In this document: positions 1 to 26,517 of the stretch, piece by piece
Position numbering within the stretch: position 1 is the stretch's first letter
Layout of the letters: each line of letters starts with the position of its first letter
NCBI GenBank assembly: GCA_004556155.1
Contig: SFIM01000038.1
Span: 1-26,517 of the forward strand
Source: Clostridiales bacterium
Lineage (GTDB): Bacteria; Bacillota; Clostridia; Christensenellales; Aristaeellaceae
Length of the DNA stretch: 26,517 nucleotides
Direction of reading: 5' to 3'
The notes under the pieces: model-generated
Database searches by the model: none
What the model was told of the DNA's origin: nothing
Seen by the model: the letters and a program-made list of their open reading frames with translations, nothing else
Translations under genes and position numbers: made by a program

Positions 1-135
1 CTACTGCCTTACGGCAAGCGCGGGTTTCGGGCGGCAATTTACAAAATTGCGCGCCCTCAGCCGCCTGCGGCGGCGCTATGGCTCCAAGAAAGTACCGTAA
101 CCTTCTCGTCTCCTTCGTCTCCCTCGTCCCCTCCG
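1..135. repeat. Partial or interrupted copy of the modular palindromic intergenic repeat (half terminal hairpin plus C-rich outer arm), preceded by other small hairpins
   Basis: 81-103 GCTCCAAGAAAGTACCGTAACC is the right half of the hairpin GGTACTTTCTTGGAGCCCAAGAAAGTACC seen intact at 6578 and 9857. The C-rich tract at 104-135 mirrors the G-rich tracts at 9830, 11781 and 14921. On the minus strand the element starts directly after the araC-type stop codon (136-138). Confidence 0.7.
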
Positions 136-942
136 TCATACCCTCCGGCCCGGGTCGGCGGCTTCCTGGCGGCCGCGGCGATACTCCGTCGGCGTCAGGC
201 CGCAGTCCCGGCGAAAAGCCGTGCAAAAGTGCGCCGCGTTGGCATAGCCGCAGGAGAGGGCGATCTGCGTCAGCGTCAGGGCCGAATTGCTCAGCATGCC
301 CCGCGCCATGGACGCGCGCGCGTGCGCAATGACCGCGTTGGGCGATTGCCCCGCCGCCTCCTTGCAGGCGCGGAACAGCTGCGAGCGGCTCAGCCCCACA
401 AAGTCCGCCACCTGCTCCACCGTCACGCCGTTTTCCAGGTGCGCGCGGATGTACCACATCGCCTTTTCGTAGTACGTCACCGCCGCGCTTACCGGCCGCG
501 CGTCCGCCGGGCTGATCAGCGCGATAAACCGCAGCACGCCGCCCGCCGCTGCCAGCGCGCCCGCCGCGCTGTTGCTAAGCCCCGCAATGTCGCGGTATAT
601 CTGGCGGATGCACGCCGTCACCGCCGCGCCCGACCGCGTGGTAAAGTACGGCGCGGCCTCGGTGATACCCGTCGCGGCAATCAGCGCCGCCGCCTCCTCG
701 CCGCGAAAGCCCAGCCATACATAGTGCCACGGATGCTCCGCGTCCGCCGTATAGGTGGTTACCTGACCGGGATAAATCAAAAATCCCTGCCCGGCGTGCA
801 GCGCGTGCCGCCGCCCGCCCGCAAAGAAAACCCCGCTGCCGCTGATAATATAATGAAACAAGTACCCCTTGCGCACCGCCGGGCCGTAGCTGTGTCCAGG
901 CGCGCAGCGCTCCTCGCCGCAGTTGATGACGGTCAGATCCAT
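136..942 (-). CDS. AraC/XylS-family transcriptional regulator (cupin sugar-binding N-terminus, two HTH motifs at the C-terminus)
   Basis: Start trimmed to MDLTVINCGEE (ATG at 942-940) because GAAGGAG lies 8 nt upstream. The C-terminal sequence LSRSQLFRACKE...TLTQIALSCGYANAAHFCTAFRRDCGLTPTEYRR is a typical AraC HTH. The gene is divergent from melA. Confidence 0.85.
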   Translation of the reverse strand: MDLTVINCGEERCAPGHSYGPAVRKGYLFHYIISGSGVFFAGGRRHALHAGQGFLIYPGQVTTYTADAEHPWHYVWLGFRGEEAAALIAATGITEAAPYFTTRSGAAVTACIRQIYRDIAGLSNSAAGALAAAGGVLRFIALISPADARPVSAAVTYYEKAMWYIRAHLENGVTVEQVADFVGLSRSQLFRACKEAAGQSPNAVIAHARASMARGMLSNSALTLTQIALSCGYANAAHFCTAFRRDCGLTPTEYRRGRQEAADPGRRV

Positions 943-997
943 AAATGCCGCTCCTTCACGATGCAATATAGAGATAATAATCTGCAACGCGCAGATA

Positions 998-1026
998 TTG
1001 CGATTCCCCATTTATTTTACTATACT
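998..1026 (+). promoter_or_regulatory. Candidate sigma-A promoter of melA
   Basis: -35 TTGCGA (998-1003), 17-nt spacer, -10 TATACT (1021-1026). RBS GGAGGA at 1059-1064. Confidence 0.45.
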
Positions 1027-1070
1027 ATGCTTGATGTTGCAACCGATACTACGCATCATGGAGGAAATAT

Positions 1071-2381
1071 ATGCCTAAGATTACATTCATGGGCGCCGGC
1101 TCCAGCGTGTTTGCCAAGAACGTGCTAGGCGACTGCATGACGTCCCCGATCATGGAAAACAGCGAGATTGCCCTCTACGATATCGACGCGGACCGCATGG
1201 ACGACAGCAAGCGCATGCTGGACGCCATCAACAGGAACCTGGGCAACAAGGCCACCATCAAGACCTACCTGGGCGTGGAAAACCGCAAGGAGGCCCTGCG
1301 CGGTGCCAATTACGTGGTCAACGCCATTCAGGTGGGCCTGTACCGCCCCTGCACGGTGACGGACTTTGAAGTGCCCAAGAAGTACGGCCTGCGCCAGACC
1401 ATCGCCGACACCCTGGGCATCGGCGGCATCTTCCGCGCCCTGCGCACCATCCCCGTGATGCAGGACTTTGCCGACGATATGGCCGAGGTGTGCCCCAACG
1501 CCTGGTTCCTCAACTACACCAACCCCATGGCTATGCTGACCGGCTATATGCAGCGCTACACCCCCATCAAGACGGTGGGTCTGTGCCACAGCGTGCAGGT
1601 GTGCGCCAGCCACCTGCTCAAGGGGCTGGATATGCCCTATGACGATACCTATCAGTGGAAGATCGCCGGCATCAACCATCAGGCCTGGCTGCTGGAGATC
1701 CGCGATCCGCAGGGCAACGATCTGTATCCCGAAATCAAGCGCCGCGCGGCCGCGCGCACCGAGAAGCATGACGATATGGTGCGCTATGAGCTGATGAAGC
1801 GCTTTGGCTACTATGTGACCGAATCCAGCGAGCATAATGCTGAATACACGCCGTATTTTATCAAGGACAAGTATCCGGAGCTGATCGAGCGCTTCAACAT
1901 CCCGCTGGATGAGTATCCGCGCCGCTGCATCAAGCATGAGGAAAATTGGGCCACCCTGCGCGTGGAGCTGACCCAGAATGACAAGCTGACCCACGAGCGC
2001 AGCAAGGAATACGCCTGCCACATCATGGAGGCCATGGAAACCAACCAGCCCTACAAGATCGGCGGCAACGTGATCAACACGGGCCTGATCACCAACCTGC
2101 CGCAGAACGCCTGCGTCGAGGTGCCCTGCATTGTGGACAAGAGCGGCGTGACCCCGACCTTTGTGGGCGATCTGCCGGAGCAGTGCGCGGCGCTGAACCG
2201 CACCAACATCAACGTGCAGCTGCTGACTATTGAGGCGGCCAAGACCCTGAAGAAGGATTACATTTATCAGGCCGCACTGATGGATCCGCATCTGCAGAGC
2301 GAGCTGTCCATCGACGACATCGTTTCCCTGTGCGACGACATGATCGAGGCTCACAAGGGCTGGCTGCCGGAGTACAAGTAA
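1071..2381 (+). CDS. melA: Alpha-galactosidase, glycoside hydrolase family 4 (NAD/Mn-dependent)
   Basis: N-terminal KITFMGAGSSVFAKNVLGD Rossmann motif and GLCHSVQ catalytic-region motif. As far as I recall the Bacillus subtilis MelA sequence, the protein is colinear with it through to the shared C-terminus WLPEYK. Confidence 0.9.
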   Translation: MPKITFMGAGSSVFAKNVLGDCMTSPIMENSEIALYDIDADRMDDSKRMLDAINRNLGNKATIKTYLGVENRKEALRGANYVVNAIQVGLYRPCTVTDFEVPKKYGLRQTIADTLGIGGIFRALRTIPVMQDFADDMAEVCPNAWFLNYTNPMAMLTGYMQRYTPIKTVGLCHSVQVCASHLLKGLDMPYDDTYQWKIAGINHQAWLLEIRDPQGNDLYPEIKRRAAARTEKHDDMVRYELMKRFGYYVTESSEHNAEYTPYFIKDKYPELIERFNIPLDEYPRRCIKHEENWATLRVELTQNDKLTHERSKEYACHIMEAMETNQPYKIGGNVINTGLITNLPQNACVEVPCIVDKSGVTPTFVGDLPEQCAALNRTNINVQLLTIEAAKTLKKDYIYQAALMDPHLQSELSIDDIVSLCDDMIEAHKGWLPEYK

Positions 2382-3010
2382 GGGGAGTACGGGGGAACGG
2401 TGGGAACGTTACTTTCTTCAGGGAAGAAAGTAACAAAGAACCTGCGTGTGACGTAAAAGTCAATTGAATTAAGCTGGGAGTGGCCCTGGCCACCTGGCCA
2501 CCCGCCCCCGTGGCAGGGAAAAACTCAAATCGCTCGGTTCGGAGTAAACTCCAACCGGGCGATTCTTCATTTTTCCCCTTCGGTCGTGCTGCGCACGCCC
2601 TGCGCTGATCTGCGATCAGCGTGCCACGGGGGGTGTAGTTGGGTGTGGCGAACAAGCGCAGCGTCTAATGATAGTTGGACAGAATGGCCACCAAAAGGCT
2701 TCTCCTTGAGGAGAGGCTCCGCCGTAGGCGGTGGTGAGGTGTAGGCTACGAAGTAACCGTTGGCAAAGTATTTATAAAGGATAACGCGGCGGCGGCTACA
2801 CCTCATCAGTCAGCTCTCGCTGACAGCTTCTCCTCAAGGAGAAGCCCAGGCTGTCGAAAAAACTTTTTCGACAGCCTGCCGATGCAAGTCAGCTAAAGCA
2901 GACTTGTATCGGGAACGTCATTTTCTTGTGAGCCTGCGGCTCACGGCCAGAAAATGACAAAGGAAGCAGCCTGACGGCTGCTCCTCGCACCGCGCATGTC
3001 GCTGCTCTGC
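2382..3010. repeat. Composite repeat locus: left half of the modular palindrome, inverted central module (2697-2846) and hairpin-train module (2848-3006)
   Basis: G-rich tract at 2382-2407. Terminal hairpin GTTACTTTCTTCAGGGAAGAAAGTAAC at 2408-2434. The arm matches 9886-10075. 2697-2846 is the reverse complement of 10159-10310. 2848-3006 matches 18076-18234 with 4 mismatches. Confidence 0.85.
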
Positions 3011-3050
3011 CGTGCCCTCCCCTGATATTCATTTCACGCTTCACGAAACT

Positions 3051-3110
3051 ATTGTTTCACGTGAAACATTGTGGTAAAGTATAGATACGAAATTGTTTCA
3101 CGTGAAACAT
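3051..3110 (+). promoter_or_regulatory. addA promoter flanked by two identical 16-bp perfect palindromes (candidate operator pair)
   Basis: TGTTTCACGTGAAACA occurs at 3053-3068 and 3094-3109 (19-nt direct repeat ATTGTTTCACGTGAAACAT), with centres 41 bp apart. Candidate -35 TTGTTT (3052-3057), 17-nt spacer, extended -10 TGgTAAAGT (3072-3080). Confidence 0.55.
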
Positions 3111-3125
3111 CAAGGGGGGATCATC

Positions 3126-6100
3126 ATGCCGCAATGGACGCAGGCGCAGCGGGAGGCCATCGACGCGCGCAACAGCGAGCTGCTGGTCAGCGCAGCGGCA
3201 GGCAGCGGCAAGACGGCCGTGCTGGTGGAGCATGTGCTGCAATTGCTGCGCGAGGGCGGGCAGATCAACCGCCTGCTGATTATCACCTTCACCCGTGCTG
3301 CGGCGGCGGAGCTGCGCGAACGCCTGATCGCCGCGCTGGATGCGGAGGCGGCGGGCAACGCGCATCTGCGCCGGCAAATGCTGCTGGCGCGCCGCGCGCA
3401 GATCAGCACGCTGCATGTGTTTTGCCATCGCGTCATTCGCCAGCATTTTCAGGCGGCGGATGTCGATCCCATGGCCAAGGTGGGCGAGAATACCGCGCTG
3501 GAGCCGCTTTTGCAGCGTGCGCTGGATGAAAGCGTGGAGGAGCTGTGCCAGTCCGATTTCCCCGACGCGCAGGCGCTGACCAGCCAGTACCAGGATGCGC
3601 AGATCGTCGAAATGGCGCGTCAGCTATACACCTTCCTGCGCGCGCAGGCCGATCCGGAAGCGTGGCTGAGCCAGCACATGGCCGATCCCGCCGGGGCCGG
3701 GCTTGCGCCCTTCCTGCTGATCCTGCGCAAGGAAGCGCTGCTGTGCCTGGAGGGCGCGGAGCAGCTGAACGATCAATGCCTGCGCCTGCTGGAGCTGCCC
3801 GGCGCGCCCGTGCATCTGCTTCCCACCGCGCAGGCCGATCAGGCGCTGCTGGCCGCTTTGCGCGATGCGCTGCGGCAGGATACCCTGCCTGCGGGCGAAT
3901 TGCGCTTTGCCGTCAAGGCACGCGCGCCCAAGAACGCGGATTTTGACCCCGCGCTGGCCGATCGCTTTACCTCCCTGCGTGACCGCATGAAGGAGCTGGC
4001 CAAGCAGGCGCGCGCCATGGTGCCCGCCGATATCGATCAGGCACGCGCCGAGGTGGCCGCCACCCTGCCCGCTCTGCGCGCGCTGATCGGCCTGGTGCAG
4101 GCCATGGATGCGCGCTATGCGCAGTACAAGCAGGAGAAAAACCTGCTGGATTATGGCGATTTGGAGCATTTGGCCCTCAAGGCGCTGGATGACGCGCAGG
4201 TGCGGCAGAGCGTGGCCGAGGGCTACGATGCGATCTTTGTCGATGAGTATCAGGATGTGTCGGCCATCGAGGAGGCCATCGTCCGCCGCGTGCACAATGA
4301 AAACAACCGTCTGTTCATGGTGGGTGACGTCAAGCAGTCCATTTATCGCTTCCGGCTGGCCGATCCCACGCTGTTTTTGAGCAAATATGAGCAGTTTGGC
4401 AGCGAAAAGAAGGCCGTTTCGCGCCGCATCCTGCTGAGCCGCAATTTCCGTTCGCGCGGCAATATCCTGGCTGCCGTCAACTGCGTGTTTGCCCGCGCCA
4501 TGCGCCGCGGCGCTACCGAGATTGCCTATGACGACGACGCGGCCCTGCACGCGGGGCTGGAAAGCACGGGCGACCCTGCCGTGCAGCTGCATATCATCAA
4601 CGACGATACCCAGGAGCCCGCGCCGGACGCGCAGGAGGAGGGCGACGATGCGGGCGAGGCGCGCAAGGGCTGGATGTACGAGGCGCAGCTGGCCGCGCGG
4701 CTGATCCGCGAGCAGGTGGGCCATCCCATCCGGGATAAGAACGGCGAGCGCGCCCTGCGCTATCGGGATTGCGTGATCCTGCTGCGCTCCGCCAGCGGCC
4801 GCGCGCCGCTGATTGCCAAGATTCTGGCCAGCGAGGGCGTGCCTGCCTACAGCGACGCCGACGCGCAGTATTTTGACCTGCCCGAGGTGCGGGATGTGAT
4901 GAACGTGCTGCGCGTGCTGGACAACCCCTATCAGGATGTGCCGCTGCTCAGCGCCCTGCGCTGCCCGTGCTTTGGCTTCACCAGCGCGCGGCTGGCCGAG
5001 ATCCGCCTGCGCGATGATACGCGGCAAAAGCCCTTCTATCAGGTGTTTTTCGCCCTGCGGGAGCAGGAGGAGGATGTGCGCGCAGCCTGCGAACGGCTGG
5101 ATACATGGCGCTTCTGGGCGCAGCATCTGCCCACCGACCGGCTGCTGTGGCGCATCCTGTCGCAGTCCGGGCTATACGCCCTGGCCGGGGCGCAGCGGGA
5201 TGGCGCGGCGCGGCAGGCCAATCTGCGCCTGCTGTGCGAGCGCGCGCAGGCAGACGGCGCGCGGGCTTCGCTGCATGATTTTCTGTCCGTCAGCGATCTG
5301 GCCAACCGCACGGGCGATGCGGGCGCGGCGCGCGAATTGGGCGAAAACGACGATGTGGTGCGCATCATGACGCTGCACAAATCCAAGGGGCTGGAGTTTC
5401 CGCTGGTCATCCTGATGGAGCTGGCGCGCAATTTCCGCATGCCCTCGGACGGGGAGCTGCTGCGCACCGACGCGCAGGCTGGCCTGGCCCTCAAGCGCGT
5501 GGACGCCGAGCGCCGCGTGACCGGGCACACGGTGGCTGGGCGGGCGCTGGCCTGCAAGCAGGCGCGGCAGATCAAGGCGGAGGAAGCGCGGCTGCTGTAC
5601 GTGGGCATGACCCGCGCGCGGGAGCGGCTGATCCTGCTGTCCTCGCCGCGCAGCATGCAGGGCGTGGCCGAGATGCGCGATATGCCCGAGGGCGATTACG
5701 CGGCGGGCTGCGCGCGCTGCATGCTGGATTGGGTGGTGCAGGCTGTGGGCGAGGGGCTGCGGACGGGGCGCGACACGCTGTTCACGGCGGCCAATGGCAG
5801 CCTGTGGGATCTGCGCTATCATGGCAGCGCGGAGTTCAGTCAGCGCTTACCGCAAGAGGAAAAATTTTTCATTCCGGATTTGTCCGAGCCGCCTTCTGCC
5901 GATTTCTGCGCGCAGATGGCGCGTCCGCCGCGGCAATCGCAGCTGCAAAAGACCAGCGTGACGGCACTTCTGCGCGGCGCGGTCTGGACGGAGGATACCG
6001 AGGAAACGCCCGAAAGCAAGCGAAAAGCGCTGCATTTGGATACGATGCCGCCTGAACTTCCGCCGTTTTTGGCTGGAACGCAGCTATCGGCGGCCGATCG

Positions 6101-6569
6101 CGGCACGGCGGCGCACAAGGCGCTGGGAGCGCTTGATTTGTCCCTGCTGCGCGGCGCGGAGGCTTTGCCGGCAGCAGTGAACGCGCAGCTTGCTGCGCTG
6201 TCGCGTCGCGGCGTGCTGACGGCGGAGGAGCTGGCGGCCATCGATCCCGGCGACATCCTGGCCTTTTTGCGCAGCGATATGGGCGCGCGGATGCTGGCCA
6301 GCCCGCGCGTGCAGCGCGAGTGGGGTTTCTGCCTGCGGGATGGCGATCTGCTGGTGCAGGGCGTGATCGATCTATGCTTCCTCGAAAACGGCGCGTGGGT
6401 GCTGGTGGATTACAAGACCGACCGCTGCCCCGCCGAGGAGCTGCCTGCGATGTACGGCGATCAGCTGCGCTGGTACGCCCGCGCCCTGCGCGAGATCACC
6501 GGCCTGCCGGTGCGGTTTGGCGGGCTGTACAGCCTGCGCCGCCGGACGCTTGTGCCGGTGGAGGTATAA
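3126..6569 (+). CDS. addA: ATP-dependent helicase/nuclease subunit A (AddA/RexA type: UvrD-like SF1 helicase plus C-terminal PD-(D/E)XK nuclease)
   Basis: Start set at MPQWTQAQ (ATG 3126) behind AAGGGGGGA. Walker A AAAGSGKTAVL, DEYQD Walker B, VGDVKQSIYRFR, TLHKSKGLEF and VGMTRAR helicase motifs. C-terminal GVIDLCF...VLVDYKTD RecB-type nuclease motif. Confidence 0.88.
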   Translation: MPQWTQAQREAIDARNSELLVSAAAGSGKTAVLVEHVLQLLREGGQINRLLIITFTRAAAAELRERLIAALDAEAAGNAHLRRQMLLARRAQISTLHVFCHRVIRQHFQAADVDPMAKVGENTALEPLLQRALDESVEELCQSDFPDAQALTSQYQDAQIVEMARQLYTFLRAQADPEAWLSQHMADPAGAGLAPFLLILRKEALLCLEGAEQLNDQCLRLLELPGAPVHLLPTAQADQALLAALRDALRQDTLPAGELRFAVKARAPKNADFDPALADRFTSLRDRMKELAKQARAMVPADIDQARAEVAATLPALRALIGLVQAMDARYAQYKQEKNLLDYGDLEHLALKALDDAQVRQSVAEGYDAIFVDEYQDVSAIEEAIVRRVHNENNRLFMVGDVKQSIYRFRLADPTLFLSKYEQFGSEKKAVSRRILLSRNFRSRGNILAAVNCVFARAMRRGATEIAYDDDAALHAGLESTGDPAVQLHIINDDTQEPAPDAQEEGDDAGEARKGWMYEAQLAARLIREQVGHPIRDKNGERALRYRDCVILLRSASGRAPLIAKILASEGVPAYSDADAQYFDLPEVRDVMNVLRVLDNPYQDVPLLSALRCPCFGFTSARLAEIRLRDDTRQKPFYQVFFALREQEEDVRAACERLDTWRFWAQHLPTDRLLWRILSQSGLYALAGAQRDGAARQANLRLLCERAQADGARASLHDFLSVSDLANRTGDAGAARELGENDDVVRIMTLHKSKGLEFPLVILMELARNFRMPSDGELLRTDAQAGLALKRVDAERRVTGHTVAGRALACKQARQIKAEEARLLYVGMTRARERLILLSSPRSMQGVAEMRDMPEGDYAAGCARCMLDWVVQAVGEGLRTGRDTLFTAANGSLWDLRYHGSAEFSQRLPQEEKFFIPDLSEPPSADFCAQMARPPRQSQLQKTSVTALLRGAVWTEDTEETPESKRKALHLDTMPPELPPFLAGTQLSAADRGTAAHKALGALDLSLLRGAEALPAAVNAQLAALSRRGVLTAEELAAIDPGDILAFLRSDMGARMLASPRVQREWGFCLRDGDLLVQGVIDLCFLENGAWVLVDYKTDRCPAEELPAMYGDQLRWYARALREITGLPVRFGGLYSLRRRTLVPVEV

Positions 6570-6923
6570 GGGGTTACGGTACTTTCTTGGAGCCCAAGAA
6601 AGTACCAAAGAAGGCTGCGTTGTAGACGAAAAAGTCAAATTAATAAAACTGGGAGTGGCCCTTGCCACCTGCCGCCCCGCCCCGTGGCACGCCGATGCAA
6701 TCGGCGCGGGCTAGCGAAGCCAGACCATAGGGGAAATATTCAAGGGAACGGATGGCGCTTGCGCCGATCCGGGCACGCAGAATTTTCCCTGCCACGGGGG
6801 GCGGGTGGCCAGGGCCACTCCCAGTTTTATTCAAGCAGCTTTCACGTCACACACAGATTCTTTGTTACTTTCTTCCCTGAAGAAAGTAACGTTTCCCTCG
6901 TTCCTTCGTCCCCCTATCTCCCG
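6570..6923. repeat. Complete minimal copy of the modular palindromic repeat (about 354 bp imperfect hairpin)
   Basis: Starts at the base after the addA stop (6567-6569). Terminal hairpins at 6578-6606 and 6864-6890. The arms ...AAAACTGGGAGTGGCCCTTGCCACC... and ...GGTGGCCAGGGCCACTCCCAGTTTT... are inverted repeats. C-rich tract at 6891-6923. Confidence 0.85.
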
Positions 6924-6931
6924 AAAAAGGC

Positions 6932-6960
6932 TTGACATTTCGCGCCAAATTGCGTACCAT
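6932..6960 (+). promoter_or_regulatory. Candidate sigma-A promoter of nagB
   Basis: -35 TTGACA (6932-6937), 17-nt spacer, -10 TACCAT (6955-6960), immediately after the repeat ends. Confidence 0.5.
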
Positions 6961-7010
6961 GAAAGCGGTCATAATTTGCTGCGCGGCAGCATATCATAGA
7001 GGTGTTAAGC

Positions 7011-7730
7011 ATGAAAATTATCCGGGATACCCAGCGCAACTGTGCGCGCATGGCGGCGGAGGAATACCGCAAGCTGCTGGGTGAAAATCCGCACTGCGTC
7101 CTTGGCCTGGCCACGGGCTCCACGCCCGAAATGCTCTATGAAGAGTTGGTTGCCCTGTGCAAGGCGGGCAAGCTCTCCTTCAAGGATGTAACCACCTATA
7201 ACCTGGACGAGTATGTGGGCCTGGATGGCTCCCATCCCCAGAGCTACCGCTACTTCATGGACAGCCACCTGTTCAACCTGGTGGATATTGACAAGACCCG
7301 CACGCACGTGCCCTGCGGCGTTGGCGTGACGGACGAGATGGCGGCGCACTACGACGATGAAATCAAGCAGGCCGGCGGCGTGGATCTGCAGCTGCTGGGC
7401 ATCGGCCCCAACGGCCATATCGGCTTTAACGAGCCCGGCACGCCCTGGGACGCAGTTACGCACATCGTGCCCCTGACCGACGCGACCCGCCAGGCCAATA
7501 AGCGCTTCTTCAATTCCATTGACGAGGTGCCCGAAAAGGCTGTGTCCATGGGCATCAAGACCGTGATGCAGTCCCGCAGGATCATCCTGATGGCCTTTGG
7601 CAAGAACAAGGCCCAGGCCGTCAAGGGCATGATCGAGGGCCGCATTGATAACAGCGTGCCCGCCTCCATCCTGCAGCTGCATCCCGACTGCACCGTCTAT
7701 ATTGACGATGACGCCGCGTCCATGCTATAA
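7011..7730 (+). CDS. nagB: Glucosamine-6-phosphate deaminase
   Basis: Start at MKIIRD (ATG 7011) with AGAGG 8 nt upstream. Contains LGLATGSTP, YNLDEYVG and LLGIGPNGHIGFNEPG, which are typical NagB motifs. Confidence 0.9.
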   Translation: MKIIRDTQRNCARMAAEEYRKLLGENPHCVLGLATGSTPEMLYEELVALCKAGKLSFKDVTTYNLDEYVGLDGSHPQSYRYFMDSHLFNLVDIDKTRTHVPCGVGVTDEMAAHYDDEIKQAGGVDLQLLGIGPNGHIGFNEPGTPWDAVTHIVPLTDATRQANKRFFNSIDEVPEKAVSMGIKTVMQSRRIILMAFGKNKAQAVKGMIEGRIDNSVPASILQLHPDCTVYIDDDAASML

Positions 7731-7749
7731 TACAACCGCAAAAAGCCTT

Positions 7750-7788
7750 GCCGCTAAAAGAACAAAAGCCTTTTAGCGGCCATTTTTT
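7750..7788 (+). terminator. Intrinsic terminator or attenuator between nagB and glmM
   Basis: Stem GCCGCTAAAAG (7750-7760) pairs with CTTTTAGCGGC (7770-7780), followed by a TTTTTT tract (7783-7788). Confidence 0.7.
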
Positions 7789-7817
7789 ACTTTTGTGTGA
7801 TGAAAAAGGAGGACAGA

Positions 7818-9167
7818 ATGGGCAAATACTTTGGCACCGACGGCTTCCGCGGCGAAGCCAACCGCGAGCTTACCGCCATGCACGCCTTCCAGCTGGGGCA
7901 GTTTTTAGGCTCCTTTTATGGCAGCCAGGCGCGCCGCGCGCGCGTGGTCATCGGCAAGGATACCCGCGCCTCCGGCTATATGCTGGAGGATGCGCTGTGC
8001 GCAGGGCTTACCTCCGCCGGCGCGGATGCGTATCTTCTGCACGTCACCCCCACGCCCAGCGTGTCCTATGTGGCCCGCACCGAGGGCTTTGACTGCGGCG
8101 TGATGATCAGCGCCAGCCACAATCCCTATTGGGATAACGGGCTCAAGCTTGTCAACGCCCAGGGCGAAAAGATGGAGGACGCGGTGATCGAGCGCGCCGA
8201 GGCGTTTCTGGATGCGGGCGCGTCCGCGCCGCTGGCCACGCGCGAGCGCATCGGCCGCGTGGTGGATCACGCCGCCGGGCGCAATCGCTATATCGGCTAC
8301 CTGATCTCGCTGGCTACGCACTCCTATAAGGGTCTGCGCGTGGGCCTGGACTGCGCCAATGGCTCCACCTGGCAGCTGGCCGAGAGCGTGTTCAAGGCCC
8401 TGGGCGCCGAGGTGACGGTGGTGGGCAATACGCCCAACGGCGAAAACATCAACGTGAACTGCGGCTCCACGCACATTGAAAATTTGCAGCGCCTGGTCAT
8501 CGAGCATGGGCTGGACGTGGGCTTTGCCTTTGACGGCGACGCGGATCGCTGCATCGCCGTGGACGAGCGCGGCCAGGCGGTGGATGGCGACCGCATCCTG
8601 TATTTATACGCCGCCTTCCTGCAAAAGCAGGGGCTGCTGGGCGCGGGGCACGTGGTGACCACCATCATGAGCAATATGGGGCTGTACCGCGCGCTGGACG
8701 CGCTGGGCATCGGCTACGAGCAGACCGACGTGGGCGATAAATACGTGTACGAGCGCATTCAGCAGCGCGGCGACCCGCTGGGCGGCGAGCAGAGCGGGCA
8801 CATCATCTTTGCCAAGTACGCCACCACCGGCGACGGCCTGCTGACGGCCATCAAGGTGATGCAGGCCATGCTGGCGCAAAAGCGCCCGCTGTCCGAGCTG
8901 CACGCGGGCATGGTCAGCTACCCGCAGGTGCTGATCAACGTGCGCGTGGCGGACAAGGCCGCGGCGGCCGCGCATCCGCAGGTAGTGGCGGCGCTGGAGG
9001 CCGCGCGCGCCGGGCTGGGCACGCAGGGGCGCATTCTGCTGCGCAAGAGCGGCACTGAGCCCGTGCTGCGCGTGATGTGCGAGGCCGAGGATGGTGATAT
9101 GGCGCAGCGCGCGGCGGACAGCGTGGCGGCGGCGCTGCGCGACAGCGGCATGGCAGTGGAGGGATAA
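7818..9167 (+). CDS. glmM: Phosphoglucosamine mutase
   Basis: Start at MGKYFGTDGFRG (ATG 7818) behind AAAGGAGG. Active-site SASHNP, FAFDGDADR metal loop and GGEQSGH motifs. Confidence 0.92.
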   Translation: MGKYFGTDGFRGEANRELTAMHAFQLGQFLGSFYGSQARRARVVIGKDTRASGYMLEDALCAGLTSAGADAYLLHVTPTPSVSYVARTEGFDCGVMISASHNPYWDNGLKLVNAQGEKMEDAVIERAEAFLDAGASAPLATRERIGRVVDHAAGRNRYIGYLISLATHSYKGLRVGLDCANGSTWQLAESVFKALGAEVTVVGNTPNGENINVNCGSTHIENLQRLVIEHGLDVGFAFDGDADRCIAVDERGQAVDGDRILYLYAAFLQKQGLLGAGHVVTTIMSNMGLYRALDALGIGYEQTDVGDKYVYERIQQRGDPLGGEQSGHIIFAKYATTGDGLLTAIKVMQAMLAQKRPLSELHAGMVSYPQVLINVRVADKAAAAAHPQVVAALEAARAGLGTQGRILLRKSGTEPVLRVMCEAEDGDMAQRAADSVAAALRDSGMAVEG

Positions 9168-9169
9168 AA

Positions 9170-9829
9170 ATGCTGTACAAGGTCAGCGATCTGTTTGATT
9201 TAACGCATACGCGCGCGGCGGAGCTATTGGAAAAGTGCGAGTATCCGCACGAGGTGCTGCCGCGCATCAAGCCTTTTATTCTGGCGCTGGGCGAAACGCT
9301 GCCCATCAGCGAATTCTTGCATCCTTCGCCCACGGTATGGATTGCGCGCGACGCGGTGGTTGCGCCCACGGCGTGCCTGGGCGAGTGCATCATCATCGAT
9401 CACGGCGCGGAGGTGCGCCACTGCGCCTACATCCGCGGCAGCGCGCTCATTGGCCGCGACGCGGTGGTGGGCAACAGCACGGAGCTGAAAAACGTGATCC
9501 TCTTTGACAACGTGCAGGTGCCGCACTACAACTATGTGGGCGACAGCGTGCTGGGCTACCGAGCGCACATGGGCGCGGGAGCCGTTACCAGCAATGTCAA
9601 GGGCGATCGCCAGCCGGTGGTGGTGCATCGCGGCAGCGAACGCATGGAGACCGGCCTGAAAAAGCTGGGCGCGATGCTGGGCGATTACGCCGAGATCGGC
9701 TGCGGCGCGGTGCTCAACCCCGGCGCAGTCATCGGCCGCGGCGCGCAGGTATACCCCCTGGTCAGCGTTCGCGGCACCGTCCCCGCCAACTGCATCCACA
9801 AGGGCGGCAGCGTTGTGGAGAAGCGGTAA
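9170..9829 (+). CDS. Stand-alone left-handed beta-helix (hexapeptide-repeat) acyltransferase resembling the GlmU C-terminal acetyltransferase domain
   Basis: Starts 2 nt after the glmM stop. Hexapeptide-like repeats (IGRDAVVGNSTELKNVILFDNVQVPHYNYVGDSVLGYRAHMGAGAVTSN ... GDYAEIGCGAVLNPGAVIGRGAQV). No N-terminal nucleotidyltransferase domain. Confidence 0.65.
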   Translation: MLYKVSDLFDLTHTRAAELLEKCEYPHEVLPRIKPFILALGETLPISEFLHPSPTVWIARDAVVAPTACLGECIIIDHGAEVRHCAYIRGSALIGRDAVVGNSTELKNVILFDNVQVPHYNYVGDSVLGYRAHMGAGAVTSNVKGDRQPVVVHRGSERMETGLKKLGAMLGDYAEIGCGAVLNPGAVIGRGAQVYPLVSVRGTVPANCIHKGGSVVEKR

Positions 9830-10628
9830 GGGGGGACGAGGAGACGGGGAGGTTACGGTACTTTCTTGGAGCCCAAGAAAGTACCAAAGAAGGCTGCGTG
9901 TGACGTGAAAGTCAAGCTGATAAAACTGGAAGGCGGCACTGCCGCCCCCCGTGGCAGGGAAAAACTTGAATCGCTCGGTCTGGAGTAAACTCCGCCCGAG
10001 CGATTCTTTATTTTTCCCCTATGGTCTGGCTTCGCCAGCCCTGCGCTGATCTGCGATCAGCGTGCTACGGGGCGTAATTGGGTGCGGGAATTAGACTTAG
10101 CTGATTGCGATCGTTGTGAAGAGAAGCCAAGTTTCTTGAAAATCGCACGACAAAAAAAGCCTTCTCCTTGAGGAGAAGGTGGCGAATGCAGTGAGCCGAA
10201 TGAGGTGTAGCCGCCGAAGCGGCGTAATCCTTATATTGCTTTGATAACGGCTGCTTCGCAGCCTACACCTCACCACCGCCTACGGCGGAGCCTCTCCTCA
10301 AGGAGAAGCCTTTTGGTGAGTGCACCTTTCAACTATCACCAATCGCTGTGCAGAGGTTCCGCAGCTACTCAACACGCCCCCGTGGCACGCCGATTTTAAT
10401 CGGCGCAGGGCTGGCGAAGCCAGACCGAAGGGGAAACATTCAAGTGGACGGATGGCGCTTGCGCCGATCCGGGCACGCAGAATTTTCCCTGCCGCGGGGG
10501 CGGGGCGGCAGTGCCGCCTCCCATTTTAATTCAACTGACTTTCACGTCACACACAGGTTCTTTGTTACTTTCTTCCCTGAAGAAAGTAACGTCCCCCCTT
10601 CGTCCCCCTCCCCTCGTTCCCCGTCCCC
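9830..10628. repeat. Largest, nested copy of the modular palindromic repeat (about 0.8 kb)
   Basis: Starts at the base after the stop at 9827-9829. G-rich tract at 9830-9856. Terminal hairpins at 9857-9885 and 10564-10590. Central module at 10159-10310. C-rich tract at 10591-10628. The left and right arms are imperfect inverted repeats. Confidence 0.88.
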
Positions 10629-10713
10629 TTTTGGGAACCGCCGCGGGCATTGGCAAAACAGTTGAAACATTTTTGTGCATTTATGCAGTGCTTTATTGCG
10701 AGAAAGTTACACT

Positions 10714-11076
10714 TTATCCACACTTTAGGGATAATTTACGGGGAAAAGTTGTGGATAACTTGGACAACAAAGTGGGGATAACTTTCACTATCCACAGCGG
10801 TTTTCCACCGTTAAAATGAAAAATTCAGGAAAATCGGTACTTTTCCCACTTTTTTCGGTGGATAACTATGTGGATAATGTGGATATCTCCCCTTTTGCTG
10901 TGGATATGCACCCATCCATGCAGTGTATACACCCACAGCGGTGGATTTCTGCGCAAATGCCGCCGGTTTTCCCCATCTGTGGGAAGGAACGTGAATATTC
11001 ATGCATATATGATGCATATTCACGCGACGCCGCGCATAGGCTGGTGGGGAAAAGGTGGGGATAAGCATGTGGAAAA
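10714..11076. promoter_or_regulatory. DnaA-box cluster (10 boxes with at most 1 mismatch to TTATCCACA)
   Basis: Perfect boxes: 10714-10722 (+), 10750-10758 (-), 10869-10877 (-). One-mismatch boxes: 10773-10781, 10788-10796, 10857-10865, 10878-10886, 10899-10907, 11056-11064, 11068-11076. An AT-rich stretch at 10801-10856 lies between the box groups. Confidence 0.8.
10992..11021 (+). promoter_or_regulatory. Candidate forespore (sigma-G-like) promoter of cwlD, lying in an inverted repeat
   Basis: TGAATA (10992-10997), 17-nt spacer, CATATTC (11015-11021), compared with the sigma-G consensus GHATR-N17/18-CATxHTA. The same bases form the inverted repeat GTGAATAT...ATATTCAC (10991-11023). Confidence 0.3.
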
Positions 11077-11780
11077 ACCGTGTATTTCTTTTGGGGGCGG
11101 CCGCGCTGGCGCTTTTGGCGATCGTATTTACCCTTTGTCGCAAAACCGTAACACCCTTGCCCCAGCCCGCGCCTGCGTCCACGCCGGCGCCCGGCCCGCT
11201 GACGGGCGTGACCATCTGCGTGGATCCCGGCCACGGCGGCTACGACGGCGGCGCGCGCGGGCAGGCTTCCGGCGCGCTGGAAAAGGACGTCAACCTGGCC
11301 GTGGCGCTGTGCCTGCGCCAGGAGCTACAGGCCGCGGGCGCGCAGGTGATCCTGACCCGCGATACGGACACGGCGCTGGCGGAGGAGGGCGCGCAGCGCA
11401 AGCGGCGCGATCTGCAATACCGCGTGGATGCGGCGCGCGAGGCGCGGCTCTTTCTCTCGATCCACATGAACGAGTATCGCACGCGCGCGGAGTCCGGGCC
11501 GCAGGTGTTTTACCGTGCGGGGCAGGAGGACAGCCGTCTGCTGGCCGGGGCGCTGCAGGCGCAGCTGATTGCGGGGCTGCGTCCTGCGCGCGAGCGCAGC
11601 GCGCACACGGGCGAATACTACCTGCTGGAGCACCTGGACATTCCGGCGGTGCTGGTGGAGTGCGGTTTTCTTTCCAACGCCGCCGAGGAGGCGAAGCTGC
11701 TGGACGCGGGGTATCAGCAGCAGGTGGCGCAGGCCATTTGCGCGGGGGTATGCGATTTTATCCAATTATCGGGGAAGTAG
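11067..11780 (+). CDS. cwlD: N-acetylmuramoyl-L-alanine amidase, CwlD type (germination-specific, Amidase_3)
   Basis: Start at MWKNRVFLLG (ATG 11067), giving 237 aa with an N-terminal TM segment. DPGHGGYDGGA, EKDVNL, RKRRDLQYRV, LSIHMN and VECGFLSN align with my recollection of B. subtilis CwlD. Confidence 0.8.
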   Translation: MWKNRVFLLGAAALALLAIVFTLCRKTVTPLPQPAPASTPAPGPLTGVTICVDPGHGGYDGGARGQASGALEKDVNLAVALCLRQELQAAGAQVILTRDTDTALAEEGAQRKRRDLQYRVDAAREARLFLSIHMNEYRTRAESGPQVFYRAGQEDSRLLAGALQAQLIAGLRPARERSAHTGEYYLLEHLDIPAVLVECGFLSNAAEEAKLLDAGYQQQVAQAICAGVCDFIQLSGK

Positions 11781-12199
11781 GAGGCGAGGGGGGAACGAGG
11801 GGGACGTTACTTTCTTCAGGAAAGAAAGTAACAAAGAACCTGTGTGTGACGTAAAAGTTAATTGGATTAAACTGGAAGGCGGCACTGCCGTTTTGTGCCC
11901 CGTGGCAGGGAAAATTCGCGGGCCCGGATCGGCGCAAGCGCCATCCGTCCCCTTGAATATTTCCCCTATGGTCTGGCTTCGCCAGCCCAAGGGGGAAAGC
12001 AGGAAGCGAACGGAGGAAAGCTTGCTTTCATCCGGGCGGTTCAGGCTTTCACCTGCCACGGGGGCATACAGACGGCCAGGGCCACTCCCAGTTTAAAACC
12101 AGCAGCTTTTCCGTCCACAACACAGGTTCTTTGTTTCTTTCTTGACTCAAGAAAGAAACGTCCCTCCCCCGTCCTCCCTCGTCCCCCTCGTCTCTCTCT
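11781..12199. repeat. Copy of the modular palindromic repeat with mixed arm variants
   Basis: Starts at the base after the cwlD stop (11778-11780). Terminal hairpins at 11806-11832 (GTTACTTTCTTCAGGAAAGAAAGTAAC) and 12133-12159 (GTTTCTTTCTTGACTCAAGAAAGAAAC). C-rich tract at 12160-12199. An inner module is shared, inverted, with 15056-15118. Confidence 0.85.
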
Positions 12200-12224
12200 A
12201 ATTGTAATAATTCTGCAATAATCA

Positions 12225-12253
12225 TTTACATTTTCGCAATGCTGTGATAGAAT
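12225..12253 (+). promoter_or_regulatory. Candidate sigma-A promoter of the wall-protein gene
   Basis: -35 TTTACA (12225-12230), 17-nt spacer, -10 TAGAAT (12248-12253) preceded by TGTGA. Confidence 0.5.
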
Positions 12254-12280
12254 GAGATGACTACAAAAGGGGGTCTTTTT

Positions 12281-14866
12281 ATGCGCCGCTTTATCAAGCG
12301 TTTTTTGCCTACTCTGCTCTGCGCGCTGCTGATCGCCCAGGGCGCGCTGGCTTATACCACGCTGCGTCCCGGCGATAAGGGCGCGGATGTGCTGCGCATG
12401 CAGCAGGCGCTGTCCGCGCTGGGCTACACCGTCACATGCGACGGCTCCTTCGGCACGCAAACGTACACCGCCGTCTATAACTTTCAGAACGATTACGGCC
12501 TGAAGGTGGATGGCAAGGCCGGCGATCAAACGCTGACCAAGCTGTACGAATTGTACAACAGCATGTCCACCAAGCCCGGCGGCAGCCAGGGCGGCGCCTC
12601 CACGGGCACGCAGACCCCGCCCGCCACGGTGTATTGCGCCAACGGCGGCAGCCTGAACGTGCGCCGCGGCCCCGGCACCGGCTATGCCGCCTTCTATCAA
12701 ATCCCCAACGGCGCAACGGTGAATGTGCTGGAGCGCGGCAGCAAGTGGTGCCAGATCAGCTACGATTCCACCGTGACTGGCTATGTGATGACCTCCTTCC
12801 TGCGCTTTTCGCAGGATACGCCCGTGGTCACGCCCTCTCCCGATACCAGCATGGAAACGGCCTATGTTTCCTGCGCGGACGGCGGCAGCCTGAACCTGCG
12901 CCAGCGCCCCGTATCGGGCGGGAAGATCCTCACCCGCGTGCCCAACGGCACGCAGCTGCGCGTCACCCGCGTGGATGGCAAGTGGTGCTATACCACCTAC
13001 AACGGCCAGTCGGGCTATGTGATGAGCAGCTTCCTGTATTTCGCCTCCGTCCCCGCGCTGCCCACCCCCACGCCGGTCATCAGCCCCACGCCCGTGCCCC
13101 CCACCGCCGGCAGCGATGCGCTGACCGCCCGCGTGCAGCCCGCCAACGGCGGCAGCCTGAACCTGCGCCAGCGTCCGGCCTCCGGCAATAACGTGATCGC
13201 GCAGATTCCCTACGGCACGGTGCTGAGCGTCACCCGCATCGACGCCACCTGGTGCCTGACCACCTATAACGGCCAGGCCGGCTATGTGATGAGCAAGTTC
13301 CTCACCTTCTACGGCGGCGCGGTCACGCCCACGGCCACCCCCACGCCCAGCGTGAACCCCGGCACCGAGCTGCTGCCGGGCTATGTATACTGCGCCAACG
13401 GCAAAAAGCTGAACCTGCGCTCCGGCCCCGGCCTGACCTACGACGTGCTGTTCAAGATTCCCAACGGCGCGGCCGTCACCGTCACCCAGCGCCTTACCGG
13501 CTGGTACTGCGTATCCTATGAAAGCTATACCGGCTTTGTCAACAGCGATTACATCGTGCTCAGCGGCGGTGCGCCCACCGTGCCCTCCGTGGCCACGCCC
13601 ACGCCCGTGCCCTCCAGCGACAGCACCATCCATTACGGCGAGCTGCGCTACGCCACGGTCAATACGGTGAACAACTCCCTGAACGTGCGCAAGGTCCCCG
13701 GCGGCCGGCAGATCGGCTCCTTCCAGAAGGGCAGCCGCGTGGTGGTATCGCAGATCCTCACCGTGGACGGCGTGGAATGGTGTGCGGCCTATCAGGGTGG
13801 CCTCAGCGGCTATGTGCAGCGCCAGTACCTGGTGCTGGATGCGCGCGTGACCCCCGCCCCCACCACGCCCGACACCGCCTACGACACCTCCATCCTGGTG
13901 CGCAACCTCAAGCTCAACAGCACCGGCGCGGATGTGCGCCTGGTGCAGACGCGCCTGGTGGAGCTGAACTACCTCTCCTCCGCCAACGGCACCTACGACT
14001 CCGCCACGCAGACGGCAGTGAAGCGCTTCCAGCAGCTGCACGGCCTGAGCCAGGATGGCGTGGCCGGCCCCAACACGTTTAAGCTGCTGTTCTCCTCCAC
14101 GGCGCTGCCTTACAGCACCGAGGCCTCCAACTACACCAGCTACCTGATCGACTATAACGAATCGGCCAACGAGGTGCGCACCAAGGCCATTCAGCGCGCG
14201 CAGCTGGCGCTATCCAACCTGAACTACAACGTGGCGACCGACGGCAAATTCAACGAGGCCATGCACGACGCGCTGGTTGCCTTCCAGCTGCGCAACGGCA
14301 TCACGGCCACGGGCGTGCTGGATGCGGCCACGCAGGCGCGCCTGTACTCCGGCAAGGCCAACGACGCGGCCACCGCGCCGCGCGAATACCTGGCCGATAA
14401 CGCGGGCTACACGGCCAATCCGCCCAAGGCCAGCGATGTAAAGCTGCTGCACTGGTACAACACGGTCAAGCCCATGATGAGCAGCGGCACGGCCTTTACG
14501 GTATACGATCCCGACAGCGGCTTATCCTGGAAGCTGCAGGTGCTTTCGCCCGGCCGTCACTGCGACAGCCAGCCCGTCACCCTGCAGGATACGCTGATCA
14601 TGCAGAAGGCCTTTGACGGCAAGAGCAGCTGGAACATGCACATCGTCTATGTGCAGCTGCCCAACGGCACCTGGTGCATGGCCGGCATGCACAACCGCCC
14701 GCACCAGAGCAACGGCATCCTGGGCAACGGCTTCGGCGGCCATCTGTGCGTGCACTTCCTGCGCGATATGGACGAGACCAAGAAGGCCGATCCTGTGACC
14801 GGCGTGCAGTATCAGAACCTGCTGCGCGACGCCTGGTACAACCTGACCGGCGAAAAGATCAACTAA
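12281..14866 (+). CDS. Secreted cell-wall-binding protein: signal peptide, PG_binding_1 domain, five SH3b repeats with Pro/Thr linkers, two more PG_binding_1 domains, and an unassigned C-terminal domain
   Basis: Start at MRRFIKRFLPTLLCALLIAQGALA (ATG 12281) behind AAAGGGGG. Five repeats of the type GGSLNLRQRP..G..I..IP.G..L.V.....WC.TTYNGQ.GYVMS.FL. PG-binding motifs occur three times (YTVTCDGSFGTQTYTAVYNFQNDYGLKVDGKAG and two later copies). Confidence 0.8.
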   Translation: MRRFIKRFLPTLLCALLIAQGALAYTTLRPGDKGADVLRMQQALSALGYTVTCDGSFGTQTYTAVYNFQNDYGLKVDGKAGDQTLTKLYELYNSMSTKPGGSQGGASTGTQTPPATVYCANGGSLNVRRGPGTGYAAFYQIPNGATVNVLERGSKWCQISYDSTVTGYVMTSFLRFSQDTPVVTPSPDTSMETAYVSCADGGSLNLRQRPVSGGKILTRVPNGTQLRVTRVDGKWCYTTYNGQSGYVMSSFLYFASVPALPTPTPVISPTPVPPTAGSDALTARVQPANGGSLNLRQRPASGNNVIAQIPYGTVLSVTRIDATWCLTTYNGQAGYVMSKFLTFYGGAVTPTATPTPSVNPGTELLPGYVYCANGKKLNLRSGPGLTYDVLFKIPNGAAVTVTQRLTGWYCVSYESYTGFVNSDYIVLSGGAPTVPSVATPTPVPSSDSTIHYGELRYATVNTVNNSLNVRKVPGGRQIGSFQKGSRVVVSQILTVDGVEWCAAYQGGLSGYVQRQYLVLDARVTPAPTTPDTAYDTSILVRNLKLNSTGADVRLVQTRLVELNYLSSANGTYDSATQTAVKRFQQLHGLSQDGVAGPNTFKLLFSSTALPYSTEASNYTSYLIDYNESANEVRTKAIQRAQLALSNLNYNVATDGKFNEAMHDALVAFQLRNGITATGVLDAATQARLYSGKANDAATAPREYLADNAGYTANPPKASDVKLLHWYNTVKPMMSSGTAFTVYDPDSGLSWKLQVLSPGRHCDSQPVTLQDTLIMQKAFDGKSSWNMHIVYVQLPNGTWCMAGMHNRPHQSNGILGNGFGGHLCVHFLRDMDETKKADPVTGVQYQNLLRDAWYNLTGEKIN

Positions 14867-14883
14867 AAACCCTGGCATATGCC

Positions 14884-14918
14884 GCGCCCCCTTCGCTGTG
14901 AAGGGGGCGCGCGCTTTT
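14884..14918 (+). terminator. Intrinsic terminator
   Basis: Stem GCGCCCCCTT (14884-14893) pairs with AAGGGGGCGC (14901-14910), then GCGCTTTT. Confidence 0.75.
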
Positions 14919-14920
14919 AT

Positions 14921-15142
14921 GGGGGAGGACGGGGGGACGGGGGAGAGACGGTACTTTCTTGAGTCAAGAAAGTACCAAAGAACCTGTGTTGTGAACGGGA
15001 AAGCTGCTGGTTTTAAACTGGGAGTGGCCCTGGCCACCTGCCGCCCCGCCCCCGTGGCAGGTGAAAGCCTGAACCGCCCGGATGAAAGCAAGCTTTCCTC
15101 CGTTCGCTTCCTGCTTTCCCCCTTCGTCTCCCCCGTCCTCTC
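14921..15142. repeat. Half copy of the modular palindromic repeat
   Basis: G-rich tract at 14921-14949. Terminal hairpin GGTACTTTCTTGAGTCAAGAAAGTACC at 14950-14976. One arm plus one inner module, and a C-rich tract ending about 15142. There is no second terminal hairpin. Confidence 0.8.
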
Positions 15143-15189
15143 TTTTACACTTTGCCAAATTTGTCCATACACGGCGAGAAGATTGTACG

Positions 15190-15218
15190 TTGCGGCGGGG
15201 AAAACGGGGCATTATAAT
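15190..15218 (+). promoter_or_regulatory. Candidate sigma-A promoter of the ftsH operon
   Basis: -35 TTGCGG (15190-15195), 17-nt spacer, -10 TATAAT (15213-15218). Confidence 0.5.
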
Positions 15219-15247
15219 ATACGCGTAGGATGAAAGGAGGCGAGCGC

Positions 15248-15655
15248 ATGGCCCATGAGATATTATCGGCCAAGCTCCATGAGCTGGACGAGCGTGTGGC
15301 GCGGCTGCATAGCCGGGTGTTGATCAGCGAGGGCGAGAACCTGTCCACCCTGCGGCAGGAGGAGGAAGCCCTGCGGCGCGAGTGCGCGCAGGATGAAATG
15401 ACGCTGCGCAATCGCCTGTGCCATAGCCGCAGCCAGGCAGCCAGCGATATTGCCGCGTCCTTCAGCAGGATGGACGGCATGCTCAGCCAGGCGCGCGAAA
15501 ACGCGCTGAGCCAGCCCAGCAGCGAGCAGGCGCTGCTGCTGGCCGAGTACGCGCTGGACTTTGCCCTGCAGGCGGCCAGCCGGGCGCTGCTGATCAGCCT
15601 GGAAGCCATCGACGCGCAGATGACCGAACAAGAGGAAGCGAGGAACGCGCAATGA
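15248..15655 (+). CDS. Hypothetical 135-aa helical or coiled-coil protein, translationally coupled to ftsH
   Basis: ATG 15248 lies 7 nt after AGGAGG. Its stop overlaps the ftsH start (ATGA at 15652-15655). The composition is Leu/Glu/Ala/Arg/Gln-rich. No family recognised. Confidence 0.55.
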   Translation: MAHEILSAKLHELDERVARLHSRVLISEGENLSTLRQEEEALRRECAQDEMTLRNRLCHSRSQAASDIAASFSRMDGMLSQARENALSQPSSEQALLLAEYALDFALQAASRALLISLEAIDAQMTEQEEARNAQ

Positions 15656-17493
15656 AAGAAGCGAAATCCCCCAAGAAACCGTTGATTTTTTACTACGGCG
15701 TGGTGCTGGCCGTGCTGCTGGCGTTCAATATGATCGTCTCCCCCCTGCTGCTGGAGCGGCAGGTGACGGAGGTGGATTACGGCACGTTCATGCGCATGAT
15801 CGACGATAAGGATATCGGCGAGGTGCAGATGGACGACAGCGAGATTCTGTTTTCCAATAAGGCGGGCGACGCGGTGTATAAGACCGTCGCTTTGCAGGAT
15901 AGCACGCTGGTGCAGCGCCTGTACGAGGCGGGCGCCAAGTTCTCCGGCACGGTGGAAAAAACCATGTCCCCCCTGCTGAGCCTGCTGCTTACCGGCGTGC
16001 TGCCGCTGCTGGTTTTTGTGGCGCTGGGCCAGTTCCTCAGCCGCAAGCTCATTGAGCAGGCCGGCGGCAAGAACGCCATGAGCTTTGGCATGGGCAAGAG
16101 CAACGCCAAGGTGTATGTGCAGTCCAGCCAGGGCATCCATTTCAGCGATGTGGCGGGCGAGGACGAGGCCAAGGAAAGCCTGGCCGAGATTGTGGATTAT
16201 CTGCATAACCCGCAGAAATACACCGAGGTTGGCGCGTCCATGCCCAAGGGCGTGCTGCTTGTGGGCCCTCCAGGCACCGGTAAAACCATGCTGGCCAAGG
16301 CTGTCGCGGGCGAGGCCAACGTGCCCTTCTTCTCCATCTCCGGCTCGGAATTTGTGGAAATGTTCGTAGGTATGGGCGCAAGCAAGGTGCGCGATCTGTT
16401 CAAGCAGGCCAAGGAAAAGGCGCCCTGCATCGTGTTTATCGATGAAATCGACGCCATCGGCCAGAAGCGCAACAGCGGCAACATGGGCGGCAACGACGAG
16501 CGCGAGCAGACCCTGAACCAGCTGCTGACCGAAATGGACGGCTTTGAGGGCAACAACGGCGTGATCATTCTGGCCGCCACCAACCGCCCCGAGGCGCTGG
16601 ATCCCGCGCTGACGCGCCCCGGCCGCTTTGACCGCCGCGTGCCTGTGGAGCTGCCCGACTTGCAGGGCCGCGAGGCCATTTTGAAGGTGCACGCCCGCAA
16701 GATCAAGACCACGCCCGATGTGGACTTCCACGTCATCGCGCGCATGGCCTCGGGCGCCTCGGGCGCGGAGCTGGCCAACATCATCAATGAGGCGGCGCTG
16801 CGCGCGGTGCGCGATCATCGCACCCAGGTGACGCAGGCCGACCTGGAAGAAAGCATCGAAGTCGTCATCGCAGGCTATCAGAAGAAGAACGCCGTGCTGT
16901 CCGATCAGGAAAAGCACGTGGTGGCCTATCACGAGATTGGCCACGCGCTGGTAGCGGCGCTGCAAAGCCATTCCGCCCCGGTGCAGAAGATCACCATTAT
17001 CCCCCGCACCTCCGGCGCGCTGGGCTATACCATGCAGGTGGAGGAGGCCGATAAGAACCTGCTGACCAAGCAGGAATTGCTCAATAAAATCGCCACCCTG
17101 ACCGGCGGCCGCGCGGCGGAGGAGGTCAAGTTTGGCGAGATCACCACGGGCGCGTCCAACGATATCGAGCAGGCCACCAAGCTGGCCCGCGCCATGATTA
17201 CCCGCTACGGCATGAGCGATGAATTTGACATGGTGGCCATGGAAACCGTGACCAACCAGTACCTGGGCGGCGACGCGCAGCTGAGCTGCTCGGCCGAAAC
17301 CCAGCGCGAGATCGACCGCAAGGTGGTAAACGTGGTGCGCGAGCAGCACGAAAAGGCGCGCAAGATTCTGGATGAAAACCGCGCCAAGCTGGACGAACTG
17401 TCCCAGTACCTGTACGAGAAGGAAACCATCACGGGCGAGGAATTCATGCGCATCCTGGAGGCGGATACCAGGAAGGAGGAGCAGAACAAATGA
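15652..17493 (+). CDS. ftsH: ATP-dependent zinc metalloprotease FtsH
   Basis: Two N-terminal TM segments. Walker A GPPGTGKT, Walker [13 protein letters not shown] region [20 protein letters not shown], and zinc site HEIGHAL. Confidence 0.95.
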
Positions 17494-18032
17494 AAAGGCG
17501 TTCAAGCTACGGCGTGTATGAGCTGATTGTCGGTATTCTGCTGATCCTGCTGGGTATTTTCACCTTCACCCGTCCGCAGAGCGCGCTGACCGGCCTGGTG
17601 GTGCTTTACGGCCTGCTGGCCACGATCACGGGCATTGGCGATATCGTGTTCTACGTCAAGATGGAAAAGCACACGGGCTTTGGCCCCACGATCTCGCTGA
17701 TCTCGGGCATCCTGAGCGTGATGACGGGCCTGGTGCTGATGGTGCATCCCGGCGCGGGCCGTTGGGCGATGATGGTGTTCTTCCCCATCTGGTTCATCGC
17801 GCACTGCATCTCCCGCCTGTCGCATGGGCACATGGTGCGCTTTGTGGCGGGCAGCGCGGCCTATTGGTTCTCGCTGATTATCAACTCCCTGGGTTTGGCG
17901 CTGGGCTTTCTGATGCTGATCAAGCCCTATTACAGCCTGCTCTCCATCACGTTTATGATCGGCGTATACCTGATCCTGCTGGGGCTGGACAGCCTGGGCG
18001 AGGCGTTTTCCAGGATGGGCGAGAATTGGTAA
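17490..18032 (+). CDS. DUF308/HdeD-like integral membrane protein
   Basis: 180 aa with about six hydrophobic helices in a repeated GILLILLGIFTF/GLVLMVHPG pattern. The start overlaps the ftsH stop (ATGA). Confidence 0.65.
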   Translation: MKRRSSYGVYELIVGILLILLGIFTFTRPQSALTGLVVLYGLLATITGIGDIVFYVKMEKHTGFGPTISLISGILSVMTGLVLMVHPGAGRWAMMVFFPIWFIAHCISRLSHGHMVRFVAGSAAYWFSLIINSLGLALGFLMLIKPYYSLLSITFMIGVYLILLGLDSLGEAFSRMGENW

Positions 18033-18042
18033 ATAGCATGAA

Positions 18043-18337
18043 AAGCGTTCCTGAGCAAATGGCTCAGGACGCTTCAGGCTGTCGAAAAACCTTTTTCGAC
18101 AGCCTGACGATGCAAGTCAGCTAAAGCGGACTTGCATCGGGAACGTCATTTTCTTGTGAGCCTGCGGCTCACGGCCAGAAAATGACAAAGGAAGCAGCCT
18201 GACGGCTGCTCCTCGCACCGCGCATGTCGCTGCTATATGAAGGGGCTGCGGCCCCTTCATGCATCCCAAGAGTTTAAGCGAGACTTTTTTAACAATCTGA
18301 AGCGTTCCTGAGCAAATGGCTCAGGACGCTTTTTTAT
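18043..18337. repeat. Hairpin-train module (18076-18234) plus extra hairpins, flanked by a 32-bp direct duplication of a terminator hairpin
   Basis: AAGCGTTCCTGAGCAAATGGCTCAGGACGCTT occurs at 18043-18074 and 18300-18331. The interior contains the hairpins AGGCTGTCGAAAAACCTTTTTCGACAGCCT, GATGCAAGTC..GACTTGCATC, CGTCATTTTCT..AGAAAATGAC, GCAGCCTGACGGCTGC and GAAGGGGCTGCGGCCCCTTC. 18076-18234 is about 97% identical to 2848-3006. Confidence 0.85.
18300..18337 (+). terminator. Intrinsic terminator (second copy of the duplicated hairpin, the one that keeps the T-tract)
   Basis: Stem AGCGTTCCTGAGC pairs with GCTCAGGACGCT, followed by TTTTTT (18331-18336). Confidence 0.7.
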
Positions 18338-18375
18338 AGAGTGGCAAGAAACGTGCCCATGCTTATAGCCAATGA

Positions 18376-18403
18376 TTGACAAATTGTTGTATAATTATAT
18401 AAG
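18376..18403 (+). promoter_or_regulatory. Candidate sigma-A promoter of tldD-pmbA
   Basis: -35 TTGACA (18376-18381), 16-nt spacer, -10 TATAAG (18398-18403). A TATAAT at 18390-18395 is an alternative -10. Confidence 0.4.
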
Positions 18404-18429
18404 GAAATAACACAAGGAGGATTCCTTTG

Positions 18430-19767
18430 ATGATTGAGTTCCGCGACGGCTTTTATGCCGATGTGCGCACCGAGGATCGCAGCCGCACCGTCATTTCCTA
18501 TCAGGCCGGTATTTTGGAGGAAATGAAAAGCCAGGTGGAGCGCCGCGCCTTCCTGCGGGTTTATGACGGCAAAATGTGGTATTACGCCTCCGTGACCGAT
18601 TTGAACCACCTGCAAAAGACGCTGGACGGCCTGTACGCCGCCGCTGCGCCCAACGATCAGATTCTGGACGATCCCACCGTGCGCCGCTTTGAGCGCAACC
18701 GCGACACGGTGCTGAGCTTTGCCGATTGCTCCGTGCGCGATATCCCCGCCAAGGATAAGCAGGCGCTGCTGCTGTCCTACCTGCCGCTGCTGAGCGAGGA
18801 TAAATGCGTCACCATGCCCTCCGGCTCCTATCTGGATCGCAGCAGCCTGTTCCATTTCCAGTCCAGCCTGGGCGCGGATATCACCTATGATTACCAAACC
18901 TGCGGCCTGTCCTTCTCCTGCGATATGGCGGAGGGCGAAAAGAAGTTTTCCGGCCACTGGCAGAAGGGCGCGACCCGCTTTGACGAATTGAAGGGCTTGA
19001 CCGAGACGATCCGCGCCGCCATGGCCGAGCAGACGGCCTTCCTGCGCAGCTCCGTGCCGGTTGAGCCGGGCAAATACCCCGTGGTGCTCTCGCCCGAGGC
19101 GGCGGGCGTTTTCGCGCATGAGTCCTTCGGCCATAAGTCCGAGTCCGATTTCATGCTCTCCGATGAAGCCATGCGCGACGAGTGGCAGCTGGGCAAGACC
19201 GTGGGCTCGCCCATCCTGTCCATTGCCGAGTGCGGCTCCGTGCCCGGCTGTGGCTATGTGCCCTATGACGACGAGGGCACCAAGGCGCGCAAGAACTATC
19301 TGATCAAAAACGGCGTGCTGGCGGGCCGCCTGCACAGCGCGCAGACTGCCGCCGCCCTGGATGAAGGGCTGACCGGCAACGCCCGCGCCATCGACTGCAC
19401 CTTTGAGCCCATCGTGCGCATGACTACCACCTACATCGAAGGCGGCGACCTGGACTTTGACCAGCTGATCGCCCCCATCAAGAAGGGCTATTATATCAAG
19501 ACCATCCGCCATGGCAGCGGCATGAGCACCTTTACCATCGCCCCCAGCCTGGCCTACGAAATTGTGGATGGCAAGCTGGGCCGCCCGGTGCAGATCAGCG
19601 TGCTGACCGGCTCGGTATTTGAAACGCTGGGGCTGATCGACGGCCTGACCCGCGATGTGCAGCTGCTGTCCTTTGTCACGGGCGGCTGCGGCAAGATGGA
19701 GCAGATGAACCTGCCCGTGGGCTTTGGCGGCCCCTATGTCCGCGTATCGTCCATGAACGTGCAGTGA
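18430..19767 (+). CDS. tldD: TldD-family (peptidase U62) metalloprotease
   Basis: HESFGHKSE matches the TldD HExxxH zinc motif, and the size is about 445 aa. The start could be TTG 18427 or ATG 18430, both behind AAGGAGG. Confidence 0.8.
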   Translation: MIEFRDGFYADVRTEDRSRTVISYQAGILEEMKSQVERRAFLRVYDGKMWYYASVTDLNHLQKTLDGLYAAAAPNDQILDDPTVRRFERNRDTVLSFADCSVRDIPAKDKQALLLSYLPLLSEDKCVTMPSGSYLDRSSLFHFQSSLGADITYDYQTCGLSFSCDMAEGEKKFSGHWQKGATRFDELKGLTETIRAAMAEQTAFLRSSVPVEPGKYPVVLSPEAAGVFAHESFGHKSESDFMLSDEAMRDEWQLGKTVGSPILSIAECGSVPGCGYVPYDDEGTKARKNYLIKNGVLAGRLHSAQTAAALDEGLTGNARAIDCTFEPIVRMTTTYIEGGDLDFDQLIAPIKKGYYIKTIRHGSGMSTFTIAPSLAYEIVDGKLGRPVQISVLTGSVFETLGLIDGLTRDVQLLSFVTGGCGKMEQMNLPVGFGGPYVRVSSMNVQ

Positions 19768-19777
19768 GGTGAACACC

Positions 19778-20995
19778 ATGGAAAAAGAATTTTTGACCCA
19801 AATCCGCCGCTCCGTTACCCTGAATGTGACCGGCGGCAAGATTGACAGCTTCCGCGAAAAAGAGGAAACCACGGGCACGGTGCGCGCCTATGATAACGGC
19901 TGCATCGGCATTGCCGGCTGCCTGGGCGAGCCGGACGAGCAAAGGCTGACCGAAAAGGCCGCAGAGGCGCTGGCGCTGGGCATTCCCTATCCCTGCCATC
20001 TGGAGGGCGCGCTGGAAAAGATCGACCTGCATGAGGACGAAATCATCCCCGTGCCCGAGCTGATTCCCACCATGCAGCGCTTTCTGGATCGTCTGGGCGA
20101 GGCCTGCCCGCGGTTTGCCTTTTCCAATAAGATTACGCTGGATTATAAGAAGACCGAATATCGCAACTCCCTGGGCCGCCATCTGGTCAGCTCGGGCCGC
20201 AGCGTGGATATTGGGCTGATCGTGCAGAACCGCGGCTCGGGCAATCTGTTTGACGCCGCGCTGGGCTACAGCGGCGATCGCTTTGATCCGGACGCGCTGC
20301 TCGAGCAGTTCAAAAAGGAATACGACGCTTTTTACACGCCCGTGGATATTGAGCCTGGCCGCTACCCTGTGGTGATGGAAAGCGGCAGCCTGTTTGGCAC
20401 CTTCCTGCAGCACTTTGTGGCGGAAATGTATGTTTCCGGCGCGTCGCTGCTCAGCGGCAAGCTGGGGCAAAAGGCCTTCTCGGACAAGCTGTCCCTGCGC
20501 GACGATATGAACCCCGCCACCCATCCGGGCGTATGCTTCTTCGATTACGAGGGCTGCGTCGCGCCCGATCTGCGCCCCACACTGATTGATAAGGGCACGC
20601 TGACGGGCCTTCTGACCACCAAGAAGTCGGCGGAGCAGTTTGGCCTGCAAAACCTTGGCACAGCGGCCGCCGCCTATGACGGTGTGCCCAGCCTGGGCTT
20701 CCATCGCTTCTATGTTGATCCTACCGCCTCCAGCCTGGCGGAGCTGGCGCCTGGCCGGGCCATCTACATGGCCATGGCCTCCGGCGGCGATACTACGCCC
20801 GACGGGCACTTTGCCACCCCCGTGCAGCTGGCCTACCTGATGGAGGACGGCAAGCTTGTTGGCCGCCTGCCTGATCTGACCGTCAGCGGCAGCTTCTACG
20901 ATATGCTGGGCAAGGATTTCCTGGGCGCGGTACATGGCCAGCCCCAGCCGGATAGCCTGCTGTGCGCCGTCACCATGGATGTGAAGAAGGGTTAA
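19778..20995 (+). CDS. pmbA: PmbA/TldE-family partner of TldD (peptidase U62, no HExxxH)
   Basis: Lies immediately downstream of tldD. About 405 aa with a Gly-rich C-terminal region typical of the family. Start ATG 19778 behind GTGAGGTG (GTG 19769 is an alternative). Confidence 0.7.
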   Translation: MEKEFLTQIRRSVTLNVTGGKIDSFREKEETTGTVRAYDNGCIGIAGCLGEPDEQRLTEKAAEALALGIPYPCHLEGALEKIDLHEDEIIPVPELIPTMQRFLDRLGEACPRFAFSNKITLDYKKTEYRNSLGRHLVSSGRSVDIGLIVQNRGSGNLFDAALGYSGDRFDPDALLEQFKKEYDAFYTPVDIEPGRYPVVMESGSLFGTFLQHFVAEMYVSGASLLSGKLGQKAFSDKLSLRDDMNPATHPGVCFFDYEGCVAPDLRPTLIDKGTLTGLLTTKKSAEQFGLQNLGTAAAAYDGVPSLGFHRFYVDPTASSLAELAPGRAIYMAMASGGDTTPDGHFATPVQLAYLMEDGKLVGRLPDLTVSGSFYDMLGKDFLGAVHGQPQPDSLLCAVTMDVKKG

Positions 20996-21018
20996 CCGCG
21001 CAATTCCTATAACAAAAA

Positions 21019-21055
21019 CCCCGGACGGTCGGCGACGATCAGTCCGGGGCTTTTG
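21019..21055. terminator. Bidirectional intrinsic terminator
   Basis: Stem CCCCGGAC (21019-21026) pairs with GTCCGGGG (21042-21049), with an A-run upstream and CTTTTG downstream. Confidence 0.7.
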
Positions 21056-21536
21056 CGTTGGCGATGGAAGATCAGCTAAGACGCAACGATCAGGATTCTC
21101 TCATTTCCTGCCGGCAATTCTGCCTGGATGGCGCCTTTATCAAACAGGGCGGCGCCGAGCCTGGATTTCCGTTAGTTAATGCAAATTTTTTATGGATTTC
21201 ATTCATCTTTAAGCTGAGGAAGCACCCCTCGCGCGTGCGCGCGCGAATACGAATATATATAAAAAAATGCGCCACGGCTCTTTGCCGAAGCGCAGATGAA
21301 AATAAAAGTGAAATCAGGGCATCCCAAAATTTCACCTTTGATATGAAGCCCAAAACAACAAAACAGCGGAGGTTTTACCCTTCCGCTGTTTTATATGTGA
21401 GCACAAATAGTGTCTGTTACTATCTGCCGTCCTTGTTCTGTATTCAGTTGTTACTTGGGTTCGTATCTATCTTCAAAGGGAAAAAGCCGTTTTTGCATCT
21501 ACGAATTTGAAACTTTGAAAAACGGCGTTTGGGTAG

Positions 21537-21566
21537 CAAAAAAGCCCGATAAACTCGGGCTTTTTG
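21537..21566 (-). terminator. Intrinsic terminator downstream of ssrA (usable in both directions)
   Basis: Stem AAGCCCGA (21542-21549) pairs with TCGGGCTT (21555-21562), flanked by AAAAAA on the left and TTTTT on the right. Confidence 0.65.
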
Positions 21567-21595
21567 CCGGGTACATCTTTTTCGTACCCTTTTGA

Positions 21596-21943
21596 TGGTG
21601 GAGGCGAGGGGAATCGAACCCCTGTCCGAAGACCGAATTACAGGATTTTCTCCGAGCGCAGGACGCATTTTGGATTTCCCTTGCCCCAGCGCCTGCGAAC
21701 GGGCTATGGGGCTTGGTAGCTTCATTTTACCGGCCTCGCCGCAAAGCTTAGGCGGGCCTGTTCCTCACATCAATGACGCTGCTTGCCAAAGCCGTGAGCG
21801 CTTTGGGGCAACGCGCAGCCATTAGGCCGCGAAAGCGTAACTGTTATTGTCAGTTAATTTTAATTTCCCCGTTTTTACGAGGCCAGGGTCCTCGGCTCGC
21901 TTATCCTGTCCTTCGCCATCCCCGTCGAAACCAGAACGCCCCC
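21596..21943 (-). ncRNA. ssrA: tmRNA (transfer-messenger RNA)
   Basis: On the minus strand the RNA reads 5' GGGGGCGUUCUGGUUUCGACGGGG ... GGACAGGGGUUCGAUUCCCCUCGCCUCCACCA 3'. The acceptor stem has the G3:U pair. The internal tag frame GAC AAU AAC AGU UAC GCU UUC GCG GCC UAA encodes ...DNNSYAFAA-stop. smpB lies directly upstream. Confidence 0.95.
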
Positions 21944-21946
21944 GCG

Positions 21947-22417
21947 TTACTCCGCGTGCTGATTGCGCACGGCGCGCGCGGCCTCCATCTTGGCTGCCTG
22001 ATCCGCCGCGGCTGCGCGCTTATCGTGCAGCTGCTTGCCCATGCACACGCCCAGCTCCAGCTTGACGCGGCCGTCCTTCAGGTACAGCTGCAGCGGGATG
22101 AGCGTGTAGCCCTTGCGCTGCACCAGCTGCTGCAGCTTGCGGATTTCGGCCTTGTGCAGCAGCAGCTTTTTGGGCCGCATGGGATCGGTATTGAAGATGT
22201 TGCCCTGCTCATAGGGGCTGATGTGCATGCTTTCCACCAGCACCTCGCCGTCCTTGACGTGGGCGAAGCTCTCCTTCAGGTTCACATGCCCCTGGCGGAT
22301 GGATTTTACCTCCGTGCCGTGCAGGGCGAGGCCGCATTCATAGGTTTCCTCTATGAAATAGTCGTGCCGCGCGCGGCGGTTGCTTGCTACGGGATGTACG
22401 CCCTTTTGCCGGGCCAT
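21947..22417 (-). CDS. smpB: SsrA-binding protein SmpB
   Basis: Start at MARQKG (ATG 22417-22415) behind GGAAAGGAG. Contains [18 protein letters not shown] and RPKKLLLHK motifs. Confidence 0.93.
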
Positions 22418-22447
22418 GCGCGTCACTCCTTTCCATAGCGGTATAAT

Positions 22448-22476
22448 ATTATAGCATATCGCGCGGTAAACCGCAA
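22448..22476 (-). promoter_or_regulatory. Candidate sigma-A promoter of smpB-ssrA
   Basis: On the minus strand: -35 TTGCGG (22476-22471), 17-nt spacer, extended -10 TGcTATAAT (22456-22448). Confidence 0.5.
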
Positions 22477-22565
22477 TATGCAATGTGCGCGCGGCGGGAT
22501 ATCCGCCTGTGCGGTTTTATCAGCCTTTATCAGCTTTATCAGTTAGACAGCTTGGAGGCTTCAAA

Positions 22566-23168
22566 TCAGTCCCTGCAAACGACCCTTGAGCCTTCATCCT
22601 CCACGATGATTCCCTGACGGTTGTTAATGGGGCGGATATTCAAATCCGAAAACTCTGCCATGATTCGCTCGGTAGCCTTCTTAAAGGGCGGCGTAAGATA
22701 ATGCGGAAGAACATGGAAATCAATCAAAGCAAGCCCTGCATCGTCCTGCTGTGAATAATCCTCCGGCTTCTCATCCATTTGTTCAATATATTGGATGCTT
22801 GGGGCGCAGATAACCGCGCCTGCCGACTCGCCGATCATCAGCTTTCCGTTTGCCAGTTCCCTCCTTAGCAGCTCGTCCGTTCCCGTTCTGCGCAGCTGAT
22901 CCATCAGGAAAAAGGAATTTCCGCCGGTAAAATATATCACATCCGCAGCCTCAAGGGCAGACTGTATCGTTGAATAAGCCTCCGCAGAAATATCCATTTC
23001 AGTTACGGCTGCGCCTGATTTTTTGAACAGCTTTTTCGCCGAGCTGACATAGCCGGTATAGCCCTCGCGCAGCGAGGCTGTGGGAATAAACGCAATTTTC
23101 CTGTTTTCAATTTCTTCCTTTATCAAGCTCCCTACGCTTGAAAAGTGCGAGCATAAGAACAGTCTCAT
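22566..23168 (-). CDS. pepE: Peptidase S51 family (dipeptidase E-like)
   Basis: Start at MRLFLCSHFSS (ATG 23168-23166) behind AAAAGGAGG. Contains YFTGGNSFFL and the IGESAGAVI nucleophile motif. GC is visibly lower than in the neighbouring genes. Confidence 0.7.
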   Translation of the reverse strand: MRLFLCSHFSSVGSLIKEEIENRKIAFIPTASLREGYTGYVSSAKKLFKKSGAAVTEMDISAEAYSTIQSALEAADVIYFTGGNSFFLMDQLRRTGTDELLRRELANGKLMIGESAGAVICAPSIQYIEQMDEKPEDYSQQDDAGLALIDFHVLPHYLTPPFKKATERIMAEFSDLNIRPINNRQGIIVEDEGSRVVCRD

Positions 23169-23297
23169 CCAAATCCTCCTTTTTGACCTTCGCTTTGTCC
23201 ATCTGCTTCCGCATTCAAAGCATACCATCAGGCTTGCAGGGAGCGCAGGGTGAAGCTCCCATTGCCGCCGCCGCTGCCCGCCCCGCGCCCGCTCGTC

Positions 23298-24569
23298 CTA
23301 TTTAAGCAGCTCGCGCACCTGCTCGCTCAGCTCACGCAGGCGGGTGACGGCCTCCAGCGCGTCGGACAGGAAGGGGAACACATCCCGCCGGGGGCGTGCT
23401 GCGCCGTTGGGGTGCTCGGCCAGGATATCGGCATAGCGCTTTTCAGCCCGGCGCACCGCATCCTCCCAGGAGATATAGATGCGCTCCTGCGCGGTCTGTC
23501 CGATGCGGTGGATTTCATCCGGATGCGCGCACGCCCACAGCGCCTGCGCGCACAGGCTCTGCGCGTTTTCATCCATCAGCAGACCGGTCTGGCCATCGTC
23601 AATGCCCTCGGCCGCGCAGCTGCCGCGCACCAGCAGGGCGGGCAGGGCGCAGGCGGCCGCCTCGCGCACCACAATGCCGTTGGTGTCAAAGGTGGAGGGG
23701 AACAGGAACAGATCGCCCCGGCTGTAATAGGCGCGCAGCAGCTCGCGGTCGCGCACCGCGCCGGCGAAAACGCAGTCCTCCCACAGGCCGTTTTCGCGGG
23801 CAAGCGCCTGGATATCCGCCATGTCCGTGCCATCGCCCACAAACAGCATGGTAAAGCGCGCGCCCTGCGCCCTGGCCTGCGCCAGGCCGTCCAGGATCAG
23901 GCGGATGCCCTTATACCAGCGCATGCGGCCGATAAAGAGGAAAACGGGGCGATCCTGTTGCAGGTGATGGCGCTGGGTAATGGCGGCGATTTCCGCCTCC
24001 GTCGCGCGGCCGCGGGGGAAATCCACACCGTTTTCCATCACGCGGTATTCGCCCCGGAAGCCCAGCGAGCGCAGGTTTTCGCCCGCGCCGCGGCTGACCG
24101 TCCATACCTCGTCGCAGGCTTCGATGTTGCGCACCATGGCTGTAATCAGCTGGTTCTGCAATAGCTCGCCCTTCAGCGCCGTGCGGATGTCGATATCAAA
24201 CTTGGTGTGATAGGTAAACACCACCGGCGCGCCCGTGCCCTCGCGCGCCGTGCGCGCCAGCAGGGTGGAGGCCACCGGGCAGTGCGTGTGCAGGATATCG
24301 GGGTGAAAATCATCAATGGCCGATACCGCCCGCGCGCTGAAGGGATAGCCCGCGCGGTAGCCCACCAGCCTGGTGGTGTTCACGCTGGCATAGCGCAGCA
24401 CGGGGTAGGGATAATCATCGGTTACGCCGGGATATTCGGGGGTGGCGACCATGACGGGATAGCCATCGTCATGCAAAATACGGGCATAGTTTGTTACCAC
24501 ATTGGCCACGCCGTCAATCGTCGGCGGGAAGGAATCGTTCAAAAGCGCAATGCGGGGCTGATCCGCCAT
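23298..24569 (-). CDS. Family 4 (GT-B, group 1) glycosyltransferase, possibly a glycolipid synthase
   Basis: The true start is MADQPRIALLNDSFPPTIDGVANVV (ATG 24569-24567) behind GGAGGGAG. The C-terminal half has the FLFPSTFDTNGIVVREAAACALP (E-x7-E-like) GT4 signature. The 250 codons upstream in the track ORF are read-through across the next gene in another frame. Confidence 0.8.
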   Translation of the reverse strand: MADQPRIALLNDSFPPTIDGVANVVTNYARILHDDGYPVMVATPEYPGVTDDYPYPVLRYASVNTTRLVGYRAGYPFSARAVSAIDDFHPDILHTHCPVASTLLARTAREGTGAPVVFTYHTKFDIDIRTALKGELLQNQLITAMVRNIEACDEVWTVSRGAGENLRSLGFRGEYRVMENGVDFPRGRATEAEIAAITQRHHLQQDRPVFLFIGRMRWYKGIRLILDGLAQARAQGARFTMLFVGDGTDMADIQALARENGLWEDCVFAGAVRDRELLRAYYSRGDLFLFPSTFDTNGIVVREAAACALPALLVRGSCAAEGIDDGQTGLLMDENAQSLCAQALWACAHPDEIHRIGQTAQERIYISWEDAVRRAEKRYADILAEHPNGAARPRRDVFPFLSDALEAVTRLRELSEQVRELLK

Positions 24570-24583
24570 GGGGTCTCCCTCCT

Positions 24584-25225
24584 TTATACGTTGTCGGGCA
24601 GGGCAGTTTTCAAATCGTCCAGAAAGGCGTTTTCGCCAATCAGGGTCAGGCGGTACGCGCCGTTTTCCGCCTGCGCGGCGGTGACGGAGGCGTTGGGCAC
24701 AAAGGGCACGCCGCGCATATCCAGCACCGTGCCGCCCTGCCAGCGGCATTGCAGCGCGCGCACGGGCGTGGCGTGGGTGAACAGCGCGACGGTCTGGCCG
24801 GGATGCGCGGCCACGGCGCGCGATACCGCCGCCTGCACGCGATCGAACAGGTGCGCCACGCTTTCGCCCTGCGGGCAGACGCAGCGGCCGATATCGTGCC
24901 GCCAGCAATCGTATAGCTGGGCGTATTCGCGCTCGATCTGCACAAAGGGCATGCGCTCCCACCGCCCGGCGCAGATTTCGCGCAGATCGGGCTCGGGGCG
25001 GATGGGCAGGCCGAAGGCCGCCGCCGTCGGCTGGGCGGTCTGCATGGCGCGCATCAGGTCGCTGGCGTAAATCGCATCGATCCTGAAATTCTTTTGCAGA
25101 TAGGCTGCCGTGCGGCGCGCCTGCTCCTGCCCCAGGGGGGACAGGGGCACATCGTAATGCCCGGTAAACACCTGCGTAACGTTGGTAACGCTTTGCCCGT
25201 GGCGGATTAAAAGCACCGTGGTCAT
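24584..25225 (-). CDS. Histidine phosphatase family protein (phosphoglycerate-mutase-like)
   Basis: N-terminal LLIRHGQS catalytic motif, with SDLMRAMQTA and a downstream THATP histidine. Lies 14 nt upstream of the GT4 gene. Confidence 0.8.
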   Translation of the reverse strand: MTTVLLIRHGQSVTNVTQVFTGHYDVPLSPLGQEQARRTAAYLQKNFRIDAIYASDLMRAMQTAQPTAAAFGLPIRPEPDLREICAGRWERMPFVQIEREYAQLYDCWRHDIGRCVCPQGESVAHLFDRVQAAVSRAVAAHPGQTVALFTHATPVRALQCRWQGGTVLDMRGVPFVPNASVTAAQAENGAYRLTLIGENAFLDDLKTALPDNV

Positions 25226-25254
25226 CGTGCCGGCTCCTGTTGTGTGATGACAAT

Positions 25255-25283
25255 ATTTTAATGGGCTGGAAAAGTTTTGTCAA
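25255..25283 (-). promoter_or_regulatory. Candidate sigma-A promoter of the phosphatase-GT4 operon
   Basis: On the minus strand: -35 TTGACA (25283-25278), 17-nt spacer, -10 TAAAAT (25260-25255). Confidence 0.5.
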
Positions 25284-25341
25284 TGCAACTTTCGGGCGGA
25301 TATCGGGTGCGCGGCGCAATTGTAAAACCCGCGCGGATGCC

Positions 25342-25370
25342 TTGAAATTGGCGCAGCGGGGGCGTATACT
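25342..25370 (+). promoter_or_regulatory. Candidate sigma-A promoter of the lipoprotein gene
   Basis: -35 TTGAAA (25342-25347), 17-nt spacer, -10 TATACT (25365-25370). Confidence 0.5.
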
Positions 25371-25398
25371 GTCAGAGCAGCCAGAAAAGGAGGCTTTT

Positions 25399-26127
25399 AT
25401 GAAGATGAAAAAGCTGATTTGCTTTATTCTTTGCCTGTCGATTTGCCTTGCCGCCTGCCTGTCCGCCTGCGCGGAGCAGGCCGATGAGCGTGAACTGCGC
25501 CTGGCGGCCTATCGCGAGGCGCTTGAAACGCTGTATCAGCAGCACCGCTATCCCGATGGCGAGGAGGCCGATTTCAGCACGGAGGAGGGCGCGGAGACGG
25601 AAAACAGCTTTGCCCTGTGCGATGTGGATGGCGATGGCCAGGAGGAGCTGATCCTGCATATGATGGCGACCATTGTGGCCTGGCAGACCGAGGCGGTATA
25701 CCGCTATGATGCTGAAACCGGCGCGCTGGAGGAGGAACTGATCGAATATCCAGCTGTCACCTACTATGCCAACGGCTATGCCGTGGCGCAGTGGTCGCAC
25801 AATCAGGGGCTGAGCGACGATGACTTCTGGCCTTACAATCTGTATGCCTATAGCGCGGATACGCAAACCTACGAGCTGATTGCCAGCGTGGACGCCTGGG
25901 CCAAGGCGCGCTCCCTGCAGCATTGGGAGTTTGATTTTCCCTATCCCGATCAGATTGACGCGGAGGGCGCGGGCAGCGTATATCTGGTTACGCCCAGGGG
26001 TGGCGGCACGGACGTGCTGAGTCAAACGGACTACCATGCCTGGCTGGCCGCCTTCGACCTGACCGAGCCCATCGCGGTGGCGTATCTGCCCCTGACGGCG
26101 GAAAACATCGCGGCTGTGGGAAACTGA
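25399..26127 (+). CDS. Hypothetical lipoprotein
   Basis: Start at MKMKKLICFILCLSICLAACLSAC (ATG 25399) behind AAAGGAGG, with an LSAC lipobox. The mature part is acidic and no family is recognised. Confidence 0.7.
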   Translation: MKMKKLICFILCLSICLAACLSACAEQADERELRLAAYREALETLYQQHRYPDGEEADFSTEEGAETENSFALCDVDGDGQEELILHMMATIVAWQTEAVYRYDAETGALEEELIEYPAVTYYANGYAVAQWSHNQGLSDDDFWPYNLYAYSADTQTYELIASVDAWAKARSLQHWEFDFPYPDQIDAEGAGSVYLVTPRGGGTDVLSQTDYHAWLAAFDLTEPIAVAYLPLTAENIAAVGN

Positions 26128-26138
26128 ACAAAGAAGAA

Positions 26139-26175
26139 AAAGCCGCTCCTGATTCGGCTGGATGGAGCGGCTTTC
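26139..26175. terminator. Bidirectional terminator between convergent genes
   Basis: Stem AAAGCCGCTCC (26139-26149) pairs with GGAGCGGCTTT (26165-26175), with an A-run before and T-rich sequence after. Confidence 0.6.
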
Positions 26176-26187
26176 GTTATGCGTTTT

Positions 26188-26517
26188 TTACGGGGCGGGC
26201 GTCAGCCGCACAGCCAGCAGGGGCTGGGCGAAGGTCAGCGTGAACACGGCGGAATCGCCATCGACCGTGCAATCAACCGCCGTTTCCGTGCCGTCCGCAT
26301 TGAGCAGGGACAGGGTGCAGCCGTTTACCAGCTCGGCAGGCAGGGCGACCCTCACTTGGCAGGAAGCCTTGGAAAGCTGGCCGCCGTAGACGTAGCCCAG
26401 CGTCAGCAGCTTTTCGCCGCTGGCCAGCGTCCCTACGCGAAGGAGGGCTTCGCCATGCGGGATTCTGCCGCTGACGATCTTGACGGAAGCGTTGGCCAGC
26501 GCCAGCCTGGAGCCGTC
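26188..26517 (-). CDS. 3' end of a minus-strand gene running off the window (hypothetical protein, C-terminal 109 aa)
   Basis: The frame is open from the window edge to the stop at 26190-26188 and reads ...DGSRLALANASVKIVSGRIPHGEALLRVGTLASGEKLLTLGYVYGGQLSKASCQVRVALPAELVNGCTLSLLNADGTETAVDCTVDGDSAVFTLTFAQPLLAVRLTPAP. It is convergent on the terminator at 26139-26175. It is absent from the ORF track because it has no start in the window. Confidence 0.5.
   Translation of the reverse strand, partial: DGSRLALANASVKIVSGRIPHGEALLRVGTLASGEKLLTLGYVYGGQLSKASCQVRVALPAELVNGCTLSLLNADGTETAVDCTVDGDSAVFTLTFAQPLLAVRLTPAP

Follow-up and report, generated by a model that had tools for sequence, protein, structure and literature searches.

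An apparently undescribed family of nested, mosaic palindromic repeats in the 3' flanks of genes of uncultured gut Clostridia

Intergenic repeats built from hairpins or inverted repeats are known from several groups of organisms. The BOX and RUP elements of Streptococcus pneumoniae and the Correia/NEMIS elements of Neisseria lie between genes, consist of modules or inverted repeats, are transcribed together with their neighbours, and can carry terminators or processing sites. PATEs, which derive from IS200/IS605, have hairpins near their ends, produce no target duplication, and insert at a fixed position beside a hairpin. Selfish palindromes of green-algal organelle genomes (Volvox and relatives) insert into one another. 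Short palindromes have proliferated in the intergenic DNA of these organelle genomes (PMC2670323). REP/BIME sequences of enterobacteria and pseudomonads are extragenic hairpin units that occur at high copy number in mosaics with other short motifs, in convergent and tandem spacers and mostly 3' of coding regions; their stems covary, and roles in termination and mRNA stability have been proposed for them (see also PMC3733652). REPINs are non-coding, intergenic, and long-lived within genomes (PMC3116915, PMC3337134); each joins two inverted hairpin-bearing halves into one larger hairpin of about 100 nt, with a single hairpin type, and is tied to a flanked RAYT gene. The CGTC-tagged REP families (Di Nocera et al. 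2013; PMC3733652), mainly from alpha-proteobacteria, have stems of 8-9 bp, loops of 4-5 nt, an unpaired tag, and a CCA tail; they are mostly head-to-head dimers and have no dedicated transposase on record.

The window analyzed here, a stretch of 26.5 kb in all, contains a family of repeats that, by analogy, may be ranked in kind with REP/BIME/REPIN, BOX, or Correia elements, although its members are larger than REP/BIME/REPIN-type repeats and their nesting goes deeper. A first, sequence-only reading had not assigned the repeat to any named family and had considered a REPIN-like non-autonomous element or a structured 3'-UTR/terminator element; on the lack of a named family, our searches agree. 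With the Rfam 15 gathering threshold nothing was returned for the element, and only a tmRNA (21596-21943) passed in the whole window; in E-value mode, the best value across 9700-10900 was 0.13, well short of the threshold. Neither topic-based literature searches nor searches with words from the element's own sequence turned up a description. The family is apparently undescribed, and to our knowledge REP-like families have been little described in the host phylum.

The most complete view of the repeat comes from the element at 9830-10628 (Table 1), an imperfect palindrome of about 0.8 kb that amounts to a near-complete hairpin assembled from smaller hairpin modules. Folded as single-stranded DNA it reaches -263.5 kcal/mol, compared with -131.7 +/- 5.5 for shuffled sequences (z = -24), and it is 67% identical to its own reverse complement across 847 columns. 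The TAA stop of the hexapeptide-repeat transferase gene (9827-9829) immediately adjoins the element, which then runs through a purine/G-rich tract, a terminal hairpin, a linker, and a small hairpin to a four-way-junction module of 123 nt; the central module follows, and after it the mirror arm and a C-rich tract. Within the left junction module, a closing stem (CCCGTGGC/GCCACGGG) surrounds one long hairpin, H1, and two short ones, H2 and H3. The two arms pair with each other over 9894-9948/10502-10556 (84%), 9946-9963/10483-10500 (94%), and 10010-10050/10399-10439 (90%), and the G-rich and C-rich end tracts pair at roughly 75-100%. In a copy, two such 'arms' stand head to head on either side of a central module bounded by two hairpins with T-rich tails on their outer sides. 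Every feature named in the sequence-only reading was found where that reading had placed it. Its label of archetype is overstated: the copy is not unique, being one of a full-length class with 0.7-0.87 kb between terminal hairpins. Two open reading frames inside the element (10348-10665 and 10511-10819) miss the GC3 criterion used for gene calls and are therefore regarded as spurious.

Table 1. Features of the 0.8 kb element and of the other family copies in the window.
Feature	Position	Strand	Basis or remark
End of another copy, adjoining the stop of an AraC-type gene (136-1011, - strand)	1..135	-	
Copy beginning at the stop of a GH4 gene; left arm and central module	2382..2846	+	
Short-form copy beginning at the stop of an AddA-type gene; single four-way-junction module	6570..6923	+	
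Upstream gene, hexapeptide-repeat transferase	9170..9829	+	Pfam Hexapep/LbH, sequence
Purine/G-rich end tract, (R5-6)ACG units	9830..9856	+	sequence
Left terminal hairpin, 13-bp stem, triloop	9857..9885	.	halves 9857-9869/9873-9885, 100% paired; stem alleles covary
Conserved linker CAAAGAAGGCTGCGTGTGACGTGAAAGTC...	9886..9927	.	pairs with 10521-10563
Small GC hairpin GGCGGCACTGCCGCC, A/T tract on outer side; terminator-like on - strand	9928..9950	-	
Four-way-junction ('cloverleaf') module, left arm	9948..10072	+	RNAfold -75 kcal/mol; model R1 133 bits; covariation
Central module	10155..10316	.	bounding stem 10155-10176/10293-10314, 95% paired
Hairpin hpA of central module	10160-10179		T7 tail on - strand
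Inner stem of central module	10201-10223 with 10250-10272		
Hairpin hpA' of central module	10290-10309		TTTT tail on + strand
Four-way-junction module, inverse orientation, right arm	10378..10498	-	model R1 118.8 bits
Small GC hairpin, then CCATTTTAAT; terminator-like on + strand	10502..10530	+	
Right terminal hairpin, 12-bp stem, triloop	10564..10590	.	halves 10564-10575/10579-10590, 100% paired
C-rich end tract, complement type of the G-rich tract	10591..10628	+	sequence, pairing
Copy beginning at the stop of an amidase gene; two dissimilar arms fused	11781..12199	+	
Half copy: G tract, terminal hairpin, part of arm, C-rich tract	14921..15142	+	

Five other copies lie in the window, six in all, and the family covers 2396 nt of it (9%). 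The first estimate had been slightly higher, at about 2.7 kb; the related copies behind it are real (80-123 on the minus strand, 2382-2846, 6568-6923, and the last two copies of Table 1). A single copy had been drawn at 2382-3010, which proved wrong at its right side: there the family sequence is replaced by a different repeat (2847-3006) that is 98% identical to 18075-18234. In the copy at the start of the window, positions 1-79 belong to a 'loop module' of about 100 nt inserted in the terminal hairpin, and what remains of the hairpin, its 3' half, occupies positions 80-135 together with the C-rich tract.

The same 0.8 kb element recurs at 96-99% identity in ten independent metagenome assemblies, contigs of 0.2-3.3 Mb among them. 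The ten strain contigs hold 8-9 copies per 20 kb, with 18.7% of those bases assigned to the family. Non-coding palindromes take up 9% of the window and about 19% of the corresponding 20 kb in the ten strains, in what is the compact genome of a prevalent bacterium of the human gut. Copies on many contigs and in several species support the earlier reading of a dispersed family. A search of 185,579 species genomes with the strict end motif found it in eight, at 69 loci altogether; all eight are from uncultured Clostridia/Oscillospiraceae of the human or ruminant gut. On this count the family belongs to one small group of uncultured, Oscillospiraceae-like gut Clostridia only, for which the terminal motif is a specific metagenomic marker. 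By BLASTN the element matched none of the 50,697 phage and none of the 72,556 plasmid records. A pattern scan of IMG/VR returned four contigs, none informative: one is the chromosome of the same species, one a low-GC chance match, and two have the end motif only.

The hairpins keep their pairing while their sequence changes, as the sequence-only reading had proposed, with covariation above that of shuffled and slid controls. Among terminal stems, matched pairs outnumber mismatched ones by 90 to 10, distributed over the variants GTTA/TAAC (41), GGTA/TACC (41), GTTT/AAAC (6), and GATT/AATC (2); by these counts over family copies, all of the stem variants first named are real, and the pair CGCTGATC/GATCAGCG versus GCCGAT/ATCGGC represents two alleles of hairpin H3. 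The terminal hairpin is flanked by RRAC before the stem and CAAAGAAC after it; on the C-rich strand the sequence after the stem reads GTC, GTT, or GTA, with the C paired. In alignment A1, 98.2% of cells are paired and two-sided changes number 81, versus 28.5 +/- 3.5 in shuffles. In the cross-species alignment A2, 96.8% of cells are paired and two-sided changes occur at 26 of 30 pairs, in 295 cells versus 88 +/- 10 in shuffles and 25-54 in slid controls. The order of long hairpin, short, short is kept across species while the sequence turns over. Hairpin architecture is kept by compensatory change within and between species.

This compensatory pattern could stem from palindrome-correcting template switching instead of selection, and the whole family might be a by-product of replication and repair: template switching would perfect quasi-palindromes, and hairpin tips would be cut (by an SbcCD-type activity) and repaired from other copies, so that nested palindromes grow and homogenize with neither a dedicated enzyme nor a host function. 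The near-perfect stems, which come as discrete alleles, would be expected from such a process. So would the position of extra modules exactly at hairpin loops, the divergence between strains, which is bimodal (about 0-2% or 8-13%), and the short form at 6570-6923, which equals the long form present at this site in strains L004 and L008 minus the segment between two direct repeats, CCCCGTGGCA. We nevertheless judge a pure by-product quite improbable, since it does not account for linkers that are conserved though not palindromic, for the periodicity of the purine tract, for contact with stop codons, or for the hairpin order shared across species.

Placement relative to genes is far from even. 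With genes called by a simple ORF/GC3 heuristic, more than 95% of family bases fall outside them, and the family occupies 25 of 46 convergent spacers (54%), 25 of 115 tandem spacers (22%), and 2 of 44 divergent spacers (4.5%). The stop of a long, high-GC3 ORF lies within 50 nt of 63 of 98 element ends (64%), versus 8.6% at random positions, and the gap between tract and stop is at most 5 nt in 59 of the 67 ends that have such a stop. A distance of 12 nt is the shortest from a stop to a terminal hairpin. Promoter-like sites (6932-6960 and 12225-12253) stand immediately 3' of copies, and a copy typically fills the interval between a stop codon and a point just short of the following promoter or of the next gene's end. 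Family-wide, the end tracts are 52% G and 32% A, with a peak of ACG spacing at 8-9 nt. A canonical four-run motif occurs in just 10 of 98 tracts, and a G-quadruplex was therefore rejected as the general role of the G tract. FtsK/SpoIIIE-type polar motifs and Chi sites were considered and dropped because a palindrome cannot be polar.

Several hairpins inside the element resemble intrinsic terminators. On the outer side of about 84% of hpA hairpins lies a T-rich tail, and 12 of 23 elements, about half, contain hairpins that count as terminator-like under strict criteria, versus 2 of 115 shuffles. A GC-rich stem followed by a T run describes the central-module hairpins and, weakly, the small GC hairpins; the terminal hairpins do not fit. 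The placement at stop codons together with these embedded hairpins favours a 3'-UTR or terminator role. One way to read this is that the family is mainly a cis-regulatory RNA of the host, with the arm, and above all the four-way-junction module, serving as a functional structured 3' UTR (for instance a 3' exonuclease block, a binding site for RNase III or another protein, or a terminator/insulator) whose palindromic layout would serve the genes on both sides. Such an RNA would account for elements that begin at the stop yet leave at least 12 nt before the first hairpin, for their depletion from divergent promoter spacers, for terminator-like hairpins located after the arm and the centre, and for a junction architecture that persists across species despite sequence turnover. 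RNA from the G strand also folds better than its complement, by 6.8 kcal/mol per 250 nt, and an arm-oriented test counted 48 G.T against 29 A.C mismatches (p = 0.04), a weak bias among related copies that may be a composition effect. We regard a mainly RNA-level role as possible and somewhat doubtful. A test of sense against antisense relative to gene direction, by G-U pairs and minimum free energy, found no RNA strand bias (387 versus 404 G-U pairs), and modules of the same types face either way with respect to the upstream gene. Near-perfect stems closed mostly by triloops are what DNA palindromes would show; alleles shuffle freely, and modules come and go between strains with identical flanking proteins. 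One gene even retains its own intrinsic terminator (14883-14911 plus a T tract), directly 3' of which lies the half copy.

The symmetric palindromic build, the shuffling of alleles, and the insertions in loops instead favour a DNA-level repeat; the two roles are both possible and probably not mutually exclusive. Hairpins occur as discrete alleles shuffled in many combinations with the modules, and modules are gained, lost, and nested at a single orthologous site. The loop module occurs in the terminal hairpin at nine distinct loci and in four stem alleles, always with the same polarity. All of the polymorphism seen within species is internal, with no clean recent insertion of a whole element. 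A filled and an empty site can be compared between L011 (5253-6150) and L072 (3604-3621), a between-species pair with flanks just 75-81% identical: no target duplication is visible, the stop codon is unchanged, and the empty site holds a 10-nt palindrome, which would also fit the repair by-product. L015 versus L052 and L076 versus L073 are less clean pairs.

These observations bear on the idea of a classical non-autonomous transposon (REPIN, PATE, or MITE) moved in trans by a Y1/HUH transposase, either a RAYT or a TnpA of the IS200/IS605 kind, that would recognize the single-stranded terminal hairpin and the conserved bases next to it, nesting being insertion into loops. Conservation of the terminal hairpin and its flanks, the lack of a target duplication, the fixed position and polarity of the loop module, and head-to-head arms like those of REPINs all speak for such an element, and the CGTC-type REPs offer a precedent for REPs with no known transposase (PMC3733652). 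Yet no Y1 transposase (Y1_Tnp) is among the annotated genes of the 20 kb strain loci (L001-L010), where one rve-family IS is the only such element. The 42 paired ends, a small sample from loci totalling about 0.7 Mb, revealed no autonomous, longer version with the same ends; the larger end-to-end spacings proved to be ordinary genes between two separate copies. An Mrr-like gene in L076 that adjoins central-module halves was considered as a partner enzyme and judged an unrelated restriction-gene insertion. Copies are 10-25% apart and mosaic, which does not suggest a recent burst; differences within species are explicable by direct-repeat deletion and recombination, and the hairpin with its loop module may be a single inherited allele, not the product of repeated insertions. 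A transposon of the classical kind is tenable and, on balance, rather unlikely.

We think it reasonably probable that the family is a BIME/REPIN-like mosaic of nested palindromic repeats in gene 3' flanks that serves in part as a terminator or 3'-UTR cassette. It would spread and homogenize at the DNA level through hairpin-forming single strands, by ectopic recombination or gene conversion and by slippage between short direct repeats to which palindromes give rise, perhaps aided by an enzyme that recognizes single-stranded hairpins, and copies would be tolerated only 3' of genes. The G-strand arm and centre would be transcribed as a long structured 3' UTR ending at the embedded terminator-like hairpins, so that the element might also act as a bidirectional terminator or insulator cassette. 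A bolder version, which we hold to be unlikely, is a self-propagating palindrome system in which modules home into hairpin loops and junctions, by a single-stranded-hairpin enzyme or by breakage and copy-repair of hairpin tips. Super-palindromes of 0.3-0.9 kb would then fill the space from stop to promoter at many genes of this gut Oscillospiraceae clade and serve as terminators or 3' UTRs, with the four-way junction, whose architecture is kept across species, as a functional core recognized as RNA or as extruded DNA.

Of the described families, REP/BIME has much in common with the repeat. It consists of repeated extragenic palindromes in convergent and tandem spacers, mostly 3' of coding regions, at high copy number and with covarying stems; its hairpin units form mosaics with other motifs, and a part in termination and mRNA stability is likewise proposed. 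It differs in its larger and more numerous units (six or more module types, with whole copies measuring 0.3-0.9 kb), in the periodic purine/pyrimidine end tracts, in having one four-way-junction module, and in its Clostridia host. The unpaired GTAG/CGTC tag on a hairpin of 20-40 bp that marks REPs is absent; stems are 12-13 bp, preceded by RRAC. On the C-rich strand, (C)GTC comes directly after about half of the terminal hairpins, and copies are mostly head-to-head dimers with no dedicated transposase on record, as in the CGTC-tagged REPs. Membership in that group was rejected, the resemblance being loose: the stems carry triloops, and the 'tag' has its C base-paired. As in REPINs, two inverted units make one larger hairpin, in non-coding intergenic DNA; REPINs are short and of one hairpin type, whereas the copies here are nested mosaics. 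We know of no RAYT in the host Clostridia lineage. BOX, RUP, and Correia/NEMIS elements have no sequence relation to the family and measure 100-350 nt; Correia elements duplicate a TA target, whereas no duplication is visible at the filled/empty pair. With PATEs the family shares end hairpins, insertion at a fixed position, and the lack of target duplication, but its ends are inverted over the whole element, a feature lacking in IS200/IS605, and no TnpA is found among the annotated strain-locus genes. As for MITEs, the family's end tracts, G/C-rich and inverted, vary in length, and no duplication is visible at the single clean pair, which is one between species. The green-algal palindromes belong to organelle genomes of a different kingdom, are unrelated in sequence, and have no link to stop codons. 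With its discrete alleles, loop-nested modules, and conserved junction, the family offers a favourable natural setting in which to study how REP-like repeats originate, spread, and come to be of use to the host.

The gene order of the window departs from that of all ten strain contigs exactly at the repeat, so that the assembly may have been joined wrongly there; two nearly identical copies stand at the breakpoints of either a 10 kb inversion or a misassembly. That the 0.8 kb palindrome itself is an assembly artefact peculiar to this window is hardly credible, given its recurrence in the ten independent metagenome assemblies and the related copies in eight separate genome assemblies. Contact with stop codons, the terminator-like hairpins, and this coincidence with breakpoints suggest that the repeats could affect gene expression and genome stability; they probably also influence how well such genomes assemble. 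The 10 kb rearrangement adjoins a probable replication origin.

The element at 9830–10628 is real, and the sequence-only reading, which had described it as a modular, nested palindrome, was accurate down to its layout (see the table). A hexapeptide-repeat transferase gene (9170–9829) ends in a TAA stop, and the element starts at the next base. Against its reverse complement it shows 67% identity over 847 alignment columns and, as single-stranded DNA, it has a predicted fold of −263.5 kcal/mol, compared with −131.7 ± 5.5 kcal/mol for shuffled sequences (z = −24).

Features of the focal element and of other parts of the window
Feature	Position	Strand	Remarks
Purine/G-rich tract	9830–9856
Left terminal hairpin	9857–9885		perfect, 13 bp
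Conserved linker	between left terminal hairpin and small GC hairpin
Small GC hairpin	about 9928–9950
125-nt module	9948–10072		closed by CCCGTGGC/GCCACGGG
Spacer	between 125-nt module and central module
Central module	10155–10316		two CTTCTCC..GGAGAAG hairpins at its borders
Central hairpin with tail	10179–10160	−	CCTTCTCCTCAAGGAGAAGG CTTTTTTT
Central hairpin tail	about 10309–10316	+	GCC TTTT
Right half	3′ of central module		left-arm parts in mirror order
Right terminal hairpin	10564–10590		12 bp
C-rich tract	ends at 10628
Other copies or part-copies (five)	1–135; 2382–2846; 6570–6923; 11781–12199; 14921–15142
Part of a loop-module insert	1–79
tmRNA gene	21596–21943	−	tag peptide DNNSYAFAA

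Including the focal copy, the family makes up 9% of the window. One copy had been taken to run from 2382 to 3010; the family extends as far as 2846, but 2847–3006 belongs to a different repeat, 160 nt long, rich in hairpins and unrelated to this family; its two copies (the other at 18075–18234) are 98% identical and include the perfect palindrome CAGGCTGTCGAAAAA.TTTTTCGACAGCCTG. The 2382–2846 element is truncated on its right, where one of these copies is fused to it. The upstream hexapeptide-repeat protein is unchanged on thousands of human-gut metagenome contigs, and ten long strain contigs (L001–L010, 97–99% identical) carry 8–9 family copies per 20 kb, or 18.7% of bases. A scan for the terminal motif in one genome per species (185,579 species) returned 69 loci in 8 assemblies, where we estimate from the information content of the pattern that about one match would arise by chance. 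All 8 are MAGs of uncultured Clostridia/Oscillospiraceae, sampled from humans, sheep, buffalo or rumen; the family is dispersed, within a single clade. The element matched nothing in Rfam or in phage and plasmid records, and the literature searched yielded no description of the family. It is best filed as a new form within the REP/BIME/REPIN type of intergenic palindromes; it lacks the sequence tag by which described REP superfamilies are recognized (PMC3733652). It is unusual in its size and depth of nesting, its periodic purine tracts touching stop codons, its four-way-junction module with an architecture kept across species, its hairpin alleles shuffled like cassettes, its module nested in a hairpin loop and its local density of 9–19%.

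The proposal that the hairpins keep their pairing while their sequence varies is borne out. Terminal stems occur as GTTA/TAAC (41), GGTA/TACC (41), GTTT/AAAC (6) and GATT/AATC (2), with only 10 mismatched, and the loop-closing pairs of these hairpins likewise covary. The CCCGTGGC...GCCACGGG module is predicted to fold into a four-way junction that bears a long hairpin and two short ones (−58 to −75 kcal/mol). Among 34 non-redundant copies, 98.2% of alignment cells are paired, and 81 two-sided changes were counted, compared with 28.5 ± 3.5 in shuffled and at most 13 in slid controls. Each hairpin of the module has two to five discrete alleles, found in all combinations, a cassette-like pattern of variation. 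A covariance model derived from the window's species recovers full-length matches from sheep, buffalo and other MAGs, despite a mostly different primary sequence there; in the cross-species alignment 96.8% of cells are paired, and of the 30 pairs 26 have changed on both sides (295 cells, vs 88 ± 10 shuffled and 25–54 slid). Being fitted to the model, this alignment is biased towards structure, but its margin over the controls is large.

Relative to the upstream gene, the copies have no strand bias (G-U pairs 387 vs 404; no difference in minimum free energy). With each arm instead set in the direction of its G tract, RNA of the G strand is predicted to be more stable than RNA of the complement by 6.8 kcal/mol per 250 nt, and there are 48 single G.T mismatches for 29 A.C (p = 0.04); since the copies share ancestry and base composition is unequal between strands, we take this as only a hint. 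Three features resemble those of DNA palindromes: the triloops, the near-perfect stems and the occurrence of each module in either orientation.

Genes were called by a simple ORF/GC3 rule; on these calls, over 95% of the bases in the family fall between genes, and copies occupy 25 of 46 convergent and 25 of 115 tandem spacers, but only 2 of 44 divergent ones. At 63 of 98 non-redundant ends, the terminal hairpin is preceded, at a distance of no more than 50 nt, by the stop codon of a long, high-GC3 ORF (8.6% for random positions), and the purine tract reaches the stop codon in 59 of the 67 ends near such a stop. The tract (G 52%, A 32%; median length 28 nt) consists of (R5-6)ACG units with a period of 8–9 nt. 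The smallest spacing from stop to hairpin is 12 nt, approximately the reach of a terminating ribosome. Liang, Rudd and Deutscher are said to have reported in 2015 that REP hairpins less than about 15 nt from a stop stall ribosomes. Promoter-like hexamers lie 10–30 nt beyond the far side of copies, at 6932–6960 and 12225–12253.

On their outer sides, both central-module hairpins have tails rich in T, as do about 84% of central-type hairpins across all loci; the tails of small GC hairpins are weaker. A strict definition leaves one or more forward terminator-like sites in 12 of 23 elements, vs 2 of 115 shuffles. These sites are located past the center or near the far end of the element, so a transcript from either side would traverse one arm and the center before the predicted terminator. 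The half element at 14921 is preceded by the canonical intrinsic terminator (14883–14911) of the adjacent gene (12257–14866), which encodes an 869-aa protein with repeated SH3 and peptidoglycan-binding domains and carries internal coding repeats of 237–267 nt. On balance, we lean towards a repeat that would be driven at the DNA level by its hairpins, would be tolerated in the flanks 3′ of genes and would in part serve there as a bidirectional terminator or 3′-UTR cassette. The step from conserved structure to transcription and termination is one that we infer, and spread would proceed by recombination or by some enzyme.

The site 3′ of the hexapeptide gene holds a different mosaic in each of the ten strains, while the flanking proteins are identical: an arm is absent in three, hairpin alleles are swapped, one strain has an additional 110-nt piece in the center, and three carry, within the terminal-hairpin loop, a three-hairpin module about 100 nt long. 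This loop module occurs at nine distinct loci with four stem alleles, always in the same loop position and polarity. The short copy at 6570–6923 differs from the long form of two strains (L004, L008) by lacking the segment that two direct CCCCGTGGCA repeats enclose. Divergence of copies between strains is bimodal, about 0–2% or 8–13% (2.5–3.7% at four-fold degenerate sites), a pattern indicative of replacement by other copies and not of point mutation. Between species, a filled site (L011 5253–6150) and its empty counterpart (L072 3604–3621) share an unchanged stop codon, with no visible target duplication; in place of the related species' 0.9 kb element, the empty site (3605–3621) carries, directly after the stop, a perfect palindrome of 10 nt (CTGTATACAG). 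No ORF-bearing version of the family was found, nor any Y1 transposase among the genes of the annotated strain loci. The only transposase-like gene in those ten loci encodes an rve-family integrase (an IS element; L009 15843–16757), in an intergenic region that also has family copies. At a further locus, L076, a low-GC gene (3887–4813) is inserted between relA and dtd, at a site empty in L073; its product, judging from sequence motifs, is presumably an Mrr-type restriction endonuclease, and two central-module halves follow it tail-to-tail (4814–5052).

Synteny between the window and the strains breaks within the element. All ten strain contigs have a methyltransferase gene after the hexapeptide gene, carry 9874–10942 reverse-complemented upstream of an AraC-type gene, and differ from the window in that its AraC-to-hexapeptide segment (136–9829) is inverted relative to the flanks. 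The two flanking copies in the strains, about 0.7 kb each, are inverted and about 98% alike, and the breakpoints fall within them; the window therefore reflects either recombination between these copies that inverted 10 kb or a misjoin in the repeat. From 86 nt right of the element to the start of an amidase gene (10714–11076, 363 nt) lie ten DnaA-box-like sites (TTATCCACA, at most one mismatch), and the whole window has 14 (2.25 expected). This cluster is probably an oriC or DnaA-controlled region; dnaN is found 6–8 kb from it in the strain contigs, and dnaA is not adjacent.

Follow-up and report, generated by a model that had tools for sequence, protein, structure and literature searches.

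An array of predicted DnaA boxes conserved upstream of cwlD lies 16 kb from the predicted replication origin in a Christensenellales bacterium

A dense cluster of predicted DnaA boxes overlaps the start of the spore-cortex gene cwlD in the stretch of DNA analysed here, 26,517 nucleotides from a Clostridiales bacterium of the family Aristaeellaceae (order Christensenellales), hereafter the window. By sequence comparison the cluster is a real, evolutionarily conserved array of predicted DnaA sites. The real oriC of the species is, as judged from its sequence, an unwinding module upstream of dnaN. We consider it fairly probable that the cluster is an origin-proximal DnaA-box cluster (DBC) that controls cwlD in cis and also sequesters DnaA.

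Boxes were sought as matches to TTATCCACA on both strands, with at most 1 mismatch allowed. Ten such 9-mers lie at 10714-11076, a span of 363 bp; the whole 26.5-kb window contains 14, compared to a mean of 2.25 in dinucleotide shuffles, and 10 of the 14 are inside this span. The same ten had been listed in an earlier note made from the sequence, and the repeated search returned every one of them at the same coordinates and on the same strand. The note's estimate of about 0.08 matches expected by chance was also right, the figure being 0.097 when the region's own composition (45% GC) is used, and the maximum seen in 20,000 shuffles of the region was 3 matches. The cluster lies in intergenic DNA and its number of boxes is comparable to the 4-12 of the B. 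subtilis clusters. The 1.2-kb spacer 5' of cwlD is made up of a stack of repeats (9830-10615) followed by unique, box-bearing sequence (10640-11066). A blastn search of the region against a plasmid database gave no match. An Rfam scan of the region gave nothing at gathering thresholds and one sub-threshold match (E up to 1), located inside the repeat zone; with no match at gathering thresholds, an RNA gene was rejected as an explanation of the region.

The leftmost box (10714-10722, plus strand) is a perfect TTATCCACA; it is lineage-specific, being degenerate in the three relatives aligned with the window (L011, L012 and L013). A sigma-70-like promoter match (GTTACA-18-GATAAT, 10706-10735, plus strand) has this box in its spacer; the match is kept only in L011, and from it a vegetative transcript, repressed by DnaA, could cross the cluster in the direction of cwlD. 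The next box (10750-10758, minus strand) is perfect and kept in all four aligned species. Two boxes with 1 mismatch follow, TTATCCCCA at 10773-10781 on the minus strand, which is conserved, and CTATCCACA at 10788-10796 on the plus strand, the conservation of which is weak. An extra box, TTTTCCACC, with 2 mismatches (10801-10809, plus strand) was missing from the earlier list; 89% of its columns are invariant and its version in L013 is TTATCCACC. An AT-rich spacer with phased A/T tracts and without DnaA-trios (10810-10856) then separates the plus-strand boxes from a head-to-tail triple on the minus strand, GGTGGATAA cta TGTGGATAA TGTGGATAT (10857-10886), whose boxes begin at 10857, 10869 (perfect) and 10878, giving a start-to-start spacing of 12 and 9 nt. 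This triple is the core of the cluster. It accounts for the first three of the four same-orientation boxes that had been recognised within 10857-10907, and that are indeed there; the fourth, ATATCCACA at 10899-10907 (minus strand), is common to the window and L011 only and sits where other species have a second triple.

The last two matches overlap the cwlD Shine-Dalgarno sequence and codons 1-4, as had also been observed earlier. The first of these (11056-11064, minus strand), another TTATCCCCA and hereafter the RBS box, overlaps the Shine-Dalgarno sequence. The second, the box-like 9-mer TTTTCCACA at 11068-11076 (minus strand), falls within codons 1-4 (ATG TGG AAA AAC), is shared only with L011 and is probably a by-product of the cwlD coding sequence. 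The gene itself (11067-11780, plus strand) encodes a cwlD-type N-acetylmuramoyl-L-alanine amidase of 237 aa with an Amidase_3 domain; the best NCBIfam match of the product is spore_cwlD TIGR02883 at 186 bits, which is below the cut-off of 221.6. cwlD is a late spore-cortex gene, needed for the muramic-delta-lactam of the cortex.

The association of boxes with cwlD was followed through 34 GTDB loci of the clade, comprising Christensenellales, CAG-74, Limiplasma and Aristaeellaceae MAGs from about 30 species with CwlD identities of 44-80%. Between 3 and 13 boxes are present within ~700 bp 5' of cwlD in 33 of the 34; some species have only 3-4, and in the single exception, L030, cwlD is present and the boxes are absent. 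Most box matches of a 20-kb locus are usually in its cwlD cluster. No such cluster was seen at the Lachnospiraceae, Desulfosporosinus, Dethiobacter and Bacilli loci that were compared. The genes that flank cwlD fall into at least four synteny groups on each side, and the linkage of cluster and cwlD is kept throughout. The layout also recurs, with one or two plus-strand boxes followed by the head-to-tail triple TGTGGATAAnnnTGTGGATAATGTGGATAA; a scan of 34 clade sequences detected the triple in 17, many with a second one ~54 bp downstream, and the architecture and orientation of the triple recur in species with only 44-60% CwlD identity.

In the alignment of four species (the window, L011, L012 and L013) 67% of columns were invariant in boxes versus 21% elsewhere. 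Boxes 1 and 2 of the triple are invariant in all four, and box 3 differs only in L013, where it is TGTGGAAAA. The RBS box (GTGGGGATAA directly 5' of the ATG) is 100% conserved in 4/4, with CwlD identity down to 62%. The boxes at 10714, 10788, 10899 and 11068 are lineage-specific or poorly conserved. This pattern of conservation in the alignment supports purifying selection on the boxes.

The DnaN protein of L011 was used as a probe to locate the dnaN locus of the window's own species, which was found on contigs L096-L099; these match the window at 5322-9942 with 98.2% identity and carry 8 boxes and a BUS upstream of dnaN. A BUS, the unwinding module of an origin, consists of tandem boxes, a GC spacer of ~4 bp, DnaA-trios and an AT-rich tract, with the trios 5' of boxes that read as TGTGGATAA (PMC8287927). 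The dnaN-proximal module of the species reads TTATCCACA TTATCCACC gccc CTA CTG CTA CTA, then an AT-rich tract and then dnaN. In L011, the closest GTDB relative (CwlD 80% identical), dnaN and cwlD diverge from a 993-bp spacer that contains 13 boxes, and the order beside the dnaN start is AT-rich tract, TAG TAG CAG TAG, ggac, GGTGGATAA TGTGGATAA. This orientation of trios relative to boxes agrees with that of E. coli DUE-R1. A formal scan found TAG TAG CAG TAG, gggc and tandem boxes upstream of dnaN in L096, a module 5' of dnaN likewise in L011, L091, L100 and L101 and a weaker one in L093; neither the window cluster nor the half of L011 nearer to cwlD gave a similar result. The oriC regions upstream of dnaN thus lie at 9600-10000 of L096, 1494-1900 of L011 and ~9550-10000 of L091, L093, L100 and L101.

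When E. coli DnaA was compared by tblastn with the window and each of the 112 loci, no dnaA came up, and six Christensenellales oriC-dnaN loci have no Bac_DnaA gene within 10 kb on either side; judging by these six, origin and dnaA are not linked in the order. The neighbour conserved on the upstream side of oriC-dnaN is a gene of the Glucosamine_iso family (239-240 aa). The spacer from GlgD to oriC-dnaN varies by strain: L103, L108 and L109 (~15.3-18.1 kb) have an extra LysR regulator and a gene for a 272-aa protein, and L111 has an rve-integrase insertion element (15843-16757) right beside the origin.

Only in L011 does dnaN fall inside the fetched flanks; in the other clade loci it is more than 10 kb from cwlD. 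The best 120 matches listed in a search for CwlD homologues were on short contigs only, with none of the 1.3-3.4 Mb dnaN contigs among them. The iso-PGM-hexapep-AddA block upstream of dnaN is shared with L091, and iso-dnaN with L093, L100 and L101; because these blocks are common to more distant relatives, the adjacency of cwlD and dnaN in L011 looks derived, not ancestral.

Both elements are carried together on a 221-kb contig, ERZ28759662:contig_8547, from which loci L001 and L107 both come (identical overlap of 9,531 bp). On this contig dnaN is at 62,737-63,849 (minus strand), the BUS at 63,898, six origin boxes at 63,915-64,249 and the cwlD cluster at 79,948-80,310, with cwlD starting at 80,301. 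The genes that follow the origin are GlgD, GlgC, RlmL, hexapeptide transferase, PGM, isomerase, AddA and GH4 (all minus strand) and AraC (plus strand), after which come a repeat zone, the cluster and cwlD. The distance from the BUS to the cluster is 16.0 kb, and from dnaN to the start of cwlD 16.45 kb. The dnaN module and the cwlD cluster are the only two box clusters in the 31.8 kb of the map, with 10 boxes in the cwlD cluster versus 6 in the dnaN-proximal part. Origin proximity was thus seen in this species (16 kb) and in L011 (adjacent). Ten of ten independent assemblies of the species, retrieved with the hexapeptide-transferase protein, share the order of contig_8547, on contigs that include some of 3.33 Mb, 938 kb, 621 kb and 484 kb. 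On the 3.33-Mb contig, ERZ28751751:contig_1402, the hexapeptide-transferase gene is at 2,071,521; if the map of the species carries over by homology, dnaN would be ~5.6 kb further along and the cwlD cluster ~10 kb off in the opposite direction.

The window itself is arranged differently. Compared to L001, L096 and L103-L112, the block AraC-GH4-AddA-isomerase-PGM-hexapeptide transferase, which occupies 1-9942, is inverted relative to cwlD. The hexapeptide transferase is joined to the cluster via a 69-bp shared repeat (9874-9942), and position 1 is the other junction. Since the junctions are in repeat sequence, either a ~9.8-kb inversion from AraC to the hexapeptide transferase has taken place between inverted copies, or the assembly has been misjoined through the repeat; the distance from cluster to origin is the same in both cases. 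The earlier note had counted it against an origin that plus-strand genes flank the cluster left and right, but that orientation is peculiar to this assembly and is the opposite in 10/10 others, and because it is unique in this way co-orientation was rejected as an argument against origin proximity. Its further remark that dnaN is not present in the window is true but misleading, as dnaN, together with oriC, would lie ~5-6 kb past the left end if the inversion model is followed.

The dispersed-repeat stack at 9830-10615 is a rearrangement breakpoint zone that lies outside the DnaA cluster. More copies of the same intergenic repeat are found at 11781-12187, and since 11781-11890 is inverted relative to 10506-10615, the cluster and cwlD are bracketed by inverted copies. 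The family occupies most intergenic regions of the window (2382-2844, 6680-6915, 9830-10615, 11781-12187 and 14921-15129) as units of ~110-450 bp that are 75-93% alike, occur in both orientations and contain a hairpin, GTTACTTTCTTCAGGGAAGAAAGTAAC, and a GC-rich hairpin, GGGGCGGCAGTGCCGCC. It has no Rfam match and looks MITE- or REP-like; metagenome contigs often end inside it. A second repeat of 160 nt is present as direct copies 15.2 kb apart and 98% identical (2847-3006 and 18075-18234), one upstream of AddA and the other upstream of a TldD/PmbA pair.

Other genes of the window may be mentioned here. The AddA-type helicase-nuclease (3093-6569; UvrD and PD-(D/E)XK domains) has no adjacent addB, and its upstream neighbour is a GH4 glycosidase. 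Downstream of cwlD, 12257-14866 encodes an 869-aa protein with three PG_binding_1 and four SH3_3 domains and weak similarity to SleB; the gene has internal DNA repeats (12874-13341) and a strongly negative GC skew, and a similar protein is encoded near dnaN in L100. From ~21.5 kb on, the genes are on the minus strand (SmpB, Peptidase_S51 and a GT4 glycosyltransferase at 23298-25319), and 21596-22483 holds a tmRNA gene (minus strand, tag peptide DNNSYAFAA) with smpB directly adjoining it (21947-22483, minus strand).

Could the cluster itself be the chromosomal origin, unwinding in the AT-rich stretch at 10810-10856? It has the highest box density in the 31.8-kb region, and the AT-rich stretch precedes TGTGGATAA-oriented boxes on their 5' side, where an unwinding module would have it. 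Against this, a scan of 10641-11100 for at least three DnaA-trios (5'-TAG/TAA, middle A) placed 0-16 nt 5' of a TGTGGATAA-oriented box found no TAG/TAA trio, only NAN runs inside the boxes themselves, and the module scan found no GC spacer in the cluster. Lacking a BUS, the cluster therefore lacks what defines an unwinding origin, and a canonical, phylogenetically conserved module is present beside dnaN in the same species. The AT-rich stretch reported earlier does exist, but it is no outlier in duplex stability within the window: its value is -33.9 kcal per 30-mer, seven other sites of the window are less stable than the best of the cluster, and the stability scan gave no exceptional minimum there. 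Over the 34 loci neither GC skew nor gene strand switches consistently at the cluster; the measure is flat even at the dnaN module and, being uninformative at the 10-kb scale even there, GC skew counts neither way. We therefore regard it as exceedingly improbable that the cluster is the origin. The earlier note had itself doubted this and had seen no DnaA-trios; both points hold, with the unwinding module now placed 16 kb off, upstream of dnaN. Its alternative of a DBC-type cluster is supported by the absence of trios and by the separate dnaN-proximal module on one and the same contig.

Alternatively, the cluster could be the detached left half of a bipartite origin that cooperates with the dnaN-proximal module in initiation, for instance through DnaA-mediated loops, with a 16-kb insertion in the usual place of dnaA (compare H. 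pylori oriC1, or the boxes that precede dnaA in B. subtilis). Known bipartite origins (B. subtilis incA/B and incC, C. difficile, H. pylori oriC1 and oriC2) resemble the present case in having two clusters, one of them with the unwinding module on the dnaN side. In L011 the two clusters are contiguous, module and boxes forming one continuous spacer between the divergent dnaN and cwlD. Also in favour of a split origin, gene orientation in the prevalent arrangement of the species diverges at the cluster/AraC and not at the unwinding module, the cluster has more boxes than the dnaN-proximal part, and dnaA is absent from the origin at the loci examined in the order. However, known halves are split by dnaA and are ~1.4 kb apart, a distance far exceeded by 16 kb, and here dnaA is absent. 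The second cluster follows cwlD, not the origin, in most relatives; about 30 other species of the clade keep it with cwlD at loci where dnaN is more than 10 kb off, without consistently divergent orientation, and the adjacency in L011, as argued above, looks derived. A split origin thus appears unlikely. That the array has no function and is the decaying remains of what was once an origin or a dnaA promoter region, or that it accumulated by chance, seems very improbable as well, if marginally less so than that it is the origin. A relic would predict what is seen at four of the ten boxes, which are poorly conserved or confined to the lineage, and in species with few boxes or none, but the core boxes have remained invariant while the spacers diverged to 21% invariant columns, the triple recurs in the same orientation in the most divergent species, and only 0.1 matches would be expected by chance.

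The reading as an origin-proximal DBC that acts on cwlD draws further on the sequence between the core and the start codon. An AT-rich inverted repeat at 10991-11023, pointed out earlier, exists and is here read as part of a sporulation-type promoter. The putative sigma-E-like cwlD promoter (10993-11042, plus strand) consists of two overlapping ATATT-N14-CATA matches, the proximal of which has its -35, GCATATT, at 11014-11020 and its -10, CATAGGCT, at 11035-11042, with a spacer of N14, and is kept in the nearest relatives. The pattern ATAWW-N13-15-CATA was matched in 5/34 clade sequences versus 1.5% in shuffles; on this count the promoter is supported for the nearest relatives only. Transcription of cwlD would then start near 11050, and the RBS box would be at about +6 to +14, a position that we infer, because the sigma-E-type pattern occurs in so few of the 34. 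Since the putative promoter is downstream of the main array, the RBS box would come shortly after the point where transcription begins, a placement that fits repression or a roadblock.

DnaA is the obvious ligand, as the same 9-mer is found at the species' own origin. DnaA, most likely in its ATP form, would bind the array cooperatively, with the triple at 10857-10886 as the nucleation core, and the flanking boxes in both orientations could give rise to an extended or looped DnaA complex. Occupation of the RBS box would most likely bring about repression of cwlD, or a roadblock, as long as DnaA is plentiful. The cluster has 10 boxes, 16 kb from an oriC that has 6, and may also sequester DnaA near the origin in the manner of the B. 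subtilis DBCs. The array is fixed to cwlD and its RBS box is invariant, so that locally the array probably acts above all by putting cwlD under DnaA control; such control is plausible, given that the cluster stays with cwlD across the order. Overall, the cluster probably holds back or times the expression of cwlD and takes up DnaA in the vicinity of oriC; we infer that DnaA occupies the boxes and is titrated by them, which promoter serves cwlD and in which direction the gene is regulated. Against this reading count the small number of clade sequences with the promoter pattern, origin proximity seen in two species only and the boxless cwlD of L030; the RBS box, moreover, partly coincides with the GGTGG Shine-Dalgarno sequence, and there is no obvious need for DnaA to repress a gene driven by a sporulation sigma factor.

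Among known systems the closest likeness is to the DBCs of B. subtilis. That bacterium has eight high-affinity DnaA regions of 4-12 boxes each, including six DBCs outside oriC (PMC4447404, PMC3245932). These regulate the neighbouring genes sda, ywlC, yydA and vpr and restrain initiation, which they do best near oriC (PMC4447404, PMC3245932); DBCs are usually origin-proximal in Firmicutes (Okumura et al.). Like the cwlD cluster, the B. subtilis DBCs (sda/yqeG, ywlC, ywcI-vpr, yydA-yycS, gcp-ydiF and trmE-jag) are intergenic Firmicute arrays of ~4-12 consensus boxes, outside the unwinding origin yet near it and beside a gene that may be regulated, and the sda DBC also ties DnaA to sporulation (PMC3245932, PMC4447404). 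The present array differs from them in its neighbour cwlD, which is not known as a target of DnaA, its Christensenellales clade and its fixed head-to-tail triple, and DnaA binding to it is predicted from sequence. The BUS of bacterial origins (Richardson 2016; Pelliciari 2021, PMC8287927) has in common with the cluster the 9-mer itself and tandem head-to-tail, TGTGGATAA-oriented boxes facing an AT-rich stretch; it differs in its trios and short GC spacer, which are absent from the cwlD cluster and present upstream of dnaN in the same species. E. coli datA is also an origin-proximal box cluster outside oriC, and it lowers active DnaA; it differs in acting by IHF-dependent hydrolysis of DnaA-ATP, in a proteobacterium with Hda and SeqA. 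To our knowledge no IHF site or equivalent is to be expected in Clostridia, and we know of no datA mechanism in Firmicutes; for the cwlD cluster such a mechanism finds no support. A full-text literature search found no paper pairing 'cwlD' with 'DnaA box'. What is new is therefore the conserved, cwlD-linked cluster, its triple-box architecture and the clade in which it occurs; DBCs and their proximity to origins were already known.

The predicted origin upstream of dnaN, with no dnaA nearby, is of use in its own right, as it helps the annotation of origins and peak-to-trough estimates of growth rate in metagenomes. Box density by itself is a misleading guide to origins, as here a cluster that is not the origin exceeds oriC in its number of boxes. 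Experiments on DnaA-box clusters outside oriC have so far been made in only a few model organisms, and a cluster that is conserved across an order of abundant, uncultured gut Clostridia offers a testable connection of DnaA with sporulation in bacteria other than Bacillus. A bolder form of this link, which we put forward only tentatively, is that DnaA gates the late sporulation gene cwlD across the Sda-less Christensenellales through a fixed operator of many boxes which doubles as the largest DnaA sink beside an origin without dnaA. If that were true, the cluster would act as a checkpoint that ties spore maturation to replication status, and it might be the working second half of a split origin.

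Follow-up and report, generated by a model that had tools for sequence, protein, structure and literature searches.

The DNA analysed here, a 26,517-nt stretch of Clostridiales contig SFIM01000038.1 that we call the window, comes from an uncultured, high-GC host of the human gut and carries six copies of one non-coding, modular inverted-repeat element, lettered a to f. Window coordinates were checked against the sequence and the list of open reading frames, and gene identities were confirmed with Pfam. We counted nine arms of the element in the window. In five of the six copies, the terminal array begins at nucleotide +1 after a TAA, TAG or TGA. A preliminary description had reported a G-rich arm directly after the stop in these five, and the coordinates hold for melA, addA, the LbH gene, cwlD and the AraC-type gene. 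The sixth, copy f, lacks a right hairpin, and its array starts at 14921, 1-2 nt past a terminator T-run and not at a stop codon. See Table 1 for all features.

Copy a is truncated by the window start, and the body of copy d holds a nested inner module (about 10100-10330). The gene after copy e has its promoter at 12225-12253, and the C-rich array of this copy stops ~25 nt upstream of the promoter's -35. The gene downstream of copy c has its TTGACA -35 at 6932. The CCTCC-rich opposite arm noted in the preliminary description, CCCCTCCCCTCGTTCCCC, is present, but it lies at 10605-10622, one base away from where it had been placed. The GGAGG motif at cwlD exists, but its first G belongs to the TAG stop.

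Table 1. Position of the repeat copies and neighbouring features in the window
Feature	Position	Strand	Remarks
cwlD-like Amidase_3 gene	11067-11780	+	Pfam; start on record is ATG 11067
TAG stop of cwlD-like Amidase_3 gene	11778-11780	+	native, judging by element-free orthologue L254, which ends GK-TAG
Copy e, G-rich terminal array: GAGGCG AGGGGGGAACG AGGGGGACG	11781-11806	+	starts +1 after cwlD stop
Copy e, left terminal hairpin: TTACTTTCTT-CAGGA-AAGAAAGTAA, then conserved CAAAGAA	11807-11831	+	
Copy e, body of nested inverted-repeat modules	11832-12132	+	
Copy e, right terminal hairpin: GTTTCTTTCTT-GACTC-AAGAAAGAAAC	12133-12159	+	
Copy e, C-rich terminal array	12159-12199	+	4 units here, 3 in other strains
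Copy a, G-rich array	97-135	-	from 135 downward, +1 after TGA (138-136) of AraC-type gene
Copy a, half terminal hairpin (81-96)	1-96	-	~100-nt module (1-80) inserted in hairpin loop
Copy b, G-rich array	2382-2408	+	+1 after melA TAA (2379-2381)
Copy b, terminal hairpin (2409-2433), left arm and body	2409-2640	+	further repeat modules up to ~3030
Copy c, G-rich array, single unit GGGGTTACG	6570-6578	+	shortest array; +1 after addA TAA (6567-6569)
Copy c, left hairpin (6578-6606), body, right hairpin (6866-6889), C-rich array (6890-6914)	6578-6914	+	
Copy d, G-rich array	9830-9857	+	+1 after TAA (9827-9829) of LbH gene
Copy d, left hairpin, body, right hairpin (10566-10589), C-rich array (10590-10628)	9857-10628	+	followed by TTTT
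Intrinsic terminator of SH3/PG-binding gene	14883-14919	+	retained; stop of gene at 14864-14866
Copy f, G-rich array (14921-14950), hairpin (14950-14976), shortened body, C-rich array (about 15117-15143)	14921-15143	+	

Architecture and distribution of the element

A 10-bp hairpin (TTACTTTCTT-loop-AAGAAAGTAA, then CAAAGAA) is conserved at each end of the element, and the two end hairpins, inverted to each other, stand 117-830 nt apart. Beyond each hairpin, imperfect ~9-nt units (R5-7ACG) form an array of one to five units, rarely more, with a CG-to-CG spacing that has its mode at 9 and is mostly 8-10. The array is G-rich on entry into the element and C-rich on exit. Since an inverted repeat of this kind runs from G-rich to C-rich on both strands, a G-rich arm is bound to be found on the sense strand, which leaves zero spacing as the one informative feature. 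In the 0.8 Mb of related contigs we counted 191 arms. The loop of the terminal hairpin is itself a specific insertion site for a second module.

The terminal hairpin occurs across phyla, with CPR bacteria, Bacteroidota, Firmicutes and phage contigs among its carriers; it surfaced there in a scan of genome contigs with an unspecific 17-mer, whose 120 loci are mostly chance matches. The hairpin relatives in low-GC phyla have neither the array nor the zero spacing.

The flanks of 13 complete elements showed no direct repeat that would mark a target-site duplication and no common target sequence, the left flanks being TAA, TAG, TGA, T-runs or SD complements. No ORF-bearing long element was found among 31 arm pairs, and a candidate autonomous copy was rejected, as pairs of arms separated by over 1 kb are neighbouring elements around ordinary genes. 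No autonomous IS with matching ends was seen in the window, in L121-L247 or in a viral scan, and no transposase-bearing copy in the 0.8 Mb. Rfam, searched at gathering and permissive thresholds with the window, related loci and other-phylum loci, returned no family for the element. The KDPG-aldolase RNA (RF03115) scored 22.5 bits at 9926-9986, below its gathering threshold of 54.6 bits, and was rejected; it has the hairpin and CCCxGUGGCAGGG in common with the element. The element is a non-coding, modular inverted repeat of the MITE/REP-BIME type.

Spacing between arrays and gene boundaries

We surveyed ~0.8 Mb of related gut-metagenome contigs, whose assemblies often break at these repeats, and obtained 68 distinct arm sites. 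A stop codon lies within 2 nt of the array at 29 of the 68 (26 at 0 nt, two at 1 nt and one at 2 nt), and TAA, TAG and TGA are all used among them. Arms face gene 3' ends at 45 sites and 5' ends at 23 (p = 0.01), and 26 of the 45 facing a 3' end have a spacing of exactly 0 (binomial p = 4e-15 against a generous 10% expectation). Zero spacing at stop codons is therefore real and not due to chance, as the preliminary description had supposed from the window. Tabulated across these related metagenomic contigs, the pattern extends beyond the window, with a sharp peak at 0.

Such tight spacing is not confined to stop codons. At about 16 of the 68 sites the array starts 0-5 nt after a terminator T-run, and at thirteen of the 68 a divergent start codon is 13-25 nt away, with the array just past its Shine-Dalgarno (SD) sequence; array edges stand 1-6 nt before the SD of neighbouring genes. 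All three kinds of boundary are tightly met, and on its outer side the array runs up to what its neighbour needs: the stop codon, the last terminator T, or the bases just past the SD. An insertion preference near stops, one of the explanations first offered, is possible, but it cannot be for stop codons as such because T-runs and neighbouring SD sites are abutted just as tightly.

Native stop codons and lost 3' regions

Judged by the C-termini of orthologues, cwlD, the LbH gene and melA each have their native stop. An element-free CwlD orthologue (L254, 63% identical) ends with the identical GK-TAG, the LbH gene has over 100 orthologues ending ...IVEKR* at the same position, and the end of melA coincides with the ends of many GH4 homologues. 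The earlier suggestion that the stop codon was acquired from the element is refuted for these three genes, the ones tested. In element-free orthologues the stop is followed by a spacer of 8-20 nt and an intrinsic terminator (L254 for cwlD; L256, L258 and L261 for LbH). This spacer and terminator are lost at the element-bearing genes, and at the stop-class sites in the window the native terminator is also absent on the far side of the element.

Genes abutted by an array have purine-rich ends. The purine fraction of their last 6 nt is 0.81, against 0.565 in genes without a downstream element (n = 346, p = 6e-7) and 0.55 where a terminator precedes the element (n = 19, p = 4e-4). The purine-rich last codons are ancestral in the LbH gene and in cwlD.

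Strain variation of the arrays

Strains with nearly identical flanking genes carry arrays that differ in the number and sequence of their units, and by this comparison of sequences no other part of the locus changes as fast. The lengths of the left and right arrays vary independently of each other between strains, and hairpin subtype and inner modules also differ between strains at the same site. At two sites the stop itself flips (TGA/TAA and TAG/TAA) between strains whose 150-nt coding flanks differ at 0-4 positions. In relatives the array invades the gene end: in L250 the gene ends AEEE-TGA with the array directly after, and in L248 the ORF has no stop before the array and reads through it into the hairpin. 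Arrays that abut stops are shorter than those elsewhere (median 27 versus 37 nt, p = 4e-6) and lack the T-containing degenerate outer part found in other arrays. Among the loci compared, no empty site was found within the species: every same-species copy is filled, and the element is missing only from orthologues at a greater distance. Neither intermediate states nor fresh insertions were seen, so the order of events is inferred.

SD-like motifs

The preliminary description had pointed to the SD-like purine tracts as a possible ribosome signal, for which we find nothing in support. A GGAGG, AGGAG or GAGGA core is missing from 13 of the 29 stop-abutting arrays, only one of the 29 has a start codon at SD spacing (4-10 nt), and array lengths vary independently. 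A reading as SD plus start, small ORF or re-initiation site is rejected on the first two counts. The SD-like motifs are an outcome of base composition.

Origin of the zero spacing

The best reading, which we advance tentatively, is that fast array turnover and deletion at purine microhomology are combined with purifying selection. Three processes would be involved: array turnover, in which units are gained and lost and the numerous copies undergo gene conversion with one another; deletions that join the purine array to purine-rich microhomology in the ends of genes; and stimulation of such deletions by the long palindrome. Unconstrained flanking DNA would be erased until purifying selection halts the process. 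A stop codon, being T plus two purines, blends into the array, and at purine-rich last codons the deletion junction would land on the stop, so that the spacer and terminator native to the gene are removed. Termination or 3'-end protection may afterwards come from the element itself, through its giant hairpin and inner modules of GC hairpin plus T-run. If so, zero spacing looks like a boundary-of-constraint effect, a side effect of end evolution, rather than a ribosome signal.

The shorter stop-abutting arrays without the outer T-part are as expected if the deletion end-point falls inside the array. Together with the three kinds of boundary, the native stops with lost 3' regions and the purine-rich gene ends, they make turnover and deletion a plausible if provisional account. 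The moving boundary, the strain differences, the lack of a target-site duplication or flank motif, the scarcity of SD signals and the array-less low-GC relatives also point, with similar reserve, in this direction. Other observations fit it less well. A spacing of exactly 0 at 26 of 29 sites is very sharp for drift plus selection; the association with purine-rich ends is equally compatible with a target preference; and purine microhomology cannot explain abutment to T-runs, for which a second process or an insertion preference is needed.

It is unlikely that the element was instead placed by an enzyme recognising the terminal hairpin (HUH/RAYT-like or other) and integrating at gene 3' ends, whether purine-rich ends and stops or terminator T-runs, with the array made or carried at insertion. 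Such targeting would suit the exact spacing, the excess of arms facing 3' ends, the purine-rich ends of abutted genes and the different element subtypes at one site in different strains, but three unrelated boundary types are used, target-site duplications and a shared flank motif are missing, and in relatives the boundary shifts into coding sequence. Conservation of the hairpin across phyla is as expected of a protein recognition site, and insertion of the second module in the hairpin loop shows that hairpins are targets in this genome; against this, the 0.8 Mb held no transposase-bearing copy. A simple insertion would, moreover, have left the native terminator on the far side, where the window's stop-class sites lack it.

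We also doubt that a selected RNA function fixes the spacing. The G and C arrays would close a giant stem in the 3' UTR or between cistrons at the stop, protecting the mRNA from 3' exonucleases, ending transcription at the inner GC-hairpin-plus-U modules, or coupling or uncoupling translation of the next gene, and a terminating ribosome would have to sit on the stem base. Folding of the whole element does predict pairing of the G and C arms, as first proposed, in one long hairpin that starts at the stop codon's last base (z = -15 and -11). The two arrays are, however, unmatched in length and sequence and vary independently between strains, and they evolve faster than anything nearby. The loss of native terminators at stop-class sites would fit a replacement role, and terminator-like inner modules were flagged at conserved positions (6803-6830, 10502-10530 and, on the minus strand, 9950-9918), but the scan total of 19 is not above the 14.6 found in shuffles. 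T-runs follow the outer stem in some copies only (TTTT at 10629 and at about 15144). Some copies are intercistronic, with the CCUCC-rich C array 1-6 nt from the next SD. Liang and Deutscher reportedly found in 2015 that REPs within 15 nt of a stop lower translation via trans-translation, which we count in favour of an RNA function. We do the same for the masking by a terminating ribosome of hairpins placed a few bases from the stop, as described in PMC4824070. Equally tight abutment after terminators, where no ribosome arrives, speaks against it.

A broader and quite improbable scenario takes the cross-phylum hairpin for the mark of a widespread, undescribed mobile class that recognises hairpins. 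In the high-GC gut lineage its elements would build their own variable ~9-nt arrays at integration, home to the first base after a stop or T-run and replace native terminators, and the stem would serve as a translation-sensed RNA switch between neighbouring genes.

Very little probability attaches to the G-rich array being a simple-sequence repeat that forms G-quadruplexes, comparable to the GGGNATC arrays of Xanthomonas/Nostoc. The properties do match, with short G-rich units whose number varies between close relatives, placed after stops on the coding strand and before ORFs on the non-coding strand, some overlapping stops (PMC4692102). Four runs of at least three Gs (G3+N1-7 x4), however, occur in only 14 of the 68 arrays and two of the 29 at stops, the modal G-runs being 2-3, and each G array has a complementary C array as its partner, favouring a duplex over a quadruplex. 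Donation of the stop codon by the element, or truncation of the gene by it, is just as improbable: any T within a purine array has a 3/4 chance of making a stop, stop identity flips at two sites, and L250 (a different purine-rich tail and TGA) and L248 (no stop before the array) would suit it, but cwlD, the LbH gene and melA keep the ancestral stop position.

Implications

On the turnover and deletion reading, the element is a clean, quantified case of a selfish or semi-domesticated repeat that fills every unconstrained intergenic base. If it does so, its edges map the stop, the terminator end and the ribosome-binding site at single-base resolution. Native terminators would have been replaced by repeat elements, and the remodelling of C-terminal tails and stop codons by a low-complexity array would be a route to new protein tails. 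For annotation, SD-like purine tracts past stops call for caution because they can be compositional. The repeats also break assemblies and mark breakpoints of strain synteny, which is relevant to metagenome binning and strain tracking.

Comparison with known systems

A literature search by sequence string and keywords found no earlier description of this repeat family, only analogues. Like the REP/BIME and REPIN repeats of proteobacteria, which are mobilised by RAYT, the element has many extragenic copies, inverted palindromic hairpins and a mosaic modular build, is enriched at gene 3' ends and between cistrons, and is a target for other insertion elements. Known roles of REP/BIME are protection of mRNA 3' ends and, near stops, lowered translation. 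However, REP/REPIN hairpins carry GTAG at the foot, whereas the foot here is ACG, then TTAC or GTAC, with no GTAG. REPIN hairpins are adjacent, unlike the widely spaced hairpins described here with their variable R5-7ACG arrays outside. REP/BIME lie within about 15 nt of the stop, the present element at exactly zero and in high-GC Clostridiales, and the cognate RAYT gene of REP/REPIN has no counterpart identified in the contigs searched.

Bacterial MITEs (Correia/CREE, RUP, BOX, MITEAba12 and TIMEs) are likewise shorter than ~1 kb, non-coding and multicopy, with long terminal inverted repeats, long RNA hairpin folds (predicted for our element), possible promoter or terminator signals, and a tendency to promote rearrangements. 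MITEs have a target-site duplication, a cognate IS and fixed TIR termini; for our element none of these was found in the DNA searched, and its ends are low-complexity arrays of variable length. IS200/IS605-derived PATE and HUH-hairpin elements resemble it in conserved subterminal hairpins, absence of a target-site duplication and a foot motif (ACG | T/G TAC). In contrast to them, its ends are symmetric inverted repeats with no constant tetra- or pentanucleotide at the left flank, and no TnpA/TnpB was seen.

The Xanthomonas/Nostoc heptamer arrays (GGGAATC and GGGGA(C/T)T) also consist of short G-rich units that vary between close relatives at one intergenic site, lie 0-50 bp past stops on the coding strand, in some cases overlapping the stop, and exist as inverted pairs (PMC4692102). 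No link to mobile elements is reported for them (PMC4692102), and they prefer four G-runs, which our arrays do not; our units are ~9 nt, imperfect and joined to a hairpin-bounded inverted repeat. Finally, mycobacterial MIRUs are intercistronic, have ends that meet the stop and start signals of the adjoining genes and vary in tandem copy number. MIRU units are 46-100 bp long and carry short ORFs for translational coupling, whereas those of the present element are ~9 nt, non-coding and part of a palindrome.

Anatomy and predicted fold of the element

We defined the conserved core of the element by aligning nine arms from the window. The core starts with ACG, followed by a 10-bp terminal hairpin, (T/G)TACTTTCTT-loop-AAGAAAGTA(A/C), and inward of it by CAAAGAA and more nested inverted-repeat modules. 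Outward of the hairpin foot, the copies lose their homology and give way to a purine array, whose imperfect units end in ACG and have a CG-to-CG spacing of mostly 8-10 (mode 9). Arrays usually hold 1-5 units (13-69 nt), with one exception of about ten. The array at the far end of the element is the C-rich complement of this type and no exact mirror of the G-rich array. Complete elements span 117-830 nt from hairpin to hairpin.

The preliminary description had proposed that the G-rich and C-rich arms pair, and folding agrees. The RNA of the whole intergenic region is predicted to form one long hairpin whose first pair involves the final base of the stop codon, with z-scores of -15 for copy e, next to cwlD, and -11 for copy c, next to addA. 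The C-rich tract cited in support is present, but its coordinates were off by one (correctly 10605-10622). Each half of the element has a short GC-rich hairpin with TTTTAT or TTTTAA behind it, and a terminator-like module therefore faces transcription entering from either side. An Rfam search of the elements gave no matching family, with the best score below threshold. The inner module CTGGAAGGCGGCACTGCCGCCCCCCGTGGCAGGGA, which has equivalents in other copies, reached 22.5 bits against KDPG-aldolase RNA (RF03115; gathering score 54.6). This resemblance is a lead, not membership, and a related repeat may be the source of the Rfam motif.

Positions of the genes, element parts and other features
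Feature	Position	Strand	Remarks
AraC-type gene (copy a)	136-1011	-	TGA, then array from 135 downward
GH4 melA (copy b)	1071-2381		TAA, then array from 2382
AddA (copy c)	3093-6569		TAA, then array from 6570
LbH/hexapeptide gene (copy d)	9170-9829		TAA, then array from 9830
Amidase_3, cwlD-like (copy e)	11067-11780		TAG, then array from 11781
Terminator before copy f	14883-14919		array from 14921
Inner module CTGGAAGGCGGCACTGCCGCCCCCCGTGGCAGGGA	9926-9986
GC-rich hairpins with T-run	6803-6830, 10502-10530 (+); 9950-9918 (-)
80-nt module	2689-2768, 10239-10318		94% identical, inverted; nested in copies b and d; contains GCCTTCTCCTTGAGGAGAAGG hairpins
160-nt direct repeat	2847-3006, 18075-18234		98% identical; belongs to another repeat family, which has hairpins of its own (CAGGCTGTCGAAAAAACTTTTTCGACAGCCTG)
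~100-nt loop module	window 1-80; L121 1721-1825		also at L134, L140, L164, L169, L201, L211, L212, L214
Hairpin relatives in other phyla			L013, L038, L066, L080, L096, L107 (genome contigs); L265, L266 (viral contigs)
DnaA-box-like sites	10714-10907		eight, three of them perfect TTATCCACA
TGTTTCACGTGAAACA palindromes	3053-3068, 3094-3109		perfect, 16 bp
tmRNA gene	21596-21943	-	Rfam 191 bits; tag peptide DNNSYAFAA
Coding repeats inside the SH3/PG-binding cell-wall protein gene	12621-13430		four tandem ~250-nt coding repeats, which are SH3_3 domain repeats

Arrays abut stop codons within and beyond the window

We read the six window loci in sequence, with genes verified by an ORF list and Pfam. 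As first described, the G-rich tract follows the stop codon directly, from the very next base, at five of the six; copy f, unlike the others, is preceded by an intrinsic terminator. Since the element, being an inverted repeat, runs from G-rich to C-rich whichever strand is read, a G arm is bound to follow the stop on the sense strand. Only the zero spacing is informative.

Window proteins were matched exactly on hundreds of human-gut metagenome contigs and in NCBI Clostridiales/Eubacteriales bacterium MAGs, including a 3.33-Mb contig. Scanning metagenomes with a pattern specific to the arm yielded 117 loci; together with ten CwlD loci they cover ~0.8 Mb. Arrays were delimited by extension from the hairpin foot and orthologous sites were clustered, leaving 68 distinct arm sites, each flanked by at least 450 nt, a count drawn from metagenome contigs, which often end at these repeats. 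Stops of ORFs of at least 120 codons are abutted at 29 sites (26 at 0 nt, two at 1 nt, and one at 2 nt), with TAA, TAG, and TGA all used. About 16 arms start 0-5 nt past the T-run of an intrinsic terminator, nine assigned automatically and about seven more by eye from the "other" class. Another 13 neighbour a divergent gene, 13-25 nt from its start codon, which puts them 1-6 nt past its Shine-Dalgarno (SD) sequence. The remaining arms face promoters. Tight abutment is thus not specific to stop codons. Among arms facing a 3' end, 26 of 45 sit at exactly 0 (binomial p = 4e-15 against as generous an expectation as 10%); therefore, the observation holds well beyond the window.

Native stops and a moving boundary

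We compared the C-termini of orthologues at three of the genes. The window cwlD ends in ...LSGK-TAG, and an element-free CwlD orthologue (L254/L255, 63% identical) ends in ...LRGK-TAG with an intrinsic terminator 10 nt on. More than 100 LbH orthologues (66-100% identity) have 218-219 aa and end in ...IVEKR; those without the element at L256 (88%), L258 (78%), and L261 (70%) show the stop, an 8-20 nt spacer, and an intrinsic terminator. The melA gene ends at the same position as many GH4 homologues. These stops are therefore ancestral, which disposes of the suggestion that they were acquired from the element, and the native spacer and terminator have been lost at element-bearing sites.

Although the stops are ancestral, the boundary between array and gene is mobile in relatives. 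The relative at L250 (73% identical) ends in LS-AEEE-TGA, with the array immediately after. The orthologue at L248/L249 (P0009) has no stop before the array, and its ORF continues through the array, the hairpin (...GRDEGDEGEERTKENVTFLSQE...), and beyond, giving 298 aa versus 237 aa and a Gly/Asp/Glu-rich, repeat-encoded tail. Stop identity (TGA versus TAA, TAG versus TAA) varies at two other sites among strains whose coding flanks have 0-4 differences in 150 nt. At the same site, between near-identical flanking genes (melA, cwlD, the LbH gene, and others), strains vary in array sequence, unit number, hairpin-loop subtype, and inner modules; in the C array at 12159-12199, the window shows four units and most other strains three. 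Left and right arrays of an element vary independently, and such freedom speaks against a finely tuned stem. The elements showed no motif common to their flanks, and no same-species empty site was seen in the data examined.

In other strains of the same species (L121-L127), melA(-)-araC(+) lies directly upstream of cwlD, in contrast to window 1-11100, and the copy d body is fused to the array and hairpin from the AraC side. A rearrangement with breakpoints in the repeat hairpins therefore separates the strains.

Genes abutted by an array are purine-rich at their ends, with a purine fraction of 0.81 over the last 6 coding nt (n = 22). Among a greedy non-overlapping set of genes from the same contigs, the fraction is 0.565 without a downstream element (n = 346, p = 6e-7) and 0.55 where the element lies past a terminator (n = 19, p = 4e-4). 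Further upstream it is ~0.51 in all three classes. The purine-rich final codons are ancestral in the LbH gene and cwlD. Arrays at stops are shorter (median 27 nt versus 37 nt otherwise, p = 4e-6) and lack the degenerate, T-containing outer part of other array classes, a difference in T content that partly follows from the class definition. A ribosomal role had been suggested for the SD-like tracts, yet 13 of the 29 stop-abutting arrays have no GGAGG, AGGAG, or GAGGA, and a start codon at SD spacing is present in just one. The SD-like motifs are explained by base composition. Only 14 of the 68 arrays contain canonical G-quadruplex motifs.

How the array edge may reach the stop

The simplest account for all boundary classes, which we put forward tentatively, is array turnover with deletion and a halt at the first selected base. 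Arrays would turn over fast, gaining and losing units, with gene conversion among many copies, and deletions with one end in the purine array and the other in a purine-rich gene end would strip unconstrained DNA, so that the array edge would settle on the first selected base. Long palindromes are known promoters of deletions of this kind. A stop codon is a T plus two purines and so merges with the array. The order of these events is one that we infer. Together they would explain the zero spacing, lost terminators, and purine-rich gene ends. They would also explain why arrays at stops are shorter and cleaner, why the last codons or the stop are occasionally rewritten, and why terminators and SD sites are abutted just as tightly.

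Targeted insertion of the element would suit the sharp distance distribution and a terminal hairpin conserved across phyla. We consider it rather doubtful, as there are three unlike boundary types, native terminators are missing, and neither a target-site duplication in the flanks of 13 complete elements nor a transposase-bearing copy in the ~0.8 Mb was found. A selected RNA role (3' protection, termination by the inner GC-hairpin-plus-U modules, or a CCUCC-rich array controlling the SD of the gene that follows) is compatible with the predicted fold but unlikely, since the arms are unmatched and fast-changing and abutment also occurs where no ribosome arrives.

Related hairpins and other window features

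A ~100-nt module (CATAGCGCCGCCGCAGGCGGCTGAGGGCGCGCAATTTTGYAAATTGCC...GGGGCGTAC) lies within the terminal-hairpin loop at ten or more different sites. Its presence at the window's left end means that copy a is interrupted, not truncated. Module and stem have a predicted three-arm, cloverleaf-like fold (z = -6), and the module has no Rfam match. The hairpin TTACTTTCTT-loop-AAGAAAGTA(A/C) with CAAAGAA also terminates short elements of inverted-repeat type from CPR bacteria, Bacteroidota, Selenomonadaceae, and low-GC phage contigs, and is conserved across phyla at the level of its nucleotides. The interiors of these elements are unrelated, they carry no G-rich array, and they do not sit at zero spacing from stops.

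The AT-rich stretch between copy d and cwlD holds most of the window's 14 DnaA-box-like matches (2.25 expected) and could represent an origin or a cluster of DnaA boxes. The TGTTTCACGTGAAACA palindromes upstream of addA recur upstream of addA in L258/L260 (~2200-2500), from a species with 78% identity in the LbH protein, and are likely operators of some regulator.

Comparison with known repeat systems

A literature search by sequence string and keywords found no description of this repeat family. Defining details of known systems are absent: GTAG at the hairpin foot (REP/REPIN), a target-site duplication (MITE), a fixed target (IS200/IS605-derived elements), and the four-G-run preference of G-rich short-unit arrays (PMC4692102). 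The elements nevertheless work like REP/BIME elements and MITEs, and their arrays are similar to the GGGNATC arrays of Xanthomonas and Nostoc, which lie at most 50 bp from stops on the coding strand, have no known function, and vary between close relatives (PMC4692102).

Follow-up and report, generated by a model that had tools for sequence, protein, structure and literature searches.

The geometry of the transposase normally fixes the length of a target duplication at a few base pairs. A departure from sequence-based target choice is found in IS1272/TnSha1, a member of the IS1182 family in Staphylococcus, which integrates into secondary structures, mostly terminator hairpins, without primary-sequence specificity and deletes part or all of the hairpin, leaving no duplication (PMC4923244). 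In the cruciform model that Wan et al. put forward for IS1272, attack at the 3′ feet removes stem-loops; an alternative, attack at the 5′ feet ('pathway b'), would leave the complete stem-loop in duplicate (PMC5678879, Discussion and Fig. 13). Long and variable direct repeats, of 8-514 bp, accompany IS1634/IS1549, for which there is 'no mechanistic model' (PMC2266710), and extragenic palindromes serve as landing sites for REP-targeting insertion sequences (PMC1525189). Bacterial MITEs are co-transcribed with their neighbours and exhibit presence/absence polymorphism and size variants; the duplications given in a 2024 review of these elements are only short ones, fixed at 2-9 bp, e.g. 7-9 bp for QMITE2 (PMC10969869). 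Finally, in integration by Cas1-Cas2 and casposons, both borders of a ~30-bp, often palindromic unit are attacked, and gap repair then duplicates the unit on both sides of the insert (cf. PMC5137440).

Here we analyze a 26,517-bp stretch of DNA from an uncultured human-gut Clostridiales bacterium (GenBank assembly GCA_004556155.1, contig SFIM01000038.1; hereafter the window), in which a small non-coding element is flanked by two copies of a terminator hairpin. Like IS1272, the element targets hairpins and has terminal inverted repeats (16 bp in IS1272, whose subterminal regions are hairpin-rich). Unlike IS1272, it duplicates the entire hairpin instead of deleting it, and whereas IS1272 is autonomous (1.9 kb, with a 548-aa transposase), the element is 234 bp long and has no linked IS1182-type gene. 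With bacterial MITEs (Correia, ERIC, RUP, BOX/SPRITE, QMITE and Chunjie) it shares its small size, lack of coding capacity, multiple copies, inverted repeats, intergenic location and stable fold, but its duplications measure 22-34 bp and are set by the size of the target hairpin. As in IS1634/IS1549, these duplications are far longer than usual and differ between copies; however, every long duplication of the element corresponds to exactly one hairpin, and no such coincidence with palindromes is reported for IS1634/IS1549. Palindromic landing sites, and the accumulation of hairpin-based elements after genes, are also features of REP and REPIN-RAYT systems. In contrast to the conserved, repeated REP sequence, each target hairpin of the element is unique and its copies are direct repeats rather than inverted doublets, and the REP-targeting insertion sequences generate short duplications or none. 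The presence of a whole duplicated unit on both sides of the insert recalls Cas1-Cas2 spacer integration; here, however, the window ORFs include no cas genes, there is neither an array nor a leader, each site has no more than two copies of the repeat, the insert measures 234 bp and has inverted-repeat ends, and the duplicated unit changes from site to site. Compared with the structure-targeting transposition known from IS1272, the outcome at the hairpin is the opposite one. The element family displays just the outcome of 'pathway b' of the IS1272 model.

Results

A terminator hairpin is present twice around the insert

The exact 32-mer AAGCGTTCCTGAGCAAATGGCTCAGGACGCTT occurs twice in the window (Table 1) and not once in 100 dinucleotide shuffles. 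The upstream copy folds as an end-to-end hairpin of -20.2 kcal/mol. At the downstream copy, a terminator-like site is called at 18306-18326 together with the T-run that follows, and the hairpin and its six Ts are predicted to form an intact intrinsic terminator: a G+C-rich stem-loop followed by a T-run, which in the empty alleles (see below) lies 10 nt past the DUF308 stop codon. The region from 18033 to 18345 has a minimum free energy of -164.6 kcal/mol (z = -10.7 vs. shuffles).

A preliminary description of this DNA, made from the letters alone, had reported the 32-nt hairpin at exactly these two positions, with the first copy 10 nt past the DUF308 stop and devoid of a T-tract, and ~225 bp of consecutive hairpins between the copies. 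All of this is borne out, the intervening segment folding as described. Two details require adjustment. The TTTTTT said to follow the second copy is real, but the repeat itself ends in TT and is followed by TTTT, so that the T-run and the repeat overlap by 2 nt. Similarly, the 159 nt said to be ~97% identical to positions 2848-3006 do carry the 4 mismatches reported, but the matching segment extends over 160 nt (18075-18234 vs. 2847-3006, 97.5% identity).

The order of ftsH and the DUF308 gene is identical in all related contigs. A TldD/PmbA gene pair lies downstream of the site. A truncated TldD gene in one related locus (L008) was considered as a mobile-element breakpoint and rejected, as it represents only divergence into unrelated sequence.

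Table 1. Features of the two element-bearing sites in the window.
Feature	Position	Strand	Evidence or remark
ftsH	15652-17493		FtsH domains; upstream of the DUF308 gene
DUF308 gene	17490-18032	+	Pfam PF03729; closes the ftsH-DUF308 unit, the terminator of which received the insertion
Upstream terminator-hairpin copy (left target duplication)	18043-18074	+	Exact 32-mer; cut off from the T-tract
Inserted element	18075-18299	+	Absent in 16 assemblies, present in 10; hairpins H1-H5
H1, perfect palindrome	18075-18106	+	Alignment of copies; compensatory G-C to C-G change in 3 of 8 copies
Left terminal inverted repeat CAGGCTGTCGAAAAA	18075-18089	+	First 15 nt of H1
H2 hairpin	18107-18140	+	Three base pairs changed on both sides across family members
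H3 nested hairpin	18145-18186	+	Fold; inner stem swapped yet paired in L011b and L024:4952
H4 hairpin	18190-18212	+	With the tail, the most conserved stretch; search anchor
Conserved tail	18213-18234	+	Comparison with L003-L009; window-specific 9-nt deletion at its end
H5 hairpin ATGAAGGGGCTGCGGCCCCTTCAT	18237-18260	+	Fold, covariation
Right terminal inverted repeat TTTTTTAACAATCTG	18285-18299	+	Reverse complement is CAGATTGTTAAAAAA
Downstream terminator-hairpin copy (right target duplication)	18300-18331	+	Exact 32-mer; with T6 at 18330-18335
Hairpin AGCTTCTCCTCAAGGAGAAGCC, left target duplication of the second copy	2825-2846	+	Recurs past the full element in L054/L056
Second element copy, shortened	2847-3006	+	Right 74 bp and downstream hairpin copy deleted in the window strain

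Filled and empty alleles coexist at the window site

Contigs encoding the identical DUF308 protein, or either of two close variants of it, were compared at the window site. Ten independent assemblies are filled (hairpin-element-hairpin), and 16 are empty, with one hairpin and a T-run. The filled contigs include one of 221 kb and reach 3.3 Mb (ERZ28751751:contig_1402). Among the empty alleles, 11 of the 16 carry exactly the 32-mer that is duplicated in the filled ones, and 5 have a variant hairpin (GCA; T or C at position 8) seen in no filled allele. One empty allele, L073, is otherwise isogenic with filled alleles, having the same A4, T6 and downstream haplotype, and its difference from the filled allele L067 amounts to exactly 234 + 32 bp. 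Two hairpins without the insert were found in none of the assemblies compared at this site. The existence of both filled and empty assemblies, with none having the two hairpins alone, rules out an assembly artefact and, in the classical manner, proves a target duplication from the empty site.

Two downstream haplotypes, represented by L004 and L003, accompany the filled allele. Comparison with L003-L009 also reveals that the window copy lacks 9 nt, GCGGATTAC, between 18234 and 18235, which are present in every other filled allele.

The second element copy of the window was examined in the same way, using contigs that encode the identical GH4 protein. L055, L057, L061 and L062 are empty at this second site and contain AGCTTCTCCTCAAGGAGAAGCC once, followed by TTTT. 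L054 and L056 are filled, and both junctions can be read in them: hairpin, full 234-bp element, AGCTTTTCCTCAAGGAAAAGCC and TTTT. L059 and L063 likewise have a full-length element at this site. The hairpin that was hit here is itself the terminal repeat of another small element, X (2697-2846). The hairpin pair around element X was also considered as a target duplication and rejected: its copies are inverted (loops TTGA and TCAA) and are therefore that element's own inverted repeats.

Seven sites each have their own duplicated hairpin

Direct duplications of the whole local hairpin adjoin the element ends with single-nucleotide precision at 7 sites, no two of which have the same hairpin. The duplication is 32 nt long at window position 18043, 31 nt at L019, 31 nt at L024a (with 1 mismatch), 34 nt at L039, 28 nt at L053, 22 nt at L024b (with 1 mismatch) and 22 nt at window position 2825. 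The loops are oriented alike in both copies, which are therefore direct and not inverted repeats. Every duplicated segment is an end-to-end hairpin, its first base pairing with its last, and is symmetric about the hairpin dyad. Larger G+C cores have longer duplications (r = 0.94, p = 0.002, n = 7), the duplication being 1-6 nt longer than the core. There is no target sequence common to the duplication sites, and the flanking hairpins differ completely from site to site, which is not the pattern of REP/REPIN elements.

The same picture emerges when flanks are counted separately. Upstream, 12 of 13 distinct flanks end in a hairpin at the junction; downstream, ~15 of 18 distinct flanks begin with a hairpin that is followed by a T-run. 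The L013 group represents the one site without a hairpin and has only a ~7-nt flanking repeat, AATTAYT. Many of the element's sites lie between convergent genes, which suggests that bidirectional terminators are hit. The left end of the element faces away from the longer T-run at ~10 of 11 sites. The exception is L024b, where the A-run stays with the upstream copy and the polarity relative to the T-run is opposite; a strict orientation relative to the T-tract was consequently rejected in favour of a bias (~10:1). Some loci have mismatched flanks, for example L020, L021, L026, L037 and L070. Each flank of such loci also occurs in other loci, and they are probably short-read chimeras joined via the repeat.

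To the preliminary description, the locus had looked like a recent mobility or recombination event that duplicated its hairpin target. It had suggested looking for single-hairpin relatives, for the duplication in independent assemblies and for duplicated hairpins around other copies of the module, and had regarded relatives with two hairpins but no module as evidence to the contrary. Its proposal is supported by the empty and filled alleles as well as by the other copies: single-hairpin relatives exist (16 assemblies), the duplication recurs in 10 assemblies including the 3.3-Mb contig, an own hairpin is duplicated at each of the 7 sites, and the contrary type of relative did not turn up. Its remark that the duplication is far longer than typical target site duplications also holds beyond the window site, the range being 22-34 nt.

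Architecture and distribution of the element

Aligned copies define an element of ~234 bp with CAGGCTGTCGAAAAA at its left end and TTTTTTGACAATCTG at its right, the window copy having 225 bp. Its terminal inverted repeats are ~15 nt long (CAGGCTGTCGAAAAA / CAGGCTGTCAAAAAA) and are identical at 9-14 of 15 positions depending on the copy, 14 of 15 being reached in L025-type copies. The left end is doubled into the perfect palindrome H1. The element is non-coding, its longest stop-free stretch being 41 codons, and it has no Rfam match at gathering thresholds or at E <= 1. (The only Rfam match in the window is a tmRNA, located elsewhere.) Across the copies, 5 base pairs in H1, H2 and H5 are changed on both sides, with 97.6% of cells paired, and the covariation score is higher than those of all 500 shuffles and of every slid control. 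More distant family members keep the linkers, while whole hairpins are swapped or added.

When a 24-mer from H3 was searched against species-representative genomes, a single locus (L011) was obtained; the species-representative genome is probably a fragmented MAG. In L011 the unit is one continuous sequence, and hence the '159-nt module' forms a single unit with the other 65 bp. By means of a 26-mer that is conserved in both L011 and the window, 42 human-gut metagenome loci were then retrieved, among which the element occupies at least 12-15 distinct sites. Copy density is several per 100 kb: two copies lie in the 26.5-kb window, and one 117-kb contig contributes at least three full copies (two in L024 and one in L019). 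Deletions of the slippage type, between short repeats, are seen in L034, in the L033 group, and in the window as the 9-nt deletion and that of the copy at 2847.

The insert therefore combines a non-coding length below 500 bp, terminal inverted repeats, target-derived direct repeats with a corresponding empty site, and dispersed copies. Judged by these sequence features, it is probably a member of a MITE family.

As to the host, 2,822 blocks of the assembly collection have an index entry for the DUF308 protein, and the organism is therefore a common one in the human gut. All records of the window proteins come from MAGs that bear the label Clostridiales bacterium or Eubacteriales bacterium.

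Search for a transposase and relation to IS1182/IS1272

No transposase or full-length parent element was found in the window. The transposases of ISKpn6 and IS1272 were used in tblastn searches of 458-519 kb of related DNA, which gave no match to an IS1182-type gene; this family has DDE transposases with DUF772 / DDE_Tnp_1 / DDE_Tnp_1_6 domains. Searches for the parent element likewise gave no match, either by blastn in plasmid and phage collections or with two patterns in viral contigs, and in the related loci examined there were no extra terminal-inverted-repeat matches beside long ORFs. Among the best 120 database relatives of IS1272, all named ones are from Bacilli (many are unnamed), and none is on the 3.3-Mb contig.

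The termini were compared as well. IS1272 (L086) and IS1272-like elements of other Firmicutes end in AGGCTGGGACATAAAT or GAGGCTGGGACAAAAC. Counted from the tip, GAGGCTGGGACAAAAC is identical to the element ends (CAGGCTGTCGAAAAAC, CAGGCTGTCAAAAAAG) at 11 of 16 positions, and the left end of IS1272 itself at 9-10. The 11/16 match has a background of 3.8e-4 per 16-mer, or ~0.03 when the number of comparisons made is allowed for. Termini within the IS1182 family are heterogeneous: ISKpn6 and the Methylobacterium members end in CTAGGAG..., and 'AGGCT' as a family-wide terminal signature was rejected on the basis of L087 and L090. Intact ISKpn6 was absent from two blaKPC plasmids; the ends of ISKpn6 from pKpQIL look unrelated to those of the element, and its flanks are uninformative. 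The IS1272-clade elements examined sit directly between an A-run and a T-run without hairpin duplication, which is consistent with replacement of the hairpin. For IS1182, ISfinder reportedly lists repeats of 0-60 bp.

The element thus shares the hairpin and terminator targeting of the IS1182/IS1272 type, but at 7 sites the hairpin is duplicated rather than deleted. The functional analogy to IS1272 is strong, whereas membership in the IS1182 family is unproven. We regard the placement of the element's enzyme in that family, within the IS1272 clade, as tentative, with a chance somewhat short of even.

Discussion

Proposed mechanism

The identical termini, the terminal inverted repeats, the abutting duplications and their dyad symmetry argue for a transposase-type reaction, and we infer that the enzyme is a DDE transposase. 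We consider it likely that the element is a transposase-driven MITE that inserts at palindromes by attack at opposite feet, with gap repair duplicating the hairpin. In this mechanism, the transposase would pick DNA palindromes as targets, which in intergenic DNA are mostly intrinsic-terminator hairpins. Each element end would be joined to a different target strand, one at either foot of the palindrome and within ~1-3 bp of the base of the G+C stem. Each of the two single-stranded gaps would then contain the whole palindrome, and repair synthesis would fill them to leave one complete hairpin on either side of the element. The cuts would fall inside the A-run and the T-run at the stem base, so that the upstream copy would keep the A-run and lose the T-tract, which would stay with the downstream copy. 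At the window site, ftsH-DUF308 transcripts are predicted to continue past the first hairpin, across the element and as far as 18335, where they would end.

The duplication length follows the hairpin and is only ~7 nt at the non-palindromic site. This would indicate that the intrinsic stagger is short and that the enzyme sees the two feet as neighbours, as would be the case if the target were recognised as an extruded cruciform with the stagger spanning its junction. The pattern points to an enzyme that reads DNA shape and not sequence. Several observations run counter to this mechanism. The searches described above yielded no transposase or parent element, and the IS1272-clade elements examined do not duplicate hairpins. 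A two-fold symmetric cruciform predicts random orientation, whereas ~10 of 11 sites are oriented alike, and the distance of the cuts from the stem base differs by a few nt between sites. In addition, the covariation of 5 pairs in the hairpins could reflect a role at the RNA level, which the transposase model does not explain.

A more far-reaching version, which we regard as unlikely, is that the cruciform is docked as a four-way junction and that the choice of strand pair sets the outcome: the hairpin would be duplicated, as in the element studied here, when the 5′ feet are attacked, and deleted, as in IS1272, when the 3′ feet are. If this were true, duplication and deletion would be alternative results of a single structure-guided integration mechanism, like the two axes of Holliday-junction resolution. 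The hairpin train could then grow by capturing duplicated target hairpins during imprecise re-mobilisation, a corollary based on family members that differ by whole hairpins with conserved linkers, and repeated hits on one terminator would build hairpin-insert-hairpin arrays.

Alternative explanations

Hairpins are obstacles to replication forks. A fork stalled at the terminator hairpin might switch template to the module locus and then back to a point upstream, copying the hairpin twice with no need for an enzyme of the element. The preliminary description had offered such a replication-fork or hairpin-templated insertion as an example of an unusual mechanism, and the many slippage-type deletions in the element family would suit it. 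Independent template switches would, however, give variable junctions, whereas the boundaries of the element are identical to the nucleotide at no fewer than 7 sites with unrelated hairpins, its ends are inverted repeats, and the duplications are always dyad-symmetric and abut these ends exactly. Staggered attack on the feet of a palindrome fits these features better than template switching, and we consider the replication-based explanation very unlikely.

Systems of the HUH/Y1 type insert beside a short specific sequence and produce no target duplication. A single-strand transposition of this kind, IS200/IS605- or RAYT-like, into a hairpin on single-stranded DNA is marginally less probable still. 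It would account for an element built of co-varying hairpin stems, which would serve as recognition structures, and for the biased orientation. The use of DNA hairpins by REP/RAYT and IS200/IS605 systems (cf. PMC3333891) also speaks for it. Yet in the element the duplication is the hallmark and the termini are inverted repeats. The 22-34-nt duplications and the lack of a shared target sequence set it apart from IS200/IS605-type (PATE) elements, which insert 3′ of a fixed tetra- or pentanucleotide, and there is no Y1 gene among the window ORFs.

It could also be argued that the filled state is the older one, a structured 3′-UTR module, and that the empty alleles arose by deletion between the 32-bp repeats. 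Recombination between direct repeats gives exactly the single-hairpin allele, the filled allele is present on two downstream haplotypes, and deletions are frequent in the element family. This reading nevertheless offers no account of a different duplicated hairpin at each of 7 sites, and the 5 empty alleles with hairpin variants absent from filled alleles also contradict it. We give it little credence, although excision may well occur in addition to insertion.

Even less probable is an RNA-mediated route, in which the element would be transcribed in 3′ UTRs and reinserted at terminators by a reverse transcriptase, in the manner of group IIC introns. The location in transcribed 3′ regions just past the terminator stem is indeed similar to theirs, and the covarying structure and the orientation bias would agree with such a route. 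On the other hand, the element is only 234 bp long, without an ORF or any Rfam intron or other RNA match, and no reverse transcriptase gene is found among the window ORFs; moreover, inverted repeats and symmetric target duplications are features of DNA transposons, and L024b has the opposite orientation. Finally, a collapsed or chimeric repeat in this one assembly has practically no probability: short-read contigs do join different copies via the element, as in the loci with mismatched flanks, but identical filled junctions appear in 10 independent assemblies from different studies, the 221-kb and 3.3-Mb contigs among them.

Implications

For genome analysis, elements of this kind would lengthen 3′ UTRs, create decoy hairpins without T-tracts and confound terminator prediction, and in abundant gut Clostridiales they cause breaks or false joins in short-read assemblies. 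An enzyme with the specificity proposed here could be applied to insert DNA at terminators without disrupting genes.

With regard to transposition itself, a duplication length that is set by the secondary structure of the target constitutes natural, multi-site evidence for structure-guided integration, and the duplication of a whole hairpin was until now only a hypothetical branch of the IS1272 cruciform model. The pattern implies that terminator palindromes may be accessible in living cells in a folded or dyad-recognisable form. The transposase-driven insertion that we favour would also illustrate how mobile DNA avoids harm: the site of insertion is neutral, the terminator is restored on the far side of the element, and the 3′ UTR of the upstream gene is predicted to carry the element along.

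Other repeats and genes in the window

Besides the miniature inverted-repeat element (MITE), the window carries a second intergenic repeat family of ~200-250 nt, represented by at least seven copies and far more abundant than the MITE. No match to this family was found in Rfam. Three of its copies (2382, 6572 and 9839) start no more than ~10 nt from a stop codon, and the start of the 11780 copy falls just within the preceding ORF. A G-rich run opens the copies at 2382, 11780 and 14924, and those at 2382, 6572, 9839, 11780 and 14924 each contain a GTTACTTTCTT...AAGAAAGTAAC-type hairpin. Genes frequently have inverted copies on their two sides.

Repeats and genes located in the window
Feature	Coordinates	Strand or orientation	Description
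Second intergenic repeat family	2382-2631, 6572-6914, 9839-10075, 10378-10615, 11780-11988, 11989-12178, 14924-15129	both orientations	
~150-bp element	2697-2846		ends are inverted copies of the 22-nt palindromic hairpin GGCTTCTCCTTGAGGAGAAGCY
~150-bp element	10155-10310	inverted	ends as above
869-aa protein gene	12257-14866	+	four SH3_3 and three PG_binding_1 repeats
tmRNA gene	21596-21943	-	Rfam RF00023, 191 bits

The right hairpin of the first ~150-bp element, together with TTTT, is the target of the MITE copy at 2847. In L055, L057, L061 and L062, which are empty at this site, the ~150-bp element contains a nested insert of ~108 bp. Several of the direct-repeat families reported in the window result from the internal DNA repeats of the 869-aa protein gene, which have a period of ~237-267 nt. 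The ORF at 21058-21510, upstream of the tmRNA gene, gave no Pfam hit.

Mismatched joins between copies

In five contigs (L070, L020, L021, L026 and L037), the left flank of one MITE copy is joined to the right flank of another. The left half of L070, for example, resembles window 18075-18218, and its right half resembles L011 at ~3795-4055. Such joins arose either when copies recombined or when short-read assembly produced chimeras through the 234-bp repeat. The similarity of L008 (one assembly) to the window ends at ~4263, within the TldD gene (window 18743), with unrelated genes beyond; this break is either a rearrangement or a chimera. The GH4 locus is also found on the L008 contig, in inverted relative orientation.

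Insertion sequences with terminator-like ends

On the Pseudomonas aeruginosa plasmid pZYPA192 (L090), an IS1182-family insertion sequence at 1076-2705 is bounded by AAAAAGCCCGGC ... GCCGGGCTTTTT. Together, these borders resemble a terminator palindrome split in two, as though insertion had taken place within the hairpin. IS1272-like elements from other Firmicutes (L091 and L094-L097) have terminator-like hairpins just within both ends, and are directly adjoined by an A-run on one side and a T-run on the other. Given this placement of the runs, the inverted repeats at their ends imitate the replaced terminator's stem.

Variation of the target hairpin

The orthologue of window 2825-3006 lies at ~4255-4535 in L054 and L056, where two changes separate the downstream from the upstream hairpin copy (GCTTCTCC..GGAGAAGC vs. 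GCTTTTCC..GGAAAAGC). Since the changes are complementary, pairing is preserved; the difference could reflect selection on the terminator or templated correction within the hairpin. Among the empty alleles of the 18043 site (L001, L002, L005, L006 and L010 vs. L073 and L076-L085), the hairpin varies (GCTCAGCACGC vs. GCTCAGGACGC; position 8 is T or C), as does the length of the T-run (T4 or T6). Of the hairpin variants, the one that received the insertion has the better-paired stem.

Decay and turnover of the element

Two sets of alleles are decay variants: L034 (~11615-11839) has the window site without the second hairpin copy, through a deletion between two T6 runs, and L033, L035, L046 and L052 have the L024a site without the first hairpin copy and the internal hairpin H1. 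A partial tandem duplication of the MITE, also without H1, occurs in L011 (3680-4053) and L048 (437-810). It sits 3′ of a complete terminator and T-run and lacks a flanking duplication; the inner stem of its H3 has been exchanged but still pairs. Finally, the divergent members in L024 (4952-5120), L012 (1100-1409) and L048 (7430-7667) keep the linkers while whole hairpins are replaced or added, which suggests that the hairpins of the MITE train undergo modular turnover.
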